Origin: Candidatus Heimdallarchaeota archaeon
Lineage (GTDB): Archaea > Asgardarchaeota > Heimdallarchaeia > Heimdallarchaeales > Heimdallarchaeaceae
Length of the DNA stretch: 64,000 bases
Assembly (NCBI GenBank): GCA_030603365.1
Contig: JAUVXV010000013.1
Location: 45,433-109,432 of the forward strand
Direction of reading: 5' to 3'
Under the pieces are notes generated by a model that saw nothing but the letters and a program-made list of their open reading frames with translations, ran no database searches and was not told the origin of the DNA. Below are positions 1 through 64,000 of the stretch, piece after piece (within the stretch, counting starts at the first letter, position 1; every line of letters begins with the position of its first letter). The translations under genes were made by a program, and so were the position numbers.

Positions 1-449
1 ACTGGTTTACATTTTTCATTCAAGCTTAACCTAATGTTTGTTTCAGTTTGGGTCATAATTCCTTCAAGAGCATCAACAAGGATAATTACACCGTCACTAC
101 CTCTAAGAGCTCTGCTTACTTCTCCTGTGAAGCTTATGTGTCCTGGAGTATCATTGATTTCAAATAGGTAAGATTGAATATCTCCATTTTCATCTTCAAA
201 ATCATAGTTTAGCAATACAACTGAAGTAAAGATAGTAATTCCTCTCTCTTGTTCTTCTTCATCTGAGTCCATCATAACTTTGACCCCAGCGTCCTTATCA
301 CTCATAAGTCCAGCTTTTCTTAGTAGGTAGTCGCTGGTAGTTGTTTTACCATGATCGATATGTGCAGATATAGAGAACACTCTTCTTAATTCCATAGGGT
401 GATTCTTAATCATATCACGAATTTCTTCTGGATTCTTTACACGAACCAT
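1..449 (-). CDS. translation elongation factor aEF-2 (EF-G/EF-2 family GTPase), N-terminal part; gene runs off the window start
   Basis: Reverse-strand translation from ATG at 449..447 gives MVRVKNPEEIRDMIKNHPMELRRVFSISAHIDHGKTTTSDYLLRKAGLM... The G1 P-loop AHIDHGKTT and DTPGH (G3) are present and the frame stays open to coordinate 1. Not in the supplied ORF track because it is partial. Confidence 0.7.
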   Translation of the reverse strand, partial: MVRVKNPEEIRDMIKNHPMELRRVFSISAHIDHGKTTTSDYLLRKAGLMSDKDAGVKVMMDSDEEEQERGITIFTSVVLLNYDFEDENGDIQSYLFEINDTPGHISFTGEVSRALRGSDGVIILVDALEGIMTQTETNIRLSLNEKCKP

Positions 450-581
450 TTTTATCACATAATTGTGCTATGAGGCTTTTTCAAAAACTTATATTATAAA
501 TATAATGATTTTTGCGAATGTCCAAGATTGTTTTTGTTCTACAAAGATTTATTATCCTATCAAATAATTAGTTCCTTGCAA

Positions 582-1733
582 ATGGTTATAGTACGTGGAA
601 ACGCTTTAATTGGACCAGATTTGGAGTTTATTGAAGGCATAAGCATTCATGTGGATGAAAACGGTATAATCACAAATATATCCAAGAAACAAAGCTCTGC
701 TAAATATGTTTTACCTCCTTCTTATGTAATTGTTCCAGGTTTTATTAATGCCCATACCCATGTTGCTGATGCTTTTATTAAGGATTATACTTATGGTTTA
801 TCGCTTGAAGAAGCGGTTGGTCCGAATGGGATAAAACATTCCAAACTAAGATTAAGTTCATTGCAAGATAAAGCTGAGAGTATAAGAAATTCTTTGGAAT
901 TATTAATAAAAAATGGTTATACTACCTTTGTTGATTTCAGAGAAGAAGGTATAGAAGGAATTAGACAATTAAAAGAGGAATTGGATGACTTTCCGATAAG
1001 AGGTTTAATATTAGGACGAAAACATGGCGAAGATGATTTATTAGATGTTTTTGAACAAGCTGATGGGCTCGGTTTTTCTGATGTTTTTTCAATTAACAAT
1101 GAATCTATGACTCAAACAAAGATTCTGAAAGAAAATAACCCTGAGAAAATCATTGCTATTCACGCATCTGAGTCAATGGAAACTATTTCCGAATCCCTTA
1201 CTCAGTTTGGTAAACCAGATATAGAAAAAATATGTGAGTATCCGTTTTTTGATTTTGTTGTTCATGCAACATACTCAAATGAAAACGATCTATCTCTTCT
1301 AAAGAAAAACGACATAAATGTAATCACTTGTCCTATTTCAGCCCTCTATCACGGTTTGAAATTTCCTCCTATTGCGTTAATGCTCAAGAGCAAAGTTTTA
1401 CTTGGTTTAGGGACTGATAACACTTTTTGCTGTAACCCTGACCCATTTAGACTTATGGCATTCACATTGTATTCTGCACGTAGTAATTATCAAAATGTAT
1501 CACCTAAAGAAATTCTAAAAACTGTTACAGTTAATCCTGGATTGATTGTTAAAAGACAGATAGGTCAAATTACTGAAGGGTATAGTGGAGATTTCATCGG
1601 AATTGATTTGAATAGTCCTAACACTAGATATTCAAAGGATGTTTATTCAGCTTTGACTATGCGCGCAGAACCTAGTGATATAGGCTTTCAAATGTATAAA
1701 GGAAAGGTTGTAAAATGGAAAGACCAAAAATAA
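582..1733 (+). CDS. metal-dependent amidohydrolase of the TRZ/ATZ (MtaD/DadD/guanine-deaminase-like) subfamily
   Basis: N-terminal MVIVRGNALIG...GIITNI beta-sandwich start. HxH motif in PGFINAHTHVADAF, HASE motif in IAIHASES, and the GTDN..NPDPF catalytic Asp region. Start chosen at the in-frame ATG at 582 rather than the TTG at 528. Confidence 0.7.
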   Translation: MVIVRGNALIGPDLEFIEGISIHVDENGIITNISKKQSSAKYVLPPSYVIVPGFINAHTHVADAFIKDYTYGLSLEEAVGPNGIKHSKLRLSSLQDKAESIRNSLELLIKNGYTTFVDFREEGIEGIRQLKEELDDFPIRGLILGRKHGEDDLLDVFEQADGLGFSDVFSINNESMTQTKILKENNPEKIIAIHASESMETISESLTQFGKPDIEKICEYPFFDFVVHATYSNENDLSLLKKNDINVITCPISALYHGLKFPPIALMLKSKVLLGLGTDNTFCCNPDPFRLMAFTLYSARSNYQNVSPKEILKTVTVNPGLIVKRQIGQITEGYSGDFIGIDLNSPNTRYSKDVYSALTMRAEPSDIGFQMYKGKVVKWKDQK

Positions 1734-2386
1734 TTGTTAATGTAGCTTGCTCTTTAGATGGTGTAATCGCGTCTAATAAAGGAGCTTTAATCCTGTCGAC
1801 TACAGAAGATTGGTTAAGAGTACATGAACTCAGAAATTCAGTGGATGCGATTCTTGTTGGAATAAATACTATTGAGAAAGATGATTCTTTGCTAACCATT
1901 CGTTATGTGACACCAAAAACACCTCACCCTTTGCGTGTTATATTAGATTCTACGTGTAAAATACCTCTTACAGCAAGAGTTTTGACGAATTTAGAAATAT
2001 ATCCTACTTTGATAGTAACCTCTAAAGAATCTTCTGATGAAAAAATCAAAAAAATAGAAGAACTTGGGGCTCAAGTCCTTAAGATAACTAATAAACAACA
2101 TCCCAACTATCTTAGCTTAACTGAAATCCTTCAGAAATTAAAGCAAGAATTCAATATAGAAAGACTATTGGTTGAAGGTGGTTCGAAAATAATTACCGAG
2201 TTTCTCAAGTGTAAGTTAGTGGACACTATGCACATATTTTATGCAGCATTATTTGCTGGAACAATTAATGCTAAACTTTTGTATGATGAAAAGGTTGTAG
2301 TTAATGTGGCTGATACACTAGATTTTGAATTAGAAAAAGTAGAACAATTTGAGGAAGGCTTTGTAGTCACCATTAAACCAAAGTAG
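1715..2386 (+). CDS. RibD C-terminal-domain reductase (2,5-diamino-6-ribosylamino-4(3H)-pyrimidinone 5-phosphate reductase-like, archaeal ArfC/RibG type)
   Basis: VNVACSLDGVIAS, DAILVGINTIEKDDSLLTIR, RVILDS and LLVEGGSKI motifs typical of the RibD_C / DHFR-like fold. Confidence 0.75.
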   Translation: MERPKIIVNVACSLDGVIASNKGALILSTTEDWLRVHELRNSVDAILVGINTIEKDDSLLTIRYVTPKTPHPLRVILDSTCKIPLTARVLTNLEIYPTLIVTSKESSDEKIKKIEELGAQVLKITNKQHPNYLSLTEILQKLKQEFNIERLLVEGGSKIITEFLKCKLVDTMHIFYAALFAGTINAKLLYDEKVVVNVADTLDFELEKVEQFEEGFVVTIKPK

Positions 2387-2395
2387 TTGAGAGGT

Positions 2396-3490
2396 ATGGA
2401 AACAGAAAATATTCTCTCCTTATTGCAGAATAATAAGGAAGAACTGTTCCTAAAGGCTAAAGAAAAAAAAGGGCAATTCTATAACAACATTGTAACATTT
2501 TCGCGAAATGTGTTTGTGCCTGTAACTCGTCAATGCAGAAATAGATGTGGATATTGTGGCTTTGTGTCAGATGATGCAAGTAGTTGGATTACTCCAGACA
2601 AATATCAAATTTTGCTTAAGAAATCTAAAGATGCAAAATGCAAAGAAATTCTGCTCACTTTAGGAGAAAAACCTGAAGAGAAATATCAAACAGCAAAAGA
2701 TTTCTTACTTAGTCATAATTTTGAATCTACTGTAGACTATGTTAATTCCTTCTGTGAAACTGCATTAGATAATTTTCTTCTCCCGCATTCAAATTTAGGA
2801 ATTTTATCTTTCGAGGAACTTAAACTCCTCAAGGAAACAAATGCTAGTATGGGACTTATGCTTGAAACAAGTAGTTCACGTTTGATGGAAGCAGGAGGAG
2901 CTCACCACTATTCACCAGGAAAGGATCCATCTGTACGTCTAGAAACACTTTCAAATGCTGGAAAACTAAAGATTCCATTTACTTCTGGAATTTTAATTGG
3001 AATAGGAGAATCTTGGGCTGAAAGAATAGAGTCTCTTCAAACAATTGAGAAAATTTACAAGAAATACAATAATATACAAGAGGTTATTGTACAGAATTTT
3101 AATCCCCAGCCTAATACTCCTATGTCTGATTGGTTATCTCCCACTGATGAAGAGATTTTACTAACTTTGTCTATAGCTCGCATCGTCTTATCTCCAACAG
3201 TTAATATTCAAATTCCACCTAATCTAAACAAAGACAGAATTGTGGAAGCTTTAGATTCAGGCGCTAATGATGTTGGTGGTATTTCTCCCCTAACTATTGA
3301 CTATATTAATCCTAACATGGATTGGCATGAAGAAAAAATGCTGTATAAGCAATTGGGAGATTATAATTATGAATTAATAGAAAGATTACCCGTTTATCCT
3401 CCTTATGAAAAATATTTAAACACTCGATTGAGAGAGATAATTGAGGATTATCACCACAATGAAGAAACTCTCTACTCCAAAAATCGATGA
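2396..3490 (+). CDS. cofG: FO synthase subunit CofG (7,8-didemethyl-8-hydroxy-5-deazariboflavin synthase subunit 1), radical SAM
   Basis: Radical SAM CxxxCxxC in VTRQCRNRCGYCGF. Length and downstream partner are typical of split archaeal FO synthase. Start is uncertain: ATG 2396 or TTG 2387. Confidence 0.8.
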   Translation: METENILSLLQNNKEELFLKAKEKKGQFYNNIVTFSRNVFVPVTRQCRNRCGYCGFVSDDASSWITPDKYQILLKKSKDAKCKEILLTLGEKPEEKYQTAKDFLLSHNFESTVDYVNSFCETALDNFLLPHSNLGILSFEELKLLKETNASMGLMLETSSSRLMEAGGAHHYSPGKDPSVRLETLSNAGKLKIPFTSGILIGIGESWAERIESLQTIEKIYKKYNNIQEVIVQNFNPQPNTPMSDWLSPTDEEILLTLSIARIVLSPTVNIQIPPNLNKDRIVEALDSGANDVGGISPLTIDYINPNMDWHEEKMLYKQLGDYNYELIERLPVYPPYEKYLNTRLREIIEDYHHNEETLYSKNR

Positions 3491-3491
3491 A

Positions 3492-4583
3492 ATGTGTGAT
3501 TTAAGCTCGTTTAGAGCAACACATCAAGATGAAATTAAAGAAATAACTCAAATGCTTAAAAAAAGAGGTGGAGAGTTATGGATACAGACTTCAGTAGCAG
3601 ATGAATTACGTACCCAACAATCTGGAGACGAAGTCACCTTTGTTGTTAATCAGAATATCAATTTCACTCAACACTGCATAGGATCTTGTCGTTTCTGTTC
3701 TTATAGTATAAAACCTGGAACTGTCAAAGATAAACCTACAAGGATGTCATTGGATGAGATAAGAATTGAAGCAGAAAAAGCGGTAACAAGAGGTTGTACT
3801 GAGTTATGTATTCAAGGTGGTTTAGATTCAGAACTAGATTATGAGTTCTATATTAACTTACTAGAAACAATAAAATCAGTTTCTTCTAACCTTCACATCC
3901 ACGGTTTTTCTCCTTCAGAAATTGCTTTTATGTCCCAAATCTCTGAACTAACTGTAGAAGATGTTTTCAAAGATTTAATGTCACATGGATTGGATTCTTT
4001 TCCAGGAACAGCTGCAGAAATTTTGGTTGATGAAGTAAGAAGGAAAATCTGTCCAGAGAAGATATCAACTAATCAATGGGTCAATATAGTTTTACTTGGA
4101 CATTCTTTAGGATTAAAATCAACAGCAACAATGATGTACGGACATATTGAAACATATCAAGAAGAAGCTGAACATCTGGCTATTCTCAAATATATTCAAA
4201 GCAATTCAAAGGGTTTTACAGAATTCATTCCTCTAACTTTTGTTTATCCAAATACAGTATTATACAAATATTTAGGAGCAAGACCTAGTAGTACAGGAAT
4301 GCATGATTTAGCTCTATTTAGTACGGCAAGATTATATTTAGGAGAATCTTTCTCCAATATTCAGGCTTCTTGGGTTAAACTAGGACCTAAACTAGCTCAA
4401 ATATCTTTGAATGCTGGTGTCAATGATTTTGGTGGAACTTTATTTACAGAGAATATAACAAAGAGTGCAGGGGGAACTTTTGGAGAAGAAAAAAGCATCG
4501 AGGAATTTGTTGACTTAATTAGAGATGCGGGTAGAATACCTGTTCAACGAGATACTATGTATAGTAAGTTAAATACCTATTAA
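3492..4583 (+). CDS. cofH: FO synthase subunit CofH (subunit 2), radical SAM
   Basis: CxxxCxxC in HCIGSCRFCSY. The ATG at 3492 sits one base after the cofG stop at 3488-3490, so the two are translationally coupled. The ORF-track start at 3441 would overlap cofG by 50 nt. Confidence 0.8.
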   Translation: MCDLSSFRATHQDEIKEITQMLKKRGGELWIQTSVADELRTQQSGDEVTFVVNQNINFTQHCIGSCRFCSYSIKPGTVKDKPTRMSLDEIRIEAEKAVTRGCTELCIQGGLDSELDYEFYINLLETIKSVSSNLHIHGFSPSEIAFMSQISELTVEDVFKDLMSHGLDSFPGTAAEILVDEVRRKICPEKISTNQWVNIVLLGHSLGLKSTATMMYGHIETYQEEAEHLAILKYIQSNSKGFTEFIPLTFVYPNTVLYKYLGARPSSTGMHDLALFSTARLYLGESFSNIQASWVKLGPKLAQISLNAGVNDFGGTLFTENITKSAGGTFGEEKSIEEFVDLIRDAGRIPVQRDTMYSKLNTY

Positions 4584-4634
4584 GGATAAGCCAAGTTTTA
4601 AATTAAATGAAGTGCTTTGTTTTATAGGGGTTCA

Positions 4635-5480
4635 ATGAGTTCTAAAAAACGATCTTCTCCAGAGATTTGGAAGTCTCTTTCTAATAAAATTCGAAGAGAT
4701 TTATTGTGTTTTATTGGAGAGAAGAACGTTGCTTCTTTTACTGAGATTCAAGAAAGATTCCAAATGAAAGTGGGGACACTCTACCATCATCTAGATACAT
4801 TGGGCGCTCTTCTAACTCAGGATTCATCAAAACGTTATTTATTAACTGAAAAAGGAAAGAGATCTTATGCATTGATTGAAGAAGAAATCGATGTGTCTGC
4901 TCCTAGTCAGCAATTGTTTGGCGCTCTTTCTTTTCTCCATATCATATTTTTGAGACCAGTCTATCGTTTTATAAAGACAGATTCTATAAGATCTCTGGGT
5001 TTTTCATTAATCCTCTTGATAGGTTTAACAGTTGCAACCTATTTTCTTTCTGCATCACCCATTTTTCTATTTCCTTCTTTCATATCTCCTGATTTTCTTG
5101 CTCCAATATTCTTTCTAGCTTCAGTTGCAATAACCTACGCTATTTGTGAAGTATTTGTATCTCTAGTTTTTAAGCGGAAAAATGACAAATTGGCTCTCTT
5201 TCAAAGTGTTATAATTATTCAAATAGTTTTGATAATTCCTACAATTATACTTGCATTTGTTTTTGGGTATGAATATCCTGTATCATTTCTGGATTTGAAT
5301 GTCTGGTTCATAATTGTTGTATTTCTTTTCCAATTACTGTGTGTTGGTTTATTAATTGAAGCTATCATTATTATCAAAGAATTAAGATTCGAGAAAGCTG
5401 GCGTTCTTGCCTTGTTTGTTGTTTTTATCGTAAATGCTCTCGCTTTTGTAATAATGAACTTACTGGAGGTTACGATTTGA
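4635..5480 (+). CDS. membrane-tethered winged-helix transcription regulator-like protein
   Basis: N-terminal about 90 aa resemble an ArsR/PadR-type wHTH (FTEIQERFQMKVGTLYHHLDTL). The remainder is 5-6 hydrophobic TM segments. Confidence 0.45.
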   Translation: MSSKKRSSPEIWKSLSNKIRRDLLCFIGEKNVASFTEIQERFQMKVGTLYHHLDTLGALLTQDSSKRYLLTEKGKRSYALIEEEIDVSAPSQQLFGALSFLHIIFLRPVYRFIKTDSIRSLGFSLILLIGLTVATYFLSASPIFLFPSFISPDFLAPIFFLASVAITYAICEVFVSLVFKRKNDKLALFQSVIIIQIVLIIPTIILAFVFGYEYPVSFLDLNVWFIIVVFLFQLLCVGLLIEAIIIIKELRFEKAGVLALFVVFIVNALAFVIMNLLEVTI

Positions 5481-5577
5481 TGAAGTTCGAGAAAATTGGA
5501 ACTCAATACTTTAAAATTTATAGAAATAAATGCTTATCAATTAACGTATATATAATAAAACATGAGGGGAACGCTGA

Positions 5578-8500
5578 ATGAGTGCCAATAACCTCCAACA
5601 ATCAAAGAATAGAATAGCCCCACCATTTCTAAAAATCTTTTTGGTACTCATCCTTTTCCTCTCTTCCATAGTTCTAATTCCTACATCCTTGGGGTTCAGT
5701 GATCTCAATCAAAATCCGCAAGACCCAATCAGCTATACACCTTCTCTTCATGTAAGTGAAGAATTACCTTTATTTCATGAAAAGATAAATGTGATTATTG
5801 GAAAAAATGATTCATTAATAAGCGTACTTGAGCTAAATGGTGGTGAGATTAGAACTCCATTCGATCTATCGAGTTCTGAACTTGTTTTGGTAAATCAACT
5901 TGACTTTATCGTTAACAATCAGTCTTCCTTCTCAAAAATTTGGACAAATCCATTATGGCAATTTCCTGATGGTTTAGTAATTAGATTAACTGCAAGAACT
6001 CAAGATTATAACCGTTTAATCTCTATTTATCGTTTTGTTGATAATATTATCCGAAATTTCTATGGTGTAACTCCTGGAGTTTTCAATTTACGTTCTTTAT
6101 CTTCTACAGATACTGTTATCTCACTTGTTGCACCTATCTCCTATACACAAGCATTAGAAATTTTTCAGGAAATTTTTGTTTTTGAAGATCAAGTAAATAA
6201 CGGAAACACAATCTCACTGATGGGTGATTTATTGAGTCAATCACCAGCTGTCTATGCTTTTGGATATTCAATACAAAAAAGATTGGGGAGTATAAGTCGT
6301 TTAACCAAGAGTGTTCTAATAGGTGTAGAGAATAAAATCCCACACAATGGAGACCAAAGATCATTCAATTTAGAAGATGTTTTTGGAGCAGCATTAATTC
6401 CAAATTCCCATGCTCTTCTTACAAACTTTGCTTTTCATGTTCCTTTTCTAGTAAATATTACATATATGAACCCTCTTCCTGATAACATGGGAGGTACAGC
6501 AACTGGATCTTTTGAATGGATCTTGAAGTATCTAACTATAATCTCACATCCATCCTTCAACTTAGATGTGATTTACTATCCTTTCACCTATGATGATTTC
6601 ATTTTTCCCAGAATCACTGTATCTAACTCTTATTCTGACTTCAAACTGGAAAATGATGGTGTTCTAAATATGACGTATACAATCAACAATACTGGAACTG
6701 ATACAGCTTTTAATACCTCTATAGTTCTTCCCATTCCATTTGAATTAGGGGTTTTTGTACAGGAGGGGCTTGTTATACCAGTGTTAAAAGAAACAATCCA
6801 GATTAATGAGAGCTTTACTTCCTATGTAGAACTCAAAATAAGTTATAGTGTGTATTCATTCAGTATCCCTATTATCGATATTCAAGGCTGGTATGAAAAT
6901 TCTTCGACATTGATGCCAGAAAGATGGTTGGATGAGAATATTATCGAATTAAACGAATATGTTTCAATTCATTGCTCTAATGGCATATCTTCAGATTTAC
7001 TCTTCGCAATTGAAACACATATTATACCCATTTTGGAAATTGGGATAGATGAGATAATGGCTGATTTTGGTTATTATGAACCTTTAATTGTTGATTCATT
7101 GAAAACAGCTGCAACTGAATCCTATGAAATTGCTTTCGAAGCTTTTTATGAGAATAAAACAATCTTCCAATTCAGTTCTTCAGATTTCATATATAATTCC
7201 AATCCGTACGGTGGGTATTTGGAACATGTTATCCCTCAAATAGAAGTAGATGAGACTCTAGAAACTTCATGGACAATTTTTAATATTCCAACCTCAGCTG
7301 ATAGATATGGTGGTTTTTCTTGGGATTTGAAGACAGTCAGTTATGATGAGTATATAGTTTTTCAAACTTCAGAACGTGACTATAAGGATTTTATGTTAAG
7401 TGTTTTTGCTGCAATAGATTCTGCGGGAAGATTTCTAAGTGTGCATGACCCTATAACAGGTGTTTTTGTTTCCTTAGGAAGTAGATACCAATATGCAGAT
7501 TCTTTAGGTAGAAAGTATTTTGGGTTAACAAATGGTCTTAATCTTCAAATAGGTGATGATGAAGCGGTTTTAGAAAGCATCCTAAATATGAATAGTACGA
7601 TCTATCGCGTAGGTGATGAAGTTCCATTCAGTCTAGATATTACTAATTTGGGGACAATAGAGGCTTATGATATTCACGTGGATATAGTTAATTTGAAGCT
7701 AAATTATTTGTGGCTTCCAACTGATGTGGTTGTTGTAAAATCATTTGACATTGATCAGATCAACGCAGGGGAACATATTAAAATAGATTTTTCAGCATAT
7801 GCAAATAGCTATATAGGGTTGAATACTTATGTCGCAATTATAAGTTTCATTTCAGATAAAGATCAGGTTGCTACAGAGGTTATTGATCTTTGGACTGGTC
7901 AACCAGTACCTTGGGAATATAGTGGCGAAACCACAAATGTAATTACCTCTACTTTAACTTTCGGAGTTTTATTTCCCCCATTATTACTGGAAGATGAACT
8001 AAGACCAAGTTTTCCACTTCCTGAAATTACTACTTCTAACAATTACGAAATAGATCAAGAAAAAAGAGAACTACTATTGGAATATGAAATAACCAATACA
8101 GGTCTTTCGTCAACAGATCTCACCTTATATCAAGTGTTTCCAAAGGGTCAAGGAGATCTTGAATATCTAAATTGCTCACTAATTCAAGGTGACACAATTA
8201 TCACATTAGAACCTGTTATATCTACTAAAGGAGATTATTATTTTATTAACTACGTAAATATTACTTTAGAACCAGGAGACAAAATATTGGTTGAAGCTCG
8301 TCTGAGCAATATTTCAGAAGATTTTACCATTCCGCCGATAATCATAAAATACTATTCCATTTATCAAATTCATACAACTGATTTTGCAACCACTAACAGT
8401 CAAACTGAAGTGAATACAGCTAATCCTGCAAGTCTCTATGTGAAAGCATCCCCTTCTACTGTTATTGAAGGGGGTCAAAACCAATTCATATGGTCATCCT

Positions 8501-8652
8501 TCTCTCCAGTTATTCATATAAATCTTCCTTTCTCAAGTGAGTATGAACGAATAATCTTCTCATCCCTACCCTGGCTATATCCTGTTATAAGCACAGCGAT
8601 TTTAGGAGGCTTGATCCTCATAGCAATGATAATTTCTAGAACCCGAAAATAG
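5578..8652 (+). CDS. large secreted/cell-surface protein (1024 aa) with N-terminal signal/TM and C-terminal TM anchor
   Basis: Hydrophobic N-terminus FLKIFLVLILFLSSIVLIP. C-terminal AILGGLILIAMIISRTRK (TM plus basic tail). No catalytic motif recognised. Confidence 0.5.
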   Translation: MSANNLQQSKNRIAPPFLKIFLVLILFLSSIVLIPTSLGFSDLNQNPQDPISYTPSLHVSEELPLFHEKINVIIGKNDSLISVLELNGGEIRTPFDLSSSELVLVNQLDFIVNNQSSFSKIWTNPLWQFPDGLVIRLTARTQDYNRLISIYRFVDNIIRNFYGVTPGVFNLRSLSSTDTVISLVAPISYTQALEIFQEIFVFEDQVNNGNTISLMGDLLSQSPAVYAFGYSIQKRLGSISRLTKSVLIGVENKIPHNGDQRSFNLEDVFGAALIPNSHALLTNFAFHVPFLVNITYMNPLPDNMGGTATGSFEWILKYLTIISHPSFNLDVIYYPFTYDDFIFPRITVSNSYSDFKLENDGVLNMTYTINNTGTDTAFNTSIVLPIPFELGVFVQEGLVIPVLKETIQINESFTSYVELKISYSVYSFSIPIIDIQGWYENSSTLMPERWLDENIIELNEYVSIHCSNGISSDLLFAIETHIIPILEIGIDEIMADFGYYEPLIVDSLKTAATESYEIAFEAFYENKTIFQFSSSDFIYNSNPYGGYLEHVIPQIEVDETLETSWTIFNIPTSADRYGGFSWDLKTVSYDEYIVFQTSERDYKDFMLSVFAAIDSAGRFLSVHDPITGVFVSLGSRYQYADSLGRKYFGLTNGLNLQIGDDEAVLESILNMNSTIYRVGDEVPFSLDITNLGTIEAYDIHVDIVNLKLNYLWLPTDVVVVKSFDIDQINAGEHIKIDFSAYANSYIGLNTYVAIISFISDKDQVATEVIDLWTGQPVPWEYSGETTNVITSTLTFGVLFPPLLLEDELRPSFPLPEITTSNNYEIDQEKRELLLEYEITNTGLSSTDLTLYQVFPKGQGDLEYLNCSLIQGDTIITLEPVISTKGDYYFINYVNITLEPGDKILVEARLSNISEDFTIPPIIIKYYSIYQIHTTDFATTNSQTEVNTANPASLYVKASPSTVIEGGQNQFIWSSFSPVIHINLPFSSEYERIIFSSLPWLYPVISTAILGGLILIAMIISRTRK

Positions 8653-8691
8653 CGAGAAGTAGTTAAAAATCAAAATAATGAGATAACAGAT

Positions 8692-8949
8692 TTATCTCAT
8701 GTCAAAATCTTCTGATGTAAAGCTTTTCAGAAAAGCCATTATCTCCTCTTGCATTTCCGCGCTTTTTCTGAAACTCATTGCTTGTGTATAAAACATAGCG
8801 AACATATCTCCTAACAAACATTGAGTACATAGATCAGATGTTAATTCCTCATCGGGATATCTGCAGGGGAAATTAACTGGTTGAACTTTACCTTCAGGAC
8901 TTCTTCCACTAATCCCTTGCTTCCACTTACAAACTCTTGGTGCAGACAT
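8692..8949 (-). CDS. hypothetical small Cys-containing protein (85 aa)
   Basis: ORF only; lies in the gap between convergent/tandem genes. CKWKQG...PCRYPDEELTSDLCTQC. Confidence 0.3.
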   Translation of the reverse strand: MSAPRVCKWKQGISGRSPEGKVQPVNFPCRYPDEELTSDLCTQCLLGDMFAMFYTQAMSFRKSAEMQEEIMAFLKSFTSEDFDMR

Positions 8950-9087
8950 TTAAGTTACCTTTTAACGGAAACAGATATAGTATTTTTTAAACATATCCAT
9001 TAATTATTATTCTGTCAAAATAACTATAAGATTTCTTGCTCCAGCTTTATTAATAATAAACCTTATACAGTTTCAAGAAGTGTTTCA

Positions 9088-11634
9088 ATGAAATGTCCAG
9101 ACTGCAAAAAGGATTTGAATGTGGCGGGAAGTGCAAACTTTTTTACTTTTCGTTGTAATTTTTGCGGGTTAAATGAAAGGACATTTGCACCTAATGAAGA
9201 AGAAGCGTATGAAAAACTAATAGAAGCAAAAAAGACAAGAAGAGATTTGACTAAACAAACAAAACAAAAAACTGAAGATTCTCCTCTTCCATTCCCTAGA
9301 AGGACAATGGAAGAAAAGCAGCGTTTAATTGCAAAAGGGGGATATAACCCTGATAATTTACCTTCAGTATTAAAAAGTATAATTAACAATCCTGACATTG
9401 AATTGATTTATTACAAATTTCTCAAACAAAAGTTCCCAAAGATTACAACAAAAAAGGTACAACTCCCAGAAAATTTAGATAAATTCCTTAAAGAAAGTAA
9501 TTTTCTTTCTTTGTATGAGTTTCAACATAAAGCATTTGATTCAATTATGAATGGTAAGGATACTGTGATTGTTGCTCCAACAGGTACGGGAAAAACTGAA
9601 GCTTTTCTTTTACCAATAATATCGAAAATCTGGGAAATTTCACCACATCCTTTGCTTAGAAGAGGAATTTCTACTATTATCATTTATCCCACAAAAGCAT
9701 TAGCACGAGATCAAGAAAAGAAGATAAAGAGATATGGAGGGGCACTTGGTGTCACTTGTGAAGTTTATGATGGAGATACATCGAAAACTAAAAGAGAAAA
9801 TATCATGGAAGCACCTCCTGATATTCTTATTACAAATCCTGATATGTTGCATTATCATTTAAGAAATCATCAGTTTACAGTTCTTCTTAAAGGGTTGAAA
9901 TTCGTTGTTATTGATGAAGTACATATTGCAACTGGAGCTTTTGGTTCCAATCTATATTTTATCCTAAAAAGACTTCAAAGGTTTGCAGCAAACAGAGTAC
10001 AATTTGTAGGCTCTTCTGCTACAATAGGAAATGCAAGAGAGTTTACTAACCAATTGTTCGACAGAGATATGCACGAGGTTGTAGTTGAAGAAGCTAGAAA
10101 AGCACCAACACATCTATTGATTATAATTCCTTGGCAAGTGAGTCAATATACAGTTACGTCAGAAATTACTAGACAACTAGTAAATGCTGGACATAAAACC
10201 TTGTGTTTTCAGAATAGTCACAAAAATGCTGAAATAATCAATTTACTATTGAAATCAGCTAGAATACGTTCATCTGTTCATCGTGCTGGATTAACAAAGG
10301 AGTATAGAGATAGAATAGAAACACAATTCAGGGAAGGAAATATAGATGCACTTGTTTCCACGCCTACCTTAGAACTAGGGATAGACATTGGAGATGTAGA
10401 TGGTGTCGTGTCTTCTATAGTTGACATTACTAGATTTACTCAAAGATTAGGTAGGGCAGGAAGGAAAGGACAAGAATCTGTTGGTTCTCTAGTTTTGAGG
10501 AATGATGATCCCATAAGTACCTTCTATTGTGTCTATCCAGAATCATATTTCGATGATATCAGACGAGGTTATGTGGAATCAAGAAATGAAATTGTTTCAT
10601 ATTACCAAATTCTTGCAGCAATTTTAGAAAAAAACCTCGAGAAGAATGAATTTGAAAATCATAAGGATATTCTGAAAAAACTTGAAAATGAATCGTTAAT
10701 TAGAAGAACATCTTCAGGTACATTCAGAGCTCAGTCACGAAGTGAAATTATACGAAAATTGCAATCTTATTCTATTAGGGGCATTGGTGATAATCTAGTT
10801 CTAAAAGACGATAAAGGAAGAAAAATAGGAGAGAGATCAATGCCTATGGCTGCAAGAGAACTTCATCCTGGAGCAATTTACCTTCATGGGGGAAAGCATT
10901 ACAAATCTCAAACTTTCAAATATAACCCTAAATTTGGCGGAGGAGAAATAGCACTTCAACCTATTCAACCAGTAAATCACAAAACTACAGCTAATAGATA
11001 CGCTATCCCTACAATCCTCCAGATAAATCAAACCAAAGAAGTATTAGGAACGGATGTAATCTATTGTGACCTTCAAATTACAGAACATGTTACAGGATAC
11101 AAAGTTACAGATATCTTTACCAATAAGCTACTAGAATCAAAGGATTTTGATGAACCTATAATATATACATTCAAAACAAAAGGCTTCATGTTCACAATGC
11201 CTAAACCTTCTAGTATGCTTAATGAGTTGCAACATCTTTCAGAAGACATTATCCTAAATGGTACTTTTCATGCTGTTGAGCATGTTGTAATAGAATCTAG
11301 TTCAATGCTCACAGGAGGTGGTAGTTCAGAACTTGGAGGTATCTCAATGGGACAATCTGGAGCAATATTTGTGTATGATGGAGCAAAAGGAGGAAGCGGA
11401 TTATCAAAATTACTCTATGATAGATTAGAAGAAGGTTTTCAAAGATCTCTAAAAATACTGAAAAATTGTAAATGTACAACATCAGATGGTTGTCCAAGGT
11501 GCACTTATTCTTATCAATGTGGTAACAACAATCAGCCATTAAATAAGTCTGGTGCAATTGAATCACTGAAACAACTAGGAAAATTGAAACTAAAAGTAGT
11601 AGAAAACTATAACGATTTTGAAGCTTATGTCTAA
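9088..11634 (+). CDS. YprA/MrfA-like DEAD/DEAH-box helicase with N-terminal zinc ribbon and C-terminal DUF1998 zinc-binding domain
   Basis: Motif I APTGTGKTEAF, motif II VIDEVH, SSATIGN, QRLGRAGR. N-terminal CPDC...CNFCG. C-terminal CKCTTSDGCPRCTYSYQCGN is typical of DUF1998. Confidence 0.8.
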   Translation: MKCPDCKKDLNVAGSANFFTFRCNFCGLNERTFAPNEEEAYEKLIEAKKTRRDLTKQTKQKTEDSPLPFPRRTMEEKQRLIAKGGYNPDNLPSVLKSIINNPDIELIYYKFLKQKFPKITTKKVQLPENLDKFLKESNFLSLYEFQHKAFDSIMNGKDTVIVAPTGTGKTEAFLLPIISKIWEISPHPLLRRGISTIIIYPTKALARDQEKKIKRYGGALGVTCEVYDGDTSKTKRENIMEAPPDILITNPDMLHYHLRNHQFTVLLKGLKFVVIDEVHIATGAFGSNLYFILKRLQRFAANRVQFVGSSATIGNAREFTNQLFDRDMHEVVVEEARKAPTHLLIIIPWQVSQYTVTSEITRQLVNAGHKTLCFQNSHKNAEIINLLLKSARIRSSVHRAGLTKEYRDRIETQFREGNIDALVSTPTLELGIDIGDVDGVVSSIVDITRFTQRLGRAGRKGQESVGSLVLRNDDPISTFYCVYPESYFDDIRRGYVESRNEIVSYYQILAAILEKNLEKNEFENHKDILKKLENESLIRRTSSGTFRAQSRSEIIRKLQSYSIRGIGDNLVLKDDKGRKIGERSMPMAARELHPGAIYLHGGKHYKSQTFKYNPKFGGGEIALQPIQPVNHKTTANRYAIPTILQINQTKEVLGTDVIYCDLQITEHVTGYKVTDIFTNKLLESKDFDEPIIYTFKTKGFMFTMPKPSSMLNELQHLSEDIILNGTFHAVEHVVIESSSMLTGGGSSELGGISMGQSGAIFVYDGAKGGSGLSKLLYDRLEEGFQRSLKILKNCKCTTSDGCPRCTYSYQCGNNNQPLNKSGAIESLKQLGKLKLKVVENYNDFEAYV

Positions 11635-11747
11635 GTTTTTTCACAATAATTTGTTATTTTTCTTTTAGCGTGTAATACCCGAGATATGTTTACAATCATA
11701 TCTCTGTCTGATGTGCTTTTATGTTATATTTAAGCTGATTTGTGTTA

Positions 11748-12161
11748 ATGATGACAGTTGATTATGACTCAGAAGAGTTCATTGATATTGCACTTAATTG
11801 TATTTTTCCATCAAGTGAGGAGATTGAACCAGAAATCTTGAAGGAAATAACTGTTTTTCTAGAAGAGAGTGATAATCAAGTTTCACCTGAAGATGCAGAG
11901 ATGGTAAGAGGAGAAATAAGGAAAGCTTTAATTCATTTTAAGAATCGACCATATCTTTATAATACACGTAAGAAGATGGAAAAACTCCTTAAAGTAAATG
12001 ATAATTGGAGACGTTTTATTGTTTCACCAAATTCTTTCGTATCTGAATTTCGAGATGCAGGTCTAAATAATGAAGAAATTGATTTATTACGAACATCATT
12101 GAAGACAGCTAGAAATTCATACTCTGTGATAAAGAATATCCCACTACCACGCACAAATTAG
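11748..12161 (+). CDS. hypothetical protein
   Basis: ORF downstream of the helicase. The ORF track starts at GTG 11742; ATG at 11748. No recognisable motif. Confidence 0.4.
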   Translation: MMTVDYDSEEFIDIALNCIFPSSEEIEPEILKEITVFLEESDNQVSPEDAEMVRGEIRKALIHFKNRPYLYNTRKKMEKLLKVNDNWRRFIVSPNSFVSEFRDAGLNNEEIDLLRTSLKTARNSYSVIKNIPLPRTN

Positions 12162-12275
12162 AACTGAACGAATTCATAATCAAGTTTTAATACTCCTATT
12201 TGAAACTTGATGTGGTTCAAAACGCAAAATTATCTCGTAAAGAATAAAGATAAAAAAGGATAGTTGGGGGATAAA

Positions 12276-13187
12276 ATGCAGAAGGAAGAATTATTCGAGA
12301 TTCTTGATAGTTATCTTTTTAGTAATTCTCGTCTTGATGAAAAGAAACTGAGTGAAAAAATCCAGATAAGTCAGAAGAATATAAAGGACTTTTTCTCTCA
12401 GAAATCAGAGGAAATGGGTTTTATTAGAGATGGAAGTTCTATTTTCTTTGCACATGAAATTATAAGAGAAAATATTGAAGACATAAATGAATCCTTTTGG
12501 AATTGGTATCTTCGTTGTGTCCCCAGTTATAGTGATCTTGCATGGGAAGAAGGAGCAGCAATTGCTGATACCTCAAGAATAAAAATAATTCCCTTTAGAA
12601 CATCTTCCAAGAGTTTTATCCAATCATTTACAGCTCGAATATTAATTCTAGGTGAAGAAAAAACAGGTAAACAATCATTTGTTTTTGCTCTTTCAGGAGA
12701 TTCACTGAATAGACCAGCTCCGGGTGTATTTTCAGGAAAAATCTCAAGATTTTTAGATGAATTTGAGACTGATTTTGAGAGTATAATTTTGGATATTCCG
12801 CCAGATTCTCCACTTTGGATTTATGCAAAAGCTTCATTTGGAGTTATCCTTACATATGATCTTTCGGAACCACAGACTTTTGAAAAATTACTATATTGGC
12901 TAGATGTTTTCATGGATTCATATTCTTATGAATTATGTCCTCCCATAATGCTATTGGGAACAAAAATGGATTTACTTACTCAAGAAGAAATTACTGCATC
13001 TAGAAGAAAAGCAGAAATATTGAGAGAGCAGATAGAACAAGAATATGGAACGATAGCCTTGAATGAACTAATCTCCTTAACAGAAGGGGGTAATGTTTTA
13101 AACTCATTTGAGAATTTTGCTAAAACAGTTCGTCAATGGTATCAAATTATTAAACAAGAATATCTTGATGATAATCCGATGGCTTAG
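12276..13187 (+). CDS. divergent small-GTPase-like protein with about 120 aa N-terminal extension and a degenerate G3
   Basis: P-loop-like ILILGEEKTGKQS; G4-like LLGTKMDL (TKxD). The G3 position reads ILDIPPD instead of DxxGQ. ATG 12276 is preceded by GGGGG; the ORF track starts at TTG 12264. Confidence 0.45.
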   Translation: MQKEELFEILDSYLFSNSRLDEKKLSEKIQISQKNIKDFFSQKSEEMGFIRDGSSIFFAHEIIRENIEDINESFWNWYLRCVPSYSDLAWEEGAAIADTSRIKIIPFRTSSKSFIQSFTARILILGEEKTGKQSFVFALSGDSLNRPAPGVFSGKISRFLDEFETDFESIILDIPPDSPLWIYAKASFGVILTYDLSEPQTFEKLLYWLDVFMDSYSYELCPPIMLLGTKMDLLTQEEITASRRKAEILREQIEQEYGTIALNELISLTEGGNVLNSFENFAKTVRQWYQIIKQEYLDDNPMA

Positions 13188-13279
13188 GAACAAAAATTTC
13201 AACATCGTTTCGAAAAAATTAAATGTCATATCTCATTTAGTGTCTTAAGATTTGAGAATAAAGGCTAGAGTGAACAAAA

Positions 13280-15388
13280 ATGGAGAAACTAATAAGCTTG
13301 CAGCTTCGTTTCCAGGATAAAGCTAAAAAAAATAAAGTCAAACTCCTTAAAATCCTGATTATTATTGCTATTGCAATCTCTCTTCTAGTAATCTCCATAA
13401 TTATTAAAAATATGGTGTCAGAATGGTACTGGGATAAACATGGACAAGGATTTTATTGGTCTGATCCAGAATTGTTTGGCACCATATATGAAGGCGACAC
13501 ATGGTATATCGAAGCTTATGTTGATGCTTCTTGGTATTATGAACCCTATCTCAAATCTTTTCGATTTGAGAACTGGAATCCATATGCTGGGGGGCAAGGG
13601 CCGCTAAATGGTTATGCATATGGTCCTATGTTTGTCTTTGGATTATATTTTATCTCACTTGTTATTAGTATATTCTATCCTAATATGCCAATTGACGAAT
13701 TGGTACCTTTATCTGTAAAATGGACTCACATAGCATTTGACTCATTATCAGTGGTTATGGTCTATCTCATCGTTGTGATGTTAAAATCGTTCAAACAGAA
13801 TGAATTCAAGAGACATAGCTATGGTATTTTAGCTGCTAGTATTTTTGCTTGTATGCCAATAAATTTGATTTATGTAGATAGTCTTTATCTTAATACTCCT
13901 CAAATGACATTTTTCACTCTATTGAGCCTTCTTCTATTCATGAAAGATAGATATAGAGTAGGGGCGTTTATTTTATCAATAGCGTGGTTGACAAAGCAAA
14001 TGCCACTGTTTCTATTGATACCATGGTTTTTCATAGTGTGGAAGAAAAAATCTCTCAAATCAGCATTCATGGACTTTTTATTACCGTTTCTACTAACGAC
14101 GGTGATAATTTCTTTACCTTGGCTTATTATGACGCCTAGAAATTATCTTCGTAGGGTTTTTGGTCCTGGAAGACCAGTGAGAGTGTTTAATGTAGAGGAT
14201 GCTTTAAGTAGCACGTATAATGGTCGAACCGTTACGCTTGCACACAGTTTTCTACAACTTGGAAATGAGGGGTTGGCAGTGTTCTACCACCAAATAAATT
14301 TGTATATGATTCCCTTCGTTTTATTCTACCTCATTGCAGTGATGTTTGCTTATTTCAATGGTGAGAAAATAGGTAATAACGAATCCTACCAAATTATATT
14401 CGTTACATGGGTCCTAATTAATACCCATCTCTTTATTTCTCGTGGTGTATACAAATATTACAACGCTTTTCTCACACCTTTCGTGGTAATCAGTTTGTTA
14501 GTGTTTTTCGATGATGTCATTCCTAAGGCAATTGGAGAAATGCCTAAACTTAAAGAGAATACATTGAAAATCTTGAAACCTAGAGATGGAGCAAAAAATG
14601 ATTTAGAAGATGGAGTAAAATCCAAATCAAACGAGAAAATACCTCTACTTCAAAAAATGATTTTTCCTGTTTCTCTGACAATTACCTTTTTAGGATCTTG
14701 TGCAGCTTTCTACTATTTTAATTGGATATTAATTGTGAATTCAAGACATTTGCACCCACTTTACTTACTTATTCTGTTTGGGATTGTTAGTGTGCTAATA
14801 CACCCTTCAATTTATGCTAGTCTTTTCAAAAAAGATAATTATTGGATGATTTTCATAGATTTAAGATATATTTTAAAAGAATTCGGGTTAATTTTGCTCT
14901 CATTTGGCAATTATATTCGTAAAATAGTTGATAAATTCGGGTTAATTTTGCTATCATTTGACAATTATATTCGTAAAATAGTTGATAAAGTACAAAAGAA
15001 ATTTGACTATATTGAGTCTAAAATTTTTAAATATAAAGATTCTACTCCCAAATTGGATGGTCTAAATATATTTGTTGCAAACTTGACACATTTCTGGGAG
15101 AGGTTTGGACTAATCTTACTTTCGTTTGACAATAGTATCCATAAACTAACAAATACAGTACAAGAGAAATTTGACTATATTGAGTCCAAGTTTGAGAGTT
15201 CTGAATTCTCCTTTTTCCTGACTGATATTTTTTGTGCGTTTATTGTACTATTAGCTTACACAATATTGTTGGGAGTTTGTATTGGATTAGTCTTAATTTT
15301 ATTTGATAATGCTATTCGTAAATTAGTTGATAAAGTTCAAGAGAAACTTGACTATATTGAGTCCAAGTTTGAGAGATCTAAAGACTAA
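13280..15388 (+). CDS. polytopic integral membrane protein (possible GT-C-type glycosyltransferase) with C-terminal tandem repeats
   Basis: At least 12 hydrophobic segments. The C-terminal about 170 aa carry four copies of GLILLSFDNxIRKxVDKVQEKFDYIESKF. Confidence 0.4.
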   Translation: MEKLISLQLRFQDKAKKNKVKLLKILIIIAIAISLLVISIIIKNMVSEWYWDKHGQGFYWSDPELFGTIYEGDTWYIEAYVDASWYYEPYLKSFRFENWNPYAGGQGPLNGYAYGPMFVFGLYFISLVISIFYPNMPIDELVPLSVKWTHIAFDSLSVVMVYLIVVMLKSFKQNEFKRHSYGILAASIFACMPINLIYVDSLYLNTPQMTFFTLLSLLLFMKDRYRVGAFILSIAWLTKQMPLFLLIPWFFIVWKKKSLKSAFMDFLLPFLLTTVIISLPWLIMTPRNYLRRVFGPGRPVRVFNVEDALSSTYNGRTVTLAHSFLQLGNEGLAVFYHQINLYMIPFVLFYLIAVMFAYFNGEKIGNNESYQIIFVTWVLINTHLFISRGVYKYYNAFLTPFVVISLLVFFDDVIPKAIGEMPKLKENTLKILKPRDGAKNDLEDGVKSKSNEKIPLLQKMIFPVSLTITFLGSCAAFYYFNWILIVNSRHLHPLYLLILFGIVSVLIHPSIYASLFKKDNYWMIFIDLRYILKEFGLILLSFGNYIRKIVDKFGLILLSFDNYIRKIVDKVQKKFDYIESKIFKYKDSTPKLDGLNIFVANLTHFWERFGLILLSFDNSIHKLTNTVQEKFDYIESKFESSEFSFFLTDIFCAFIVLLAYTILLGVCIGLVLILFDNAIRKLVDKVQEKLDYIESKFERSKD
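14882..15385 (+). repeat. intragenic tandem repeats (54-nt and about 90-nt units, four copies)
   Basis: TTCGGGTTAATTTTGCT[C/A]TCATTTG[G/A]CAATTATATTCGTAAAATAGTTGATAAA is repeated at 14882 and 14936. Longer units at 15104 and 15284 end in GA[A/C]ATTTGACTATATTGAGTCCAAGTTTGAGAG. Confidence 0.8.
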
Positions 15389-15479
15389 TGACCTTTCCAT
15401 GTTTTCATCTTGCCCGTATACTTAAAAGTTAAATATTAATACAATATATGTAGATTATAACAAGTTCTCGGGATTACAG

Positions 15480-16049
15480 ATGTTCAAAAAATTACGCAAT
15501 TCAAAGAAAGGTGTTTCTGAAGTATTAGCATCTGTAATAATAATTTCACTTGTTATAGCTGCTACAGCACTTGTTAGTACAATACTAACAAATGTGGACA
15601 TTGTAGATTTATTTGGTTATTTGGATACACCTAAAGATAAAGTGGTAACTATAGCTTTGGATATTTTAACTATTAATGATACAGATTTAGATTCTTTATC
15701 AGATACGGTGATTTTGCTATTATCTTTAGATGTAGATTCTCCAAGTATTTATGTTCAAGATGTGGATGTTCAACTTCCAACGGGAGATACACTAGATGAT
15801 ATTACACCATGGTCAATATTAGCCACTTCACAAATATGGAATAACGAGTTTAATGGATACACTATTGTATACGGACACTTTAATGCAACTTTTACAGTTC
15901 AAATAAATGACATGGTACAGAATGAGGCTGAATTGAGCTCTGGAACAGCTTTTCATCTCGTCTTCTATTATATATATGTCTCAGATTTAGGTGGAAAAAT
16001 AAGAACCATATCCAGTTACTACGTGAGTTCACTCTTAGTTGCTCCTTAG
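15480..16049 (+). CDS. archaeal type IV pilin-like protein (class III signal peptide)
   Basis: N-terminus MFKKLRNSKKGVSEVLASVIIISLVIAATALV: basic region, then G, then hydrophobic helix, as in archaeal pilin/flagellin prepeptides. Confidence 0.55.
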   Translation: MFKKLRNSKKGVSEVLASVIIISLVIAATALVSTILTNVDIVDLFGYLDTPKDKVVTIALDILTINDTDLDSLSDTVILLLSLDVDSPSIYVQDVDVQLPTGDTLDDITPWSILATSQIWNNEFNGYTIVYGHFNATFTVQINDMVQNEAELSSGTAFHLVFYYIYVSDLGGKIRTISSYYVSSLLVAP

Positions 16050-16127
16050 TATATTTCTTCTCTATAAAGAGAAAACTTTCTTAAATACTAAATAACTGCT
16101 ATTCTTATTGAAATCAGGGGGCAAAAA

Positions 16128-17459
16128 TTGAAAAAACACTTAGAAATTTTGAAGAATCTTGTCGCTTATAATACTGTAAACAACCCAATTGAAAATCAAA
16201 TTCCTTCAAGAGATATTCTCGATCATATTAACGAGAATTACTTGCAACCGCTTGGATATTGTAGTGAGTTTTATGAAAAAGAAGATTATTGGTCTCTTTT
16301 TTCTTATTTAGAACGTGGTTCTCCAGTTATTTTGTTTATTGGACATTGTGATGTAGTTCCTATTGGTCCAAATTGGGAAACAGATCCCTTTGATTTAACA
16401 TTAAAGGAAGAGCGAGCTTATGGAAGAGGAGCTTCTGATATGAAAGGAGCAGTAGCTGTAATGTTGAGCTTGGCAGAGGAGTTTAGGGATTACAATAAGG
16501 GGACAATAATTTATACAATCAATTTAGATGAAGAATCTGGTGGAAGAAATGGTGCCGGGGAATTAATCACCTTATTACAACAAAAAAACCTTGAGCCTGA
16601 TTATGTGATAAATGGAGATGCAAATGGTCTACAGATAATCAATAGACGGAGAAATCCCTATATTTCATCTTTTAAACTAGCCAAGAAAATACAACAGATT
16701 AAAGGCATTAAAAAGGTTGAAAAATTCACAACAAAGATTGCTGCAGACAGAACTATGCATGCAGCATATTTTATGCGAGATATTGATGTTCACTGCGCTG
16801 ATGAAGTTTCAGATTTCTTAAGTGAAAATTCTTATTTCATTCATAAACTACGTGGATCATTTGTGAAAAATAACGTTTTACCTTCAGATATAACAATTGA
16901 GTATATAATTCCTGATGAAAAGAGTAATCAAACGCATGATGTCGATATGAATCTAACAAAATTCATAAGTTCGGTATCAAAATTCAATGATATAGATATT
17001 CCATCTGCTCCAAGTGATTATGGAATTAATCTTACATTTAATTATTATAGAGAAGAGAAAGAATATCATCTCTGTCAGATGGATTTAAGAATTATGAGTA
17101 AAGATCACAAAGCAGTTGAGAACTATTTTCTCAATTTTGCTGATTCAGAAGGGATTGAGGCTGAAATAAAAACAAAAGGCAGCGTTGGACCTGTACTTAC
17201 ACCAAAAGAATCTCCATTAGTGCAAGTGTGTATGCAAGTAGCTAGAGAAATGAACCTAACACCTGAACCTATGGAAATGGGAGGGGCAACAGATTCAAGA
17301 TGGTTTAGTGCCATAAACATTCCATCCATCGAATTTGGTCCTTTAGGTGGAAATGTACATGGCGCAAATGAATATATAGAAATCAACAGCCTAGTAACAG
17401 TAAAAGAGTTTTATTTTAGAATATATGAAAAATTGGTGGTAGAACACAAAGAAAAATGA
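16128..17459 (+). CDS. M20-family metallopeptidase/deacylase (ArgE/DapE-like)
   Basis: IGHCDVVP and GASDMKG metal-binding motifs. TTG start at 16128 preceded by GGGGG; no in-frame ATG nearby. Confidence 0.75.
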   Translation: MKKHLEILKNLVAYNTVNNPIENQIPSRDILDHINENYLQPLGYCSEFYEKEDYWSLFSYLERGSPVILFIGHCDVVPIGPNWETDPFDLTLKEERAYGRGASDMKGAVAVMLSLAEEFRDYNKGTIIYTINLDEESGGRNGAGELITLLQQKNLEPDYVINGDANGLQIINRRRNPYISSFKLAKKIQQIKGIKKVEKFTTKIAADRTMHAAYFMRDIDVHCADEVSDFLSENSYFIHKLRGSFVKNNVLPSDITIEYIIPDEKSNQTHDVDMNLTKFISSVSKFNDIDIPSAPSDYGINLTFNYYREEKEYHLCQMDLRIMSKDHKAVENYFLNFADSEGIEAEIKTKGSVGPVLTPKESPLVQVCMQVAREMNLTPEPMEMGGATDSRWFSAINIPSIEFGPLGGNVHGANEYIEINSLVTVKEFYFRIYEKLVVEHKEK

Positions 17460-17517
17460 CTTTGGAAAGTAATGACTATATAACTGAATCATTGCTGACT
17501 ACAAAAGAATTAAATCT

Positions 17518-18279
17518 ATGAACAAAAATCATCTATTAGATAATATGTCACTCGAACCAAAAAGAGCTTACAAAATTGTTCTTATAGGTGATCCCGAAGT
17601 AGGTAAAACTTCAATTAGAAGAAAGTACATGGGAAAGTCATTTAGAGCTGACTATCTAAAAACACTAGGAGCAGATTTTGCAGCTCAAAAAGTTAATGTG
17701 GAAGGAGAATCAGTTCTTTTAACAATTTGGGATTTAGCAGGTCAATCTATTTTTCATGGAATGAGATCTTCCTTTTATCATGGTTGTAAATGTGCATTAG
17801 TTGTTTTTGATGTTACCAACCCCCAAACCTTAGAAAATTGTTATAAATGGGCTGAAGAGGCAGCTAACTTCGCTAAAAGTTCCATGAAAGAGATTTATCT
17901 TATAGGAAATAAAATCGATTTAGTAGATGATCGTTTAGTCAACCATGACGCAATAGCGAGCATCGCTGAGAAATTCAGAATAGCTTTCAAATTTCCTGTA
18001 GAAATCTATGAAACTTCAGCTTTAACAGGAGAAAATATAATTGAACTCTTCGAACATATGAGTAGAAGATTAATCATTGGTGACGAAACTAGAGAAGAGC
18101 AACTAGAAGTGCAATCTGAAAATGAGCAACAGGTAAATGAAGAAAAAATCATTGAAGAGGGAGAAAAAACAATAAGTAATGAAACCATAATTAAGATGCT
18201 TGAAGAACTGGAAAATAGAATAAACAACATTACTACTGACTTAAGTGAAATAAAGAAACAACTAAAAAATGTTGATTAA
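17518..18279 (+). CDS. Rab/Ras-like small GTPase with C-terminal coiled-coil extension
   Basis: G1 GDPEVGKTS, switch I T in YLKTLG, G3 WDLAGQ, G4 GNKIDL, G5 ETSALTG. The C-terminal about 70 aa are acidic coiled-coil with no CAAX. Confidence 0.85.
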   Translation: MNKNHLLDNMSLEPKRAYKIVLIGDPEVGKTSIRRKYMGKSFRADYLKTLGADFAAQKVNVEGESVLLTIWDLAGQSIFHGMRSSFYHGCKCALVVFDVTNPQTLENCYKWAEEAANFAKSSMKEIYLIGNKIDLVDDRLVNHDAIASIAEKFRIAFKFPVEIYETSALTGENIIELFEHMSRRLIIGDETREEQLEVQSENEQQVNEEKIIEEGEKTISNETIIKMLEELENRINNITTDLSEIKKQLKNVD

Positions 18280-18463
18280 GGCAATTTCAAGGTATATTTG
18301 TTTTTTTTGTAGCACCTCAAATCAAAGAATTATCATTCGTTTTTTAAGAAACAATATTAGAACCCCCTATAATATTATTATATAATATATATGCATAATA
18401 TTTTTATATTACATGACAATAAGATAACTGCTTACATAAATGTAGGTAAAGGTGAAATAAAAA

Positions 18464-19696
18464 ATGAATAAAAAAGGACTAATTTTGATATTCCTTTTCC
18501 TAGTTTCTGCCGTCGGTGCTGTAACTGTAACACAAGCAGCTACTGACAATCAAGTCGAGATTAACTTCAAATATGTCCCATCAGCTTATGTGCCAATGGG
18601 TGAAGTATATGTCGAATTTGACAGCAGATACTTGGATGACAGTAATGTATTTGGAGAAAATGACGACCTTTACTTTGCCTTCTTCTATGATGTAGCTGTT
18701 GAAGCATATTTTGGTGGTGCTGTCACATACGGTGGCGGAGCACAACCAGATAACTGGTTTTACGATGTCCAGGACCTCAACAGTAGTTGTCAATACACCG
18801 AAACAAGAGTTGTCGGAGCATTCAACGTGTTCCTAGACAATTTTGATATGGGTGTAAGTAACTTTGACATAGCCGTAGATAACGGAAACTATCAAGAAAT
18901 TAAATTAAAACTTGATATTGGTTGGCACTACTTAACAATAGTAGCTGCTGAACTAGTTTCTGATTGCAATCGCACCATGTTCTGGTGGGAATATGCAAAA
19001 GATGAAAAGAAATTCTACGTAGCTAAAGATAAAAACGACATTCCTACATTAGCAGAAGATGCATGGTATAATGATGTCAGTATGACTACAACTGCAGTGA
19101 ACTCAGAAGACTTAGGTCAATATTATAATTGGACAAGTTTCCTAGCTTCCCCAAGACCAGTTGCAGAATCAACAGCAAATCAATATGCTGAAGATGACTT
19201 GGGTACGGAATTAGGACCTATAACAACAAATATTGCAGTTCAGTGGAACGCTTCTGACACAGTATTAAATTGGGTAGACGGACCTTACGGTTGGGTAGTA
19301 TATGACAACATCTATGAGATGGGGCCAACAACTCACGTGTGGTTTGTAAACAACAATGATATTGATGCAGCAAATGAAACATATGAACCTGATACTCTAA
19401 CAGGACTTCAGCAAGGACAGAACTGGGTTTACTTCGTTCTCTTTGGATTCAGAGTAGATGATTACTCACAATTATATGGAGCTCCGCTTCCTCAATTGGC
19501 AGCAGACTCAGTTGTATTTAGTGTGTATCTAGGAGAATATCCACCTGAAATAACAGAGACAGATCCATGTCCAGAGTGCCCAGAATGTACAGAGTGTGAA
19601 GAATGTATTGAACCAACTCCAGGCTTCGGTATACTTATAAGTGTCTCAATGCTCGGGCTAGCAGCCGTACTTATTCTGGTACGCAAAAGAAAATAA
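18464..19696 (+). CDS. secreted Cys-rich protein with PGF-CTERM-type anchor
   Basis: Signal peptide LILIFLFLVSAVGAVT. C-terminus CPECPECTECEECIEPTPGFGILISVSMLGLAAVLILVRKRK. Confidence 0.6.
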   Translation: MNKKGLILIFLFLVSAVGAVTVTQAATDNQVEINFKYVPSAYVPMGEVYVEFDSRYLDDSNVFGENDDLYFAFFYDVAVEAYFGGAVTYGGGAQPDNWFYDVQDLNSSCQYTETRVVGAFNVFLDNFDMGVSNFDIAVDNGNYQEIKLKLDIGWHYLTIVAAELVSDCNRTMFWWEYAKDEKKFYVAKDKNDIPTLAEDAWYNDVSMTTTAVNSEDLGQYYNWTSFLASPRPVAESTANQYAEDDLGTELGPITTNIAVQWNASDTVLNWVDGPYGWVVYDNIYEMGPTTHVWFVNNNDIDAANETYEPDTLTGLQQGQNWVYFVLFGFRVDDYSQLYGAPLPQLAADSVVFSVYLGEYPPEITETDPCPECPECTECEECIEPTPGFGILISVSMLGLAAVLILVRKRK

Positions 19697-19714
19697 AATT
19701 AGGTGAGCTTAAAT

Positions 19715-21703
19715 ATGAAAAATAAATCAGCGATTTTCGCATTACTTATAGCCACTAGCTTACTCACAATGAGTGTTTTTAATGCAAACGTACAAGTACA
19801 AGGTGCTGACGCTATCGCCAACATAGTCTTCAAGACTAACGGTGGTGGTGTAAGACCTGACTATGGTTTGTTCATTGCACAATATCTACGTGATTTAGGT
19901 ATAGAAGTAGAAGTAAAAGTCGAAGAATGGTCCGTATTCGTAGGAACATTGATTCTGACACACGATTTCGATATCGGTGTAGTCGGTTTATCCGGTGGTG
20001 GAGCATCTCCAGACATGAGAGATGTGTATGCCGAAGGCGGATCATTGAACCTATTCGGGTTAGGTCCAGATTTACCATATGGTAATCAAAGCGAACAAAT
20101 GCAAGATATCGGTGTAACTATTACTGATCTTGATGCCAGACAACAACATTATTACGATTGGCAACAACTAATGATGGATAAACTTATCCCAATATTACCA
20201 TTGTTTTCCCCCAGATCTTATGTAGCAACATGGGCAAATACAATGGGATATGAAGGTAGATGGGGAATAGTTGATTCCTTGCCATATATGTACTATGATG
20301 GCTATCACGAAGGTCAAGTATCACTTACCGAATTCACCATTGCAGACGCAAATTGGAGAGAACTCAACCCATTGTTCACAGATGATACATCAAGTTCATT
20401 CATCTGGAATTTAATGTCTGAACCAATTCTAACATTCAGTCCAGATCTTGCACCTCTAAAAACTGGTCTAGTTATCGATTGGGAACAAATTGACGAATTC
20501 CATTGGAAATTCTATATGAGAGATGATGTCTATTGGAACCCATCCTACAACGTTACTGGAAGAACAGCAAACTCTGACCCACTAAGTGCTATACCAACTA
20601 GTGAATTGATGCTAGGTTTGAAAGCTGGAGATTACAGCGATGGTACTAACCAACAAGTTACTGCAAAAGATGCCGTATTTACCTATCTAGTTTGGTCAAA
20701 CGCAGTAGTCAGTGAAAGTACAACTTATCATGATTGGATATCAGAATGTTATGTAGATCCAGTAAATGAATTAGCTTTCCACGTTCATATAGATGGTAAT
20801 CCAGACACTCCTGATGTAGAACAATATGTAGACTTTTGGGCAAGACTCCCATGGGATATTATGCCAGAATTCTTCTTGAACTCAACCGACCCAACTGTAA
20901 CATACACAGATGGTGGAATTGAGTGTATTGGTCTATATGACTTAATGATAAACACACCTGAGTGGGTAACATTCAGTACCTCTGCATTTGGTTGTGGTAA
21001 GTATATGTTAGATTACTACATCAGAAACTCTGTTACAATTCTACAAAAGAGCCCATTCTGGTTAGGTATAGGCGCAATCGACGATACTCCTCAAGATTTA
21101 GACTTCGATACATTTATCATTCGTGTTATTCCTGATTCCTCTGCTGAATTAGCAGAATTCAAAGCAGGAAAATTGGATTGGACTGGTCTAACAGCATTCC
21201 CAGCAGAAAGAAAACAAATGCAAGCAGATCCAAGATTTGATGTGCAAACATTTATTACTAGTTCTATGACCTTCATGTTCTTCAATCTACGAAGACCATT
21301 TGTTGGTGGTTCAGATAACTTCGATTATCTTGACACTGTTGGTAAAGAGGAATATACAGTAGGTATAGCAGTACGTAAAGCAATTTGTTATGCGATTGAC
21401 AGAGCTGAGATGAACCAAGTACTACATGATGGTGAGTATCTGATAGCACACAGCGTTCTGTATCCATCCACAGCGTTCTATTACTACAACGACATCATAA
21501 AATACAATTATGATATCCGTTCCGCTTTTGAATGGTTAGGTGCTGCAGGTTATCCTGTACCAGATTTACCACCGGAAACTACTCCAGTGACATCTACTCC
21601 ATCAATACCAGTTGAAACTACTCCAACACCATTCCCATTGTTTGGTGTGATTGCTGCTATCGGTGCTGCATCCGCAATTGCATTCTATCGCAGAAGAAAA
21701 TAA
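19715..21703 (+). CDS. family-5 (OppA/DppA-like) solute-binding protein, apparently circularly permuted, with PGF-CTERM-like anchor; paralog 1
   Basis: Family-5 signature-like IDWEQIDEFHWKFYMRDDVYWNPS sits at residue ~255. The N-terminal ~200 aa resemble the C-terminal lobe of OppA/DppA (EEWSVFVGTL..DFDIGVVGLSGGGASPDMRD). C-terminus PLFGVIAAIGAASAIAFYRRRK. SD AGGTGA precedes ATG 19715. Confidence 0.65.
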   Translation: MKNKSAIFALLIATSLLTMSVFNANVQVQGADAIANIVFKTNGGGVRPDYGLFIAQYLRDLGIEVEVKVEEWSVFVGTLILTHDFDIGVVGLSGGGASPDMRDVYAEGGSLNLFGLGPDLPYGNQSEQMQDIGVTITDLDARQQHYYDWQQLMMDKLIPILPLFSPRSYVATWANTMGYEGRWGIVDSLPYMYYDGYHEGQVSLTEFTIADANWRELNPLFTDDTSSSFIWNLMSEPILTFSPDLAPLKTGLVIDWEQIDEFHWKFYMRDDVYWNPSYNVTGRTANSDPLSAIPTSELMLGLKAGDYSDGTNQQVTAKDAVFTYLVWSNAVVSESTTYHDWISECYVDPVNELAFHVHIDGNPDTPDVEQYVDFWARLPWDIMPEFFLNSTDPTVTYTDGGIECIGLYDLMINTPEWVTFSTSAFGCGKYMLDYYIRNSVTILQKSPFWLGIGAIDDTPQDLDFDTFIIRVIPDSSAELAEFKAGKLDWTGLTAFPAERKQMQADPRFDVQTFITSSMTFMFFNLRRPFVGGSDNFDYLDTVGKEEYTVGIAVRKAICYAIDRAEMNQVLHDGEYLIAHSVLYPSTAFYYYNDIIKYNYDIRSAFEWLGAAGYPVPDLPPETTPVTSTPSIPVETTPTPFPLFGVIAAIGAASAIAFYRRRK

Positions 21704-21710
21704 GTTTCAA

Positions 21711-21745
21711 TTCTCTTTTTCTTTTTTTTTATTTTTCTTGTTTTC
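21711..21745 (+). terminator. oligo-T terminator after SBP paralog 1
   Basis: TTCTCTTTTTCTTTTTTTTTTATTTTTCTTGTTTT begins 8 nt after the stop. Confidence 0.5.
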
Positions 21746-21869
21746 CGCTAAGGAAAGATTCCTGTTATAGCTAAATCATTCAGGAAAGCAATGGCAATTA
21801 CAAAGCTTCTTAGATAATTCAAAATAGCACGAAGCTAAATCTTTGTAATCTCCTATTCGTGTATCTCAT

Positions 21870-22310
21870 CTAAAAGAAGATTGCAGCGAAGATAGATGCG
21901 ATAATTAAAAATACGGATATTTTGATTAAGGGATGAATATTCTTAAAAAAAGAAATAACACTCTTGTTTTCTTGAGATTTTACAATAAATATCCTTGAGC
22001 TTCTTCCAGAATTTAGGTAGAATACAAAAAGAAGTACAAGTGCAGTGGCAATCAACATAAACATGAAAAATGCACCAAAGGAAAAAAGACTGCTTTCTGC
22101 GTTGAAAATGGTCTTGGATAAGAAATAGATTGCAACCATAAGAATAGGAGTATAGATTAAACTGCTAAAAGGAACAGAGAGTGCTATATCAAGAAAAATC
22201 CTACCTGCCGAAACCTCAAACAGATAGTCACAACGAGGACAAGAGTAGGAACGAAAACTAACATCTTTTTTACGTTTGGCTATATCAGAACCACAATAAG
22301 GGCACTTCAT
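21870..22310 (-). CDS. zinc-ribbon membrane protein
   Basis: N-terminal CPYCGSD...CPRCDY followed by three hydrophobic segments. Overlaps the upstream gene by 4 nt (operon). Confidence 0.4.
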   Translation of the reverse strand: MKCPYCGSDIAKRKKDVSFRSYSCPRCDYLFEVSAGRIFLDIALSVPFSSLIYTPILMVAIYFLSKTIFNAESSLFSFGAFFMFMLIATALVLLFVFYLNSGRSSRIFIVKSQENKSVISFFKNIHPLIKISVFLIIASIFAAIFF

Positions 22311-24481
22311 AATAACTTCCTTCTGATAATCCTTTTTCTAACAATTACTGTTGTTATGGCACCTATTGGAATCAATGCTAAGAAACTATAAGCCCATGTA
22401 TAATTTTTATCCCCAGGGAAACTATTTTTATCTAGAGGATCAGATTTAGCTGCTACTTCCTCTCCGTCGGTATAACCGTCATCATCAGTATCAGGAAGAG
22501 AGGGGTCAGTTCCATAAATGTCCACCTCTTGTACATTGGTTAGACCATCACCATCAATATCTGCATCAGCATCTGGCAAAAGAGGATTAGTATAATATCT
22601 ATACACTTCCTCACCATCCAATAACCCATCAAAATCGGTATCCGCAATTTCTGGGTCAGTTCCATAGCTTGACTCATGAACATTCAATAATCCATCCTCA
22701 TCAGGATCTTCATATGCATCATAAGGATTGTTTGGATCCAAAATATTGTCATGTTCGATTTCATAATCATCTGGTATTCCGTCTTCATCTGAATCCGATG
22801 AAAATGGATTAGTAAAATAGATAAAAATCTCTTCTCCATCTGTTAAACCATCAAAATCTGTGTCTGGATTGAGCGGGTTGGTATTATATATATCTACCTC
22901 ATCAATGTTTAAAATTGTATCTCCGTCTGTATCCGAATCTATATCTGAGGCAAGAGGATTTAGGACATATTGATTCACTTCTAAACCGTCAATAACTGTG
23001 TCACCATCGGAGTCATTATTGTAAATGTCTGTTCCAATAATTTCTTCTTCATGATCAAATAAACCGTCATTGTCACTATCATAATTCTGTGTGTGTGTTG
23101 GAGACCCTAAATCTGATATCCATGGTGCAACCCCAAAATCATTTGTTTCTTTGATTATAACATATCCACGAGCTGATACTATCACAATTTCCAATTCTTG
23201 GTCATTATCTATATCATAAATAAGTGGTGATATTTTATCTGAAATAGACAATGTCCTTGGTATTGACTCTTTAAGTATCCCATTGTGTTCTAAAATTATT
23301 GCATTAAAGTAACTTATTAGCACTATTTCTGGCATGTTATCTCTATCCAAATCAGCGATTGCTGGCGTTCCAACATATCCAGATCCTGCTAGATAGTAAA
23401 ATTCGTTCACTACCTCCTCCCCTTGGACACCATAAACAGCTAGACCATCATTTAATAATTGTAGAATCTCTAACTCTCCATCCATATCTATATCAAATAC
23501 TGTGCCTTGTGTTGTTATGTAAACTGGTAAGGGAATTTCTGTGCTCCATGTCTTGTTATTTGCTGGATTAAGAGATATTCCATGTAGAATACTGAATGTA
23601 GATGCGATAAAGAGCTCCTTTTCTCCATTATTGTTAAAATCACCAATCAATGGCATTTCTCTTAATTCTTCATCAGGGTGAATAATTTTAATAGGAAACC
23701 TTAGCGGATATCCATTCACAATTGTACCATTTAGATGCCAAGCAAAAACAAACCCATTGTCTGTCGTTACAATGATTTCAGGTTCTCCATCACCTGTTAT
23801 ATCTTCAGCAATTGGGGGAATAAAACTGACAGTGTCGTTAATTTGTATGGGCCAGTTAGTAAAATTCTGACCTTGATGATCAATATAAAAAATTGTACTA
23901 CTCTTTTTTTGGATTAAAACAAATTCTTTCTCTCCATCTTGATTCAAATCATGCATGATTGTACCCTGAATAAATTCACCAGATATATCAAATCCAAAAG
24001 TTGTATTGATCTCAGCTCTTCGGTTTACGGCAAAGAAACTAGTTATTTGTTTATCGTTTTCTGTTTTAGTATATTTGGTTATAAAACTCGGATCTGATTT
24101 ATTCAAGTCCATCCTCCCTAGAATTTCAACATCTTGCATATCCCATAGCAAGGTTAATGGCCATCCACTTGCTAATCTGTCTTTATTAAGAAAGAATACT
24201 TTTTTTCCTTCTTCTCCAGGAATATCCCCGATTATTATTGTTTCTAGAACACCATCATCATTCATATCTAGCACAAATGGAGGGATATGATAATTCAGGT
24301 TAGTTAGTAAGATTATTACTCTATCTAGATCTTCAACATAAGCTGATTTGATATTAGAATTCAAAGTATTCTTATAAGAGTTATTTAGGAAATTTATTGA
24401 ATTATTTGAGTTATATAGCGATGAATACAGGATTACTAAGAGTAACACAATTGAGAGAATTTTACCTTGTTTAGTTTTCAT
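22307..24481 (-). CDS. cell-surface protein: FG-GAP (integrin-alpha-like) beta-propeller repeats + thrombospondin type-3-like Ca-binding repeats + C-terminal TM anchor
   Basis: Seven DxNxDGxxE[IL] repeats (DMNDDGVLETI, DLNQDGEKEF, DITGDGEPEI, GDFNNNGEKEL, DIDMDGELEI, DLDRDNMPEI, DIDNDQELEI). Then at least 10 DxDxDGxxDGxE/NP repeats (DTDFDGLTDGEE, DTDDDGYTDGEE...). C-terminal TM plus RKRIIRRK. ATG at 24481. Confidence 0.55.
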   Translation of the reverse strand: MKTKQGKILSIVLLLVILYSSLYNSNNSINFLNNSYKNTLNSNIKSAYVEDLDRVIILLTNLNYHIPPFVLDMNDDGVLETIIIGDIPGEEGKKVFFLNKDRLASGWPLTLLWDMQDVEILGRMDLNKSDPSFITKYTKTENDKQITSFFAVNRRAEINTTFGFDISGEFIQGTIMHDLNQDGEKEFVLIQKKSSTIFYIDHQGQNFTNWPIQINDTVSFIPPIAEDITGDGEPEIIVTTDNGFVFAWHLNGTIVNGYPLRFPIKIIHPDEELREMPLIGDFNNNGEKELFIASTFSILHGISLNPANNKTWSTEIPLPVYITTQGTVFDIDMDGELEILQLLNDGLAVYGVQGEEVVNEFYYLAGSGYVGTPAIADLDRDNMPEIVLISYFNAIILEHNGILKESIPRTLSISDKISPLIYDIDNDQELEIVIVSARGYVIIKETNDFGVAPWISDLGSPTHTQNYDSDNDGLFDHEEEIIGTDIYNNDSDGDTVIDGLEVNQYVLNPLASDIDSDTDGDTILNIDEVDIYNTNPLNPDTDFDGLTDGEEIFIYFTNPFSSDSDEDGIPDDYEIEHDNILDPNNPYDAYEDPDEDGLLNVHESSYGTDPEIADTDFDGLLDGEEVYRYYTNPLLPDADADIDGDGLTNVQEVDIYGTDPSLPDTDDDGYTDGEEVAAKSDPLDKNSFPGDKNYTWAYSFLALIPIGAITTVIVRKRIIRRKLL

Positions 24482-24655
24482 ATAAATCAACTTTCAATTT
24501 TGAGCGTCTAGGATTTTGATTAATCTCCAATATGTTTGATATGCTAGAAATTTATCAGCCTTTATAAAACACAAGTTTCGCACATTTATTACTGTTGTCC
24601 AAATGCAAGCTTTGGAAACAAATAAAGTTAAAACTCTTAAATATACTAGTATTTT

Positions 24656-25912
24656 GTGACAGCAGAAGAGAAAGATCCTACCTATAAGGATTGGCCGTTT
24701 AGGAAACGGTTGAAATTCCAAATCACCAAATACTGGAAATATACAATAAAATGGTTTCCTTTTGCTCTCATAATAGGTGCTATTAGTGGGACTTTAATGG
24801 CTGTATTTACCAGTCTTATTGTCAATCTTGAGATAGGTCTCCATGTTATCCCTGTTTATATAAAATATCCTATTATTGGTGGTATTACTTCTTTATTGTT
24901 ATATTTTGGTTACAAAGAAGTGTATGGGGCAGGTATATCTCATGTTCTCTCTCACAAAAACACAACAACTCCTCTAAAAGCTAGAGGGTTGGTTACAAAG
25001 TTTTTTGCTAGTGTTCTAACATTAGGTGTTGGAGCACCAGCTGGAAGAGAAGGACCAGCGTTAACTCTTGGGAGTACTGCTGCGTATGTTATTGGTGATA
25101 AAATAGGTATGAGTAAAGAAGATGAAATGCATGCAATTACAATAGGAGCAGCAGCTTGTACAGCAGCTGTTTTTGGTGCTCCACTCGGTGGTACTGTGTT
25201 TGCTTCTGAAGTTCCTTACAAAAGAGATCTGGATGAAACAGTATTTCTTCCTGCACTTGTAGCAAGTGCGATTTCATTTCTAGTTTATGATTCTCTTCTA
25301 AACTTAATTCAAAAAATACCATTTCTTGAAATAGTCGGTTTCCCAAATCTCGTGATTCCTATAATACTCTCTAATGCTATGGCATTCATAATATCAATGG
25401 ATTTCAGCTTATATAGAGGACAAATTCAGAGTAAGGAAGTAATTTTACGACGAACGATACAATATACAGATGTCCTTGAAACCTTAACTGTAAGAGAATC
25501 AATGCAAGATTCTTTTGTAACAGTAAATCAAGCTGATAAACTAGAAGAAGTTTTTCAGCTTCTATATTTACATAAAATCAGTTCTCTGTCTGTTGTAAAT
25601 GATCAAAATAATCTAGTAGGAATGATAAGTGCAATAGATTTTCAACGTGGTTTTTCAAAAGGAAATACTTTAGTAAAAGATGTGATGACGAAAGAGGTAA
25701 TTACGGCATTTCCAGATGAAAGTTTATCGTTAATCTTTGATAGACTAACAACTTATAGCATTGAATGTTTACCTGTTATCGAAAGAGAGCAACCTCAAAG
25801 GATACTAGGAATATTGTCCTTTAGAGATATCGAATCAAGATATGAAACAGCGTTAACTAAAATTCATAGTAAAAGAAAACTAACCATAGAGGAAATAGAA
25901 GATGATTTTTAA
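24656..25912 (+). CDS. ClC-family (chloride channel/transporter)-like protein: one ClC repeat plus C-terminal CBS pair
   Basis: GAPAGREGPALTLG (ClC GREGP motif), upstream GAGISHV (GSGIP-like), and TIGAAACTAAVFGAPLGGTVFASE resembling ClC helix G/H. Two CBS-like segments at the C-terminus. Only about 260 aa of TM region. GTG start. Confidence 0.55.
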   Translation: MTAEEKDPTYKDWPFRKRLKFQITKYWKYTIKWFPFALIIGAISGTLMAVFTSLIVNLEIGLHVIPVYIKYPIIGGITSLLLYFGYKEVYGAGISHVLSHKNTTTPLKARGLVTKFFASVLTLGVGAPAGREGPALTLGSTAAYVIGDKIGMSKEDEMHAITIGAAACTAAVFGAPLGGTVFASEVPYKRDLDETVFLPALVASAISFLVYDSLLNLIQKIPFLEIVGFPNLVIPIILSNAMAFIISMDFSLYRGQIQSKEVILRRTIQYTDVLETLTVRESMQDSFVTVNQADKLEEVFQLLYLHKISSLSVVNDQNNLVGMISAIDFQRGFSKGNTLVKDVMTKEVITAFPDESLSLIFDRLTTYSIECLPVIEREQPQRILGILSFRDIESRYETALTKIHSKRKLTIEEIEDDF

Positions 25913-26669
25913 AACAGAACATTCTGCAATCAAAGATCTTGAGGTTCTGGATTTTAAAGAAGCAATATGGTTAACTCATTGGTATCCTCAAATTTGTCAA
26001 TTTTTGGGAATTGATCCTAAAGAAGATAAAGATGCTTTACTGAATGCTTTAGCAATAACTTCCAGTAATATTACTCCAGATGTTCTGAAGCAATTAATGC
26101 TAGATAAAAGCGTTTTTGCAATAGCTCCTGGAATTTATCTTGAAGATGAACTGGATGAATATCTTAAACGATATAATCGAAAAGAAGATATTCTGATATC
26201 AGCTGATGGAGCTACTTCCTATTTAATTTCTCAAAATATCATACCCCATATTATAGTAACCGACCTCGATGGTAATGTAGAAGACCAATTAACTGCCCAG
26301 AAGAAAGGATCGATTCTTCTGATACATGTTCATGGGGATAATTATCATAAAATTCAGAAATACTTTGAAGATATCTCAAATGGAAGATTTTTATTAACTA
26401 CTCAAATCCAACCTTTGCCAGGATCTTTTAATTTCTATGGTTTTACAGATGGCGATAGAATAGTGTGTCTCTCAACAGTGATGTCAGCTAAGGAGATATT
26501 TCTCATAGGTTATGATTTTGGTTCTGAGATAGGAAAGTATTCAAAGGATGGTTCAATTGATGATGAACTCAAAGCTAGAAAAATGAAAAAATTTATTATA
26601 GGAAAATCAGTAATAAACTGGTGTTCTAATACTGGTCAATCTATCTCATTTCTAATAAATCGTGAGTAA
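25902..26669 (+). CDS. MptE-like 6-hydroxymethyl-7,8-dihydropterin pyrophosphokinase (DUF115 family)
   Basis: ISADGATSYL, IIVTDLDGN and IHVHGDN motifs recalled for the archaeal HPPK/DUF115 family. Adjacent to a PTPS-like gene. Confidence 0.55.
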   Translation: MIFKTEHSAIKDLEVLDFKEAIWLTHWYPQICQFLGIDPKEDKDALLNALAITSSNITPDVLKQLMLDKSVFAIAPGIYLEDELDEYLKRYNRKEDILISADGATSYLISQNIIPHIIVTDLDGNVEDQLTAQKKGSILLIHVHGDNYHKIQKYFEDISNGRFLLTTQIQPLPGSFNFYGFTDGDRIVCLSTVMSAKEIFLIGYDFGSEIGKYSKDGSIDDELKARKMKKFIIGKSVINWCSNTGQSISFLINRE

Positions 26670-26672
26670 TTT

Positions 26673-27164
26673 TTATCCATGAACTGGAAATAATTCTGTT
26701 GTTACTCCCTGACCATCATATTCATACACAGTCACTGTAACTTGGCTAATGTTTTCTTGCTTTATTTCCTCATTCTTAGCCAACATTTTCACGAAATAAT
26801 GACTCAATTCTTCTACAGTAGTATTTTCAATTGGTAAGATAACAACATCAGATTTAGGGAACTCATATTCTTTGTCAATATGTGGTATATTAACAATAAG
26901 TTGATCTCCTTTCTCAGTAATGGTCATCAAGTGGTTTTTAGAAGGTATGAGAACTACATGATCAAGAGTGTCAACAATGGGCTTCATAATACGTTTTATT
27001 GTATGGAAATTGATTACCATATTATCTTTACCCTGAGTTCCATAAACGTTTACTAAAATTCTATAATTATGACCATGAAGAGGTTCATTAAAATTTTCTC
27101 CAATTACAAAGTGTGCACATGAAAAAGTTAGATAATCCCTATCCAAGAACAAATCATAAGTCAT
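26673..27164 (-). CDS. 6-pyruvoyl-tetrahydropterin synthase family protein (PTPS-III/QueD-like)
   Basis: SCAHFVIGENFNEPLHGHNYRILV (Cys plus HGH zinc/catalytic motif), about 160 aa. Confidence 0.7.
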   Translation of the reverse strand: MTYDLFLDRDYLTFSCAHFVIGENFNEPLHGHNYRILVNVYGTQGKDNMVINFHTIKRIMKPIVDTLDHVVLIPSKNHLMTITEKGDQLIVNIPHIDKEYEFPKSDVVILPIENTTVEELSHYFVKMLAKNEEIKQENISQVTVTVYEYDGQGVTTELFPVHG

Positions 27165-27215
27165 TATCTTAGTACTAATCCATTTTAATAAAAATCCTTC
27201 TTTTGAACATACTAA

Positions 27216-28151
27216 TTACTCACTACTGTCAAGAACAAAGGATTCTAGCTCTTGTATACCTAGATCTATATCAACTAGATATACTAGAAAGTCAGATAGT
27301 AAAGCAGCATATTCATTTCTTAGTTCTTTTCCTAAGCTTATTAGGTCATCAAAATTATTTATGTCATCAAGACCCCAAGAAAGAACATCACAGAGTTTTC
27401 CTATTTCGTCTTCCGTAAGAACATCTTCTGTTGCCTTTTCAAGCATTTTGATCTGGGAAAGGATTTTTTCTGAGCTTGATGATTCGTCTTCATAGATAGA
27501 TACGAGAGGAATGATACAAATGTCTAGCAATTCATGCAAAGTCATCTGAGCTTTATCTCCTAAATCAATAGCTTGGTAAGATAAATCTGTAATCTGACTG
27601 ATTAATTCTTTCTGTGTCTGTTGGTTATCACCTTCAGAAACAACTGCTTTGTGAAGATTTGTATACTCATCTTGTTTACTTAAAACAAGTTTTAGATTTT
27701 CTCTGAGATTCTCCTCAGCAGTAGATTCTGGAGAAGTTCGATAATAGATGTTTTGCCAGTTATTATTGACCAGTTCTTTAAGGTAGATTAATTCACTCCC
27801 TCTAACTAAGATGCTTTCGATTTTCTGAATAATGATTTCCCGTTCATTCATTCCTTTTAGATAAGCTCTTTCTACTTCTTCTTCAAATTCTGTTTTGGTT
27901 CTTCCTCCAGAACGAAGGTAGTCTACTATTGAGCTCTGATAAAATGTTCGTGCAAGCATAGACATAGCCGACAATAATGACGTTCTTAATGTATAAAGAC
28001 TGTCCTCATTTGAACTAAGAAAGCGATCAATAGAGGATAGGATACTATTCATTAATGTGTAAATGTGTCGGAGTGTCCTGTAATTCAATCTGTCAAGGAA
28101 TTTTCCTAAAACAGTCTGCCTCTCCAGAACCGCCTCTATATCTTCTTGCAT
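27216..28151 (-). CDS. hypothetical alpha-helical protein
   Basis: Long ORF, no motif recognised. Confidence 0.4.
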   Translation of the reverse strand: MQEDIEAVLERQTVLGKFLDRLNYRTLRHIYTLMNSILSSIDRFLSSNEDSLYTLRTSLLSAMSMLARTFYQSSIVDYLRSGGRTKTEFEEEVERAYLKGMNEREIIIQKIESILVRGSELIYLKELVNNNWQNIYYRTSPESTAEENLRENLKLVLSKQDEYTNLHKAVVSEGDNQQTQKELISQITDLSYQAIDLGDKAQMTLHELLDICIIPLVSIYEDESSSSEKILSQIKMLEKATEDVLTEDEIGKLCDVLSWGLDDINNFDDLISLGKELRNEYAALLSDFLVYLVDIDLGIQELESFVLDSSE

Positions 28152-28309
28152 TAGTGAATATGTGATGGTGACACTTAAATAAAAGCCTTATCTTTTGGAA
28201 GAAGCGAATTTAAGGACATTTAAGTGAATAATCTTAATTTCCTTCTATAGAATTTAAATTATGTCTGATAGAATGAGAAAAAAATGAAGAGAAACATATT
28301 TTTACATTA

Positions 28310-28822
28310 TTACCCATACAATTGGTAATCATGCACATTTAATTTGGCTTTTATTTCCTCATCTGGCTTATAAGCGAGTAATGAGAATTCTTGTTTTTCA
28401 GTAAGATTTTCAACAATGAACTGACTAAGACCTGAAATTTCATCTTTAGTAATATTATCCAAAGCAATAAATCTAGATTCAGAAGTTTCATTGGTTCTGG
28501 ATATGGGTTCTCCTCCTTTGTATTCAAGTCTGAAAACAATGTAGAGGTCTGAAATTAACCCTTTCTTCTTTTTCTCATTAGTCATATGTCTAATAGCTAA
28601 GATACTAGATGCTCTTGCTTCTACACCAGTTTCTTCATAAATTTCCCGTTCAATGGCTTTAGATAGCGATTCTCCAAGCTCAACATAGCCTCCAGGAAGA
28701 GTCCATTTGCCTTGACTTACACCATAGGTGTGTTTAACAAACAGAATTTTCCCGTCCTTAATACAAAATCCTCCTACTCCAACTTTGTGAAGACTATGCC
28801 TTGATACATAATCACTGTGCAT
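28310..28822 (-). CDS. NUDIX hydrolase
   Basis: Nudix box GGYVELGESLSKAIEREIYEETGV. Confidence 0.85.
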   Translation of the reverse strand: MHSDYVSRHSLHKVGVGGFCIKDGKILFVKHTYGVSQGKWTLPGGYVELGESLSKAIEREIYEETGVEARASSILAIRHMTNEKKKKGLISDLYIVFRLEYKGGEPISRTNETSESRFIALDNITKDEISGLSQFIVENLTEKQEFSLLAYKPDEEIKAKLNVHDYQLYG

Positions 28823-28899
28823 GATTTACATTACAATTTCCTTCTAAAAAATCTTAGGTTTGAAATGTTAAAAGATAAACTACATACTTTACTATTTGT

Positions 28900-30950
28900 A
28901 GAGTTTCAAGAAAACAAAAAAGAAAAAGAAAAAGAGAATTAAAACTTATTTTCTTCTGCGATAGAATGCAATTGCAGATGCAGCACCGATAGCAGCAATT
29001 ATACCAAACAATGGGAGTGGTGACTCGGTAGTTTGTTGAGGTTCTGTTGGAGTAGATACCTCTGGAGTAGTTTCCGGTGGTAAATCTGGTACAGGATAAC
29101 CTGCAGCACCTAACCATTCAAAAGCGGAACGGATATCATAATTGTATTTTATGATGTCGTTGTAGTAATAGAACGCTGTGTATGGATACAGAACGCTGTG
29201 AGCAACAAGATATTCTCCATCATGAAGAACCTGATTCATCTCAGCTCTGTCGATAGCATAATTCATCGCTTTACGTACTGCTATACCTACTGTATATTCT
29301 TCTTTACCAACAGTGTCAAGATAAACGAAGTTATCTGCACCGCCAACAAAAGGACGACGTAGGTTGTAGAACATATAACTGAAACCTGCTGCAATAAATG
29401 TTTGCACATTAAATCTTGGATCTGCTTGCATTTGTTTTCTTTCTGCTGGGAATGCTGTTAAACCAGTCCAATCCAATTTTCCTGCTTTGAATTCTGCTAA
29501 TTCAGCAGAGGAATCAGGAATAACACGAATGATAAATGAATCGAAGTCTAAATCTTGAGAAGTTCCATCTATTACTCCTATACCTAACCAGAATGGGCTC
29601 TTTTGTAGAACTGTTACTGAGTTTCTGATGTAGTAATCTAACATATACTTGCCACAGCCAAATGCAGAGGTACTGAATGTAACCCATTGTTCGGTATTAA
29701 GCATATCAGCGTATATACCAACACATTCAACCCCACCATCAGTATATGATACGGTTGGGTCGGTTGAGTTCAAGAAGAATTCTGGCATAATATTCCATGG
29801 GAGTCTTGCCCAAAAGTCTACATAATGCTCAATTTCAGGAGTGTCTGGATTACCATCTATATGAACGTGGAAAGCTAATTCATTTACTGGATCTACATAA
29901 CATTCTGATATCCAATCATGATAAGTTGTACTTTCACTAGTAATTGGGTTTGACCAAACTAGATAGGTAAATACGGCATCTTTAGCAGTAACTTGTTGGT
30001 TAGTACCATCGCTGTATTCTCCAAATTTCAAGCCTTGCATCAATTCACCAGTTGGTATAGCACTTAAAGGATCAGAGTTTGCTGTTCTTCCAGTGACGTT
30101 GTAGGATGGGTTCCAATAGACATCATCTCTCAAATAGAATTTGAAGTGGAATTCGTCAATTTGTTCCCAATCATAAACCAAACCAGTTTTTAGAGGTGCA
30201 AGATCTGGACTATATGTCATGATATTTTCAGCCATTAAATTCCAGATGAATGAACTTGATGTATCATCTGTGAACAATGGGTTGAGTTCTCTCCAGTTTG
30301 CATCTGCAAGATTGAATTCGGTAAGTGATACTTGACCTTCATGATAGCCATCATAGTACATGTAAGGTAAGGAATCAACTATTCCCCATCTGCCTTCATA
30401 TCCCTCAGTATTTGCCCATGTTGCTACATAGGATCTGGGGGCATAAAGAGGCAGTATTGGTACAATCTTGTCCATCATCAGCTGTTGCCAGTCGTAATAA
30501 TGTTGTTGTCTGGCATCAACATCAGTTATTGTTACACCGATATCTTGCATAATTTCAGATTGATTACAATATGGTATATCTGGACCTAGTTGATAACAAT
30601 TCAGTGAACCGTCTTCGGTATATATGTCTCTCATATCTGGAGAAGCTCCTCCTCCTGATAAACCGACTACACCGATGTCGTAATCGTGTGTCAGAATCAA
30701 TGTTCCTACGAATACGGACCATTCTTCAACCTTTACTTCTACTTCTATACCTATATCACGTAGATATTGTGCAATGAACAGGCCGTAATCAGGTCTTACG
30801 CCACCACCGTTAGTCTTGAAGACTAAGTTTGCGATGGGCTCAACACCTTGAACCATAAAAGAAGAATTACTTCCACTCATTACAAGAAGATTTGCTAGGA
30901 TGAAGATTGTAAAATATATTGCTTTTTTTTTCATATAAGCTCGCCTAACT
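28900..30950 (-). repeat. copy 2 of the inverted duplication
   Basis: See copy 1. Confidence 0.8.
28946..30934 (-). CDS. family-5 solute-binding protein, permuted, PGF-CTERM-like anchor; paralog 2 (inverted near-identical copy of 19715..21703)
   Basis: Protein about 85-90 percent identical to paralog 1 over its length. Same RBS context: TTAGGCGAGCTTATATG here versus TTAGGTGAGCTTAAATATG in copy 1. ATG at 30934. Confidence 0.65.
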   Translation of the reverse strand: MKKKAIYFTIFILANLLVMSGSNSSFMVQGVEPIANLVFKTNGGGVRPDYGLFIAQYLRDIGIEVEVKVEEWSVFVGTLILTHDYDIGVVGLSGGGASPDMRDIYTEDGSLNCYQLGPDIPYCNQSEIMQDIGVTITDVDARQQHYYDWQQLMMDKIVPILPLYAPRSYVATWANTEGYEGRWGIVDSLPYMYYDGYHEGQVSLTEFNLADANWRELNPLFTDDTSSSFIWNLMAENIMTYSPDLAPLKTGLVYDWEQIDEFHFKFYLRDDVYWNPSYNVTGRTANSDPLSAIPTGELMQGLKFGEYSDGTNQQVTAKDAVFTYLVWSNPITSESTTYHDWISECYVDPVNELAFHVHIDGNPDTPEIEHYVDFWARLPWNIMPEFFLNSTDPTVSYTDGGVECVGIYADMLNTEQWVTFSTSAFGCGKYMLDYYIRNSVTVLQKSPFWLGIGVIDGTSQDLDFDSFIIRVIPDSSAELAEFKAGKLDWTGLTAFPAERKQMQADPRFNVQTFIAAGFSYMFYNLRRPFVGGADNFVYLDTVGKEEYTVGIAVRKAMNYAIDRAEMNQVLHDGEYLVAHSVLYPYTAFYYYNDIIKYNYDIRSAFEWLGAAGYPVPDLPPETTPEVSTPTEPQQTTESPLPLFGIIAAIGAASAIAFYRRRK

Positions 30951-31569
30951 ATTCTTTTATTATGTGAATATTTTCTCACACTATGAGACTGACCTTTGAG
31001 GCCTTTATTATTATTTTGGTCACTTTTCGCTAGAACCCCCGAAACATTAATAAGTGCATGTTTCGCTCGACGCGTATTTTTTAAAATTTGTAGTAATCAT
31101 CTCAAGCATTCTATTTGATGGAAAGCTGTTCTTTGATGGCTATTGACGGAAAATAGAGTTCCTTTTAGGAGCACTCAACTACTTTTCAACTGATCTACAT
31201 AAGTGTCTTTCAAGCCATTTAATTATGTCCACTGATTCCAGAAAGAGTAATTTGAGACGAGAGGGGAAAGTAATCTTGTTTCCAATTTTAGTTTTTGTTA
31301 CTGTTACTTACATCTTTAGTGATGGTCATTCTCCGATATATAAAAGACAGAAAGGGTAAAAAAGATGATATCTTTGAAATAGAATTTTACCCTTCAAATG
31401 GTAATGATGTTGTCTTCTCCCCTGACAGATGATGCTTACATATAAGGAATTTTTTTAGAACTGGTGTCTTTGCTTTTTTTCTTTCCCTAGAGATTATTAA
31501 TAAAACCCGTCATAAGTTACATAAAGATTAATTATCTCCTAATACCAAGTGATTTTGGAATAAACAAGG

Positions 31570-32595
31570 ATGAAACAATTGAACATACTTAAGACGATGA
31601 AGAATAAACATTCTTTCACGGTCTTACAAGCATTTTTTGTCACTATTTTGTGGTCTTCATCATGGCCCATTATAAAATTCGGTTTGAAGGAGATGCCTCC
31701 TTTAATTTTTGCTGGTATGAGATATGTTATAGCTTCCTTTCTTCTTCTAGTATATGTTTTATTTCAACCTAAGTATAGAAAAGAAGTTAGAAGTTTGACT
31801 AAACGATGGTGGTTGAGATTGATACTTTATGGTTTAGTCTTTTACACAATTACTCAAGGTGCTCAATTTCTTGGTTTACTTTATTTAAACGCTATAACCG
31901 TAAGTCTTGTTCTAAGTTTCACACCGATTCTAGTACTGATTTTTGCTAATTTTCTACTAAAAGAAAAAACAGATCTGATTCAAATATTACTTGTAGTATT
32001 AGCTATTATCGGAGCTTTGCTGTATTTTCTATTAAATCCAGAATTAACTGCCAGTTCGTGGGTAATAGTCTCTGGTACGCAACAGTATCTTTTACCTAGC
32101 ACTACAATAATTGCTACATCTTGGAAGATCATAGGATTAATTATAGTGATTATAGGGGTTCTAGCAAATGCTTTTTCAGCAATTATTGGAAGATCAATAA
32201 ATCAAGCTAAAGAAGTAAGTACCGTTGTAATAACATCTATTAGCATGTTCATAGGTTCATTTGTCCTACTAATAGCAGGTTTAATAATTGAAGATATTCC
32301 CCAATTTTCTATCATATCAATAGGTTACATTCTTTTTCTTAGCATTGTTAACACAGCATTTGCTTTTACATTGTGGAATTATGTTATGCAGAAGCTTAAA
32401 GCTCTTGAAATTTCGTTAATCAATAATACAATGCTTTTTCAAATTACTATATTAGCTGTAATTTTCTTAGGAGAACTTCCAAATACTATTCAGTGGATAG
32501 GTTTGATCATAGTTACACTTGTTGGTCTCCTGCTTCCTATATTTGAGGCTAGAAAGAAAAAAGTAAAAGATGAACTCTCAAATAAAGAAACTTGA
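31570..32595 (+). CDS. EamA/DMT-family transporter
   Basis: Ten hydrophobic segments arranged as two EamA-like halves. Confidence 0.6.
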   Translation: MKQLNILKTMKNKHSFTVLQAFFVTILWSSSWPIIKFGLKEMPPLIFAGMRYVIASFLLLVYVLFQPKYRKEVRSLTKRWWLRLILYGLVFYTITQGAQFLGLLYLNAITVSLVLSFTPILVLIFANFLLKEKTDLIQILLVVLAIIGALLYFLLNPELTASSWVIVSGTQQYLLPSTTIIATSWKIIGLIIVIIGVLANAFSAIIGRSINQAKEVSTVVITSISMFIGSFVLLIAGLIIEDIPQFSIISIGYILFLSIVNTAFAFTLWNYVMQKLKALEISLINNTMLFQITILAVIFLGELPNTIQWIGLIIVTLVGLLLPIFEARKKKVKDELSNKET

Positions 32596-33300
32596 ATTGG
32601 TATATCCCTCGATGATTCTTAGTTCCGCTCTTCTGATTCTCTCCTGCATAGCAACTCGTTTTATACCAAGCTCAGCAGAAATTTCCTCAAGTGTACATCT
32701 GCGAGGAACTTCATAGTAACCCTTTTTGAGAGCTAATTGAAATGCTGCATATTGCTTATCCGTTAATAAATCTTGAATAGTTTCTGTAGGTCTCGAAGAT
32801 AAGGCTTTCAATTGAATTGAAGTAAATCTATTTTGCAGTTTTTCTTGTAAATCCCGGAACGAATTAGGTGTTGGAGATAGAATGTTATGATATTGGACAC
32901 CATTTTCAATCACAATAGGTAATATTGTCATACTTCCACTTTCAAGAATAGTATCATGGATTGACGGATAATCAAGCTTATGAACAACTCTTGTCCAGAA
33001 TCTGTTCTTACTTCTATGAGTAACTTTGATATCTTTAATTTGAGGTGACTTTTGCATAAGTTGCACATAGTCTTCTAAAGTTTCTGTCTTATTATCAAGC
33101 GCTTCGTAAAAACCCAAACCTTCTGAACCATTTATCGCTAGAATTGATACTCTAACAGGTATTTTCTGTGTAAGCTCACAAGAGTAATAATCTTTCGAGC
33201 TAATTGCAATTTTACTCCTAATCACAAATAATAAGTATACTAACTTATTAAAAAAATAATTGGAAAAGAAAGAACTAGTTCTTTCTCTTTCTATAAACAA
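32578..33300 (-). CDS. transcription regulator with C-terminal HTH_10 (Bat-type) domain
   Basis: C-terminal LTDKQYAAFQLALKKGYYEVPRRCTLEEISAELGIKRVAMQERIRRAELRII. Start uncertain. Confidence 0.55.
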   Translation of the reverse strand: MFIERERTSSFFSNYFFNKLVYLLFVIRSKIAISSKDYYSCELTQKIPVRVSILAINGSEGLGFYEALDNKTETLEDYVQLMQKSPQIKDIKVTHRSKNRFWTRVVHKLDYPSIHDTILESGSMTILPIVIENGVQYHNILSPTPNSFRDLQEKLQNRFTSIQLKALSSRPTETIQDLLTDKQYAAFQLALKKGYYEVPRRCTLEEISAELGIKRVAMQERIRRAELRIIEGYTNSSFFI

Positions 33301-34168
33301 CTAATCCTATTATAAACAATCCAAACAATGAAAAGGCCCAATTGAATGGAGCACCCACTGGAACGCTTGTACTCTCTATATGTAACTTGACAATATCGTC
33401 GTCTATATCAAGCGAACCATCAATTTCTCTTTCATAATGTTCTGAAAAATCATAGTTAATGTAAGAAAGTATTCCTGTATCAACATTAAAACGAATTTCT
33501 ATTTTTTCTATTGTTTTGGTTAGTTCCTTTTGCCAAGGTTCTACTAGGTTTTCGACTTTCTCATCAATATTACGTTCTACCTTCAATGTCCAGGATTTTG
33601 AAGTTAGTTTTGAAGATTGTATAATTCTAGTTTTTGTATATTCATAGGTATCGTAGGTTTCACTTTCTTCCGTTTTGTCTACAGAAATTTGCTGAAAATT
33701 ATTCTGAAGAATTTCAAAGAAATTGTAAGATCCTGTTTGATTTTCATATGTGGTAGGTTGAATGAAGAAATCTATATCTATATCTAAATCCTCAAAATCT
33801 AACCAATCCAATCTAATCAAACCTATTTCATCAGTTATATTGGTTTTAAATTCATCATTTAGATAGAATTCAGCCCAAATGTTGTCTTCTTCCAATAACT
33901 CCGAAGGTGTTCCATTGGTTACATTATTCACATTCTGTATAATTTTTACAGAAATGGTGTCCCCTTGATCTAATCTGTCATCACCGAAATCTAGGTATGG
34001 TGTGTCGATTGTCCCACTTACTACGAGTTCTAGGACTTCCCAATCATAAGTTGCATCTACAGTTAATTCATCAGGGTATGAATAATCTTGACTGTTTACA
34101 AGATAAATTCCTGATGAAATAAACAACAATACCAATGTTACAAAAAATTTTATTTTTATTCTTTTCAT
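33275..34168 (-). CDS. secreted protein with C-terminal TM anchor
   Basis: Signal peptide KIKFFVTLVLLFISSGIYLV. C-terminal FSLFGLFIIGLVVYRKRKN. Confidence 0.4.
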   Translation of the reverse strand: MKRIKIKFFVTLVLLFISSGIYLVNSQDYSYPDELTVDATYDWEVLELVVSGTIDTPYLDFGDDRLDQGDTISVKIIQNVNNVTNGTPSELLEEDNIWAEFYLNDEFKTNITDEIGLIRLDWLDFEDLDIDIDFFIQPTTYENQTGSYNFFEILQNNFQQISVDKTEESETYDTYEYTKTRIIQSSKLTSKSWTLKVERNIDEKVENLVEPWQKELTKTIEKIEIRFNVDTGILSYINYDFSEHYEREIDGSLDIDDDIVKLHIESTSVPVGAPFNWAFSLFGLFIIGLVVYRKRKN

Positions 34169-34235
34169 ATAAACTCACTTAATTCCTTTTAGATAATAAA
34201 ATGTACTATTCAGAAATAAACTTTTGCGTTTCTTA

Positions 34236-35414
34236 ATGAAAACAGTTAAAGATTCATACTTATTTACAACAGTTGCAATAAAATTTTTATTAAGGGTAAT
34301 TATATTGGCATATTGTAGTGTGGGATTAATGATAGGTTATAGATTCTTCAAATGGCTGAAATTATTATTCTTCAATGGTTTCAATATCCGCTTGAAACAC
34401 GTTCCTAAGGTCATGACAATTACTTTTATCAATTTTCTATTATATCCATTTGTTCTTAATGAACACTTTAAAGATAGAAGACGAATTAAACAAACTCAGA
34501 TACTAAAAGATCCTATCTTTATTGTTGGTCATTGGAGAACTGGAACAACTCACTTACACAAAATGTTGGCATTAGATAAGCAATTTGACTTCATTTCTTT
34601 AACTGAAACTGCTTTTCCTCATTTAATCTTGGGGCAATCTAAGATACTTAACAGATTAATGAGACCCTTTATTGTTAAGAACAGACCTACAGATAATGTT
34701 GAAATGTTTCCTGAAATGCCGCATGAGCACGAATTTGCCTTAATGGTCTTATGTTCTCACTCACCAATCCTAGGGATAGCATTTCCTGATAAATTTAATT
34801 ATTACAGAAAATTCACTACTTTCGAAAATGTCGGTCCACGAAAAATCATTGAGTGGAAGAAACAGTTTATGTTTCTGGTTAAAACTCTTACAATTAAGTC
34901 TGAAGGGAAACAATTGGTTCTAAAAAATCCTTTAGATACTTTTAGGATTAAATTAATTTTAGAACTCTTTCCAAACGCGAAATTTATTCACTTGTATCGA
35001 AATCCTTACGATGTGTTCTATTCTTCTTTGAAACTTCATAGACATAATGCTGAGATATATGCTTTGCAAAGACCAACTTATGATTTGTATCAAGTAGTTT
35101 TGGATAATTTTGTAGAGATGTACGATAATTTCTATGAAGAAATACAACATATTCCAGAAGGAAATTTTGTTGAAATAAAATTCGAAGATCTTGCTCAAAA
35201 TTCAATTTTAGAACTAAAGAAAATCTATGATTCTTTATCTCTCAAGAATTTTGATAAAGCAGAATCTAGATTTCAACAATATCTTGATTCTGTGTCTGGT
35301 TACAAACCAAGCAATTATGATGTGAAATCAGAAGATAAGAAAAGAATCTACTCTCATTGGCACAAAACAATAAAAAAATGGGGATATGAAAAAACTCCAC
35401 AAAAAATCTCTTAG
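34236..35414 (+). CDS. sulfotransferase-family protein
   Basis: 5-PSB-like GHWRTGTTHLHKML and 3-PB-like YRNPYDVFYSS motifs. ATG 34236; the ORF track starts at TTG 34224. Confidence 0.65.
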   Translation: MKTVKDSYLFTTVAIKFLLRVIILAYCSVGLMIGYRFFKWLKLLFFNGFNIRLKHVPKVMTITFINFLLYPFVLNEHFKDRRRIKQTQILKDPIFIVGHWRTGTTHLHKMLALDKQFDFISLTETAFPHLILGQSKILNRLMRPFIVKNRPTDNVEMFPEMPHEHEFALMVLCSHSPILGIAFPDKFNYYRKFTTFENVGPRKIIEWKKQFMFLVKTLTIKSEGKQLVLKNPLDTFRIKLILELFPNAKFIHLYRNPYDVFYSSLKLHRHNAEIYALQRPTYDLYQVVLDNFVEMYDNFYEEIQHIPEGNFVEIKFEDLAQNSILELKKIYDSLSLKNFDKAESRFQQYLDSVSGYKPSNYDVKSEDKKRIYSHWHKTIKKWGYEKTPQKIS

Positions 35415-35437
35415 ATTCTTTGGGAGTGTTAAACATG

Positions 35438-36667
35438 CTATACTGATTGAGATTTTTCTTTCTCTTCTCTAACAATTTTTATGAACTCAGGAATGATTTC
35501 TAACATATCTCCAACTATCCCAAAATCTGCTACATCAAATATTACTGCTTCAGGATCTTTGTTAATTGCTATAACTGTATCAGCTGATGTCATACCTACA
35601 AGATGCTGAATAGCACCCGAAATACCTAGAGCAAAATATAGTGTGGGTGAAACTGTTTTACCTGATTGACCAACTTGTTGAGGATGGGGAAGCCAACCTA
35701 AATCGATTAAAGCTCTTGAACCTGAAACAGTCCCATCTATTACTTCTGCCATTTCTTGTATAATTTGTAGATTTTCTTTACTTCCTATTCCTCTTCCAGC
35801 TGAAACCAAAATATTTGCTTCTTCGATATCTAAACCTTCATCTTGAGAAATAATCTCTTCAATAATCTTAGTTCTAATGCTGATTTTTTCTAGAATAACA
35901 TCAACATCTTCAATAATTCCTGTTTTAGTTGCGTCTGGTTTTGGTTTAGAGAACACTCCAGGACGAACAGTTGACATTTGTGGTCTAGTATAAGGTGAAA
36001 GAATTGAAGCCATGATATTACCACCAAAAGCAGGACGAGTTTGAACAAGTTGTCTTGAACGGTTAATATCTAATCCTGTACAGTCTGCAGTAAGACCTAA
36101 AGCAAGACGGGCTGCAATACGAGGGGCAAGATCTCTTCCATTTGGTGTAGCTCCATAAAGAACAATCGATGGTTTTTCAGCAGCAATTACACTAGAAATA
36201 ACATTTGTGTATCCATCTGTTGAATAGTCTTCTAGTAATTCGTGCTCACAAAGATATACTTTATCTGCTCCATGTTGGAATAAAATAGGAATTAAATGCT
36301 TAACATCTTTTCCTAATAAAATTACAGCTAATGATTCTCTTAATTTATTTGCTAACTCTTTTCCCTTTCCTAAGAGTTCTAGAGCAACATTCTTGATTTC
36401 AATAGCTTCTCCTTTTCTTTCCCATTCTCCCCAAATAAAGACATTCTTAAACAAAGCGATTTCATCTTCTGAAATGGCTTTTCTTTCAATACTCAGAGCA
36501 TCTACAGGACAGGCATTTACACAAGTTCCACAAAGAGTACAATTGTCTAAAACTTCTGCTTTCTTTGTTTCTGGTCCAACAACGATTGCACCAAAAGGAC
36601 AGACTTTTTCACAGATTTTACAACCAATACATGTTTCTATATCTACTATTAACATTCCATCACACAC
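35438..36667 (-). CDS. etfA: electron transfer flavoprotein alpha subunit with N-terminal 2x[4Fe-4S] ferredoxin domain (FixB/LctC-type)
   Basis: [12 protein letters not shown] and [12 protein letters not shown], followed by the EtfA FAD-binding core ([12 protein letters not shown]). Confidence 0.85.
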
Positions 36668-37463
36668 TCAAAAACTTGTTTTCCTTAAGATAATCAAACA
36701 GTTTTTTTGCTGCAACCTTAGCCTCACTGCCATCAATTATCTCGCCCCCTGTTTTACTTAGAGGAGCAAAAATTTTGTCTACTTGGGTAGGAGACGCGCT
36801 CAACCCAATCTTCTCTTCATCAATATTCAAATCGTCTGCAGAGAACGTTTCCAAAGGTTTATCTCTAGCAATACAAACATCTCGCATTGAAGGGATTCTT
36901 CGAATATTGGATCCTTTACTCATAGTTACTAATGCAGGCATCTTGGCAGAAAGAATTTGATATCCTTTCTCAGTCTCTCTCTTAACTTCCACTCTTTTGT
37001 TGTTGATTTTCACATCGACACCATAAGTAATCTGAGGGATACCAAGTTGTTCAGCTGTCTCGGCTGGGACTTGTGCAGTATCACCATCAATAGCCTGTTT
37101 TCCTGTTAAAATTAGATCGAAATCAGGTTCAAGATTGGCAACACCCTCTTTTAGTGCTGTTGAAGTTGCCCAAACATCAGATCCTGCAAATTTTCTATCC
37201 GAGAGTAGATATGCCTTATCTGCTCCTAATTCTAAACACCTCAACAATACCATCTTAGCTTGTGGAGGTCCCATACTAATTGCAGTAACCTCTATTTCTA
37301 GCTCAGGATAATCATTCTTCAATTTAACAGCTTGATCTAACGCATACTCACAGTAAGGATTTAGGATTGAAGCCACACCTTCTCGAATTAAAGTTCCTGT
37401 TTCTGGATCCACAGCTATTTTATCGGCTTCTGGAACTTGTTTTGCTAAAACTACGATTTTCAT
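36660..37463 (-). CDS. etfB: electron transfer flavoprotein beta subunit (FixA/LctB-type)
   Basis: [12 protein letters not shown] start. Its ATG overlaps the stop of the upstream oxidase gene (ATGA). Overlaps etfA by 8 nt. Confidence 0.85.
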
Positions 37464-39103
37464 TGTTCCATCTCCCTTCCAAAAATGTTTCCACAATTGA
37501 AAACACAATCGGGATCAATTGCAAATTTCACAATTCTCATCTCTTGGACTCCTTCCTCTCCATACATAATCTTGAGATATTCGTGCTTGATTTTACCAAT
37601 ACCATGTTCAGCTGAGATAGAACCTCCAAACTCAACAGCTTTTTTAGCAAATTTCTTGTAAAGCTCTTTTCCTAATTTAAGGTCTTCCATATTTCTAGGA
37701 AGGATATTAACGTGAACGTGATTATCCCCGATGTGACCCCATTCAACATATTCCAATCCTGCTTCTTTTAATTTTGTACGGTAGAAATTCATCATTTCTT
37801 TCAAGTATTTATCTTCAACAGACATATCTGTTCCCAATTTGTGAATTTCTGAGAATTGCTTCTTACGTTCAGCAATAATATTATTTACTATCTCTGGTAC
37901 AGCATGTCGGAAGTGTTTGAAACGAGCTATTTCTCTCTCTTCATAAGCACACCAAGTATCGTCTAGAGAAGAATTACACTCTATCAACATATCGGAAATT
38001 TCATCAAAACATTTCTCCAACGTTTCTTCTGAATAATCAAGATTAAACGAAATCGCTGCTAATACATCTTCTCTGATTTTAGGAATGTTAACGAACTTGG
38101 GATCTTCTACTTGTTTATTCCTTAGTAAAGTCAAGGCTTTGTCGTCAAAAAACTCAATGAATTCAGGTTTGAATGATTCACTAGACCTTAATTTTTCTAC
38201 GAAATCAATTGCATCATTTTCATCCTTGAAAAAGACTATGTTTGACATTGGTGCTATATATTCTTTGAGCCAGATATCCGCTTCAGTAATAACTCCAAAA
38301 ATTCCTTCTGAACCTATAAACAAGTCTATTAAGTCCATGTTAGGTTCTGCCCATATACCTGCAGCATTTTTTGCTTTTGGCATCATATATGTAGGAATAC
38401 GGATGAGATATTTCTCACCAGCTGTTTGAATGATGAATTTTCCATCCACTGCTCTATATTTCCCTCGAGGAATACTTAAAACCTCACCTGTACCAAGAAT
38501 AACTCTCAGTTTCTTTATCCAATTCCTAGTTGCACCGTACTTGAATGAACGAGCACCAGAAGCGTTAGCGCCAATAGTACCTCCAATAGATGCTGTCATT
38601 TCTGTGGGGTCAACAGGATAGTAATAAGTAGGTTCAGTTTCGAATTTTTCTACCCAGTTTTTATCTTGAGGAATGCTTTTTTCCTTCTCTATTTTTTTGA
38701 GTTTTACAATATCATTAATCTCATTAAGAGAGATAGCAGGTTCTACTCTTAGAAACCACCTCTCCTCCTCCTCATCAAAACCAAGACCGATTACATGATC
38801 CATTCTTTCTAATGAAAGAACAGCTCCTCCAAATGGAACTGCACTACCTACAATACCTGTACGAGCGGCAGATACAGTAATCATTTGCTCTTCTTCTTTC
38901 ATTTTTTTCACAAATGAAGATATTTCCTCTTCATTATTTGGGAAAAATAGCCATTCAGCATGACCACCACTTATTTTTGATTCATCTACAAGGTAACTAG
39001 GATAGGATGCAGATATAATCATCTCCCCCTTAACTGACTTTAATTCTTCAAATGGTAGTGTTTCTATTTTTTGAGCTTCAATAATATTCTCAGACAACAA
39101 CAA
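37460..39103 (-). CDS. FAD-linked oxidase (GlcD / D-lactate dehydrogenase-like)
   Basis: FAD-binding PCMH-type N-terminal domain (RTGIVGSAVPFGGAVLSL) and C-terminal oxidase domain. Forms an operon with etfBA. Confidence 0.8.
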   Translation of the reverse strand: MLLSENIIEAQKIETLPFEELKSVKGEMIISASYPSYLVDESKISGGHAEWLFFPNNEEEISSFVKKMKEEEQMITVSAARTGIVGSAVPFGGAVLSLERMDHVIGLGFDEEEERWFLRVEPAISLNEINDIVKLKKIEKEKSIPQDKNWVEKFETEPTYYYPVDPTEMTASIGGTIGANASGARSFKYGATRNWIKKLRVILGTGEVLSIPRGKYRAVDGKFIIQTAGEKYLIRIPTYMMPKAKNAAGIWAEPNMDLIDLFIGSEGIFGVITEADIWLKEYIAPMSNIVFFKDENDAIDFVEKLRSSESFKPEFIEFFDDKALTLLRNKQVEDPKFVNIPKIREDVLAAISFNLDYSEETLEKCFDEISDMLIECNSSLDDTWCAYEEREIARFKHFRHAVPEIVNNIIAERKKQFSEIHKLGTDMSVEDKYLKEMMNFYRTKLKEAGLEYVEWGHIGDNHVHVNILPRNMEDLKLGKELYKKFAKKAVEFGGSISAEHGIGKIKHEYLKIMYGEEGVQEMRIVKFAIDPDCVFNCGNIFGREMEQ

Positions 39104-39231
39104 GCTCCTCCAATATATCTTTACAGTTAGTTGAAGCGTGGGTTAAAAGTGTATAAAAATATAATTACTTGTCCATATTCTAATTAGACTTACAATAGCT
39201 TTAAAACTATCATAGATTCAACTATTTTAAG

Positions 39232-39474
39232 ATGGTAGAAATTGAGGTAATTTATGGAACTGAGTGGTGTGGAGATTGCAATAGATCAAAGAAATTCCTA
39301 GATGAAAATGATGTTTCCTACAAGTGGATAGACATAGATTTTGATGACAAAGCGAAAGAGAAAGCAGCAGAATTAAATGGTGGGAAATGGCGAGTTCCAA
39401 CAATAGTATTTTCTGATGCTTCAATACTCAGAGAACCTTCAAATGAAGAATTAGGGGAAAAACTTGATGTTTAA
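39232..39474 (+). CDS. glutaredoxin-like (NrdH/Grx) small redox protein
   Basis: VIYGTEWCGDCNRSKKFL with a CxxC active site; about 80 aa. Confidence 0.7.
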   Translation: MVEIEVIYGTEWCGDCNRSKKFLDENDVSYKWIDIDFDDKAKEKAAELNGGKWRVPTIVFSDASILREPSNEELGEKLDV

Positions 39475-39576
39475 TCAATTTCTGTAATTTTAATTTCCTA
39501 TTAATAATTATTTAGAATAAATATCTACAGTAAACAAAAACAATACTTTACTAATGAAAGGGGGAAGAAGAATTCC

Positions 39577-40560
39577 TCAAAAGAGACTATTTCTTCTTTT
39601 TCTAATAATCAAAACAGCTAAGCCAATAATAGCTAAAATACTTGCAAATAGAAAGAAACTACCTTCTTCAGTTTGTTCTACTTCATATTTCATGGGATAT
39701 TGATCAAAAGAATCAGCAGGTCCATCTATGCTGTATGTTCCTGCACCGTCGTAATCATCCCACCAATTGCCATATTGGTGTAAAGCTTCAAACCATTGAT
39801 TACTGCTTCCTTCGTCATACCCTTGACTGGTTATGTCCCCAGTTCTAACTCCATCAATATTGTAAGTGGGCTCATTAGAGTTGTTAACGAAGGTGTTGTG
39901 ATAAATAATATTATACATACTGATGTTTCCGACAATGACTAATCCATGTTCATTGCTGTTACGAATGCTGTTGTTGGTAATATCATTATAACTGGAATCA
40001 CGAATATTGATTCCTTGGTAATAACTTAATAGAATATCATTGCCTTTGATAGTGCAATGGTGAGCTTCGTTTAAGTGAATACCTTGCATAAATCCTGATA
40101 TAGTGTTGTTCTCAATCAGAGTATAATTTGAACCAATAGCAATTCCTCCTCCATAAGTGATGCTGCTGGATAAAGTGTTATTGAGTATCTTTGCAGTTCC
40201 AGACAGTACTGTAGACTGAATAAAAATGCCTATATATTTGGTGACAATGTCACAATTTCGAATAATAAAATAAACGTTGGTACCGCTAATCACAATAGCC
40301 GGATTCCCATCACCAGTAGAAACAATATCTAAGTTTTCAATAAGATAGGGGTTAGATGAAGAACCATTACCAGTAAAACCAAGCGTATCAAAGTCATCAT
40401 CTGAATTAATAAAAACAGGAAAAGAAGCATCTAAATCCGCTAATCGACTAGATGAAGACCCAGAGTTTAAAATTGCAGAAGAAGGGTGTATTGTCGAGCT
40501 GTAAACAAGTAAACAGCTGAAAATAATTATGATTAATATCTTTTTATTTAATGATACCAT
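39577..40560 (-). CDS. parallel beta-helix repeat surface protein with C-terminal TM anchor (paralog 1 of 3)
   Basis: Repeated N[NT]xIxxN/G rungs (IRNCDI, NNTLSS, ENNTISG, KGNDIL, TNNSIRN). C-terminal ...WWDDYDGAGTYSIDGPADSFDQYPM followed by TM plus RKRRN. Confidence 0.55.
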   Translation of the reverse strand: MVSLNKKILIIIIFSCLLVYSSTIHPSSAILNSGSSSSRLADLDASFPVFINSDDDFDTLGFTGNGSSSNPYLIENLDIVSTGDGNPAIVISGTNVYFIIRNCDIVTKYIGIFIQSTVLSGTAKILNNTLSSSITYGGGIAIGSNYTLIENNTISGFMQGIHLNEAHHCTIKGNDILLSYYQGINIRDSSYNDITNNSIRNSNEHGLVIVGNISMYNIIYHNTFVNNSNEPTYNIDGVRTGDITSQGYDEGSSNQWFEALHQYGNWWDDYDGAGTYSIDGPADSFDQYPMKYEVEQTEEGSFFLFASILAIIGLAVLIIRKRRNSLF

Positions 40561-40627
40561 AAATAATTAGAAAATAAAGGTATATATTAAATTTAGCCAA
40601 AAAAAGAAAAGATGAGTCCTAACTCCA

Positions 40628-41065
40628 TCATTCAGTATTGTCTTGTCCAGCTTTCACAGGAATTTCTTCGGGAGTGGTGGCTGGAACTTCTGCTTTGTCC
40701 TCAACAGGGACACTAACAGGAGTGGGACGAACAGAAATGGGTTCAACTCCAAGTTTTTGTAGTGTTTTAGTATACTCATCAGTGAGGAAGAAATCTTTCA
40801 GAACAATCCAACTAGTAGGGATGATAACTGGAAGCTTACCTATACCTTCTGCACAAGAATGAGAAATCTCATCAAGGGATTCTTTTTTATCAACAGTACC
40901 GCATTTTAGACAAATCTTCCAACGAGCAGATCGTTGATAGAGCTTCTCAACGGTTTCATTATAAATTTCAAAACCTGAACTTAAAGGAGCATCTTGCAGG
41001 TCAAGTGTAAAACGACGGGCTCGAGATTTTATTTGTGTTTTCTCAGCATCTTTGACATCTGGCAT
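40628..41065 (-). CDS. C2HC zinc-ribbon small protein, family member A (unrecognised family)
   Basis: YQRSARWKICLKCG...HSC...LPVIIPTSWIVLKDFF is shared with four paralogs. Good SD AAAGGAGG upstream. Confidence 0.6.
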   Translation of the reverse strand: MPDVKDAEKTQIKSRARRFTLDLQDAPLSSGFEIYNETVEKLYQRSARWKICLKCGTVDKKESLDEISHSCAEGIGKLPVIIPTSWIVLKDFFLTDEYTKTLQKLGVEPISVRPTPVSVPVEDKAEVPATTPEEIPVKAGQDNTE

Positions 41066-41161
41066 TTATTTTCCTCCTTTAAATTTTTATTATATGTGAT
41101 ACATACTAATACATATTATATATATGTGTATGTGTTGGCAAATCTTGCCTATAAACATATT

Positions 41162-41356
41162 TTGTAATCATAATAGACACATAAAGCGGAAACTTCTGCC
41201 TCAATCTTTACTTTCAATTCCTATTAATTAAACATCATTAAACATATTTTACCTTACTATTTAGCATTATTTCGTTTTTTTATAATCTGTTCATATGTCA
41301 TCATAAAGCGGTAATATATGTAATCATAGTTTTGTTTAAATACTATGTCATCATAA
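41162..41356. repeat. iteron-like array of short direct repeats in an AT-rich divergent intergenic region
   Basis: T[AT]TGT[CA]ATCATA[AG] at 41162, 41294, 41317 and 41344 (two copies are the identical 13-mer TATGTCATCATAA). CATAAAGCGG[AT]AA at 41180 and 41302. ATTAAACAT tandem at 41227 and 41237. Confidence 0.7.
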
Positions 41357-41392
41357 CTATTACATAGAACAAGAAAACCAAGGTGGAAAAAA

Positions 41393-41596
41393 ATGAAAAT
41401 GGAAATACAAAAACTGTTGGACCGTGAGCTAAGGAATCTTTACGCGGATCTAACTCAGCTTACCAAAGCTCTTGCAACCAGATATCCTAGAAAACATGAT
41501 CGAGTGTATATCGATTATCGCATTGAAACCACAACTAGGTTTTCGAAACTCGACTTACGAAAGTATTGCGAAAACAAAGGTGATAGAATTGAATGA
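41393..41596 (+). CDS. small coiled-coil protein (67 aa), divergent paralog of 43257..43406
   Basis: MKMEIQKLLDRELRNLYADLTQLTKAL aligns with the N-terminus of 43257..43406. The same upstream cassette CAAGGTGGAAAAAAATG is present. Confidence 0.5.
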   Translation: MKMEIQKLLDRELRNLYADLTQLTKALATRYPRKHDRVYIDYRIETTTRFSKLDLRKYCENKGDRIE

Positions 41597-41735
41597 ACAA
41601 GAATTACACACACTGTTGGATCAGAAAATAAAAGCACTCCATAGGGAGTTGAATCAGCTCAGAAGAGCTCGTCGCACCAGAAGAGCAAAAGCTCGTTCTA
41701 GGTACTCAATCGGGCAAATACCCCTTCAAGGGTAG
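41589..41735 (+). CDS. small coiled-coil Arg-rich protein (48 aa, TTG start), close paralog of 43257..43406
   Basis: (M)NEQELHTLLDQKIKALHRELNQLRRARRTRRAKARSRYSIGQIPLQG versus MTNNELSRTLDQEIRALQKELNELKRARRALRANTRSERLLTQRIPLAG. SD AAGGTGA lies 7 nt upstream of TTG. Confidence 0.5.
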   Translation: MNEQELHTLLDQKIKALHRELNQLRRARRTRRAKARSRYSIGQIPLQG

Positions 41736-41775
41736 GCTCGGTTCTTGCTCCTTTTAATAACCCAGGTGATATGAA

Positions 41776-42039
41776 ATGGCTGTAAAAATACAATTAAAAT
41801 CCTCTCATGACCTAATTGCTGAACATGTAAAGATACTATATGATTTCGAATTTGTAGATGAAGAAAGTTATTACTTATTCCTTAAACAATTAGTTGAATC
41901 ATTACATGCTTCAGTAGAAGAAGAATCAAAGAAAGCTGCAAAACGTATATATGAGAAAACCATTGAGGCAGAAGTTCGAAATGCTAAGGACAAAATCATG
42001 GCAAAGAAGCTTCTCCTGTTTGGGTCAATGTACTATTAA
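41776..42039 (+). CDS. hypothetical small protein (87 aa)
   Basis: SD CCAGGTGAT precedes the ATG. Helical, acidic/basic; belongs to the same micro-gene operon. Confidence 0.45.
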   Translation: MAVKIQLKSSHDLIAEHVKILYDFEFVDEESYYLFLKQLVESLHASVEEESKKAAKRIYEKTIEAEVRNAKDKIMAKKLLLFGSMYY

Positions 42040-42179
42040 TTTGTATGAGGAATATCCCGTGATAAATCTAGCTCTCTTAAAACCTAATCCCGCTTATACC
42101 CTTCCTGGGTATAGCGATTTTTTACGATCACTAAGAAAATTACTAGAATTGAAAACAAAAGAAAATAGAGGTGTCTAAT

Positions 42180-42332
42180 ATGGCAAACAAAGTTGTAAAT
42201 ATAAGAAGAAAAATGAAATATGAAAAAATGAAAGAGAATGCATGGAAAGTTATGGGATATGCATTTTTATTTACCCTATTAATGGTATTGGGGCTCATAA
42301 CCTTAACTGCTTTATCAAATTTCTTACTTTAG
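42180..42332 (+). CDS. single-TM micropeptide (50 aa), family member 1
   Basis: MANKVVNIRRKMKYEKMKENAWKVMGYAFLFTLLMVLGLITLTALSNFLL. SD AGAGGTG. Not in the ORF track because it is under 60 aa. Confidence 0.5.
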   Translation: MANKVVNIRRKMKYEKMKENAWKVMGYAFLFTLLMVLGLITLTALSNFLL

Positions 42333-42549
42333 AAATTTGACACTTTTTTTAATTTTTATTACATTCAGTTACCGATTTTTAGAAATATATTGTTTCTATG
42401 TTGAAATTGTGTAGTAATATTTGAACACACATCTATTCAAATCCGCTTCTAATGCTTATTTTGTAGGTGTTCCTAAATCTAAGGTAATTTGTGCCAACGG
42501 GCAAATGTTTATTAACATGTATGAGTTTATTCTACATGAGTAACGTAAT

Positions 42550-42978
42550 ATGACCGACATGACCAATGCTCGAAAAAAAGCAGTTCGATCTAGAGCAAGA
42601 CGTTTTACGCTAGATCTATGGGATGCTCCGCTTGATTCAGGCTTAGAACTTTATCAAACAATAATTGGTGAATTATATGAAGGGTCATCAAGAATTAGAC
42701 TTTGTTTAAAATGTGGCGCTATTGATTCTATTCAAGATCTTAAGAAAGATAACCACGCTTGTGCTCTTTCATTTAAGAGTTTTCCAGTTTTAGTAACTAC
42801 AAGTTGGAAACTATTATCTGACTTCTTTCTAACAGGTAGATATGTTGAAGCCTTGCAACATCTTGGTGTTGAATTAGGCGTACGAGAAGTTGTTACTGTT
42901 CCAGTTGAGACAACTCCTGAAGTACTTACTACTATTGAAGAACAAGAAACTGCACGTGTATCTGTGTCAGATAAGTAA
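42550..42978 (+). CDS. C2HC zinc-ribbon small protein, family member B
   Basis: RSRARRFTLDLWDAPL...SSRIRLCLKCG...HAC...FPVLVTTSWKLLSDFF. Confidence 0.6.
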   Translation: MTDMTNARKKAVRSRARRFTLDLWDAPLDSGLELYQTIIGELYEGSSRIRLCLKCGAIDSIQDLKKDNHACALSFKSFPVLVTTSWKLLSDFFLTGRYVEALQHLGVELGVREVVTVPVETTPEVLTTIEEQETARVSVSDK

Positions 42979-43020
42979 GTTTTTTTAACTTTTTCCTTCA
43001 ATTTTTTATGTGTTTTTGAG
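42979..43020 (+). terminator. T-rich terminator region after zinc-ribbon gene B
   Basis: Multiple T5-T7 runs immediately after the stop. Confidence 0.4.
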
Positions 43021-43256
43021 TATAAAATACCCCTTTTTTCTATTTGTTTTCCGACATCTTCGGCCATATTTGCCTCTATTTTCTTATTGATTTACTGTGG
43101 TCGTATGTGCAATACAATGCACTAACGACCCAGAAAGGTTGTTTTTTACACCTAAAAAAGATGTCTGAAGAAATCAGACAATTCTTTCTTCTAAAAATGC
43201 CTTTATATATGATGTCGGAGTAAGTCAGACATAGAAAAACCCAAGGTGTAAAAAAA

Positions 43257-43406
43257 ATGACCAACAACGAACTTTCCAGAACACTGGACCAAGAGATCAG
43301 GGCGCTCCAAAAGGAGTTAAACGAGCTTAAAAGAGCTCGCAGAGCCCTTCGAGCTAATACACGCTCAGAACGATTGCTAACTCAGCGCATTCCCCTTGCG
43401 GGATGA
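43257..43406 (+). CDS. small coiled-coil Arg-rich protein (49 aa)
   Basis: MTNNELSRTLDQEIRALQKELNELKRARRALRANTRSERLLTQRIPLAG. Cassette CAAGGTGTAAAAAAAATG upstream. Not in the ORF track. Confidence 0.5.
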   Translation: MTNNELSRTLDQEIRALQKELNELKRARRALRANTRSERLLTQRIPLAG

Positions 43407-43453
43407 GCTGGGTCTTCAATCCCTTTCATAAAACTGAAACGGAGGTGTAAAGT

Positions 43454-43606
43454 GTGTTAAGTCTGCCCCGATTTATTTACAGAATTAAGGTTGAAAAACC
43501 ATGTGTCTATCTCTGGAGAATGCTAAGAATTGCATTACCATTGTTTGTAGCAGGTATAGTCGCAGTAATTGGTTTAGCTCCTGAATTTGCTAGAGTAGTT
43601 ATATAA
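43454..43606 (+). CDS. single-TM micropeptide (50 aa, GTG start), family member 2
   Basis: (M)LSLPRFIYRIKVEKPCVYLWRMLRIALPLFVAGIVAVIGLAPEFARVVI. Cassette GGAGGTGTAAAGTG upstream. Confidence 0.45.
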   Translation: MLSLPRFIYRIKVEKPCVYLWRMLRIALPLFVAGIVAVIGLAPEFARVVI

Positions 43607-43872
43607 AATGAAGAAAAGTGTCCCCCACTTTTCCTTTCATTTATTTATTTACGATTATCATCCCATCCAAGAACTCACGCTGTTTGTATCTTGCTGAACA
43701 GACAAACCTGCAGAGCTCACCATCTGCTTGGGATCAGGAAACAACAAACTCTTACTAACCCAGAGCTTGTGTGCTACCGTCTGTTTCCTGATCCTTTCCA
43801 TTTCTTCAGGATGATAATCAGATTTGAACTCACTAGAGACTTAAAACATGGATCACAAAAGAGGTGTAAAAA

Positions 43873-44016
43873 ATGATTGGTAACGAAAGAAATTTTGTTC
43901 GAAGATTTAAGATAGAAAGAACACTCTCCATTACTTGGAGGTTAATCATCTACATAATTTCTTTGACAGTAATTGTTGTTACAGGGATTTTTTCCCTATC
44001 TGTAATATCCAATTAA
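43873..44016 (+). CDS. single-TM micropeptide (47 aa), family member 3
   Basis: MIGNERNFVRRFKIERTLSITWRLIIYIISLTVIVVTGIFSLSVISN. Cassette AGAGGTGTAAAAAATG upstream. Followed by a T-run terminator. Confidence 0.5.
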   Translation: MIGNERNFVRRFKIERTLSITWRLIIYIISLTVIVVTGIFSLSVISN

Positions 44017-44047
44017 GAAAATATCATGATGAGAATTAGTCCTTTCA

Positions 44048-44075
44048 TCTTTTTTTTTTTTCTTCTTCTTTATTT
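44048..44075 (+). terminator. oligo-T terminator after the micro-gene array
   Basis: T12 run at 44050..44061 followed by TCTTCTTCTTT. Confidence 0.5.
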
Positions 44076-44225
44076 CTAGCAAAAGAGAGTGAAAATAAAT
44101 TTCGTAGGAAGTTTATTACACTTTTATGGTATTAACCATTTTCCTGCCTTATAGATTTCTTTTCCATCCAAATAAATTACTGAATCTTCGCTTTTCATAT
44201 CCTTGAGTATGTCCCAGTGTATTGG

Positions 44226-45233
44226 TTATTCATTTTTTGAACCAACCTCTGCAAATCCTGAACCTAGTGCTAGGTGTACAGTTCCTCCCATTTTCTCATC
44301 GAAGAGCATATTCTTTGTAAATTTCTGAATTCCGTAATTTGTTCCAATTGCTACTTCTCCTAGAATATCGGCGTTTTCCATTTCCAGAACTTTTTCCAAT
44401 ATCTCTTGTCCCTTTGATGCTGTATATTCAACTACCTTACCATCTTTGAACTTTAACCAAATATTTTCAACTTCTTTACCCATATAGATACCTGGATAGG
44501 TAAAACGGATTGTCCCATTTACTGAGTCTTCGACTGGGGATGTGAATACTTCACCATCTGGTAAATTCTTATCTCCGCAAGCATTAATCCACCCTCTTCC
44601 ATCGATGCTTAAAACTAAATCAGTGTCTTCTCCGACGATACGTAACTCCTTACCTTTTCTCAACACTTCTACTATTGCTTCTTGTTCTTTCTTAACATTT
44701 AACCAATGCTCAACAGGATCTTCTTTATCTAGTGCAAGTGCCTTGTAAACAAATTCTTTGTATTCAAAAGACCCCATATTAGCTTCTTGAGCAAAAGCAG
44801 GTGAAGGATATGGACAGATTACCCAATCTAATTCTCCTGAAGCAGATCTCTCAAAATATATTTTTGTGAGTTCTTTATTTGCTTCTCTTGTCATCATTTG
44901 TTTGTCTGGACTAATATTGGTAAGTGCTTTTCTGTTAGTGGAGCTAAATACACTGATGAATTTGTCTGCTAGTTTTATCCCCTGTAAAGCAATAGGGTTT
45001 TGATATTTTAGCTGATGCTCTTGCGCATGTGTGTAAAATAACTCATCTTGACCTGGGATAACTATCCTAATGTTTAGTATGTGTCCTCCAGTTTTAATAA
45101 CTTCCAAATCTATCTCGCGAATCAAGTCTGCTGCATCAATTCCACCTGAGAGTAGAACAGTGTTTCCTTTCTCGACTCTCACTGAATAGTTAACAACAAG
45201 TTTTGCTAGTTTTTCATTAAAATCATCTAACAT
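44226..45233 (-). CDS. M29-family aminopeptidase (AmpS/PepS, aminopeptidase T-like)
   Basis: Global pattern including the C-terminal GGTVHLALG, typical of the thermophilic metalloaminopeptidase family. Confidence 0.65.
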   Translation of the reverse strand: MLDDFNEKLAKLVVNYSVRVEKGNTVLLSGGIDAADLIREIDLEVIKTGGHILNIRIVIPGQDELFYTHAQEHQLKYQNPIALQGIKLADKFISVFSSTNRKALTNISPDKQMMTREANKELTKIYFERSASGELDWVICPYPSPAFAQEANMGSFEYKEFVYKALALDKEDPVEHWLNVKKEQEAIVEVLRKGKELRIVGEDTDLVLSIDGRGWINACGDKNLPDGEVFTSPVEDSVNGTIRFTYPGIYMGKEVENIWLKFKDGKVVEYTASKGQEILEKVLEMENADILGEVAIGTNYGIQKFTKNMLFDEKMGGTVHLALGSGFAEVGSKNE

Positions 45234-45396
45234 ATTTTTACCTTCCTACTACATCAAAAAGCTGAACCATTATAAGTTTTGCAGAATCAAGATATATTAT
45301 TGATTTATGTCTTTCAGAAATTTTTATGTTGTTATTACATATGCAAATATACATTAATATGTTACAAATAATAGGTACATAAGAGTGGTGAGACTT

Positions 45397-45867
45397 ATGC
45401 CCAAAATATCGAAAGCTGAACAACAATTTATACGCTCTCTCGCTAAGAAATATGTCATGAAACTTATAGTTTCTCCATTTAACGAGGGGTTGTTAATTTA
45501 TTCTGATACATATGATTCATTATATATTCGATCAGCAAGATGGAAATTCTGTTTAAAATGTGGTGAGATAGAGTCTACTGAAGAAATGTTAGATGAACAC
45601 GAATTAAAGAAAATGGGTGCTTCTGACCGAAAACAAGCACAAGAAAGAGTACATCAGTGTACAATGGGTATAAATCACTTTCCAGTGCTTATAACAACTT
45701 CTTGGTACAAATTGAAAGACTTCTTTATGACAGACAAATATGTCAAAGCTCTTGAGAATGCAGGAGTTAAGGATATTCCATTTCAGAAGCCTATCTTTGA
45801 GAAGGTACCTATAAAGGTCAAAGCAGAAAAAGCTCGTGAAACAGTTATGCAAGATAGTACTGCTTAA
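45397..45867 (+). CDS. C2HC zinc-ribbon small protein, family member C
   Basis: YIRSARWKFCLKCG...HQC...FPVLITTSWYKLKDFF. ATG 45397 with SD GTGGTGAGA. Confidence 0.6.
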   Translation: MPKISKAEQQFIRSLAKKYVMKLIVSPFNEGLLIYSDTYDSLYIRSARWKFCLKCGEIESTEEMLDEHELKKMGASDRKQAQERVHQCTMGINHFPVLITTSWYKLKDFFMTDKYVKALENAGVKDIPFQKPIFEKVPIKVKAEKARETVMQDSTA

Positions 45868-45961
45868 CCACTTACTCTTTTTATATGGTGATAACATCTC
45901 GCATAATATTTATAACTTGGTTTGCTCTAGAGAATCTAGTGGATAAAAAGAGAATACCCTA

Positions 45962-46336
45962 ATGCCTGATATTTCAAATAAAGAAAAAGAAGAAATCAGA
46001 ATATTAGCTAAATGTTTTAGTGGTATTCTTTCTAAAGTTACTTTTAGGAGTGGTTCTCAGATATATTATCTTACATTCAAAAGATTGTACAAGAGATCTG
46101 CTAGATGGAAGTATTGTCTGATTTGTGGGCTGGTAGGTTTACCAGAAGATTTCCGTAAAGAGAAACACAGATGTCCTTCAATGGTTTTTCACAATGTTCA
46201 GGTTTTGGTTTCAACTTCTTGGTTTAAATTGAAAGACTTCTTCTTAAATTCTGAATACAAAGAAGTATTAGAGGAAGTTGGGATAAATCAGAAAAACCAC
46301 ATGAAAATAGATTCAAGTAATGGTTCCAAAACCTGA
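45962..46336 (+). CDS. C2HC zinc-ribbon small protein, family member D
   Basis: YKRSARWKYCLICG...HRC...VQVLVSTSWFKLKDFF. Confidence 0.6.
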   Translation: MPDISNKEKEEIRILAKCFSGILSKVTFRSGSQIYYLTFKRLYKRSARWKYCLICGLVGLPEDFRKEKHRCPSMVFHNVQVLVSTSWFKLKDFFLNSEYKEVLEEVGINQKNHMKIDSSNGSKT

Positions 46337-46395
46337 TTCTTCTCTTAAGTCGCTAAAACAAAGCATTTTAAAATAATACAGAGAAACTAACTCAA

Positions 46396-46417
46396 AGTTG
46401 AGGAAGATTAGATAATA
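46396..46417 (+). promoter_or_regulatory. conserved element AGTTGAGGAAGATTAGATAATA 126 nt upstream of the DEAD-box paralog 1 start
   Basis: 21 of 22 identical to 62115..62136, at the same distance from the ATG. Followed by a TATA-like AT stretch. Confidence 0.6.
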
Positions 46418-46521
46418 GATAAATGCAATTTTGTTCAACAGTTTAAGAAAACTACTAATGCTAAAAATTATGAAATTGATATTATAAGACTTAGCTATGA
46501 AAAAGAAAACAACTGATAACT

Positions 46522-47799
46522 ATGAAATTTAACGATTATAACATTCAAGGTGAAATTAAAAGAGCTTTGGATGAAATGGGGATACATACCCCAACAGATA
46601 TTCAAGAAAAAGCGATACCAGAAATTCTAAAGGGCGAAGATACACATATTTTGGCACAAGCTAAAACTGGAACAGGAAAAACTTTAGCTTTCGCAATACC
46701 TATAGTAGAATTTCTCGATCCAACACTAAGAAAAGTTCAAGCGGTTATTCTAGTTCCAACTAGAGAATTATGCAAGCAAGTATACAATGTTATTTCCAAA
46801 CTGGGAAAACACAGAAGACTCAAAGCTGTGGAAGTATACGGTGGAGTTTCGATAAATAGACAAATTGAAAAAATCAAATCTGGAGCACAAATCGTAGTAG
46901 CGACACCTGGAAGATTAATAGACCTATACCATCGAAATGCTATTTCATTTGGAGCAGTGCAATTTGCAGTTCTTGATGAAGCAGATAGGATGCTTGATAT
47001 GGGGTTCCTGCCTGATGTAGATTTTATTTTATTTGATGCCATGAAAAATGTTTATCCAAGATTACTTCTTTTTTCAGCAACAATGCTTCCTGAAGTGAAA
47101 AATATCATGATGGACTATAGTTTGGATGACAAAATAGTAGAAATAGACGTTAGTAGAGATGATCTGACTGTTTCTTCTTGTAAACAATATTATTATGAAA
47201 TCAAAGATACCAAGCAGAAATACAATTCATTCATTAGGCTTCTACAAAGAGAAAAACCTTCATCATGTATCGTTTTTGTGAATACTAAACGATGGGCAGA
47301 TAATCTTAAGAAAAGATTGTTCAAAGATAAGAGAATCAATTTGAGGGTCGGACTTCTACAGGGAGATATGTCTCAAAGACAGCGCGAGATAGCGATGAGC
47401 GATTTTAGGAAGAAAAAAATAACATGTCTAATTGCTACAGATGTCGCTGCAAGAGGATTAGACATTCCTCATGTTTCTCATATTTTCAATTATGATTTAC
47501 CTGTAGGTAACGCAGAAAACTATGTTCATCGAATAGGTAGAACATCAAGAATGGAAAGAGCTGGAATAGCAATATCTCTAGTTGACCAAGAAGAAATGAA
47601 CATGATTAGACGTATTGAAATGTTCATGAAGAAAGATATTCAAAGATTCTATTTGACTAGAGAAGAGAGAGAGCAAGATAGAAAAAAACGTCGTGGATAT
47701 CCTAGAGTGACAGAATCCAAGCAACCCAAGAAAAAACCAGCAAGCTTAGACGATGAAGAGTTTCCTGAAACTTTTGCAGATACATCAATATATGGCTAA
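46522..47799 (+). CDS. DEAD-box RNA helicase (paralog 1)
   Basis: AQAKTGTGKT, PTRELC, TPGRL, DEAD, SAT, ARGLD, HRIGRTSR. Basic C-terminal tail. Confidence 0.9.
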   Translation: MKFNDYNIQGEIKRALDEMGIHTPTDIQEKAIPEILKGEDTHILAQAKTGTGKTLAFAIPIVEFLDPTLRKVQAVILVPTRELCKQVYNVISKLGKHRRLKAVEVYGGVSINRQIEKIKSGAQIVVATPGRLIDLYHRNAISFGAVQFAVLDEADRMLDMGFLPDVDFILFDAMKNVYPRLLLFSATMLPEVKNIMMDYSLDDKIVEIDVSRDDLTVSSCKQYYYEIKDTKQKYNSFIRLLQREKPSSCIVFVNTKRWADNLKKRLFKDKRINLRVGLLQGDMSQRQREIAMSDFRKKKITCLIATDVAARGLDIPHVSHIFNYDLPVGNAENYVHRIGRTSRMERAGIAISLVDQEEMNMIRRIEMFMKKDIQRFYLTREEREQDRKKRRGYPRVTESKQPKKKPASLDDEEFPETFADTSIYG

Positions 47800-47811
47800 G
47801 ATTTCTTCCAT

Positions 47812-48648
47812 TTATTGATTTGTTTTTTCTATTTTTTCTTTTTGAAACAGATTCATTACAATAATGCCTGCTATAATACATCCCATTCCACCTATTTGAA
47901 TAGGTAAAATACTCTCTTTAATTGCATAGGACCCAAGAATAGATGTTAATATTATACTAACTGAAGCAAAACTAAGAACAACTATGTTTGCTGGAGCCAT
48001 CGTAAAGGCAAATTGCGTATAAGCTAACGTAAGTGCTGCTAATGCAAATGTAACGAATGTAAATATCAACACAAGTTCATCTATATCGGTTATTCTCTTA
48101 GAAACTGTTTGAAAAGCCATAAACGTTCCAGCGGATAACCCTAGGAGAGTTCCTTTAATCTTTGAGGGTTTTTGAAATGCAAGATAAGACAATACACCAA
48201 TCGGTATAACAAAAGCTCCTAATATTATTAAAAAGAAAATTAGGTTAAAATCAGAATATAATAATTCAGTAGGCTCTCCGTAGAAAACAGTTATCAAAAC
48301 AGTTCCTGTAATGATCAAGAGGGTACCTCCAAGTTCCCATTTTGTTAATTTTTCCTTTAGAACAAAGAAAGAGAAAACTAGTAAGCTAACCAACCCCACT
48401 CCTTCTAGAGGTGCAATAATATTTACATTAGTGTGAAAAACAGCAAGAGAAACCCAATGAAGACCTAAGAAAGAAACTGTTAGGACTGTACCAAAAATCC
48501 AGACACCAGAATGCTTGCTTTTTAGCGTTTTATCAGTTTGCAAACCTGTTATTGCATATTTTTGGACACCCTTCCCAATGTATAATAAAATGTAAGCAAT
48601 CAACCCGAGTAATATTCCAAAAAATAAATCTATATTGAAATTGCTCAT
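47812..48648 (-). CDS. integral membrane protein (DMT/EamA-like, about 9 TM)
   Basis: Hydrophobicity pattern only. Confidence 0.45.
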   Translation of the reverse strand: MSNFNIDLFFGILLGLIAYILLYIGKGVQKYAITGLQTDKTLKSKHSGVWIFGTVLTVSFLGLHWVSLAVFHTNVNIIAPLEGVGLVSLLVFSFFVLKEKLTKWELGGTLLIITGTVLITVFYGEPTELLYSDFNLIFFLIILGAFVIPIGVLSYLAFQKPSKIKGTLLGLSAGTFMAFQTVSKRITDIDELVLIFTFVTFALAALTLAYTQFAFTMAPANIVVLSFASVSIILTSILGSYAIKESILPIQIGGMGCIIAGIIVMNLFQKEKIEKTNQ

Positions 48649-48689
48649 TGAAGTTTTTGTGATTATCTTCTACATAAGTTTTTTTCAGC

Positions 48690-48896
48690 TCAAATTGTTT
48701 CTTCAGCATCTTCTAATTTTTCAAAATTGAGTCTGAAATGAGTAGAATTCAAGAACCTTTCAGGGTCCTTTTGGAAAAGAACTAGACAAGGAGAATCACA
48801 GAAGTATAATTTCTTATTCTTGTAAACAGTTGAGACTTCCTTTGTAGGGAGATCTCCACCACAACATGTTTTTAATTTTGTAGTTTGGTTATTCAT
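48690..48896 (-). CDS. YHS-domain small metal-binding protein
   Basis: KNKKLYFCDSPCLVLFQKDPERF matches the YHS/TRASH-type motif. Confidence 0.5.
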   Translation of the reverse strand: MNNQTTKLKTCCGGDLPTKEVSTVYKNKKLYFCDSPCLVLFQKDPERFLNSTHFRLNFEKLEDAEETI

Positions 48897-48997
48897 TGAA
48901 TAGTTTCACTCTTCTCTAATTATGAGTATTTTGTAATTACAAAAATAGCTTTTAATTGACAGCTAGATTAAAAAGAGAAAACAAACATTGTATATTT

Positions 48998-49285
48998 ATG
49001 AAAGTACTAACCTTTCATTTTAGAAGTAGCAAGTCGTTTGATGAAGTAATGAAATTAGCAGAATCAAGAGAAAAACAGTACGGGGAAGTACCAGGACTAT
49101 CACAGATTGTATATATGAAAGATGAAAGAATAGATCAGTATGGAAGTATTCTTTTTTTTGATACTGAAGAAGATTTGAACAATTTTCGAACTTCAAACTT
49201 AGCAAAAACCCTTAAAGAAGTCTATCATATATCAGGAACACCAGAGATAAGAATTTTTGATGTAATTAAGCAACTGAGCAGCTAA
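48998..49285 (+). CDS. small hypothetical protein, possibly a dimeric alpha/beta-barrel (ABM-like)
   Basis: MKVLTFHFRSSKSFDEVMK...; start taken at ATG 48998 instead of the TTG at 48956. Confidence 0.35.
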   Translation: MKVLTFHFRSSKSFDEVMKLAESREKQYGEVPGLSQIVYMKDERIDQYGSILFFDTEEDLNNFRTSNLAKTLKEVYHISGTPEIRIFDVIKQLSS

Positions 49286-49451
49286 GCTACAAAGTTACAT
49301 ATGGATAGTTAATGCATTTCATTTTTTATCATAATTATTGGTTTTAAGTAAACATTATCTGTCTACAGTGAATGAGTAGGAAATTCCAACGAAAAAACTA
49401 TTAAGCTATGAATAACTAATATAAACAGTTTACATTTATCAATGTGAGTAT

Positions 49452-51395
49452 ATGAAAGGGGTATTCTATACTGAATTAAGAGAAATCGAACAACACATTC
49501 TTAGTAGTAAGTATAAAGAATCTTTGAAAAAATTGGATGGTCTTTTGAATAGAAACGAACTACTTGAAGAAGAAATTATTCAAGCAAAAATCCTTAAAGC
49601 AAGAATATTTCTTGATATTCAGCCGTTTTCTGAAGCTTTGACTAATGCAAAACAAGCATATGAGTCAAGTGTCAAAATTGATGATATCTTTCTAATTTTC
49701 GATTCAGCTCTTGTTTATAGTAAAACCTTAGGTTACTTAGGATCAAATAGTTTAGCTAGAGAAAAAACAAATCACGCAATAGAAGTTTTAGAAAAGTACC
49801 AAGATAAAGAATCACTTGGATATCTCAAAAGAAAAGCCAACATCCTCACAACTAGGTTTAGCAGCACATCAGAAGAATATTTGGATAATTTAAATCATGC
49901 TATTGACATATCTGATCAAGTAGAAGATGATTTTCAAAAAGCTTGGTATCTATTTTCCAAAGCTGATGTTTTTCTGAATCAAGGAAATTACACACGAAGT
50001 GAACATTGTTATGAACAAAGTTTGAGTATTTTTACAAACTTAGGCTATAAGATGGGGATCATAGCCTGTTCTACTAATATTGCAGCGGGTTTTCTTCAAA
50101 GAGGAGAACTTGACGAATATCTTAGATACTCATTAAAAGGATTATCATATGCAGAAGAGATTGATTCTTCTTATGCTTTAGGAGGTATATACGCTGATTT
50201 AGGTTTTTACTATTGGCAAAAAGGGGAATTGGAAACCTCATTACAATATTATGATAAATCAATTGTGCAAATAACAAAAGGAAAACACTTTGGAAATATA
50301 CACTACATTGCAGTTAATTTCAGAATGAATTTAGTTTTTCTTGAACAAGGTAAATACGAAAAAATAAACCAGAACCTAGAAAAAATGGAAATTGTTGCAT
50401 CATTAAACAGTATCCAGGATAGAAGTGGTAAATATCCCTTTATGCTTATTTACATGCTTGCTAAAACTATTTATCTCAAAGCTACTTCTTTTGATGATAA
50501 TCAAGATGAAATTGAAAGAATGCTGAAGGAGATTGTTAAAGAGAAGTTGATTTATATTGAAATGAACCGTCTAGCTTTATTTCATTTATGTGATTTTTAT
50601 CTCCAAAGATTAAAACAAACTAATGATATTGAATTAATAGACCCTATCAAACAAACTATAGACCAACTGGATAAACTAGCAGAAACACAAAAATCTTCCA
50701 TCTTACTTGCAGAAACATACTTGCTTAAATCTCATCTAGCACTAATTGAGCTTGAAGTTGAAGAAGCAAAAGTAATGCTAGAAAAGGCTCAGCAAATTGC
50801 AGAAGACAAAGGTATAATTCGTTTAGCAACACTAATTTCCAATGAATATGATCATTTTCTAGAACAAATAACTAGATGGGAAAGTTTCACTACTAAACTT
50901 CCAAACATTGCAGATCGTATGGAGTTAACTCACTTAGAGGATATGATGAATAAATTAGTCAAAAATAGAATAAGCTTTGCAGATGTATCTCAAGAAAACG
51001 AAGATCCAAGTATTTTTCTCATTATGGATAAGACGGGTCATGTTATTTTTTCAGATAATTTTGAAGACATACCTTTAGAGCCAGATGTGACTGAAGGGAT
51101 AATTTCTACCGTCCATGACTTCTTAGAAGAAAAAGAACATGAAAAGAATATGATGCACCGTCTAAAATTTAGGACTTTCAGTATAGTTCTTCATCAAAGT
51201 GAGGATTTGATACTCTGTTATGTTTTTGTTGGTAAATCCTATTCGGCTCTCAAGAAGTTTAGGAAACTCATAAATGATATTATAACATTTTCAAATATTT
51301 GGGAAGACTTACATGTCAAAGTAAAAGCTAAAGAAGAATTAAGTTTGAGTGATAGAACAAAATTGTCAGATTATCTAGAATCAATCTTTGTTTAA
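49452..51395 (+). CDS. TPR-like repeat protein with C-terminal roadblock/LC7-like domain (paralog 1)
   Basis: N-terminal helical-repeat region. C-terminal IFLIMDKTGHVIFSDNF...ILCYVFVGKSYSALKKF fits a roadblock-type beta-alpha-beta-beta-alpha pattern. Confidence 0.45.
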   Translation: MKGVFYTELREIEQHILSSKYKESLKKLDGLLNRNELLEEEIIQAKILKARIFLDIQPFSEALTNAKQAYESSVKIDDIFLIFDSALVYSKTLGYLGSNSLAREKTNHAIEVLEKYQDKESLGYLKRKANILTTRFSSTSEEYLDNLNHAIDISDQVEDDFQKAWYLFSKADVFLNQGNYTRSEHCYEQSLSIFTNLGYKMGIIACSTNIAAGFLQRGELDEYLRYSLKGLSYAEEIDSSYALGGIYADLGFYYWQKGELETSLQYYDKSIVQITKGKHFGNIHYIAVNFRMNLVFLEQGKYEKINQNLEKMEIVASLNSIQDRSGKYPFMLIYMLAKTIYLKATSFDDNQDEIERMLKEIVKEKLIYIEMNRLALFHLCDFYLQRLKQTNDIELIDPIKQTIDQLDKLAETQKSSILLAETYLLKSHLALIELEVEEAKVMLEKAQQIAEDKGIIRLATLISNEYDHFLEQITRWESFTTKLPNIADRMELTHLEDMMNKLVKNRISFADVSQENEDPSIFLIMDKTGHVIFSDNFEDIPLEPDVTEGIISTVHDFLEEKEHEKNMMHRLKFRTFSIVLHQSEDLILCYVFVGKSYSALKKFRKLINDIITFSNIWEDLHVKVKAKEELSLSDRTKLSDYLESIFV

Positions 51396-51796
51396 TTATT
51401 CAAAAGCGTTGAACTTTGTTTAAGGACAGTATCAAACTTTCTTTCCAATATCTCTTTTTGTTCCGGTGTGGCTTCTGAAAGAAGCTCAATATAAAATTTC
51501 TTTGCTTGCTTAATCATCTCTTTAGTTGCATCCATTCTATCTCTTAGAGGTCTATTTTCTAATTCAGCAATTGTTATTCTGCGCATCTTTTGCCAGTTGC
51601 TCATAACCTTCCAAGTAAAACTTTTAACAGCTGTTTCAGGTAATGAAACAAGCTCTTTTGTGATTTTTGTTATGGAGTCAACCATATCCTGTTGAGCAGG
51701 ATCCAACTGAAGTTTTTTGTATTCTTCTTCAGCTTTAGTTATTTCTTCTTGGTTAAATTCCAACTCCATAGTTTCAGTAGTCATAATATTCACCAT
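51392..51796 (-). CDS. hypothetical helical protein
   Basis: ORF only. Confidence 0.4.
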   Translation of the reverse strand: MVNIMTTETMELEFNQEEITKAEEEYKKLQLDPAQQDMVDSITKITKELVSLPETAVKSFTWKVMSNWQKMRRITIAELENRPLRDRMDATKEMIKQAKKFYIELLSEATPEQKEILERKFDTVLKQSSTLLNN

Positions 51797-52158
51797 GTCT
51801 TTTGAGTCAATTACATGTAGAGATTTCCCTATAAGTAATGTACGATGAAATTAAATGCTTTTATATTTTATTTTAGGAGCAAAAAAAAGGAAATATGTCG
51901 GGTTTAGGGGACTAAGAATAATTTTTTAAGAACAAATATTGTTATATGTGTCATCGATTAATACACTTGAGAACAAAGGGTGATTTGATTGGCATACTCA
52001 TTTGTTGTCTTTCTGTTTTCATCTCACATACACAAAACTCCTGTCTGAATAAAGAATCTTGTGGTGGTCTTTGCTAAACTAGTCTGCTTCCATATGTATG
52101 CATAAATATTAAAAACTGTAAACTTAATTGTCTTGCGTATAATGGCAGTTAGTGTAAG

Positions 52159-54084
52159 ATGAAAAGGAATTTTGCTAAGAAATTAGAAGAAATTGAACAG
52201 CTTATATTTAGAGGTAAATATAATGCAGCATTAGCTGAAATTGATACTATATATATCAGTAAAGGGATTACCAATGAAGAAAGGATAAGATGCAAAATCT
52301 TTAAAGCAAGGATTTACCTGATAATCTTTCCTTATTCTAAAGCTATCAAATACGCAGAGGAAGCTTATGAAGAGAGTAAGAGGTTAGAAAATAAAGAACT
52401 AATGTTTGATTCTTTAATAATTCTACCTAGAGCTTACTACTACCCAGGAGAATTTGAATTAATAAAAGAAAAAACAAAACAGGCTATAGATGTATTAGAT
52501 TCCTTTGAAAACAAGGATTCAGTAGCATACTTAAAAAGAAAAGCTGTTTTACCTCTTCTTCAAGGACAGCGGTATTACACATCGTTTTCAGATATAGAAA
52601 AAAGTTTAGTTGCTTCAGAAAAACTGGGGATAGATGCACTGAAAGTTGATTCCTATCTCTCTCTTGGATCAAGACACCTATGGTCTGGAAATCTGGATAA
52701 GGCATTAAATTATGCACTAATGAGTTTAGAAATTAGCGACAAAATAAACTATCACTTTGGAAAAGTAATTGGTCTTGCTCAAATAGTAGTAATATACTTG
52801 CAGAAAGGTGAATTGAATCTTTCAAGAGAATATGTTTTTAAAAGTCTAGCAATGTATGAACCGAAAGATAGGAACCCATATTTTGAGGCTTGTATGTTAA
52901 TAAATCTAGGCACAATATATTGGTTCAAAAGAGACCTATCAAATTCTTTGAAATACTATGAGAAAGCTTCAGCGCTATTAAAAAAATCTAAGGTAGTAAA
53001 AACATATCACTATTCTGTGAGTCTCTCACGAATTAATACCATTCTTATTGAACTAGGTAAAAACAAAGAAGTTTTACAGAACATCAAGCAAATTGAAGAT
53101 TTGTACTTATCTAACCGTCAGCATATTATCAAGAAGATTCTTAATCTGTCTAAAGCAACTTATCTAAAATCTAAATCTAAAGAATCTGATATCAATGAAG
53201 CTATTTCTCTTCTAGAAGAATTTGCTGATGATTCAATTGCTTATCTAGAACTAAATGGATTGATTGTATTTCATTTGTGTGATTTATATCTCAAGAAAAT
53301 CACAACATTTAATGATCTACAGATTTATGAGAAACTTAAGCACAAAGTGAAAACGCTAGGACAAATGGCAGAACATGATAATTCGAATATCTTGCTTGCA
53401 CAGTCTCTTCTTCTTCAATCAAAACTAGAGTTGATTGATTTCAATGTGAAAGAAGGGCAGCTATTGTTGGAGAAGGCACAGAAAATAGCCGAAGAAAAGG
53501 GAATCACACATCTCGCTAAAGTGATTTCTGGTGAATATGATATTCTGTTAGACCAACTTAGTAGATGGCAAGAGATGTCAACCTACATTCCAAGTCTAGA
53601 AGAACGATTTGAGTTTACACATATTGAAGATCTTTTAGCGAGAATGATAAGAAATAATGCCCTTTATATGGATATTCAAGATGAGAAAGAACAACCATAT
53701 TTCTTTCTAATTATGAATAAAGGAGGTACAATTATTTTCTCTGAAAAATTCAGCAAAACCCCCTTGGGTAACGATTTACTCCAAGGAATTCAGAAAATTA
53801 TCAATGAAAGTGTTCGTAGCGTGTCGTTACAAGATGACAGAATTAAACGAATTAAATACCAGCACTACACCATTGCTATTAGTTTTCAAGAAGACGTGTT
53901 ACTAATCTATGTGTTCGTTGGCCAATCTTATCTTGCTGTTCAAAAACTCCATTCCTTAGAAGATGAAATTCGTTCTTTCACACAGGAATGGAGTAAATAC
54001 TACAGAGAATTTAAAACCAATCAAGAATTATCTCTTCAAGAAAGGATGAATCTTTGTAAATCATTAGAAAAAGCCTTCGTATGA
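52159..54084 (+). CDS. TPR-like repeat protein with C-terminal roadblock/LC7-like domain (paralog 2)
   Basis: Collinear with 49452..51395: same N-terminal MK..F..L.EIEQ.I and C-terminal FFLIMNKGGTIIFSEKF...LLIYVFVGQSYLAVQKL. Confidence 0.45.
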   Translation: MKRNFAKKLEEIEQLIFRGKYNAALAEIDTIYISKGITNEERIRCKIFKARIYLIIFPYSKAIKYAEEAYEESKRLENKELMFDSLIILPRAYYYPGEFELIKEKTKQAIDVLDSFENKDSVAYLKRKAVLPLLQGQRYYTSFSDIEKSLVASEKLGIDALKVDSYLSLGSRHLWSGNLDKALNYALMSLEISDKINYHFGKVIGLAQIVVIYLQKGELNLSREYVFKSLAMYEPKDRNPYFEACMLINLGTIYWFKRDLSNSLKYYEKASALLKKSKVVKTYHYSVSLSRINTILIELGKNKEVLQNIKQIEDLYLSNRQHIIKKILNLSKATYLKSKSKESDINEAISLLEEFADDSIAYLELNGLIVFHLCDLYLKKITTFNDLQIYEKLKHKVKTLGQMAEHDNSNILLAQSLLLQSKLELIDFNVKEGQLLLEKAQKIAEEKGITHLAKVISGEYDILLDQLSRWQEMSTYIPSLEERFEFTHIEDLLARMIRNNALYMDIQDEKEQPYFFLIMNKGGTIIFSEKFSKTPLGNDLLQGIQKIINESVRSVSLQDDRIKRIKYQHYTIAISFQEDVLLIYVFVGQSYLAVQKLHSLEDEIRSFTQEWSKYYREFKTNQELSLQERMNLCKSLEKAFV

Positions 54085-54120
54085 GATAATTTCCTATGAG
54101 TTGTTATCTACTAGATTGGA

Positions 54121-54831
54121 CTATTCGAGTGAATATTCAAGGGTAGCTAATGCATGAATTGTAGTTGTATCAAAAACTGGTATAGGACAATCCTCTTGTT
54201 GAATTAACAAAGGAATTTCCGTACATCCCAGAATCACTCCTTCTGCTCCCTCCTCTTTTAGTCTCTCAATTACCTCAAGATATCCTTTCTTAGATTCATG
54301 AGTTAGAATATGAAATGTTAATTCATCAAAAATTACTTTGTTCACATATTCCTGATCCTCTTCATTGGGAACAATAATTTCTAGGCTATACTTTTGAAAC
54401 ACTTTCTGGAAGAAATCTAATTGCATAGTAAAGATAGTTCCCAATAATCCTACTTTTTTCAAACTTAGGGATTTTACAGCTTCAGCAGTCACATCTAATA
54501 TACTAATCATTGGGGTTTCAATTTCGTTTTCAACTCTATCGAAGACTTTGTGGACAGTGTTAGTTGCGATGATGATGACTTCAGCTCCAGCTTTTTCTAA
54601 ATTTACTGCAGATTGGTGAATAATATTGAATACACCATCCCAATTACCTTGACTCATTAAGCCTACAACCTCGCTTAAATCTAAGCTATCGATGATTAGT
54701 AATGGAGAAGATGAACCGCCTACTCTTCTATTATACTCTTTAATCAAGATTTTATAATATTCAACAGAAGATTCAGCACTTAAACCACCTATAATACCTA
54801 TTTTCTTCATTAAATCTATATTGAACTCCAT
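54121..54831 (-). CDS. Asp/Glu racemase-family protein of the YgeA type (Thr/Cys catalytic pair)
   Basis: IGIIGGLSAESS; IIATNTVHK (Thr where aspartate racemases have the first catalytic Cys); GCTEIPLL (second catalytic Cys). Confidence 0.65.
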   Translation of the reverse strand: MEFNIDLMKKIGIIGGLSAESSVEYYKILIKEYNRRVGGSSSPLLIIDSLDLSEVVGLMSQGNWDGVFNIIHQSAVNLEKAGAEVIIIATNTVHKVFDRVENEIETPMISILDVTAEAVKSLSLKKVGLLGTIFTMQLDFFQKVFQKYSLEIIVPNEEDQEYVNKVIFDELTFHILTHESKKGYLEVIERLKEEGAEGVILGCTEIPLLIQQEDCPIPVFDTTTIHALATLEYSLE

Positions 54832-54944
54832 TCTCTTATAATTTTCTCATTGAATATGGTCACATATCTGGAAAAAACTTAAAATTCGATTTCTCGATTT
54901 ATTATTTGGTGTTAAAACTGTTTTATAATATAAATGGAATTAAG

Positions 54945-55691
54945 ATGAACACTGTTTCTTTTGGCTCTGGCGAAGATACCTTCTTAGGAATCAGCGGTTT
55001 TGTAGCTGATTGGCATGTCTGGATGAATGTTTTCGAACTATTAAGTACAAAGATGAGGTGTGTAGGGTACGATCATCGCGGTTCAGGAGAAAGTGTTGCT
55101 CTTCCAGAAACTATCACTAAACAAGCTTATGTTGATGATTTAATTAGTGTGATGGATAAATTAGGCGTAGAGCAATGTATTCTAGGAGGAGAGTCTTTTG
55201 GAGGAACAATAGCTATTCTAGCTGTCTTGCAGCATCCTGAACGTTTCAAAGGCTTAGTAATCGTAGATACCTCTAATTCAAGTGCAGTGCCTCTTAATGA
55301 AGGACAAAAACAATTTATCAATTTAATCAAATCAAATCACTTGTTAGCAATGCAAGAATTCATCAATAGTGTCTTTCCAGAACCGGACTCTGAACACTTT
55401 AAACGCTGGGGAGTTCGCATCTGTATGAAACCTAAACCTGAAGTTGCAGTTCGTTGTGTTGAATTAGGATCTGAAGGCGACACTAATGTACAAGTTCAAG
55501 ATATTGAGATTCCAACTCTTATTGTTTATGGAGATAAAGATTCTGAAGCAGCAACAAAACATTGTACTTATCTGGCTAAGGCTATTCCTAATGCTACACT
55601 AAAGGTAGTTGAAGGAGCAGGACATGTTCCAATACTTACTCGACCATATGAAGTTGTAGAAGCAATAGAAAAGAGATTTTCGAACATTTGA
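54945..55691 (+). CDS. alpha/beta-fold hydrolase
   Basis: Nucleophile elbow GESFGG. C-terminal GAGHVP with the His of the triad. Confidence 0.7.
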   Translation: MNTVSFGSGEDTFLGISGFVADWHVWMNVFELLSTKMRCVGYDHRGSGESVALPETITKQAYVDDLISVMDKLGVEQCILGGESFGGTIAILAVLQHPERFKGLVIVDTSNSSAVPLNEGQKQFINLIKSNHLLAMQEFINSVFPEPDSEHFKRWGVRICMKPKPEVAVRCVELGSEGDTNVQVQDIEIPTLIVYGDKDSEAATKHCTYLAKAIPNATLKVVEGAGHVPILTRPYEVVEAIEKRFSNI

Positions 55692-55793
55692 TGATTGAGA
55701 AAAACATCTACTTCATTTTTCTAAAGTTGTTCACTTTAGTTGTTTAAATGAGAACCTATTCAAAAAAGGGAGAACAAGATATGTTGAGCAAAA

Positions 55794-56831
55794 ATGAAAA
55801 ACAAATTACTCAAACTAACATTCGGATTAGCTTTCCTGACTTTGCTTATAGCAAGTCAAGTAAGTGCAGACGACCAAGATTTCTTATGGGAAGAAAACAG
55901 TAACCAAGTGACATTTTCATATTATGATATGCACTTTATAGCTAAAGCTGGAGGACAAGTTCCTAAATTCCAGTTTATGACTGACGCAGGTTTTGAATAT
56001 GCAATTATGTTCCATTCACTAACTGAATATCTAGATTATAATGAAGATGGAGTATTCCAGTTCAATGAAACAGGTTTATGGAAAGAAGAAGCTCCTCCAG
56101 GACCAGTATTCTCAAATACACTTCCATTATCAAGTGTAAGGTTTACTTTTAGTGGTTTTGATGTAGAATACACTGAAGGAACTGAAGAATTATCTGCTGT
56201 TCATTTCAACTATACTTCTGACACAATTAATGCACCAAACTATGGTGATTTCGATATAACAATTGTAGTTCATCTATACCTTGCAGACCAAGATATTGAT
56301 GGTTATGAACTAAAAGGTGGTCAAGAGATGAAATTCGACATCATCATGAACAACTGGCCATGGCAAAGAGAAGACACAAACCTTGCTTTGCGATTTGACC
56401 TCATACCAATGAACACAGCATACAATTACAGACTTAACGATACTAATGGTAATACTGTAAATGCAAATGAAAACACAACTGGTTATGAATACAAAGTACT
56501 CAATCATGGAGATGCTGTGAAAGAACAGTTCTCAATTGGTGAAGAACAATACCAAGCTTTCTTTGCTTATGCAAATCAAGCCCAATATTTGATCAACAAT
56601 TCCTATGAATATAAGACAGTTAATTGTTCAGTCTCTTCTTTAGGTGATGGTACCGTCCAAACTTATTTGAGCTTTGAGCACTTCAATGATGAAGTAACCT
56701 ACGATCCCTCAATAGGTACTCTTGAAGACCCAGTAATTGATGAAACTGGCTTTGGAGTTGTAGAAATCGTTACCATAAGTGCTGTATCCGTACTAGCAAT
56801 TACACTATTAACCCGAAAACTAAAGAAGTAA
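55794..56831 (+). CDS. secreted protein with C-terminal TM anchor
   Basis: Signal peptide LLKLTFGLAFLTLLIASQVSA. C-terminal VVEIVTISAVSVLAITLLTRKLKK. Confidence 0.4.
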   Translation: MKNKLLKLTFGLAFLTLLIASQVSADDQDFLWEENSNQVTFSYYDMHFIAKAGGQVPKFQFMTDAGFEYAIMFHSLTEYLDYNEDGVFQFNETGLWKEEAPPGPVFSNTLPLSSVRFTFSGFDVEYTEGTEELSAVHFNYTSDTINAPNYGDFDITIVVHLYLADQDIDGYELKGGQEMKFDIIMNNWPWQREDTNLALRFDLIPMNTAYNYRLNDTNGNTVNANENTTGYEYKVLNHGDAVKEQFSIGEEQYQAFFAYANQAQYLINNSYEYKTVNCSVSSLGDGTVQTYLSFEHFNDEVTYDPSIGTLEDPVIDETGFGVVEIVTISAVSVLAITLLTRKLKK

Positions 56832-56865
56832 TGCAGAACTTCTTCCTCTTTTTCTATTTTTTCTT

Positions 56866-58347
56866 TTATTTTTCCAAACTGATTTTATTGAAGACTCCTG
56901 TCTTTTTATGGTATACATCTAAATCCATTTTGACTTGTCTTAGTTTCTTTCCATGCAGAGGATAGAAATACAATGCTATGAAAGCTAAGGCAATAAAAAC
57001 CAGTGGTAAAATACCTGTCCCTAATCGGAACCCAAAAACAACACTCGATTCGGTACCAAATCGAGTAATCAATTCAGAAAGTCTAGATGTATCAGCGAAA
57101 TTCAATTTATCTAGTCTAAAAGAACCATATCCGTAGAATCCAGTAATCGCTGTGAAAGCAAAAATAATGAGAGAAGAAGCTGGTTTCGTAACTAAAGCAT
57201 TTGTTCCAAAATACATTCCTTCTCTACGTCTTTTTGTCTTGAGTTCATCTTCATCTGCAATATCACCAATCATAGGATTTACAAGAAGCCACCAAAGTGA
57301 AGACATCCATAAACAGAAACCATAGGAAATAGTCATAAGAACCATAGACTTGAAGAAGAATAACCCCAAATATCCTAACACCATCAGTACCAAAGCTATG
57401 AAGAACGTATTTCTTAAGCCAAATCTTTTCTGAAGTTTCTCATATGTAAACAATAATGGAATATACAACACTCCTGTTACTGCGCTAACGATTAATACTT
57501 GCGTTGAATCAAGAGCAAATACAAAATCGAAGTAGAATGGCATGACTGCAATTAAATTGAGATTCACCGCATTCATCATAAAAGCGAAAATAACATAGAA
57601 GATAAATGATTTTGACTTAAAGGTCTCTTTGATAGCTTTGAATATTGGTAAGGGTTCTATTCCTTCCACTTCAAGCGAGTGTTCTTTTAGTTTCCATGCT
57701 CCAAAAGCCATGAAGACTGCAGCTACTACACCACCTGCAATAAAAATCAAGGCAATGATTGAATCTTTACCTGATAATAATACTTCTGAAGTTAACACCA
57801 AATTGGGAACAAAGGATGCTATACCTAGTGGTACGAAACTAATTACCATTGCAATTAGGATTATTCTAGTACGCTCATTAGTGTTTGTAGTTTGATCAGT
57901 TTGAAGAGCACTCAGATTTAAACCAGCTATTGTTAAACCAGTATCGAAAATGAATAGAGAAAACAATAGGAATATGAAGAGACCAATTTGCGAATCAATA
58001 GGAAAAGCTAACCACAACATCACGTATCCAATGAAGTATATTGGAGTAGAACGACGAATGAAGAAGGTTCTCTTTCCTCTTTTATCAAGTTTCTTCTTGT
58101 CAGACCAATAACCAAATACTGGGTCATTAATAGCATTCCAAACAGCAAAGATGATCATAACAAAACCATAGTTTATAGGATTCATATCAAGAACTTTAAC
58201 ATAAAAACCGAATAAAGCTCCAGCATAAAAAAGACTGAACATATCGGTTCCAGTTTTTGTAAGACCCATATAGATTCGTTGTCGAGAGGAGACTCTTTGA
58301 TCAGTTATATCCAAATTGTCTGTACCACTTGGATTGTTGTTGCTCAT
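56866..58347 (-). CDS. MFS-type (GPH-like) transporter
   Basis: Twelve hydrophobic segments, about 490 aa. Confidence 0.5.
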   Translation of the reverse strand: MSNNNPSGTDNLDITDQRVSSRQRIYMGLTKTGTDMFSLFYAGALFGFYVKVLDMNPINYGFVMIIFAVWNAINDPVFGYWSDKKKLDKRGKRTFFIRRSTPIYFIGYVMLWLAFPIDSQIGLFIFLLFSLFIFDTGLTIAGLNLSALQTDQTTNTNERTRIILIAMVISFVPLGIASFVPNLVLTSEVLLSGKDSIIALIFIAGGVVAAVFMAFGAWKLKEHSLEVEGIEPLPIFKAIKETFKSKSFIFYVIFAFMMNAVNLNLIAVMPFYFDFVFALDSTQVLIVSAVTGVLYIPLLFTYEKLQKRFGLRNTFFIALVLMVLGYLGLFFFKSMVLMTISYGFCLWMSSLWWLLVNPMIGDIADEDELKTKRRREGMYFGTNALVTKPASSLIIFAFTAITGFYGYGSFRLDKLNFADTSRLSELITRFGTESSVVFGFRLGTGILPLVFIALAFIALYFYPLHGKKLRQVKMDLDVYHKKTGVFNKISLEK

Positions 58348-58557
58348 GTCCTTACCTTTCCATAGGTTAATTGTCTATATATATCAATTTTACCTACAGA
58401 AATGAGCATTGTATCTAGAAGAAAAACAATCAATTTATGATTCATTATTCCCTTGTTAACCGGATAACTGATTGTGAAAGGATGGTGAAATCTTCTAAAA
58501 CAAATAAACTTATAAGAATCCTTTCGATATGTGGTTTGCTTATACAGGATGATTCTG

Positions 58558-59001
58558 ATGCCAGATATTCTTTCTTCTGAAAAATCGGAAATTAGAGCCA
58601 TAGCTCAAAAATATGCTCAATCGCTATGGACAATTCCATTTGATAAAGGGATTGTTGCATATGTTAAAACGAACAATAAATTATTCATTCATCCTGCTCG
58701 GTGGAGATTTTGTTTTAAATGTGGGATGATACTGAAAACAAGTCTCAGTAAAAAAGTAGATACTGAGGATGAAACAAAGGATCACTCATGCATTTTGGAG
58801 TTTGAAGAGGTTCCATTATTGATTAAGACTTCATGGTTTCAATTGAGAAAATTTTTCTTAATAGAACAAACACATAAAAAAATCTTACAGGAAATTGGGC
58901 TATCAGAACTTCCTAAACCAGTCATTATTACTAAACTACATGATAAGCAAGAAATAGCTGAAACAGAGACCCCAGAAACTGTTGCTGAAGAATCTTTGTG
59001 A
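58558..59001 (+). CDS. C2HC zinc-ribbon small protein, family member E
   Basis: FIHPARWRFCFKCG...HSC...VPLLIKTSWFQLRKFF. ATG 58558 with SD AGGATGA. Confidence 0.6.
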   Translation: MPDILSSEKSEIRAIAQKYAQSLWTIPFDKGIVAYVKTNNKLFIHPARWRFCFKCGMILKTSLSKKVDTEDETKDHSCILEFEEVPLLIKTSWFQLRKFFLIEQTHKKILQEIGLSELPKPVIITKLHDKQEIAETETPETVAEESL

Positions 59002-59061
59002 TTACTATTAATTCTTAGTCACCTTTACTTAGTTCTACACAATACTTATATGTAGCAATAT

Positions 59062-59091
59062 TGTAACATAATATGTGACAAATATGTTACA
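59062..59091 (+). promoter_or_regulatory. three TGTNACA palindromes (TGTAACA, TGTGACA, TGTTACA) phased 11-12 bp apart, ending 15 nt before ATG 59106
   Basis: Read directly. The related TAATATGTTACAAATA sits at 45354..45369 upstream of family member C, and ATATGTGATACATA at 41092..41105 sits 27-40 bp upstream of the start of family member A. Confidence 0.5.
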
Positions 59092-59105
59092 TGTAGGCTG
59101 AGTAG

Positions 59106-60422
59106 ATGAAGAAAAAAAACATAATGAAGATAATTATGGTGTCCTTTTTAATTCTGTTTCTGGCTTTTTATTGTGATTTGACTTTCAGCACATCTTCAGT
59201 AATAAACAATGGAATCCACCCCATACTTAATGCAGATCCGTTTATTGTTATCGATGATGATTCTGATTTTTCAAGTTATCCAGGTTATGGAAATGAGACA
59301 CACCCCTATATTATTGAAGGGTTCGACATTGAAGCCCAAACCAGTGATGATGTAGGGATTAATATAACTGGAACAACTATGCATTTTGAAATAAGGAATA
59401 ATGATATCACTGCAGCTGTGTTAGTAGAAGGAGGTATCGGAATTTATGTGAGCAATATTGCACCTAATACTGCTAAAATAATCAATAACAGAGTTAGGTC
59501 TTACAGGACTATCATGTATGTTGAAGAAGCAGAAGGAGTAATAATAAAAGATAACACCTGCCGAAGAATAGGAGTAACTGGGATTGATATAGAACATAGC
59601 CCATTTGCTACAGTAGAAAATAATGCATTGTACGAACTTAATCCGCCTGAAACGAAGGGAAGTGAAACGTTTATAGATGCTTTAGATGCCGGTGAACCTG
59701 ATAAATACTTTGCAATATATCTTGAGAATAGTTCAGATAGCAATATTACTGCAAATTATGTTGATTTAGATGCTAATACGGTAATAGCCGGTGCAGGTAT
59801 TGTAGTCTTTAGCTCAGACAGAATCATAATAGAAGATAATATTGTGAGAAATATTAGAATAGACATTGGTACTTACGAATATCTTGAAAAAGGAGGATTA
59901 TATTTAGAAGATGTTTCTTACGCAACCATTTTCAATAATACTGTTGAACAAACTGATAAATGCAATGTTGTCGCTACAACTTGTGATAATCTTGTGATAT
60001 CAAATAATACCTTTGGAGTTAGCCAAAGCTATGGTATAGTTTTTACAACTACAAGTAACTCCAATATCACATATAATGTCATTCAAGACCATCCAAGCTT
60101 TGGAGTTGATATATCTTCAGGATCAGAAAATAATACTATACATCACAATCATTTCATAGATAACAACGATGGAGGTTCACAAGCAAGAGATTCTGGAACA
60201 AATAATATTTGGTGGGATATAAATACTAGTGAAGGAAATTGGTGGAATGATTGGACTGGGGGAAATTATGATATTAGTGGAACTGCTGCTTCTGTTGATC
60301 CTTTCCCACTTGGAGACCCGATAATTGTACCTGAGTTTTCAAAGCAAATTATCGTTTTGTTGTTGCTTATGTCAACATCTATTGCAGTAGTTCCATTTAT
60401 TAGAAAAAGAAAGAATAATTAG
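59106..60422 (+). CDS. parallel beta-helix repeat surface protein with C-terminal TM anchor (paralog 2 of 3)
   Basis: NNxIT/NNRV rungs. C-terminal NWWNDWTGGNYDISGTAASVDPFPLGDP followed by TM plus RKRKNN. Confidence 0.55.
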   Translation: MKKKNIMKIIMVSFLILFLAFYCDLTFSTSSVINNGIHPILNADPFIVIDDDSDFSSYPGYGNETHPYIIEGFDIEAQTSDDVGINITGTTMHFEIRNNDITAAVLVEGGIGIYVSNIAPNTAKIINNRVRSYRTIMYVEEAEGVIIKDNTCRRIGVTGIDIEHSPFATVENNALYELNPPETKGSETFIDALDAGEPDKYFAIYLENSSDSNITANYVDLDANTVIAGAGIVVFSSDRIIIEDNIVRNIRIDIGTYEYLEKGGLYLEDVSYATIFNNTVEQTDKCNVVATTCDNLVISNNTFGVSQSYGIVFTTTSNSNITYNVIQDHPSFGVDISSGSENNTIHHNHFIDNNDGGSQARDSGTNNIWWDINTSEGNWWNDWTGGNYDISGTAASVDPFPLGDPIIVPEFSKQIIVLLLLMSTSIAVVPFIRKRKNN

Positions 60423-60435
60423 ATAGTTTGTCTAA

Positions 60436-60460
60436 TTTTATTCATTTTTTTTTATTTTCC
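60436..60460 (+). terminator. oligo-T terminator after beta-helix paralog 2
   Basis: TTCATTTTTTTTTATTTTCC. Confidence 0.45.
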
Positions 60461-60614
60461 ATGTGTATCTCACTTCAAACTATTATCTTTCTAGAATTTG
60501 CAAGGAGATATTCCTTCAGATTACAGTTTTTCGAGAAAACTTTATTTTAGTAGAAATTCGTATAGTCAGAATTCAATAAATTCAATTTTAAAAAAAGGAA
60601 AAAGTAAGAAACAC

Positions 60615-61799
60615 CTACCTTTTTCGAATTGCATAACTAATAGTACCTATAAATGATATTAACAAGATTATTGAAAGGATACTGATTGGATATTCTGGTA
60701 TAAGTTCAAGATCTACCGGAGAACCAAGTGGGTAGGGATCATAATTTGAAGCAGTACCATCAATATCATAAACTCCTGGACTTACATAGTCACTCCAGTA
60801 GTTTCCTTCATTTATTGCTGAATCATACCATTCACAGTCTCTATGACCTGTAATAAAATCTTCAATAGCTTGTGATGTACCTCCAGCATTGTTTCCAATG
60901 AAGTTGTTATGATGAATAACACATTCATCAGTATTATTGACTATATCAACACCATAATCTCCATTACCTTCAATTTCATTAAATTGTATGCGGGTGTAAT
61001 CAGAAGAAGCTAGGTATATACCTTGCATTCCATTCTCACATATTGAATTATTTTCTATAATTGTATATAGTGAGCTTACTATAACAAATCCAATGTTGCC
61101 ATTACTTGAAATGTCATTATAGACATAGGTATTAGAATTACTCACCTCATTTGATATTCCATGCAATCCGTTATCAATTAAGATATTTCTCTTAAACATA
61201 CCATCATCTGAACCATTATCTACATAAATTCCTTCATCACCATTTTGATAGCAAGTATTATTTTCAATCCACAATGCTGTACATATATCAACTCTAATTC
61301 CAGTATGGAAATTATAGTTACAATTACAATTAATCACTGTTGCTCCATTGCATCTAATCAGATGAATACCAATACCATCTCCAGCAAGTGTATTTACACA
61401 GGTACAGTTGTCTATAGTTACTAAATTTGGTTGTGCATCTATAATTAGTATACAAACATCAATTGCTGTTATCCAACAATCTCTTATTATGAAATTAACA
61501 GTTATTTGACCGCTAGCTGTTCCATTGATTAATATCCCCCACGGACCTCCACTTGTTATGTTATAGTTCTCAATTACATAAGGATCATCAGGAGAACCAA
61601 CTCCTGAAGTAGCGTAATCTGTGAAATTGTCATCATGTGTTATTATTATATCTGGTATCTCAACTAAATCATCAATTGTGATTTGTGCTTTAGAATCGTT
61701 TTGACGAGATAATGTTATCTGTGAATTCAAAATCAAACCTAAACTGAACAGTATCAGGAAGAGCCCAATACCTAATCCCATTTTATTTATCTTTTTCAT
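60615..61799 (-). CDS. parallel beta-helix repeat surface protein with C-terminal TM anchor (paralog 3 of 3)
   Basis: C-terminal NYWSDYVSPGVYDIDGTASNYDPYPLGSP followed by TM plus RKR. Repeated N-x-[CI] rungs. Confidence 0.55.
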   Translation of the reverse strand: MKKINKMGLGIGLFLILFSLGLILNSQITLSRQNDSKAQITIDDLVEIPDIIITHDDNFTDYATSGVGSPDDPYVIENYNITSGGPWGILINGTASGQITVNFIIRDCWITAIDVCILIIDAQPNLVTIDNCTCVNTLAGDGIGIHLIRCNGATVINCNCNYNFHTGIRVDICTALWIENNTCYQNGDEGIYVDNGSDDGMFKRNILIDNGLHGISNEVSNSNTYVYNDISSNGNIGFVIVSSLYTIIENNSICENGMQGIYLASSDYTRIQFNEIEGNGDYGVDIVNNTDECVIHHNNFIGNNAGGTSQAIEDFITGHRDCEWYDSAINEGNYWSDYVSPGVYDIDGTASNYDPYPLGSPVDLELIPEYPISILSIILLISFIGTISYAIRKR

Positions 61800-61906
61800 A
61801 TTATCACCAAGGATTGGCTCTAATATTATAACTATGGAATTTAACTTATATATCTTCCTTGAAAATTCACATTTTGTCGACTAAACCTTTATTTGAGTAA
61901 AATATT

Positions 61907-62116
61907 ATGTTTTCTTTGATACAAATAGGCGCATTACCTAATGCAGTGTATTGTTTTACTCGTGGAGAAAAATTCACTAAAAGTGATCCAGAAGGTTATG
62001 AAGCCTGTCCTTCATGCGGAGAAGGATTCAATGACCTTTCTGAGGTTAAATTAAGATTTTTCTTAAATCTGTTCAATCGAAGTGTTTTAAAGCGCACTCC
62101 ACAAGAACTCTTGTAG
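61907..62116 (+). CDS. questionable small ORF with CxxCG (possible decayed relative of the zinc-ribbon family)
   Basis: YEACPSCGEGF only. The ORF runs into the conserved DEAD-box upstream element. Confidence 0.2.
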   Translation: MFSLIQIGALPNAVYCFTRGEKFTKSDPEGYEACPSCGEGFNDLSEVKLRFFLNLFNRSVLKRTPQELL

Positions 62117-62136
62117 TTGAGGAAGATTAGAAATAA
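62115..62136 (+). promoter_or_regulatory. conserved element AGTTGAGGAAGATTAGAAATAA 125 nt upstream of the DEAD-box paralog 2 start
   Basis: See 46396..46417. Confidence 0.6.
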
Positions 62137-62239
62137 GTAATTATTTTGTTTAAGTTTTTTTCAACGTCCAAATAATTACTTAGAATCAGACCTCAGAAAC
62201 TGATACTTGATTTTAGGTTAGACCATAGAAGTGGTATCA

Positions 62240-63490
62240 ATGAAATTCCAAGATTATAATTTAAACAATCAGATAAAACGCGCATTAGACGAAATGGGGA
62301 TTCATACTCCAACTGAGATTCAGAGCATAGCTATTCCTAAACTCCTTAATGGGGGTAGAACACACGTTCTAGCTCAAGCAAAAACAGGAACAGGAAAAAC
62401 ATTAGCGTTCTCCATCCCTCTTGCTAATCAGATTAACCCTAAACAACAAACCGTTCAGGCTGTTATTTTAGTACCCACTAGAGAATTATGTAAGCAAGTA
62501 TACAGTGTTATTGCAAAATTAACTAAATATAGGAGATTGAAAGCTGTAGAGGTTTATGGCGGTGTCTCTCTCGACCGACAAAGACGAGAGATCAAATCAG
62601 GAGCACAAATTGTTATAGCTACTCCAGGAAGACTTATGGATCTTTACAGAAGAAGAGTAATTTCCTTTAACAATGTGAAATTTGTTGTTCTAGATGAAGC
62701 TGATAGAATGCTTGATATGGGTTTTCTCCCAGATATAAAGTACATTCTCTTTGAAGCAATGAAAGGTGTTTCCCCTCGCTTATTACTTTTTTCAGCAACA
62801 ATGCTTAAGCAGGTTACTAAGGTAGCTCATCAGTTTAGCAATGGTGAAAAACTAGTTGAGATAAATGTAAGTAAAGACGACCTAACAGTAGCGAATTGTA
62901 AGCAGTATTATTATAAAGTCAATAGTAACAAGCAGAAATATTCTACCTTTGTTTCTATACTTAAAAGGGAACGACCTAAATCTTCGATTATCTTTGTTAA
63001 TACGAGGAGATGGGGAGACAAACTAAGAAAACAATTATCACAAGAAAAAAATCTTTATCTAAGATTCAGTACATTGCATGGTGATAAAACACAAAAACAA
63101 AGAGAACTTGTTTTGAGAAATTTCAGACAAAAGAAGATTGATTGTTTGATAGCTACTAATGTTGCAGCAAGAGGACTAGACATCCCACATGTAACACATG
63201 TTTTCAATTTTGATTTGCCAAGAGAAGGACCCGAAATATATGTCCATAGGATAGGAAGAACTTCTAGGATGGAAGGTGAAGGAAAGGCTATTTCCCTTGC
63301 TGTTAATGATCAAATGACCATGCTTCGCAAAATAGAAGATTTAACAAAGAGACCAATACAGAGGCTTTATTTCAGCGATAAACCTAAGAAGAGCAAACAA
63401 TCCAAATCAAAAAAATCCAAGCCAAATCAATCCACAAGCTTTCACGAGAATAAAATGAAGAGCCAACTTACCATACACGCAAGTGATTAA
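62240..63490 (+). CDS. DEAD-box RNA helicase (paralog 2)
   Basis: Same motif set as paralog 1 and about 70 percent identical to it. ATG 62240; the ORF track starts at GTG 62231. Confidence 0.9.
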   Translation: MKFQDYNLNNQIKRALDEMGIHTPTEIQSIAIPKLLNGGRTHVLAQAKTGTGKTLAFSIPLANQINPKQQTVQAVILVPTRELCKQVYSVIAKLTKYRRLKAVEVYGGVSLDRQRREIKSGAQIVIATPGRLMDLYRRRVISFNNVKFVVLDEADRMLDMGFLPDIKYILFEAMKGVSPRLLLFSATMLKQVTKVAHQFSNGEKLVEINVSKDDLTVANCKQYYYKVNSNKQKYSTFVSILKRERPKSSIIFVNTRRWGDKLRKQLSQEKNLYLRFSTLHGDKTQKQRELVLRNFRQKKIDCLIATNVAARGLDIPHVTHVFNFDLPREGPEIYVHRIGRTSRMEGEGKAISLAVNDQMTMLRKIEDLTKRPIQRLYFSDKPKKSKQSKSKKSKPNQSTSFHENKMKSQLTIHASD

Positions 63491-63622
63491 ATTAAGGGTT
63501 ACGAAATAAATAATTACCCAATAATTTTTTGGATTTGCATTCAAAAAAAGAGAGAAAAGAAAAAATTTTTTCTTTATTTCTAATATTATTGTTTTGTAGA
63601 TTACTGTTAAGAAGTTTCCTTG

Positions 63623-63925
63623 TTAATATTCATCGCTTTCTAGAGTGATCACTTCAATACTTTCTCGATCTTCTTGAAGTTTTTTGGAGAGTTCCATATA
63701 TTTTGGATCATCACGAAGTTTCTTGACTGTCTCTTCATAGTGTGTTTTATCCTTGTAAAGAGTCAAGAGATACATCTCGCGGCGGTCTTCAACATTTGTC
63801 CCACCACCTAAAACCTGAACCTCATGTTTCTTGTAGATCTTGTTAAACTCTGAAAAGCTTTCGTCATAACCAACATCAGTAGTCTTGTTTCTTGATTTGT
63901 AAAGTTTGTAATACATGGTTGACAT
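63623..63925 (-). CDS. hypothetical small protein
   Basis: ORF only. Confidence 0.35.
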   Translation of the reverse strand: MSTMYYKLYKSRNKTTDVGYDESFSEFNKIYKKHEVQVLGGGTNVEDRREMYLLTLYKDKTHYEETVKKLRDDPKYMELSKKLQEDRESIEVITLESDEY

Positions 63926-64000
63926 AAGATAAGTAGCTTTTTAAAGAAGAGTTTATTACAAAATAATGAACAATGATACTCATAAATGGAACACATACGT

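Follow-up and report, generated by a model that had tools for sequence, protein, structure and literature searches.

Organization of the locus

The window, a stretch of 64,000 nucleotides of a Candidatus Heimdallarchaeota contig (JAUVXV010000013.1), contains four consecutive genes on the plus strand between positions 582 and 4583, and the four open reading frames were all present where a preliminary description of this DNA had placed them. They encode an amidohydrolase of the PRK07213/MJ0699 family (582..1733, 383 aa), the stand-alone pyrimidine nucleotide reductase ArfC (1715..2386, 223 aa), and the two radical-SAM subunits of FO synthase, CofG (2387..3490) and CofH (3441..4583). The amidohydrolase and ArfC genes share 19 nt, CofG begins directly after ArfC, and CofG and CofH overlap by at most 50 nt when CofH is read from 3441; the real CofH start is probably one of two alternatives, ATG 3459 or ATG 3492. 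The mechanical reading frame of the amidohydrolase opens at TTG 528, but the homologues start at the methionine of ATG 582 instead, which gives the protein of 383 residues. We infer that the four genes are co-transcribed as one operon.

The intergenic region upstream (459..581, plus strand) is AT-rich and contains a TATA-like run, cttatattataaatataatg, at about 488-507; it is the probable promoter of the operon. On its other side a divergent minus-strand gene ending at 458 carries a GTP_EFTU domain, and this gene is syntenic in two of the related loci (L002 and L003). Downstream, a gene for an ArsR/SmtB-like HTH protein whose C-terminus is a multi-pass membrane region (4617..5480, plus strand; weak HTH_20, HTH_5 and DUF7347 matches) begins 33 nt past CofH. 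A counterpart with 68% identity occupies the same position in the Heimdall locus L002, and the corresponding Loki and Hermod operons showed none; the membership of the HTH gene in the operon is uncertain.

Identity of the encoded proteins

The reductase has a single Pfam match, to RibD_C (4.5e-42), and thus consists of the RibD C-terminal domain only; it reaches 162 bits against TIGR01508 (cut-off 186) and 161 bits against TIGR00227 (cut-off 150). No cytidine-deaminase-type domain was found with Pfam in the reductase or in the amidohydrolase, the latter matching Amidohydro_1 (1.2e-28) and Amidohydro_3 only. CofG scores 411 bits against NF004884 (cut-off 209) and 390 bits against TIGR03550, and CofH scores 427 bits against TIGR03551 (cut-off 374) with Pfam matches to CofH_C and Radical_SAM. 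Both proteins exceed the equivalog cut-offs for FO synthase, and their translations carry the CxxxCxxC radical-SAM motif as CRNRCGYC in CofG and CIGSCRFC in CofH. FO, 7,8-didemethyl-8-hydroxy-5-deazariboflavin, is the chromophore of F420.

For the amidohydrolase the sole strong model is NCBIfam NF005552 (PRK07213, 'chlorohydrolase'), which scores 258 bits in an alignment that spans residues 1-371 of the 383 and positions 2-376 of the 382 in the profile, while the runner-up model reaches 91 bits. The score lies 36 bits short of the curated cut-off of 294, and the Loki relatives score 247; MJ0699 (589), the Methanococcus maripaludis protein (619), and the Halorussus (303), Nitrosopumilus (336) and bathyarchaeal (376) members lie above it. 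The model appears to be tuned to Methanococcales, and the scores of the Asgard proteins below its cut-off explain why a RefSeq-style label stays at the generic 'amidohydrolase family protein'. Direct alignment with MJ0699 (Q58110) gives 31% identity (E 6e-48, residues 2-367), and a haloarchaeal relative in the PRK07213 family fits HVO_2483. The same model is the best match end to end for the window protein and for the MJ0699/HVO_2483 family, which also share the length class (about 345-440 aa), the catalytic and family-specific invariant residues and the ArfC partner. By these sequence comparisons the protein is a member of the PRK07213/MJ0699 family, separate from DadD, MtaD and guanine deaminase, and its earlier placement in an 'MtaD/DadD/guanine-deaminase subfamily' was imprecise. 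The profile comparison that had been suggested as a check leaves it far below the cut-offs for DadD (NF005557, 64.6 bits against 522), MtaD (NF012037, 44.7 against 779), guanine deaminase (TIGR02967, 51.8 against 375.4) and 8-oxoguanine deaminase (NF006055, 42.9 against 532).

Predicted active site and fold of the amidohydrolase

The HxH, HxxE and GTD-Asp motifs reported previously are found as H58-x-H60, H194-x-x-E197 and G-T-D279-N, together with H228, and they are invariant across the family. An alignment of 19 sequences from several phyla, including MJ0699 and one haloarchaeal member, gives the full set of invariant residues as H58, H60, D63, K85, R120, E121, R146, H194, E197, H228, C250, D279, N280 and R361. 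The AlphaFold2 model (pLDDT 96.4) has the COG0402-type fold, in which a (beta/alpha)8 barrel is combined with a beta-sandwich, with HxH after strand 1, HxxE after strand 5, a His after strand 6 and an Asp after strand 8. In this model R120/E121, R146, H194, H228, C250 and D279 are placed at or just past the ends of successive predicted strands, the location typical of TIM-barrel active sites.

The top 45 matches of the model in the PDB are all enzymes of the mononuclear deaminase branch (COG0402 type), isocytosine and guanine deaminases among them. The solved structures matched are all 13-20% identical to the protein, and neither sequence nor fold singles out a substrate. DadD (MJ1541) and the MtaD enzymes (Tm0936, Pa3170, Cv1032) belong to the same superfamily branch and share the metal and catalytic residues, with query-normalised TM-scores of 0.79-0.87 at just 15-19% identity. 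The guanine, 8-oxoguanine and isocytosine deaminases (AHS type; 2UZ9, 6OHB, 7WW2) have the same fold at 15-18% identity, the window protein being about 50-90 residues shorter. These enzymes remove the 2-amino group of a 2-amino-4-oxopyrimidine ring, which is the chemistry proposed here, but they act on a free base, whereas a ribityl phosphate is proposed as substrate for the window protein. Three residues past HxH the PRK07213/MJ0699 family has the invariant Asp63, where guanine deaminases have Gln.

Gene neighbourhood in relatives

We compared 80 loci, the best matches to a Heimdall-centred profile, from Asgard archaea, Thermoproteota (including Nitrososphaeria and Bathyarchaeia) and euryarchaeal-type lineages; as 43 of the 80 are Nitrososphaeria, the counts that follow are not independent events. 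The next same-strand gene after the amidohydrolase is ArfC in 62 of 75 informative loci, GTP cyclohydrolase III (ArfA) directly precedes the amidohydrolase in 49 of 76, and at least one riboflavin or FO gene lies within 5 kb in 71 of 80. In the loci from methanogens, haloarchaea and Altiarchaeales, no riboflavin gene was seen beside it. The order RibE-RibB-RibH-ArfA-amidohydrolase-ArfC is present in most of the Nitrososphaeria loci and in several from other Thermoproteota. Such operons hold every riboflavin enzyme but the deformylase and the phosphatase, with the amidohydrolase filling the deaminase slot, and they contain no cytidine-deaminase-fold protein and no radical-SAM gene near the amidohydrolase.

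CofG/CofH follow downstream in just 11 of 59 loci, every one labelled Asgard or 'uncultured archaeon', and it is in this partner set (ArfC-CofG-CofH) that these loci differ from the rest of the MJ0699/HVO_2483 family. MAGs of Heimdall, Loki/Promethearchaeota and Hermod repeat the order amidohydrolase-ArfC-CofG-CofH, in operons without ArfA. Of the linkage whose conservation had been raised beforehand as a check, the amidohydrolase-ArfC pair is widespread, and the cofGH part was found in loci labelled Asgard or 'uncultured archaeon' only. The recurrence of the four-gene order in several Asgard groups, together with the frequency of the ArfC pair, indicates that the arrangement is not due to chance. 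Across the 80 loci the amidohydrolase gene tracks the riboflavin pathway and not radical-SAM genes. Neither clustering with cytosine or guanine deaminases nor loss of the linkage in relatives, the findings that were to count against the earlier proposals, was observed.

Previous proposals for the family

The MJ0699/HVO_2483 family was put forward as the archaeal pyrimidine deaminase by Osterman, Overbeek and Rodionov in 2010, as cited by Rodionova et al. 2017 (PMC5397151), and Pfeiffer et al. 2021 (PMC8305020) describe the proposal as still awaiting experiment. The candidate is named "PyrD" in SEED-based papers and rests on gene clustering and co-occurrence; the deaminase function of the family is a prediction. 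In the searchable literature, which leaves out most subscription journals, we found no member of the PRK07213 family that had been put to a biochemical or genetic test. A preprint reports that MMP_RS07110 of M. maripaludis is essential. The M. maripaludis orthologue sits two genes upstream of the fru operon and is identified with MMP_RS07110 by this position, and its essentiality fits a role in cofactor synthesis.

Proposed pathway and alternative functions

We consider it likely that the four genes form an operon leading from a GTP-derived pyrimidine to FO, with the amidohydrolase as the pyrimidine deaminase. ArfC would reduce 2,5-diamino-6-ribosylamino-4(3H)-pyrimidinone 5'-phosphate, giving its ribitylamino counterpart; in archaea, as in fungi, reduction comes before deamination. 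The amidohydrolase, most likely a 2,5-diamino-6-ribitylamino-4(3H)-pyrimidinone 5'-phosphate deaminase as judged from context and motifs, would then remove the 2-amino group hydrolytically and yield 5-amino-6-ribitylamino-uracil 5'-phosphate. By analogy with the layout of related deaminases, a single metal ion would be bound by H58, H60, H194 and D279, with E197 (of HxxE) and H228 as the proton shuttle, and the ribityl phosphate may be held by the invariant basic residues R120, K85 and R146. Some phosphatase encoded outside the operon would remove the phosphate, after which CofH and CofG would combine the product with tyrosine to give FO; 5-amino-6-ribitylamino-uracil would also supply lumazine synthase for riboflavin. 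The substrate and the roles of the residues are assigned here by inference.

The preliminary description had offered, as also coherent with the neighbourhood, a DadD/MtaD-type enzyme that clears the 5'-deoxyadenosine (or MTA/SAH) released by CofG and CofH; its role in the operon would then be to detoxify a by-product. In the window, as in Asgard relatives, the gene does indeed share an operon with two radical-SAM genes, CofG directly follows the amidohydrolase without an intervening ArfC on one Promethearchaeota contig (L048), the superfamily and fold are those of Tm0936 and Pa3170, and some database records of the family bear the label '5'-deoxyadenosine deaminase'. The evidence nevertheless separates the two functions in favour of pyrimidine deamination, and removal of 5'-deoxyadenosine is highly improbable. 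To the low DadD and MtaD scores is added that two records with the DadD label (P0172 and P0226) match PRK07213 alone at E<=1e-25, whereas a DadD-like paralogue at locus L066 reaches about 290 bits against PRK06038 and PRK07228, below their cut-offs, a different pattern from which it follows that the models tell the two types apart. The conserved partners are riboflavin genes, namely ArfC and ArfA, and not genes of methionine or SAM salvage, and CofG/CofH accompany the gene far less often than ArfC does. Residues W75, E84, R136 and R148 of Tm0936, which we take to be ligand contacts (E84 binding the ribose and W75 stacking on the adenine), align to non-conserved positions of the family; in the pairwise HMMER alignment K88 stands opposite E84 and A78 opposite W75, both variable, a mismatch of moderate weight at an alignment identity of only ~19%. 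The characterised DadD of M. jannaschii, which we take to be MJ1541, is distinct from MJ0699.

A different hydrolytic step, that of the formamide hydrolase ArfB instead of or besides deamination, is suggested by the position of the gene right after ArfA, whose product needs deformylation, in operons where no creatininase-type ArfB was seen. Amide hydrolysis is within reach of the superfamily, and ArfB counts among the listed gaps in haloarchaea too. We regard this function as unlikely, because HxxE with the strand-6 His and the strand-8 Asp marks the COG0402 deaminase branch and is invariant here, M. jannaschii keeps MJ0699 despite an ArfB characterised in the literature, and the Asgard operons do without ArfA. 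That one enzyme might both deformylate the GTP cyclohydrolase III product and deaminate the reduced pyrimidine in the lineages with ArfA-amidohydrolase-ArfC and no nearby creatininase-type ArfB is very unlikely; if true, it would close two archaeal pathway gaps at once. A general purine, pterin or nucleoside deaminase (of adenosine, guanine, isocytosine or pterin), linked to ArfC by shared regulation of GTP-derived cofactors, would account for the guanine and isocytosine deaminases among the structural neighbours and for the Loki and Hermod loci where the gene adjoins that of MptA, the GTP cyclohydrolase in pterin synthesis. The preprint treats the M. maripaludis orthologue as an 'adenosine deaminase', but this label is annotation only. 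Such a function is quite unlikely given the low guanine and 8-oxoguanine deaminase scores, and the overlapping amidohydrolase-ArfC pair, found across archaeal phyla and inside complete riboflavin operons, argues for a pathway step rather than for loose co-regulation.

Implications for archaeal riboflavin and F420 synthesis

The identification of the amidohydrolase as the missing archaeal pyrimidine deaminase, as suggested in the preliminary description, is well supported by the gene context, and the family to which the protein belongs and its catalytic motifs also speak for it, but the idea was already in print. The new elements are the Asgard member of the PRK07213/MJ0699 family and an Asgard-type operon that ties the predicted deaminase to FO synthase. 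The equivalent step is carried out in bacteria by the N-terminal domain of RibD and in fungi by Rib2, which deaminates after reduction as proposed here; these proteins have the cytidine-deaminase fold, unrelated to the TIM barrel of the amidohydrolase. If the assignment is correct, the archaeal enzyme would represent a non-orthologous displacement of the RibD/Rib2 deaminase.

The predicted amidohydrolase operon

Four plus-strand ORFs follow one another from 528 to 4583, and their assignment with Pfam and NCBIfam models confirmed the same-strand cluster of amidohydrolase, RibD-C reductase, cofG and cofH recognized in the preliminary description. The first ORF, whose mechanically called start is TTG 528, encodes a protein with the Pfam Amidohydro_1 domain (582–1733, +); its homologues correspond to a protein of 383 aa beginning at the methionine of ATG 582, which bears out the start at 582. 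It is followed by the stand-alone pyrimidine reductase ArfC (1715–2386, +), composed of the RibD C-terminal domain only (TIGR01508, 162 bits; TIGR00227, 161 bits), and by the FO synthase subunits CofG (2387–3490, +; NF004884, 411 bits, cut-off 209) and CofH (3441–4583, +; TIGR03551, 427 bits, cut-off 374). The amidohydrolase and ArfC genes overlap by 19 nt, ArfC and CofG abut (0 nt), and CofG and CofH overlap by up to 50 nt unless CofH starts at ATG 3459 or 3492, the packing expected of a single transcription unit. An AT-rich divergent spacer with a TATA-like run (459–581) lies 5' of the gene cluster, in a window of about 33% G+C. Scanning the window for Rfam families and tRNAs gave no match, so no FMN riboswitch is present in it, and no further pathway genes were seen among 20 other window ORFs that were scanned.

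Downstream of CofH are placed a protein that combines an ArsR-like HTH with a membrane domain (4617–5480, +) and a protein of 1024 aa (5578–8652, +), membrane-bound or secreted by the appearance of its sequence. Both genes are syntenic in another Heimdall MAG (locus L002, 12079–16087), with identities of 68% and 46%, and the retention of the HTH-membrane gene in Heimdall is a small addition to knowledge.

Other features of the window

The window holds a second GTP-derived cofactor module, of pterin type, in which a gene for an MptE-like 6-hydroxymethylpterin diphosphokinase (25902–26669, +) converges with that of a PTPS/COG0720 protein (26673–27164, -). A 7-kb segment is bounded by two inverted genes of about 670 codons (19703–21703, +; 28946–30979, -), whose products are 85% identical and begin with an apparent signal-peptide-like sequence, and which may represent a recent inverted duplication. 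The cluster at 35438–39103 (-) encodes an FAD-linked oxidase together with ETF beta and an ETF alpha that carries a 2x[4Fe-4S] ferredoxin domain at its N-terminus, and may be an ETF module of the electron-bifurcating type. Two Ras/Roc-family small GTPase genes (12264–13187, +; 17518–18279, +) are typical of Asgard genomes. Duplicated DEAD-box helicase genes (46522–47799, +; 62231–63490, +; 65% identity) and two paralogous genes for proteins of about 640 aa (49452–51395, +; 52159–54084, +; 35% identity) were also found, together with five paralogous small ORFs of 124–160 aa and 29–49% mutual identity spread over 18 kb (40628–41065, -; 42550–42978, 45385–45867, 45962–46336 and 58531–59001, +). 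The stretches 41066–42549 and 42979–44225, which separate members of this set, showed no ORF of at least 90 aa, no tRNA and no Rfam match.

Family assignment of the amidohydrolase

The placement of the amidohydrolase relative to DadD, MtaD and GuaD was made from HMM scores. The sole strong curated model was NF005552/PRK07213, named 'chlorohydrolase', which aligned residues 1–371 with profile positions 2–376 of 382 at 258 bits (cut-off 294). All other models, including those against which the preliminary description had proposed to place the protein, gave far weaker matches: PRK08393 (91 bits, cut-off 617), DadD (64.6, cut-off 522), guanine deaminase (51.8, cut-off 375), MtaD (44.7, cut-off 779) and 8-oxoguanine deaminase (42.9, cut-off 532). 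The nearest database relatives are labelled Heimdallarchaeota, and with the Ras-family GTPase genes they mark the window as part of an Asgard archaeal contig. MJ0699 of M. jannaschii (Q58110, AAB98692) was reached from a Methanocaldococcaceae match through a protein search and cluster look-up, and the window protein aligns with it over the full length at 31% identity (E 6e-48). The haloarchaeal family member shares 34% identity with MJ0699, and the same value is likewise given for HVO_2483 by Pfeiffer et al. 2021 (PMC8305020).

PRK07213 scores fall from 619 bits in M. maripaludis and 589 in MJ0699 to 446 in a Methanobacteriaceae member, 376 in a Bathyarchaeon, 336 in Nitrosopumilus, 303 in Halorussus and 247 in a Promethearchaeote; the scores evidently place Methanococcales at the centre of the model, and Asgard members match it end to end yet score slightly below its cut-off. 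In M. maripaludis a beta-CASP gene comes after the orthologue (L081, 6001–7119), and next in line is a four-gene F420-reducing hydrogenase operon, which a preprint numbers MMP_RS07120–07135; from this gene order and the locus-tag spacing we infer that the orthologue is MMP_RS07110, whose name 'adenosine deaminase' is annotation only. Two ANME/Methanosarcinales proteins, P0172 and P0226, match PRK07213 only (285–293 bits). Since by HMM only PRK07213 was matched, the labels '5'-deoxyadenosine deaminase' and 'adenosine deaminase' carried by these three family members are probably wrong. PRK07213-type proteins were also seen on contigs binned as bacterial (L038, Spirochaetales MAG; L066, Leptolinea MAG; P0081, Deferrimicrobium MAG), with no riboflavin genes nearby, which could be due to mis-binning or horizontal transfer.

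Catalytic residues and predicted structure

An alignment of 60 family members revealed 21 invariant columns. Residues H58, H60, D63, K85, R120, E121, R146, H194, E197, H228, C250, D279, N280 and R361 stay invariant across phyla in a set of 19 sequences, among them MJ0699, the M. maripaludis protein and a haloarchaeal member. Within the amidohydrolase superfamily, the combination of HxH, HxxE, His and Asp marks the mononuclear deaminase branch. In the confident AlphaFold2 model (pLDDT 96.4, pTM 0.94), R120/E121, R146, H194, H228, C250 and D279 are placed at or just past the ends of successive predicted strands, where the active sites of TIM barrels are located. Given this position, the pocket is most likely lined by the Arg/Glu/Arg set that is specific to the family, and K85, R120 and R146 are candidate residues for binding the ribityl 5'-phosphate.

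The best 45 Foldseek matches in the PDB were all of COG0402 type (14–20% identity, query-normalised TM-score 0.78–0.88), among them an Oleispira amidohydrolase, AtzA, Pa3170, Tm0936, isocytosine deaminase Vcz, TrzN and guanine deaminases; none of the solved structures comes from the PRK07213/MJ0699 family. Over all comparisons with solved structures the matches, at 13–20% identity, rank nearly alike whatever the substrate, confirming the fold without indicating the substrate. The isocytosine and guanine deaminases, in which a COG0402 scaffold deaminates a 2-amino-4-oxopyrimidine ring, provide a precedent for the proposed chemistry.

Gene neighbourhood in archaeal relatives

Eighty loci from many archaeal lineages were taken as the best matches to a Heimdall-centred family profile, each species being represented in the scan by a single genome, with lineages assigned from the taxon labels in record titles. 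ORFs were called with mechanical starts, ArfC, CofG and CofH were located with the window proteins, and all neighbours within 5 kb were clustered, the large clusters being named with NCBIfam and Pfam. These comprised GTP cyclohydrolase IIa/III (ArfA, NF002587), RibB, RibH, RibE and RibC, the last being the riboflavin synthase of archaea that resembles DMRL synthase. Within 5 kb, 71 of the 80 loci carry one or more riboflavin or FO genes. Among the 75 loci with sufficient sequence 3' of the amidohydrolase, ArfC follows as the next gene on the same strand in 62, and in 55 of these the mechanical ORFs overlap. These linkages amount to a handful of independent lineages, since the loci are best matches to a Heimdall-centred profile and 43 of them are from Nitrososphaeria. 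ArfA lies directly 5' of the amidohydrolase in 49/76 loci, and CofG/CofH follow it in 11/59.

Among Thermoproteota, the order RibE-RibB-RibH-ArfA-amidohydrolase-ArfC was seen in the majority of Nitrososphaeria loci and in several loci from outside that class. RibB-RibC-RibH-ArfA-amidohydrolase variants, with or without ArfC, occur in Bathyarchaeia, in a single Jord locus and at a few other loci; in two archaeal MAG contigs (L031, L042) RibB and RibC are placed 3' of the amidohydrolase. The order amidohydrolase-ArfC-CofG-CofH occurs in Heimdall, Loki/Promethearchaeota and Hermod, and no informative neighbours were found in methanogen, haloarchaeal and Altiarchaeales loci. The linkage noticed in the window is thus conserved in relatives as regards the reductase, and does not hold as a general feature for cofG/cofH: the constant cross-phylum partner is the reductase with other riboflavin enzymes, not the radical-SAM pair. 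In the rib operons, as in the window, the reductase has no deaminase domain, and the amidohydrolase is the only candidate there for the deaminase step.

In Loki and Hermod, the GTP cyclohydrolase MptA (TIGR00294, 239 bits) is encoded about 1 kb upstream of, and divergent from, the four-gene operon (L013, L024, L027, L037, L043, L046, L047, L051, L058; same-strand in L011). Beyond it lies a ubiquitin-like system of ThiF-like E1, UQ_con E2 and JAB protease.

Alternative functions

The other role suggested from the sequence, a DadD/MtaD-type enzyme salvaging the 5'-deoxyadenosine of CofG and CofH, is very unlikely. The low DadD and MtaD scores count against it, as do the ANME proteins recorded as '5'-deoxyadenosine deaminase', which at E<=1e-25 match PRK07213 alone. 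Locus L048, in which CofG directly follows the amidohydrolase at a contig end, is compatible with this role and with that of a pathway deaminase. A DadD-like paralogue in L066 displays the reverse pattern (about 290 bits to PRK06038/PRK07228, below their cut-offs), so the models separate the DadD-like from the PRK07213 type. Furthermore, the Tm0936 residues W75, E84, R136 and R148, which contact its ligand, align pairwise to variable family positions (of moderate weight at this low identity), and the majority of family members reside in operons with no radical-SAM gene. The placement directly after ArfA would also suit a deformylase with the function of ArfB; this is improbable, as the motifs are those of a deaminase and M. 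jannaschii retains MJ0699 although ArfB has been characterised there, according to the cited literature. A dual role, with deformylation and deamination combined in one enzyme, likewise has a low probability.

Proposed role and significance

The operon quite probably constitutes a diaminopyrimidine-to-FO route with the amidohydrolase as predicted pyrimidine deaminase. It would produce 5-amino-6-ribitylamino-uracil phosphate from the reduced diaminopyrimidine nucleotide, the amidohydrolase acting as deaminase of that conversion, and a phosphatase would then open the way to FO. The essentiality reported for MMP_RS07110 in a preprint fits a step required for flavins and F420 alike.

The deaminase reading is a rediscovery of a published, unproven prediction, MJ0699 and HVO_2483 having already been proposed for this step. 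The RibD deaminase domain is absent from archaea (Rodionova et al. 2017, PMC5397151), and that paper cites Osterman, Overbeek and Rodionov 2010 for an archaeal candidate, 'PyrD', derived from chromosomal clustering and co-occurrence. Pfeiffer et al. 2021 identify PyrD with HVO_2483 and MJ0699, adding that it 'requires experimental confirmation'; a 2026 review on riboflavin enzymology does not name any archaeal deaminase. A literature search, with most subscription journals outside its reach, found no experimental test of the MJ0699 family. The gain is therefore limited, the idea being in print and open to testing with MJ0699 or HVO_2483: the window protein adds an Asgard representative to a family already known and predicted, and the Asgard-type amidohydrolase-ArfC-CofG-CofH arrangement contributes a little more.

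In the synthesis of riboflavin and F420 by archaea, deamination is a step still without an assigned enzyme. If the family carries it out, a TIM-barrel amidohydrolase in archaea would stand in for the cytidine-deaminase-fold enzyme of bacteria and fungi, a clear-cut case of non-orthologous displacement. The window shows the deaminase candidate in Asgard archaea, where its score, slightly under the threshold for automatic annotation, leaves it unnamed. In Heimdall, Loki and Hermod the candidate is coupled directly to FO synthase, which marks the amidohydrolase-ArfC pair as a supply unit for 5-amino-6-ribitylamino-uracil.

Follow-up and report, generated by a model that had tools for sequence, protein, structure and literature searches.

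A repeat-bearing intergenic region of Heimdallarchaeota as the probable shared control region of two divergent TATA promoters

What are the short repeats that crowd the intergenic region at 41066-41392, between gene A and a divergently oriented operon of micro-genes? A preliminary description had likened them to operator arrays, to plasmid or viral iterons, and to archaeal origin recognition boxes. We analysed the region within the window, that is, the whole 64-kb stretch of DNA, which is Heimdallarchaeota chromosome with ordinary chromosomal genes, and compared it with orthologous loci. The region is probably a control region shared by two divergent archaeal TATA promoters of a tiny-gene cluster known from Heimdallarchaeota alone, in which the repeats would be candidate operators of a regulator.

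Presence and statistics of the repeats

The short repeats are real, all of them being present at the places where they had been described. The 13-mer family TWTGTMATCATAR occurs in four copies on the + strand, at 41161, 41294, 41317, and 41344, packed into 196 bp, and the spacing of the identical pair was confirmed to be 50 bp. The exact pattern, which, like the other repeat patterns used for window counts, was defined post hoc on sequence already seen, is absent elsewhere in the 64-kb window, and its four copies compare with 0.05 expected from shuffles; it does not, therefore, occur at the background frequency that had been named as the finding that would speak against the repeats. When up to three mismatches were allowed, 57 copies were observed window-wide versus 54 expected, which is background. 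CATAAAGCGGWAA is present in two copies, at 41180 and 41302, with a spacing of 122 bp (0 expected), the tandem ATTAAACAT pair was read off the sequence at 41227-41235 and 41237-41245, and ATATGTGATACATA, for which a promoter position had been proposed, maps to 41093-41106, where it precedes the A start codon (41065) by 28-41 bp.

An unbiased test was also conducted, in which the commonest 9-mer and 12-mer, with mismatches and on both strands, were compared with dinucleotide shuffles of the 327 bp. The result for the window was 7/200 and 8/200 shuffles, which is of modest significance, and the top repeated word was AT-rich. These single-locus statistics were significant in most of the loci and were weak for the window and for L008, L014, and L015, and, therefore, the case is not built on them. 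The repeats are not due to chance, and the proof is a comparative one, namely the presence of lineage-specific half-sites at identical offsets in 17 orthologous regions, as described below.

Layout of the two divergent promoters

The TATA boxes and transcription starts at both divergent promoters are predicted ones, assigned from sequence and position. On the left, the ORF of gene A (145 aa) occupies 40628-41065 on the - strand and is preceded on that strand by a Shine-Dalgarno-like GGAGG at 41073-41077, which was also seen before the A orthologues inspected. Upstream of it on the same strand is O_A (41094-41114), a 21-bp dyad in the frame ATGT-N13-ACAT with the sequence ATGTGATACATACTAATACAT, which includes ATATGTGATACATA and lies between the predicted start of the A promoter and a TATA-like element, ATATATATAAT on the - strand (41115-41125), belonging to a ATATATATGTATATC block that is conserved in the alignment of the loci of motif class T2. 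Orthologous A promoters carry the motif of their own class at the O_A position, which is about -228 relative to the TATA box of the operon promoter (TATA_a). Box 1 (41137-41149), ~12 bp ahead of the TATA in the A promoter, is a 13-bp dyad GGCAAATCTTGCC of the form GGNAA-N3-NTNCC; its sequence is conserved in all motif classes, and A' and further A paralogues have the same box in their promoters, 11-12 nt ahead of the TATA.

Between the two promoters, half-site S2 (TTTGTAATCATAA, 41161-41173, + strand) is located at -174 from TATA_a and is followed on the + strand by CATAAAGCGGAAACTTCTGCCTC (41180-41202), the first copy of the second repeat, which includes box 2 (GGAAACTTCTGCC, 41188-41200). 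The GCGGNAA..TGCCTC element of the box 2 region is conserved across all classes. A 15-nt perfect inverted repeat was also observed between box 2 (41191-41205) and gene c (41962-41976); antisense pairing through it was considered and rejected, and the repeat is regarded as lineage-specific or a chance occurrence because it is missing from all of the 11 other loci examined. An AT-rich spacer of ~90 bp (41203-41293) comes next, which includes the ATTAAACAT pair (41227-41245) and is poorly conserved, the T2 alignment keeping only ATTTTGTCG there.

On the right, all on the + strand, the -41 site ATGTCAT-N7-CGGTAAT (41295-41315) contains the second CATAAAGCGGTAA copy; its left half is the window's own motif (copy S3, 41294-41306), and its right half is of the T2-lineage type. 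Half-site S4 (TATGTAATCATAG, 41317-41329), at -18, abuts the predicted TATA box of the a-b-c-d operon promoter, TTTAAATA (41335-41342). The sequence [CT]TTA[AT]ATA was found at this TATA position in 17/17 orthologous regions and in 6/6 module-2 regions examined. The gap from the TATA box to the predicted start (~41366) is spanned by O_a (41345-41365), a 21-bp dyad ATGTCAT-CATAACT-ATTACAT that consists of half-sites S5 and S6. A Shine-Dalgarno-like GGTGG at 41382-41386 precedes gene a, the first ORF of the micro-gene operon (41393-42332), which is composed of a (41393-41596), b (41592-41735), c (41776-42039), and d (42171-42332; with a predicted transmembrane segment), the orthologues having Shine-Dalgarno-like sequences in most loci.

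The layout is repeated 2 kb downstream in a paralogous module (module 2), also on the + strand, with a half-site of its own, ATGTCGG. The A' promoter (42483-42537) has a box GGTAATTTGTGCC at 42483-42495, a TATA TTTATTAA at 42508-42515, and a dyad ATGTATGAGTTTATTCTACAT at 42517-42537, and leads into gene A' (42550-42978), a paralogue of A with 49% identity. A distal element at 43051-43074, a half-site CCGACAT followed by a box GGCCATATTTGCC, is the paralogue of S2 plus box 2, and the b' promoter (43161-43232) has a -41 dyad ATGTCTGAAGAAATCAGACAA at 43161-43181, a TATA at 43202-43209, and a core dyad ATGTCGGAGTAAGTCAGACAT at 43212-43232, ahead of gene b' (43257-43406), a paralogue of b with 56% identity. 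The offsets in the A'-b' intergenic region are those of module 1 (-41, +10) and are conserved in five other genomes. The GGNAA-N3-NTNCC boxes, which have six distinct matches in the window, cluster here, at 41137, 41188, and 42483, with a variant at 43062. The frame ATGT-N13-ACAT was observed five times in the window versus 1.75 expected, four of the occurrences being just upstream of A, a, A', and b', and the core dyad begins 1-2 nt after the TATA in all four promoters (P_a, P_A, P_A', and P_b').

Comparison across Heimdallarchaeota and rival explanations

Synteny of the intergenic region extends over 17 genome loci and over metagenome contigs, and the gene order FAD-oxidase, glutaredoxin, A, divergent a-b-c-d, A', and b' is syntenic in 18 genome loci. 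Each of the 17 orthologous intergenic regions contains 4-7 copies of a 9-mer of its own, at a density of 22 to >100 times that in the rest of the locus (22-fold in the window itself). A repeated half-site of ~10 nt is present in every locus, and its sequence differs by lineage, being TATGTMATCA in the window and TATTACTGCA or ATGTCGGAA in other lineages. Its offsets from the TATA box agree within 1 bp between classes T1 and T2 (-228 inverted, -174, -41, -18, +9, and +22 inverted), of which class T3 has +9 and +22 in common with them; in L001 and T3, a dyad is present in place of the two direct copies at the S3/S4 position. A single 21-bp dyad frame of 7-7-7 nt, between the TATA box and the predicted start, fits all classes, and the two arms vary together between classes (CAT/ATT, CGG/CCT, and CTG/CRG). 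The outer pairs at the core site are complementary in 5-7 of 7 positions in T1, T3, and module 2, and in 7 of 8 in the T2 loci, except for L013 with 5 of 8. Conservation in the T2 alignment extends to the motifs, the TATA boxes, and the GGNAA boxes but not to the 90-bp spacer. Across classes, site positions are kept, whereas site sequence turns over.

The predicted starts gain support from L004, L005, and L008, in which an ATG is located 30 nt after the TATA start, that is, at the predicted transcription-start position, so that their mRNA would be leaderless; these predicted leaderless mRNAs support a start just after ACAT. Taken together, the sites fixed to the base pair around both TATA boxes, the 21-bp dyads, and the concerted change between lineages support the operator-array reading well, and the pattern would be the signature of operators that co-evolve with a locally encoded dimeric autoregulator.

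In the other readings of the preliminary description, the repeats would be iterons or origin recognition boxes. Replication, either chromosomal or that of an integrated plasmid or virus, would then begin here, and DNA unwinding would take place in the AT-rich 90-bp spacer. We consider this highly improbable. Like plasmid iterons, the repeats are several and short, two of them are direct and ~2 helical turns apart, and their sequence changes along with the presumed binding protein between relatives; like the ORB and mini-ORB elements of Orc1/Cdc6, they are repeated, partly inverted elements around an AT-rich, poorly conserved stretch, and the genes diverge around 41-45 kb, with a shallow local minimum of cumulative GC skew at ~39-45 kb. 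Direct neighbours among the repeats are only S3 and S4, 23 bp apart, the other copies being 133 bp off or inverted. However, the GC skew of the window just follows gene orientation. No Orc1/Cdc6, Rep, integrase, or phage family was matched among the ORFs scanned in the 64-kb window (those of at least 100 aa plus the small ORFs of the cluster, nine of the large ones being without any Pfam match), no AAA+ initiator family was found among the scanned window ORFs of at least 100 aa, and no Rep or initiator family was found among the cluster proteins in Pfam, PHROGs, NCBIfam, and PADLOC. Furthermore, the locus is not a replicon with a rep gene but syntenic chromosomal DNA in 18 genomes, beside the FAD-oxidase gene; its sites, mostly dispersed or inverted, are fixed to within 1 bp relative to the TATA boxes and start codons of both genes and are positioned by promoter, not by unwinding element, and the same layout is found again 2 kb away and before other A paralogues. 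The sequence gave no support to either the iteron or the origin reading, and the region should not be annotated as an origin or as a mobile-element iteron array.

Alternatively, the dyads might be transcribed into 5' leaders and work there as RNA hairpins that control termination or translation, with b perhaps binding them in the way that lambda N binds boxB. The core dyads could form hairpins of 7-8 bp, and b resembles an arginine-rich RNA-binding motif; we nevertheless regard this reading as very improbable, since the dyads end at the transcription start predicted from the TATA box and the ATG follows directly after the dyad in L004, L005, and L008, where the dyad would thus not be transcribed. 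The sites at -174 and -18 are lone half-sites, a C/T mismatch at position 5 of the arms is retained, unrepaired, in T1 and T3, and scanning the window with Rfam and for tRNA genes gave no hits. We judge it extremely improbable that the repeats are similar by chance or because AT-rich intergenic DNA is of low complexity, or that they are sites at which an invertible promoter segment recombines. The weak k-mer statistic of the window alone, with its AT-rich top word, would fit the former, and the inverted copies at both ends of the region would fit the latter; however, chance is contradicted by positional conservation with motif turnover in at least 17 loci, and inversion by a single orientation in 23/23 orthologous regions examined, with no recombinase gene match in the window.

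Proposed regulation and candidate binder

In the shared control region, P_A would drive transcription leftward into gene A and P_a rightward into the a-b-c-d micro-gene operon. Each promoter would consist of a TATA box followed within 1-2 nt by the 21-bp dyad ATGT-xxx-N7-xxx-ACAT reaching up to the predicted start, supplemented by putative extra half-sites at -18, -41, and -174 of the P_a TATA and by two 13-bp GGNAA-N3-NTNCC dyads between the promoters. A dimeric, sequence-specific DNA-binding protein encoded in the cluster may occupy the core dyads, and the bound dyads would block the recruitment of TFB and RNA polymerase at both promoters, resulting in negative autoregulation. The upstream half-sites may allow a cooperative, possibly looped or wrapped, occupancy that couples both promoters, and the TATA-abutting site could act positively at low occupancy. 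The half-site would have co-evolved with its binder, as suggested by the three motif classes at identical positions in different Heimdallarchaeota lineages, and the different half-site in the A'/b' module would prevent cross-talk between the two modules.

MDR1, Phr, LrpA, and NrpR are archaeal repressors with operators between the TATA box and the transcription start. The palindrome found here is likewise immediately downstream of the TATA and covers the predicted start, which predicts a block of RNA polymerase recruitment; those repressors belong to known families (DtxR, wHTH/ArsR, Lrp, and NrpR), whereas the candidate A is an orphan zinc-knuckle protein. The modules also resemble bacterial and phage antitoxin or immunity-repressor operators in being small and in tandem, each with its own promoter-overlapping dyad and with specificity diverged between paralogues, but the promoter is of the archaeal TATA type and no toxin, antitoxin, defence, or phage family was detected. 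More generally, archaeal regulators bind operators beside TATA/BRE and block or recruit the basal machinery (PMC12993045), and Ss-LrpB and Lrs14 are known examples of regulators whose own control regions contain clusters of several imperfect dyads (PMC2995911). In the case of Ss-LrpB of Sulfolobus solfataricus, of the Lrp/FFRP family, several imperfect dyads are present in the regulator's own promoter, as here, with one site immediately before the promoter; binding by the individual dimers is cooperative and may lead to wrapping of the DNA, and autoregulation is positive or negative by occupancy, whereas Lrs14 represses via promoter occlusion (PMC2995911). In contrast to those systems, the cluster contains neither an Lrp gene nor an Lrp/AsnC, Lrs14, or other known DNA-binding domain, its dyad measures 21 bp (7-7-7) rather than 13-15 bp, and the array is shared by two divergent promoters and has a duplicate of different specificity. 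A 5-3-5 format like that of the 13-bp FL11 site is seen only in the GGNAA-N3-NTNCC boxes, and this is a resemblance alone (PMC2995911).

The locus could serve as a test case that requires few assumptions, as it offers two TATA promoters for which starts are predicted, a candidate 21-bp operator that comes in three identically placed natural specificity variants, and a paralogous module in the same genome, and as the candidate binders are few and could be produced recombinantly or synthetically.

With regard to the binder, an a/b-family micro-protein could be the reader of the array, either by itself or in combination with A. In these proteins, a coiled-coil helix comes before a segment rich in Arg and Lys, which recalls a bZIP in reverse order; in b, RRARRTRRAKARSR comes after an amphipathic helix, and the N-terminal helix is common to a and b according to tblastn cross-hits. 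Every dyad-bearing micro-gene promoter is also followed first by a gene of this family (a in module 1 and b' in module 2), and the first gene in L004, L005, and L008 encodes an a-like protein with a Lys-rich tail. However, the basic segment of b is near-identical at loci with wholly different motifs (LKRARRTRRAKARSR, LRRARRTRRAKARSR, and LKRARRARRAKAQ), all array sites are kept in L004, L005, and L008, which are without b, and the C-terminal halves of a vary widely among loci that have the T1 motif in common. A bZIP zipper fork reads adjacent half-sites, to which the half-site spacing of 14 bp, centre to centre, is a misfit. An a/b-family reader is, therefore, rather unlikely, and the preliminary suggestion of b, the Arg-rich peptide, as the array-binding protein is disfavoured, b being an unlikely specificity reader given its near-invariant basic segment and the full array in three loci lacking it.

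The most likely binder of the operators is the zinc-knuckle protein A, to which we give about an even chance. A has an invariant CxxC...HxC zinc knuckle (C52, C55, H69, and C71) and a basic N-terminal helix, its architecture being a basic helical hairpin, the CCHC knuckle, and two helices, for which no related fold was detected. The AlphaFold2 model (mean pLDDT 77) had no fold match below E = 0.3 by Foldseek against PDB and BFVD, a profile search against PDB sequences gave only an insignificant match to the SorC HTH (E = 2), and scans of A, A', a, b, c, d, b', e', and f' with Pfam, NCBIfam, PADLOC, and PHROGs gave nothing meaningful. Family members turned up in Heimdallarchaeota-type contigs alone: among 36 homologues, those with a named source are all from Heimdallarchaeota and none has a Pfam domain, and an exhaustive HMM search of 1.84 billion representatives retrieved only ~24 A relatives or sequence clusters, with no informative domain fusion. 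The residues beside the knuckle track the motif class, being SARWK in T1, SSRLR in T2, and KAR[IL]R in T3; an attempt to derive a recognition code from them failed, as the class-tracking residues also follow phylogeny, and in the T2 genomes SSRLR is common to A and A' although their operators differ.

If A is the binder, it would represent a new DNA-binding fold and a natural example of an operator and its regulator diverging together after duplication. More tentatively, with a likelihood that we place a little short of even, the A family may be an unrecognised, Heimdallarchaeota-restricted class of archaeal transcription factors, in which at least five tandem paralogues in the window would each autoregulate via the 21-bp ATGT-xxx-N7-xxx-ACAT dyad; divergence of its inner bases once the genes had duplicated would insulate neighbouring modules of membrane and Arg-rich micro-proteins from one another. 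The apparently solitary A genes in L025 and L030 were checked for autoregulation, the contigs being too short or too AT-rich; in L025, the sequence of which is very AT-rich, the frame is kept at the A promoter and the a-like gene is lost. No dyad-frame promoter was found without an A-family gene at or beside it, and, over all loci, the exact frame was present within 75 nt upstream of 18/63 A-family gene hits, compared with 1/166 control ORFs.

Repeated half-sites and their turnover among loci

The intergenic region at 41066-41392 is flanked by gene A (40628-41065, minus strand, 145 aa) and, on the plus strand, a row of tiny genes, namely a (41393-41596), b (41592-41735), c (41776-42039), and d (42171-42332). 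Every repeat listed for it in the preliminary description was confirmed to be present. The 13-mer TWTGTMATCATAR starts at 41161, 41294, 41317, and 41344, with zero further copies in the 64-kb window (0.05 expected), CATAAAGCGGWAA is present at 41180 and 41302, ATTAAACAT at 41227 and 41237, and ATATGTGATACATA occupies 41093-41106, that is, 28-41 bp ahead of the start of A. Because these patterns had been picked after inspection, we added an unbiased test, in which the top-repeated 9-mer or 12-mer, with mismatches allowed and on both strands, was compared with dinucleotide shuffles of the region. As a result, the values for the window region were just 7/200 and 8/200, and the 13-mer with three mismatches allowed occurred at the background frequency; the repeats, when judged from the window alone, are therefore no more than suggestive.

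The A-to-a region of 17 loci was then searched for its top-repeated 9-mer without a prior. Each of the 17 had its own 9-mer in 4-7 copies at similar distances from the start of A, and the density of this word was 22 to more than 100 times that in the rest of the locus. Three half-site classes were distinguished: T1, TATGTMATCA (the window, L001, L002, L004, L005, and L008, plus the metagenomic L019 and L020); T2, TATTACTGCA (L003, L007, and L009-L013, and also L021, L022, L024, and L026); and T3, ATGTCGGAA (L014-L017). With offsets counted from the first T of the conserved TATA box [CT]TTA[AT]ATA (41335-41342 in the window), the T1 and T2 half-sites lie, within 1 bp, at -228 (inverted), -174, -41, -18, +9, and +22 (inverted), and those of T3 at -246, -153, -32, -19, +9, and +22. 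Between classes, the sequence is swapped at all sites together and the positions are kept. A chance origin of the repeats is excluded, since the offsets from the TATA box are held across loci. Conservation in the T2 alignment covers the half-sites, the TATA elements of both promoters, and a pair of GGNAA boxes, whereas the 90-bp spacer between these elements varies freely.

Promoter anatomy and the second module

A single frame, consisting of a 7-nt half-site, a 7-nt spacer, and an inverted half-site, fits all classes (T1, ATGT-CAT-N7-ATT-ACAT; T2, ATTA-CTG-N7-CRG-TAAT; T3, ATGT-CGG-N7-CCT-ACAT). The pattern ATGT-N13-ACAT was found 5 times in the 64-kb window against 1.75 expected, and four of these dyads are directly upstream of genes: A (41094-41114), a (41345-41365, the core dyad O_a), and the paralogues A' (42517-42537) and b' (43212-43232). 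Each of the four starts 1-2 nt past a TATA-like element and ends at the expected transcription start, which in archaea is about 25 bp past the TATA centre. Transcription is predicted to begin near 41366 (operon) and near 41093 (A), which in both cases gives a 27-nt leader carrying GGTGG or GGAGG as the ribosome-binding sequence. In L004, L005, and L008, the ATG of the first gene comes 30 nt after the TATA start, directly behind the dyad, which independently supports the predicted start position. Leaderless mRNA is common in archaea, and that of the first gene behind the array in these three loci would be leaderless; its product ends in a Lys-rich tail, the loci lack b and c, and a DEAD-box helicase gene is next.

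The 13-mer copies at 41344 and 41294 are the left arms of O_a and of a dyad at -41, respectively, the copy at 41317 is a solitary half-site directly next to the TATA box, and that at 41161 is the distal half-site at -174. The two copies of the second repeat, CATAAAGCGG[AT]AA, differ in origin: the one at 41302 is the spacer and right arm of the -41 dyad, and the one at 41180 overlaps box 2, a GGNAA box. The -41 dyad of the window (41295-41315) is a hybrid of its own T1 left arm (ATGTCAT) and a right arm of the T2-lineage type (CGGTAAT), and it may have been left over from a switch in specificity.

The GGNAA-N3-NTNCC boxes (41137-41149, 41188-41200, and 42483-42495, with a variant at 43062-43074) represent a separate 13-bp dyad, which is unchanged across motif classes. 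In A-family promoters, the box is 11-12 nt upstream of TATA, where archaeal activators usually bind (PMC2995911). Its 5-3-5 format is that of Lrp/FFRP sites, and a second, conserved factor may bind there. A perfect 15-nt inverted repeat (41191-41205 and 41962-41976) also links box 2 with the coding sequence of c; this repeat was absent in 11 of the 11 other loci checked.

A' and b', which are 49% and 56% identical to A and b, constitute a second module, and their 278-bp intergenic region repeats the layout of module 1, with a distal half-site and box (43051-43074), a dyad at -41 (43161-43181), a TATA box (43202-43209), and a core dyad at +10 (43212-43232), followed, as in module 1, by ACATAG, about 15 nt, GGTG, and then ATG. 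The half-sites are ATGTCGG/ATGTCTG, and the arrangement is kept in L001, L003, and L010-L012. Since the layout is repeated with other half-sites, one genome holds two copies of one control architecture, with differing predicted specificities. The module 2 half-site resembles the module 1 half-site of the T3 lineage, where a single module of this kind is present, and this fits a duplication followed by divergence of module 1.

At least five A paralogues are present in the window (40628-41065, minus; 42550-42978, 45385-45867, 45962-46336, and 58531-59001, plus), all of which retain CxxC...HxC, TSW, and FF at 32-46% identity to A, with no Pfam match. Genes for NosD-like right-handed beta-helix proteins are at 39577-40560 (minus), 59106-60422 (plus), and 60615-61799 (minus), and the first two follow A and the 58531-59001 paralogue, respectively, on the same strand. 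The protein downstream of A has a hydrophobic stretch at its C-terminus, and the pairing also occurs in L001; A paralogues may control NosD-like surface proteins. The small membrane-protein genes e' and f' are separated by 266 bp, within which a perfect 13-nt inverted repeat, GGATCAGGAAACA/TGTTTCCTGATCC (43731-43743 and 43782-43794, gap 38 nt), might form a hairpin or act as a terminator-like element.

Genomic setting and alternative readings

Protein A has 36 database relatives, none with a Pfam domain, and all the source-named ones are from Heimdallarchaeota. A scan of one genome per species gave 18 loci, of which 17 carry a Heimdallarchaeota and one a Thorarchaeota label, with a common order: FAD-oxidase, glutaredoxin, (NosD-like), A; divergent a-b-c-d; A', b', and small membrane proteins; and further A paralogues. 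The window contains ordinary chromosomal genes, among them those for Ras-family GTPases, an electron-transfer flavoprotein, an M29 peptidase, and DEAD-box helicases; neither a tRNA gene nor an Rfam match was found in it. Because the gene order is shared by the 18 loci and ordinary chromosomal genes surround it, the cluster is chromosomal DNA inherited vertically and not a mobile element. The Thorarchaeota-labelled L008 is yet syntenic with the Heimdallarchaeota loci, and its label may be a binning error. Two small GTPase genes (12264-13187 and 17518-18279) are of the Ras/Roc/Arf type, a eukaryote-like signature typical of Asgard archaea. Paralogous family-5 solute-binding protein genes on opposite strands (19703-21703, plus; 28946-30979, minus) both overlap stretches of raised GC (0.39 versus about 0.33).

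The repeats had been likened to operator arrays, plasmid or viral iterons, or archaeal origin recognition boxes. Against the latter two, the scanned ORFs of the 64 kb gave zero matches to Rep, Orc1/Cdc6, or integrase families, the locus lies in syntenic chromosomal DNA, site positions are linked to promoters, the layout is duplicated, and the GC skew, proposed as a check for an origin, just tracks gene orientation. The inverted arms might instead form RNA hairpins, but the dyads are upstream of the predicted starts, lone half-sites are among the sites, and an arm mismatch is retained rather than repaired. An invertible segment is likewise disfavoured by the absence of a recombinase match and by the single orientation in 23 of 23 orthologous regions. 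The operator-array reading held up, with dyads and half-sites at fixed TATA offsets whose sequence turns over by lineage.

Candidate binders and proposed control

The sites fit operators of a dimeric, sequence-specific DNA-binding protein that would co-evolve with them, which points to a locally encoded autoregulator with a narrow regulon. A dyad filling the TATA-to-start interval is predicted to repress by blocking TFB/RNA-polymerase recruitment, the general archaeal mode (PMC12993045; Lrs14, PMC2995911). Through the extra sites (-18, -41, -174, and at the opposite promoter), the two promoters would be coupled by cooperative binding, with the DNA possibly looped or wrapped; Ss-LrpB binds three sites in its own control region in this manner (PMC2995911).

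An operator array at archaeal promoters is an already known kind of element; among those described, the control region of Ss-LrpB with its several sites comes closest, along with repressors that bind between TATA and the start. The present array does not belong to the Lrp system or another named regulator family, since the cluster encodes no domain of these kinds. The novelty lies in the candidate regulator family, an orphan only in Heimdallarchaeota (24 clusters among 1.84 billion representatives), the 21-bp dyad, and a clear-cut natural series of variants in specificity, among them a pair of paralogues within a single genome.

We give A about an even chance of being the operator binder. Every dyad-bearing promoter found has an A-family gene at or adjoining it, and, over all loci, an exact ATGT-N13-ACAT occurs at most 75 nt upstream in 18 of 63 A-family gene hits versus 1 of 166 control ORFs. 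Two features of A are a basic helix conserved at the N-terminus (IKSRARRF) and a CxxC...HxC knuckle that is invariant. The AF2 model of A (mean pLDDT 77) comprises a helical hairpin, a knuckle of three strands, a further two helices, and an acidic tail that is disordered. The knuckle-adjacent residues track motif class (T1 SARWK, T2 SSRLR, T3 KAR[IL]R); however, they also follow phylogeny, and in T2 genomes SSRLR is common to A and A' despite their different operators, both of which count against A. Also against A, Foldseek of the model versus PDB and BFVD found no relative, and the sole hint from sequence searches was an insignificant SorC HTH match. If A proves to be DNA-binding, it would represent a new fold.

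The a/b family is an improbable binder, and the rest of the probability falls to an unlinked or combined factor. Gene b had been suggested as the binder, but it probably does not determine specificity: loci with unrelated motifs have a near-identical basic segment in b, and L004, L005, and L008 keep all sites without this gene. The C-terminal halves of a vary widely among T1-motif loci, c is lacking in many loci and in module 2, and d, e', and f' are small membrane proteins. The b-family peptides (41592-41735 and 43257-43406, and orthologues in L001-L017) are 47-56 aa long, with a nearly invariant L[KR][RK]ARR basic stretch behind an amphipathic helix, and all end in Gly (...PLQG, ...PLAG, ...LIYG, or ...PISG), a strictness that could point to processing or conjugation.

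Follow-up and report, generated by a model that had tools for sequence, protein, structure and literature searches.

What does a dense cluster of seven micro-ORFs, specifying predicted single-pass membrane peptides and small helical proteins, do in the chromosome of a Heimdallarchaeota archaeon? An earlier note on the 64-kb stretch of DNA analysed here (the window) had drawn attention to this cluster, and all seven micro-ORFs translate as it described (Table 1). Its division of the cluster into two modules is also borne out: the modules are paralogous, and each runs from a zinc-type protein (Z) through an A mini-protein to a T2-type and then a T1/T3-type membrane peptide. Four Z paralogues are encoded in the window. 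The Z family numbers 131 proteins, of which all with a named source are from Heimdallarchaeota, and no Pfam domain was found in it; the position of Z at the head of each module suggests that it may be a regulator.

Table 1. Coding, promoter, RNA and terminator-like features of the locus, in window coordinates (SD, Shine-Dalgarno site)
Feature	Position	Strand	Remarks
Distal operator-like 21-mer, A1 promoter	41295..41315	.	Degenerate here, 8/10 core matches
TATA-like box TTTAAATA, A1-A2 unit	41335..41342	+	51-58 nt before A1 start; putative promoter element
Proximal operator-like palindrome ATGTCATCATAACTATTACAT, A1 promoter	41345..41365	.	-48 position conserved in L002 and L011
A1	41393..41596	+	67 aa; SD AGGTG at 41381-41385
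A2	41589..41735	+	48 aa, TTG start, zipper and Arg-rich; SD AGGTG at 41578-41582
Terminator-like hairpin, end of A2	41730..41750	+	T-rich tail; putative function
B	41776..42039	+	87 aa, mildly acidic, helical; SD AGGTG at 41764-41768
Terminator-like hairpin, after B	42094..42114	+	Followed by TTTTTT
T1	42180..42332	+	50 aa, T1/T3 sub-family; SD AGGTG at 42169-42173
Distal operator-like palindrome ATGTCTGAAGAAATCAGACAA, A3 promoter	43161..43181	.	-95 to -98
Consensus archaeal TATA box TTTATATA, A3-T2 unit	43202..43209	+	Putative promoter element
Proximal operator-like palindrome ATGTCGGAGTAAGTCAGACAT, A3 promoter	43212..43232	.	Exact ATGTC-N11-GACAT; over expected transcription start
A3	43257..43406	+	49 aa, zipper and Arg-rich; SD AGGTG at 43244-43248
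T2	43454..43606	+	50 aa, GTG start, T2 sub-family; SD AGGTG at 43443-43447
Terminator-like hairpin, after T2	43613..43633	+	T-rich tail; alignment-conserved; putative function
TATA-like box TTTATTTATTTA	43640..43651	+	About 25-35 nt before RNA 5' end; putative function
Three-hairpin RNA	43676..43796	+	~120 nt; candidate 5' leader of T3
T3	43873..44016	+	47 aa, T1/T3 sub-family; SD AGGTG at 43862-43866

Conservation and coding status of the micro-ORFs

The earlier note had made its reading depend on the small ORFs being conserved in related genomes, and at least seven other Heimdallarchaeota assemblies keep the same gene order (L001/L002, L003, L004, L005, L006, L008, L011 and L012). Substitutions in the micro-ORFs are distributed over the three codon positions in the ratio 134:74:200 (p = 2e-13), and dN/dS lies well below 1, as expected under purifying selection. 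Start codons and GGTG motifs are retained in orthologues, in which ORF length is held constant down to 36% identity, and the micro-protein families comprise 26-27 diverged members each, again of constant length. Several of these genes had already been called: T1 corresponds exactly to the NCBI-called protein P0128, P0129 is an ENA-called orthologue of the T3 type, and P0002 and P0131 carry NCBI names in the metagenome-assembled genome of L001. Judged by these patterns of conservation, all seven micro-ORFs are genuine protein-coding genes. At A2 a dN/dS of 0.46-0.66 is accompanied by an unusually low dS, so constraint at the nucleotide level may contribute there.

The locus has so far been found only in assemblies that, where named, belong to Heimdallarchaeota or Heimdallarchaeaceae. 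In the window its neighbours encode a NosD-like surface protein, an M29 peptidase and a DEAD-box helicase; the housekeeping genes around the locus stay the same in genomes that share 55-85% protein identity, and the G+C content of the locus is that of its surroundings. On this comparative evidence inheritance of the locus is vertical.

Translation initiation sites

The near-identical cassette that the earlier note saw reused ahead of the micro-ORFs is real and far from chance, but it is an ordinary archaeal Shine-Dalgarno site and not a special element. RGGTG, the core of the site, coincides with part of GGAGGUGA and precedes each start by 6-8 nt. A purine-rich Shine-Dalgarno motif has its complement at the 3' end of archaeal 16S rRNA, and the sites here resemble those of Shine-Dalgarno-led initiation in archaea generally in being purine-rich, in preceding ATG, GTG or TTG and in being kept in orthologues. 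The mechanism is no different; what is unusual is density, the site being present in all seven micro-genes as opposed to a small minority of the window's long genes. When both strands of the window were searched for RGGTG lying 4-8 nt before a start that opens at least 30 codons, ten sites were recovered, seven of which belong to the micro-ORFs, while GGTG occurs at that distance in only 5-11 of the 46 long open frames (Fisher p = 5e-6 to 2e-4). For T2, the coordinates given earlier (GTG at 43454) stand, whereas the cassette quoted with them ends in a GTG at 43452-43454 that runs straight into a stop; T2 in fact starts at 43454, with the overlapping GTG.

Membrane peptides and their helical neighbours

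Each of the three T peptides, described earlier as single-TM peptides of ~50 aa, is 47-50 aa long and contains one strongly hydrophobic 19-mer (Kyte-Doolittle 2.3-2.6), with an N-terminal flank of net charge +4 to +6 and a neutral C-terminal tail of 5-9 aa. We predict that they are single-pass, N-in, tail-anchored membrane peptides forming two sub-families, T2 and T1/T3. T1 shares 29% identity with T3 (E 3e-5), and T2 is linked to this pair at the profile level only (hhalign probability 70%). The [IV]RR.K.E+ motif reported as common to the three is present, though in T1 a one-residue shift is required. All three appear to be under purifying selection (dN/dS 0.22-0.30 for T1, 0.21-0.54 for T2 and 0.11-0.43 for T3). 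The GTG start of T2 and its GAGGTG are kept in L002, L003 and L004, with ATG in L005. Orthologues of T3 are found in L002, L003, L005, L008 and L012, the copy in L004 being without a canonical start codon; the T3 family comprises 26 clusters, and those with a named source are from Heimdallarchaeota. A T2-like paralogue occurs in L014, and in both L005 and L011 the T2-type anchor belongs to a protein of 137-138 aa and bears a 90-aa extracytoplasmic domain.

The accompanying mini-proteins had been grouped together as Arg-rich, a description that fits only A2 and A3. Neither A1 (pI 9.6) nor B (pI 6.3) is Arg-rich, and these are therefore different proteins. Between A2 and A3 identity reaches 51% across 49 aa (in-window tblastn, E 1e-10), while the likeness of A1 to these two is confined to its N-terminal helix (33-39% identity to A2 and A3 by in-window tblastn; hhalign probability 67% over 25 columns against the A family), its C-terminal half being unrelated. 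A1 has orthologues in L002, L005, L006 and L011 (dN/dS 0.32). A2, which overlaps A1 by 8 nt, has orthologues in L005 and L006 with ATG at the same codon, and orthologues of A3 are 57-82% identical to it (dN/dS 0.18-0.32). We recovered 27 representatives of the A family, with the core LKRARRARRAKA, among 1.84 billion proteins. The AF2 model of A3 is a single helix spanning residues 3-44 (pLDDT 85), and A proteins are accordingly modelled as one long helix with heptad Leu/Ile in the N-terminal half and an Arg-rich C-terminal half (KRARRARRAKA). B is present in L005, L006 and L011 (47-76% identity, dN/dS 0.11-0.18) and absent from L002.

Putative promoters and a candidate leader RNA

At both A-led units the TATA box is flanked on each side, at a fixed distance, by one copy of a 21-bp palindrome (ATGTC-N11-GACAT). 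Only three near-consensus palindromes occur in the window, all of them at the A1 and A3 promoters, versus 0.38 expected. Where the distal copy at A1 is degenerate, L002 and L011 have an exact one at the same -95 position; L005 and L006 have a different repeat in this promoter. At A3 the position of the distal palindrome is conserved in L002, L003, L004, L008 and L012, the proximal palindrome lies at -45 to -48 in seven assemblies, and the TATA box (CCTTTATA) is kept in five of six genomes compared, L004 having GTTTATA. The palindromes could be bound by A, by Z or by a factor encoded elsewhere.

Upstream of T3 lies a previously undescribed structured RNA consisting of hairpin 1 with the loop CUUGCUG, hairpin 2, and a long hairpin 3 with a 13-bp outer stem. 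In 40-nt windows it is 85-100% identical to its counterpart in L002, versus about 70% for the flanking genes, and its folding z-scores range from -3.5 to -6.5 in seven genomes. A covariance model scores the window RNA at 142 bits and detects paralogous copies immediately before T1 in L006 and L011, on the strand of the gene as in the case of T3; no match was found in Rfam. The alignment fitted to the model contains 12 pairs with compensatory changes versus 2-4 in slid controls, whereas one built from sequence alone retains a single compensatory pair; hairpin 2 lacks support. The RNA is absent before T1 in the window and in L002, and a leader is thus not obligatory for T1-type genes. The geometry of the TATA-like box and the RNA is the same in L006. 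Terminator-like sites number nine in the region as compared to 1.8 expected.

The palindromes and the three-hairpin RNA both fall outside what the earlier note had observed.

Proposed role of the locus and alternative readings

We consider the best explanation, at a probability of roughly 0.6, to be that the locus is a vertically inherited, tightly regulated, lineage-specific membrane micro-protein system made up of two paralogous modules. The locus would be tightly repressed, with a set of small tail-anchored peptides as its output and the soluble basic helix of A as a partner or regulator. A would act together with T2 on the cytoplasmic side of the membrane, the RNA would serve as a 5' leader controlling synthesis of T1/T3 peptides after transcription, and the target of the peptides may be either a membrane complex or transporter, which they would modulate, or the membrane, which they would perturb. 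The pairing of a small basic helical protein with a small basic membrane peptide, already remarked on in the earlier note, is seen in both modules, where a T2-type gene follows A, and again in a third locus, where paralogues of the two flank a gene for a transporter of the MFS type.

That third locus bears on a rather unlikely alternative, in which the micro-proteins regulate a larger membrane machine or transporter, or serve it as accessory subunits, and A is a peripheral partner that itself binds no regulatory RNA or DNA. The A paralogue lies directly before the MFS gene on three contigs, and on L014, the only contig whose downstream sequence was examined, the T2 paralogue comes after the transporter; the extracytoplasmic domain carried by the T2-type anchor in two assemblies is also consistent with such a role. 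Against it, no transporter or complex gene is found inside the window's locus. This alternative partly overlaps the preferred explanation and does not exclude it. Bacterial small membrane proteins such as AcrZ, MgtS, KdpF and SgrT are single-pass, about 30-50 aa long and missed by annotation cut-offs, and their genes lie next to those of membrane transporters or are regulated together with them. The A/T2 paralogue pair flanking the MFS gene resembles this arrangement, but there is no homology, and the peptides here are accompanied by a soluble basic helix and by an RNA element.

We regard as doubtful a reading in which T1/T3 (and T2) are membrane-damaging toxins of type I-like modules, with A, B and Z accessory and toxin translation held off by the structured leader together with an unseen antisense or trans RNA. 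We know of no archaeon in which a type I system has been established. The bacterial type I toxins (Hok, Ldr/Fst, TisB, ZorO and DinQ) are likewise shorter than 70 aa with one TM helix, and chromosomal type I loci show a narrow taxonomic distribution and purifying selection (PMC2887945), as does the locus described here; the paralogous copies within one locus and the long, conserved, structured 5' region of T3 add to the likeness. Type I toxins, however, have a characteristic C-terminal charged or aromatic cluster (PMC2887945), which the T peptides lack, their charge cluster being N-terminal and their short tail neutral, which is opposite to the type I arrangement. They also show no sequence relationship to these toxins and are embedded in a larger conserved set (A, B and Z) in an archaeal host. 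Neither Pfam, which includes known toxin families, nor PADLOC returned a match to any toxin, antitoxin or defence family. Predicted duplexes between the leader and neighbouring sense transcripts do not exceed those of shuffled controls, the window's T1 has no leader, and an antisense gene cannot be shown from sequence.

It is quite improbable that A is itself the regulator, a dimeric "zipper-then-basic" helix that would bind the 21-bp palindromes and autoregulate its own promoters, or else bind the leader RNA as an arginine-rich-motif peptide would, with Z unrelated. Lambda N and HIV Rev/Tat are RNA-binding peptides of the arginine-rich-motif class, and bZIP proteins are basic-zipper DNA binders; A resembles both in combining a heptad dimerisation segment and an Arg-rich segment in one continuous helix, and next to its genes lie both a structured RNA and palindromes in the DNA. 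Moreover, the units whose promoters carry the palindromes are precisely those led by A, and the RNA was found in no locus that lacks an A gene. The order of segments in A is nevertheless the reverse of that in bZIP proteins, zipper first and basic region second, A is only 48-55 aa long, and its best sequence match in the PDB, the bZIP-family protein MafG, is not significant (E = 0.19). Neither palindrome nor RNA was found near the A paralogue of the MFS locus, which has a divergent ArsR/HTH-like gene instead, and the differing A1 promoter repeat of L005 and L006 likewise argues against this reading.

A reading prompted by the earlier note's comparison with toxin-antitoxin or holin-like pairs, that of a phage- or mobile-element-derived cassette (a holin/antiholin pair, a lysis cassette or a type II toxin-antitoxin pair), would account for small basic membrane peptides adjoining small basic soluble proteins, but is very improbable. 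The micro-proteins matched nothing in Pfam, NCBIfam, PHROGs, PADLOC or the PDB, no relative of A or Z was found in IMG/VR viral contigs, and a holin-like role is at odds with the absence of phage context. Vertical inheritance between the same housekeeping neighbours, at unchanged G+C content, argues against a mobile element or cassette. Nor do the results offer anything in favour of the earlier note's other suggestion, a ribosome-associated small-protein set. Least probable of all is that the micro-ORFs are chance ORFs in AT-rich DNA, conserved because of non-coding elements: short ORFs are abundant (66 of at least 25 aa overlap one 6-kb stretch) and dS is low at A2, but the codon-position periodicity, low dN/dS, retained start and Shine-Dalgarno sites, preserved lengths and diverged families all speak against it.

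A further archaeal parallel is offered by Methanosarcina mazei, in which RNAs for small proteins have antisense partners and are linked to stress (bioRxiv 10.1101/2025.10.28.685009). Both cases involve small archaeal proteins, short transcripts and RNA-level control (bioRxiv 10.1101/2025.10.28.685009), such transcripts and control being putative here; they differ in phylum, and antisense partners are a feature of M. mazei.

The micro-ORFs are conserved protein-coding genes

An earlier note on this DNA had described an array of very small genes at 41393-44016, and all seven of the open reading frames proposed there are present in the sequence (see table). They fall into two modules, each headed by a gene of the Heimdall-only CxxC...HxC zinc-type family Z: A1, A2, B and T1 make up module 1, and A3, T2 and T3 make up module 2, where A denotes helical mini-proteins and T denotes predicted transmembrane (TM) peptides.

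Features of the micro-gene array and its surroundings in the window
Feature	Coordinates	Length	Remark
TATA box of A1	41335-41342		
A1	41393-41596	67 aa	
A2	41589-41735	48 aa	TTG start, 8-nt overlap with A1
B	41776-42039	87 aa	
B-T1 gap	42040-42179		
T1	42180-42332	50 aa	
TATA box of A3	43202-43209		
A3	43257-43406	49 aa	
T2	43454-43606	50 aa	GTG start
Candidate leader element	43676-43796 (+)		between T2 and T3
T3	43873-44016	47 aa	

A profile built from A2 and A3 retrieved 49-aa relatives, one of which is named by NCBI as coming from a Heimdallarchaeota MAG and lies on a contig with the gene order of the window. Further related loci (given L numbers here) came from a scan of 185,579 species genomes, one metagenome scan and exact-protein look-ups; among the matches listed for the metagenome scan with the A profile were at least one true locus and two spurious high-GC coiled-coil matches. 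When all parts were mapped onto these loci, a single conserved gene order emerged. The possibility, raised in the earlier note, that these small ORFs lack conservation in any related genome is thus clearly contradicted by orthologues that stand in shared order in the relatives.

The micro-ORFs are real protein-coding genes under purifying selection, with dN/dS ratios of 0.32 for A1, 0.11-0.18 for B, 0.22-0.30 for T1, 0.18-0.32 for A3, 0.21-0.54 for T2 and 0.11-0.43 for T3. The ratio for A2 is higher than for the other micro-ORFs (0.46-0.66), with an unusually low dS. Substitutions are distributed 134:74:200 over codon positions 1, 2 and 3 (p = 2e-13), and P0128, a protein that NCBI had already called, matches T1 exactly. 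A HMMER profile search of 1.84 billion representatives gave 27 members of the A family, of 35-79 aa and mostly 48-55 aa, with the core LKRARRARRAKA; the T1/T3 family comprises 26 clusters. Every member of these two families that carries a source name comes from Heimdallarchaeota or Heimdallarchaeaceae. At L004 (6010-6146) the T3 orthologue lacks codons 1-7, and no ATG, GTG or TTG in frame follows the Shine-Dalgarno (SD) site and A8 run; either the gene is a pseudogene or the assembly contains a homopolymer error.

Micro-ORF starts carry ordinary Shine-Dalgarno sites

The string common to the starts is RGGTG with an A-rich spacer (6-8 nt), which precedes all seven micro-ORFs. Over the whole window and both strands, there are ten sites at which RGGTG is followed after 4-8 nt by the start codon of a frame of at least 30 codons, and seven of these are the micro-ORFs. 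Among the 46 long open frames of the window, GGTG lies at that distance from any of the first twelve starts in 11 and at a plausible true start in about five; the enrichment of the motif at micro-ORFs over long frames has a Fisher p of 5e-6 to 2e-4. At orthologous micro-ORF starts GGTG is kept in 19 of 21, with GAGG in the remaining two.

A Shine-Dalgarno site is purine-rich, complementary to the 3' end of 16S rRNA, and located 4-10 nt before the start codon. The complement of the archaeal 16S rRNA 3' end is GGAGGUGA (compare the review PMC7531240). Because the window contains no rRNA gene, complementarity to the anti-SD was taken from established knowledge. The motif and its spacing, its enrichment and its complementarity to 16S rRNA therefore identify what had been called a reused, near-identical initiation cassette as a normal Shine-Dalgarno site: the shared sequence and its enrichment are genuine, and the notion of a special element falls away. 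A2 more probably starts at the TTG at 41589 than at the GTG at 41580, because the GTG falls within the SD site and ATG occupies the position of the TTG in L005 and L006.

The A family is helical and basic, and the T peptides are predicted to be tail-anchored

A2 and A3 are paralogues (51% identity over 49 aa, E 1e-10). The likeness of A1 to this pair is confined to its first ~27 residues (hhalign probability 67%), and B is a protein distinct from the A family. Of the mini-proteins that had been proposed to be Arg-rich relatives, A2 and A3 hold, while A1, which has a pI of 9.6 and is not Arg-rich, and the mildly acidic B drop out. The A family is helical and basic: the AF2 model of A3 is one helix (residues 3-44, pLDDT 85), in which heptad positions L10, I14, L17, L21 and L24 are followed by an Arg-rich half with a basic segment at residues 25-37.

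We rejected several identities for these mini-proteins. In bZIP proteins the basic, DNA-contacting region lies immediately N-terminal to the leucine zipper, whereas in A the order is reversed, with the heptad segment before the basic segment; moreover, A2 and A3 matched no Pfam bZIP family at E up to 1. IMG labels one A-family member, P0164, as DUF1192, an identity set aside because neither A2 nor A3 matched DUF1192 up to E = 1. We also dropped the idea that the C-terminal Gly of A is a modifier-like end, since the family as a whole does not conserve this residue.

T1 is paralogous to T3 (29% identity, E 3e-5), and T2 is tied to both at the profile level only (probability 70%). Consistent with their earlier description as TM peptides of ~50 aa, hydropathy finds one strongly hydrophobic segment in each T peptide (best 19-mer Kyte-Doolittle value 2.3-2.6). 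This segment has an N-terminal flank of +4 to +6 and a C-terminal tail of 5-9 aa with no net charge. Given the positive N-terminal flank, the positive-inside rule predicts an N-in, tail-anchored topology.

A and T2 recur together in three arrangements

In L005 and L011, module 1 contains two extra genes between B and T1, encoding proteins of 42-46 aa and 137-138 aa. The N-terminus of the 137-138-aa protein is a T2-type membrane anchor, and the protein also has an extracytoplasmic domain; the B-T1 interval of L006 is large enough for the same two genes. With this T2-type gene in module 1, both modules therefore run in the order A, T2-type, T1/T3-type. The window has lost this stretch: its B-T1 gap lacks ~0.9 kb that is retained in relatives (compare L005 1408-1961 and L011 7249-8013), where it holds the two extra genes and the candidate leader RNA of module 1. 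Besides this stretch, L002 has also lost B.

A third type of locus, absent from the window, occurs in the same lineage at L014 4184-6863, at L015 3053-5785 and on a JGI contig. Here a 55-aa A paralogue (+) lies directly upstream of a gene for an MFS transporter (+), which in L014 is followed by a 63-aa T2 paralogue (+), and a 211-aa ArsR/HTH-like gene lies divergently on the - strand upstream of the A paralogue. Neither the palindromes nor the leader RNA described below are present at these A-paralogue/MFS loci. The recurrence of the A-T2 association in three arrangements is the best evidence that A and T2 act together.

Paired palindromes flank the TATA boxes of A promoters

A 21-bp palindrome, ATGTC-N11-GACAT, occurs twice, flanking the TATA box, at the A1 and A3 promoters. 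Its distances from the start codon are fixed at -45 to -48 and -95 to -98 in the window, L002, L003, L004, L008, L011 and L012; in L005 this holds for the A3 promoter, where the distal palindrome is at -120. There are three near-consensus palindromes in the 64-kb window (0.38 expected), all at the A1 and A3 promoters. The proximal palindrome covers the expected transcription start, a position that would be typical for an archaeal repressor. Candidate binders of these operator-like palindromes, by position and composition only, are Z and A.

At the A1 promoters of L005 (660-750) and L006 (2385-2470), TTACTGCA direct repeats surround the TATA box in place of the palindrome, and this replacement suggests that the regulator-operator pair has been exchanged in that lineage.

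Terminator-like sites, each a hairpin plus T-run, number nine in 41000-44300 against 1.8 expected, and divide the micro-gene array into very short putative transcription units. One of them (43162-43180) proves to be the distal operator-like palindrome.

A structured element precedes T1/T3-type genes

The leader element is 85-100% identical to its counterpart in L002 (in 40-nt windows), against ~70% for the flanking genes. It folds as three hairpins (z = -4.1), and its G-U pairs favour the + strand. Folded singly, every copy adopts the same shape, with z of -3.5 to -6.5 for the equivalent regions of L003, L004, L012 and the far more divergent L005. A covariance model made from six copies scored the window copy at 142 bits and detected weaker paralogous copies in L006 and L011 (E 2e-4 and 6e-4), whose ends lie 46 and 61 nt before T1. 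Both copies have hairpin 1 with its CUUGCUG loop, and their long third hairpin is wholly different in sequence. The covariation is only suggestive, because the model-fitted alignment contains 12 compensatory pairs (2-4 with slid partners, and 12 reached in 0 of 500 shuffles), whereas the sequence-only alignment contains one; hairpin 2 is unsupported.

We read the element as a candidate 5' leader of T1/T3-type genes. In the window, L002, L003, L004, L005, L006, L008, L011 and L012 its end lies ~45-77 nt upstream of T3 or T1, on the strand of these genes; the window has the module-2 copy only, with no remnant upstream of T1. T2 is followed by a hairpin plus T-run, the window and L006 both have a TATA-like box ~25-35 nt ahead of the element, and there is no T-run between the element and T3. 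The element may instead be an independent small RNA. The duplexes it could form with neighbouring sense mRNAs do not surpass those of shuffled controls. Rfam at permissive thresholds returned chance-level matches only, the best for 43620-43880 scoring 16.8 bits against a gathering score of 50.

Two pairings with the T3 SD site were considered and rejected. That of an anti-SD segment in hairpin 2, inspected by eye, is not conserved between genomes, and a 5-bp pairing of the leader 5' end from RNAalifold is too weak.

Possible roles of the modules

The kinds of component found here (small membrane proteins, leader RNAs and operator-controlled promoters) are already known, and the components themselves all belong to uncharacterised families. 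Sequence searches of Pfam, NCBIfam, PHROGs, PADLOC and PDB gave no significant match for any family: Pfam gave none above threshold, PADLOC a 15.9-bit coiled-coil match only, and PHROGs none below E = 0.03. Nor did full-text literature searches on Asgard small proteins and SD sites, Heimdallarchaeia small RNAs or archaeal type I toxin-antitoxin systems turn up a description of these families.

We favour, with a probability of about 60%, a composite reading in which SD-led small-protein modules combine operator-type repression, control by a leader RNA and joint action of A with T2. Under this reading Z would most likely repress the A promoters by way of the palindromes; T1 and T3 would be controlled post-transcriptionally by the leader RNA; and A would act with T2 at the membrane.

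Most of the remaining probability goes to three alternatives that partly overlap the composite reading: an accessory role for a transporter or complex, a type-I-like toxin role, or A as a nucleic-acid binder. For the toxin role, Fozo et al. (PMC2887945) describe type I toxins as proteins of <70 aa with a predicted TM region and a charged, polar or aromatic cluster C-terminal to the TM helix. The T peptides resemble these toxins in size and in having a predicted TM helix, but their charges are N-terminal, their C-terminal tails of 5-9 aa are uncharged and thus lack the charged cluster, and they have no homology to them.

An unlikely, more ambitious version is an Asgard-specific riboregulated membrane micro-protein system, in which synthesis of the tail-anchored peptides would be gated by a structured leader RNA of a new class, RNA (or the operator) would be bound in trans by the 48-aa "zipper-then-arginine" helix, and Z would be a new transcription factor family with one paralogue per module. 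If true, type I toxin control would have its first counterpart in archaea, or else nucleic-acid-binding proteins would gain a new minimal fold. Two readings that go back to the toxin-antitoxin and holin-like pairs of the earlier note did not survive: a type II toxin-antitoxin or other known defence system finds no known toxin, antitoxin or defence family in Pfam or PADLOC, and a holin or phage lysis cassette is opposed by the lack of any PHROGs family, of relatives of A or Z among IMG/VR viral contigs, and by neighbours that are cellular genes in a locus of uniform G+C content.

Heimdallarchaeia are the archaea most often placed nearest eukaryotes. To our knowledge, their small proteins and non-coding RNAs are almost unexplored, because annotation cut-offs hide such genes. 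Five protein families (A, A1, B, T2 and T1/T3) and Z, with relatives in no curated library, are new here, as are a structured RNA motif and a clear dual-operator promoter architecture. The families, RNA and promoters are defined sharply enough for synthesis and testing, which makes the locus a practical starting point for work on gene regulation and membrane micro-proteins in Heimdall archaea. A 60-aa ORF cut-off throws away genes here that are under selection as strong as that on their neighbours.
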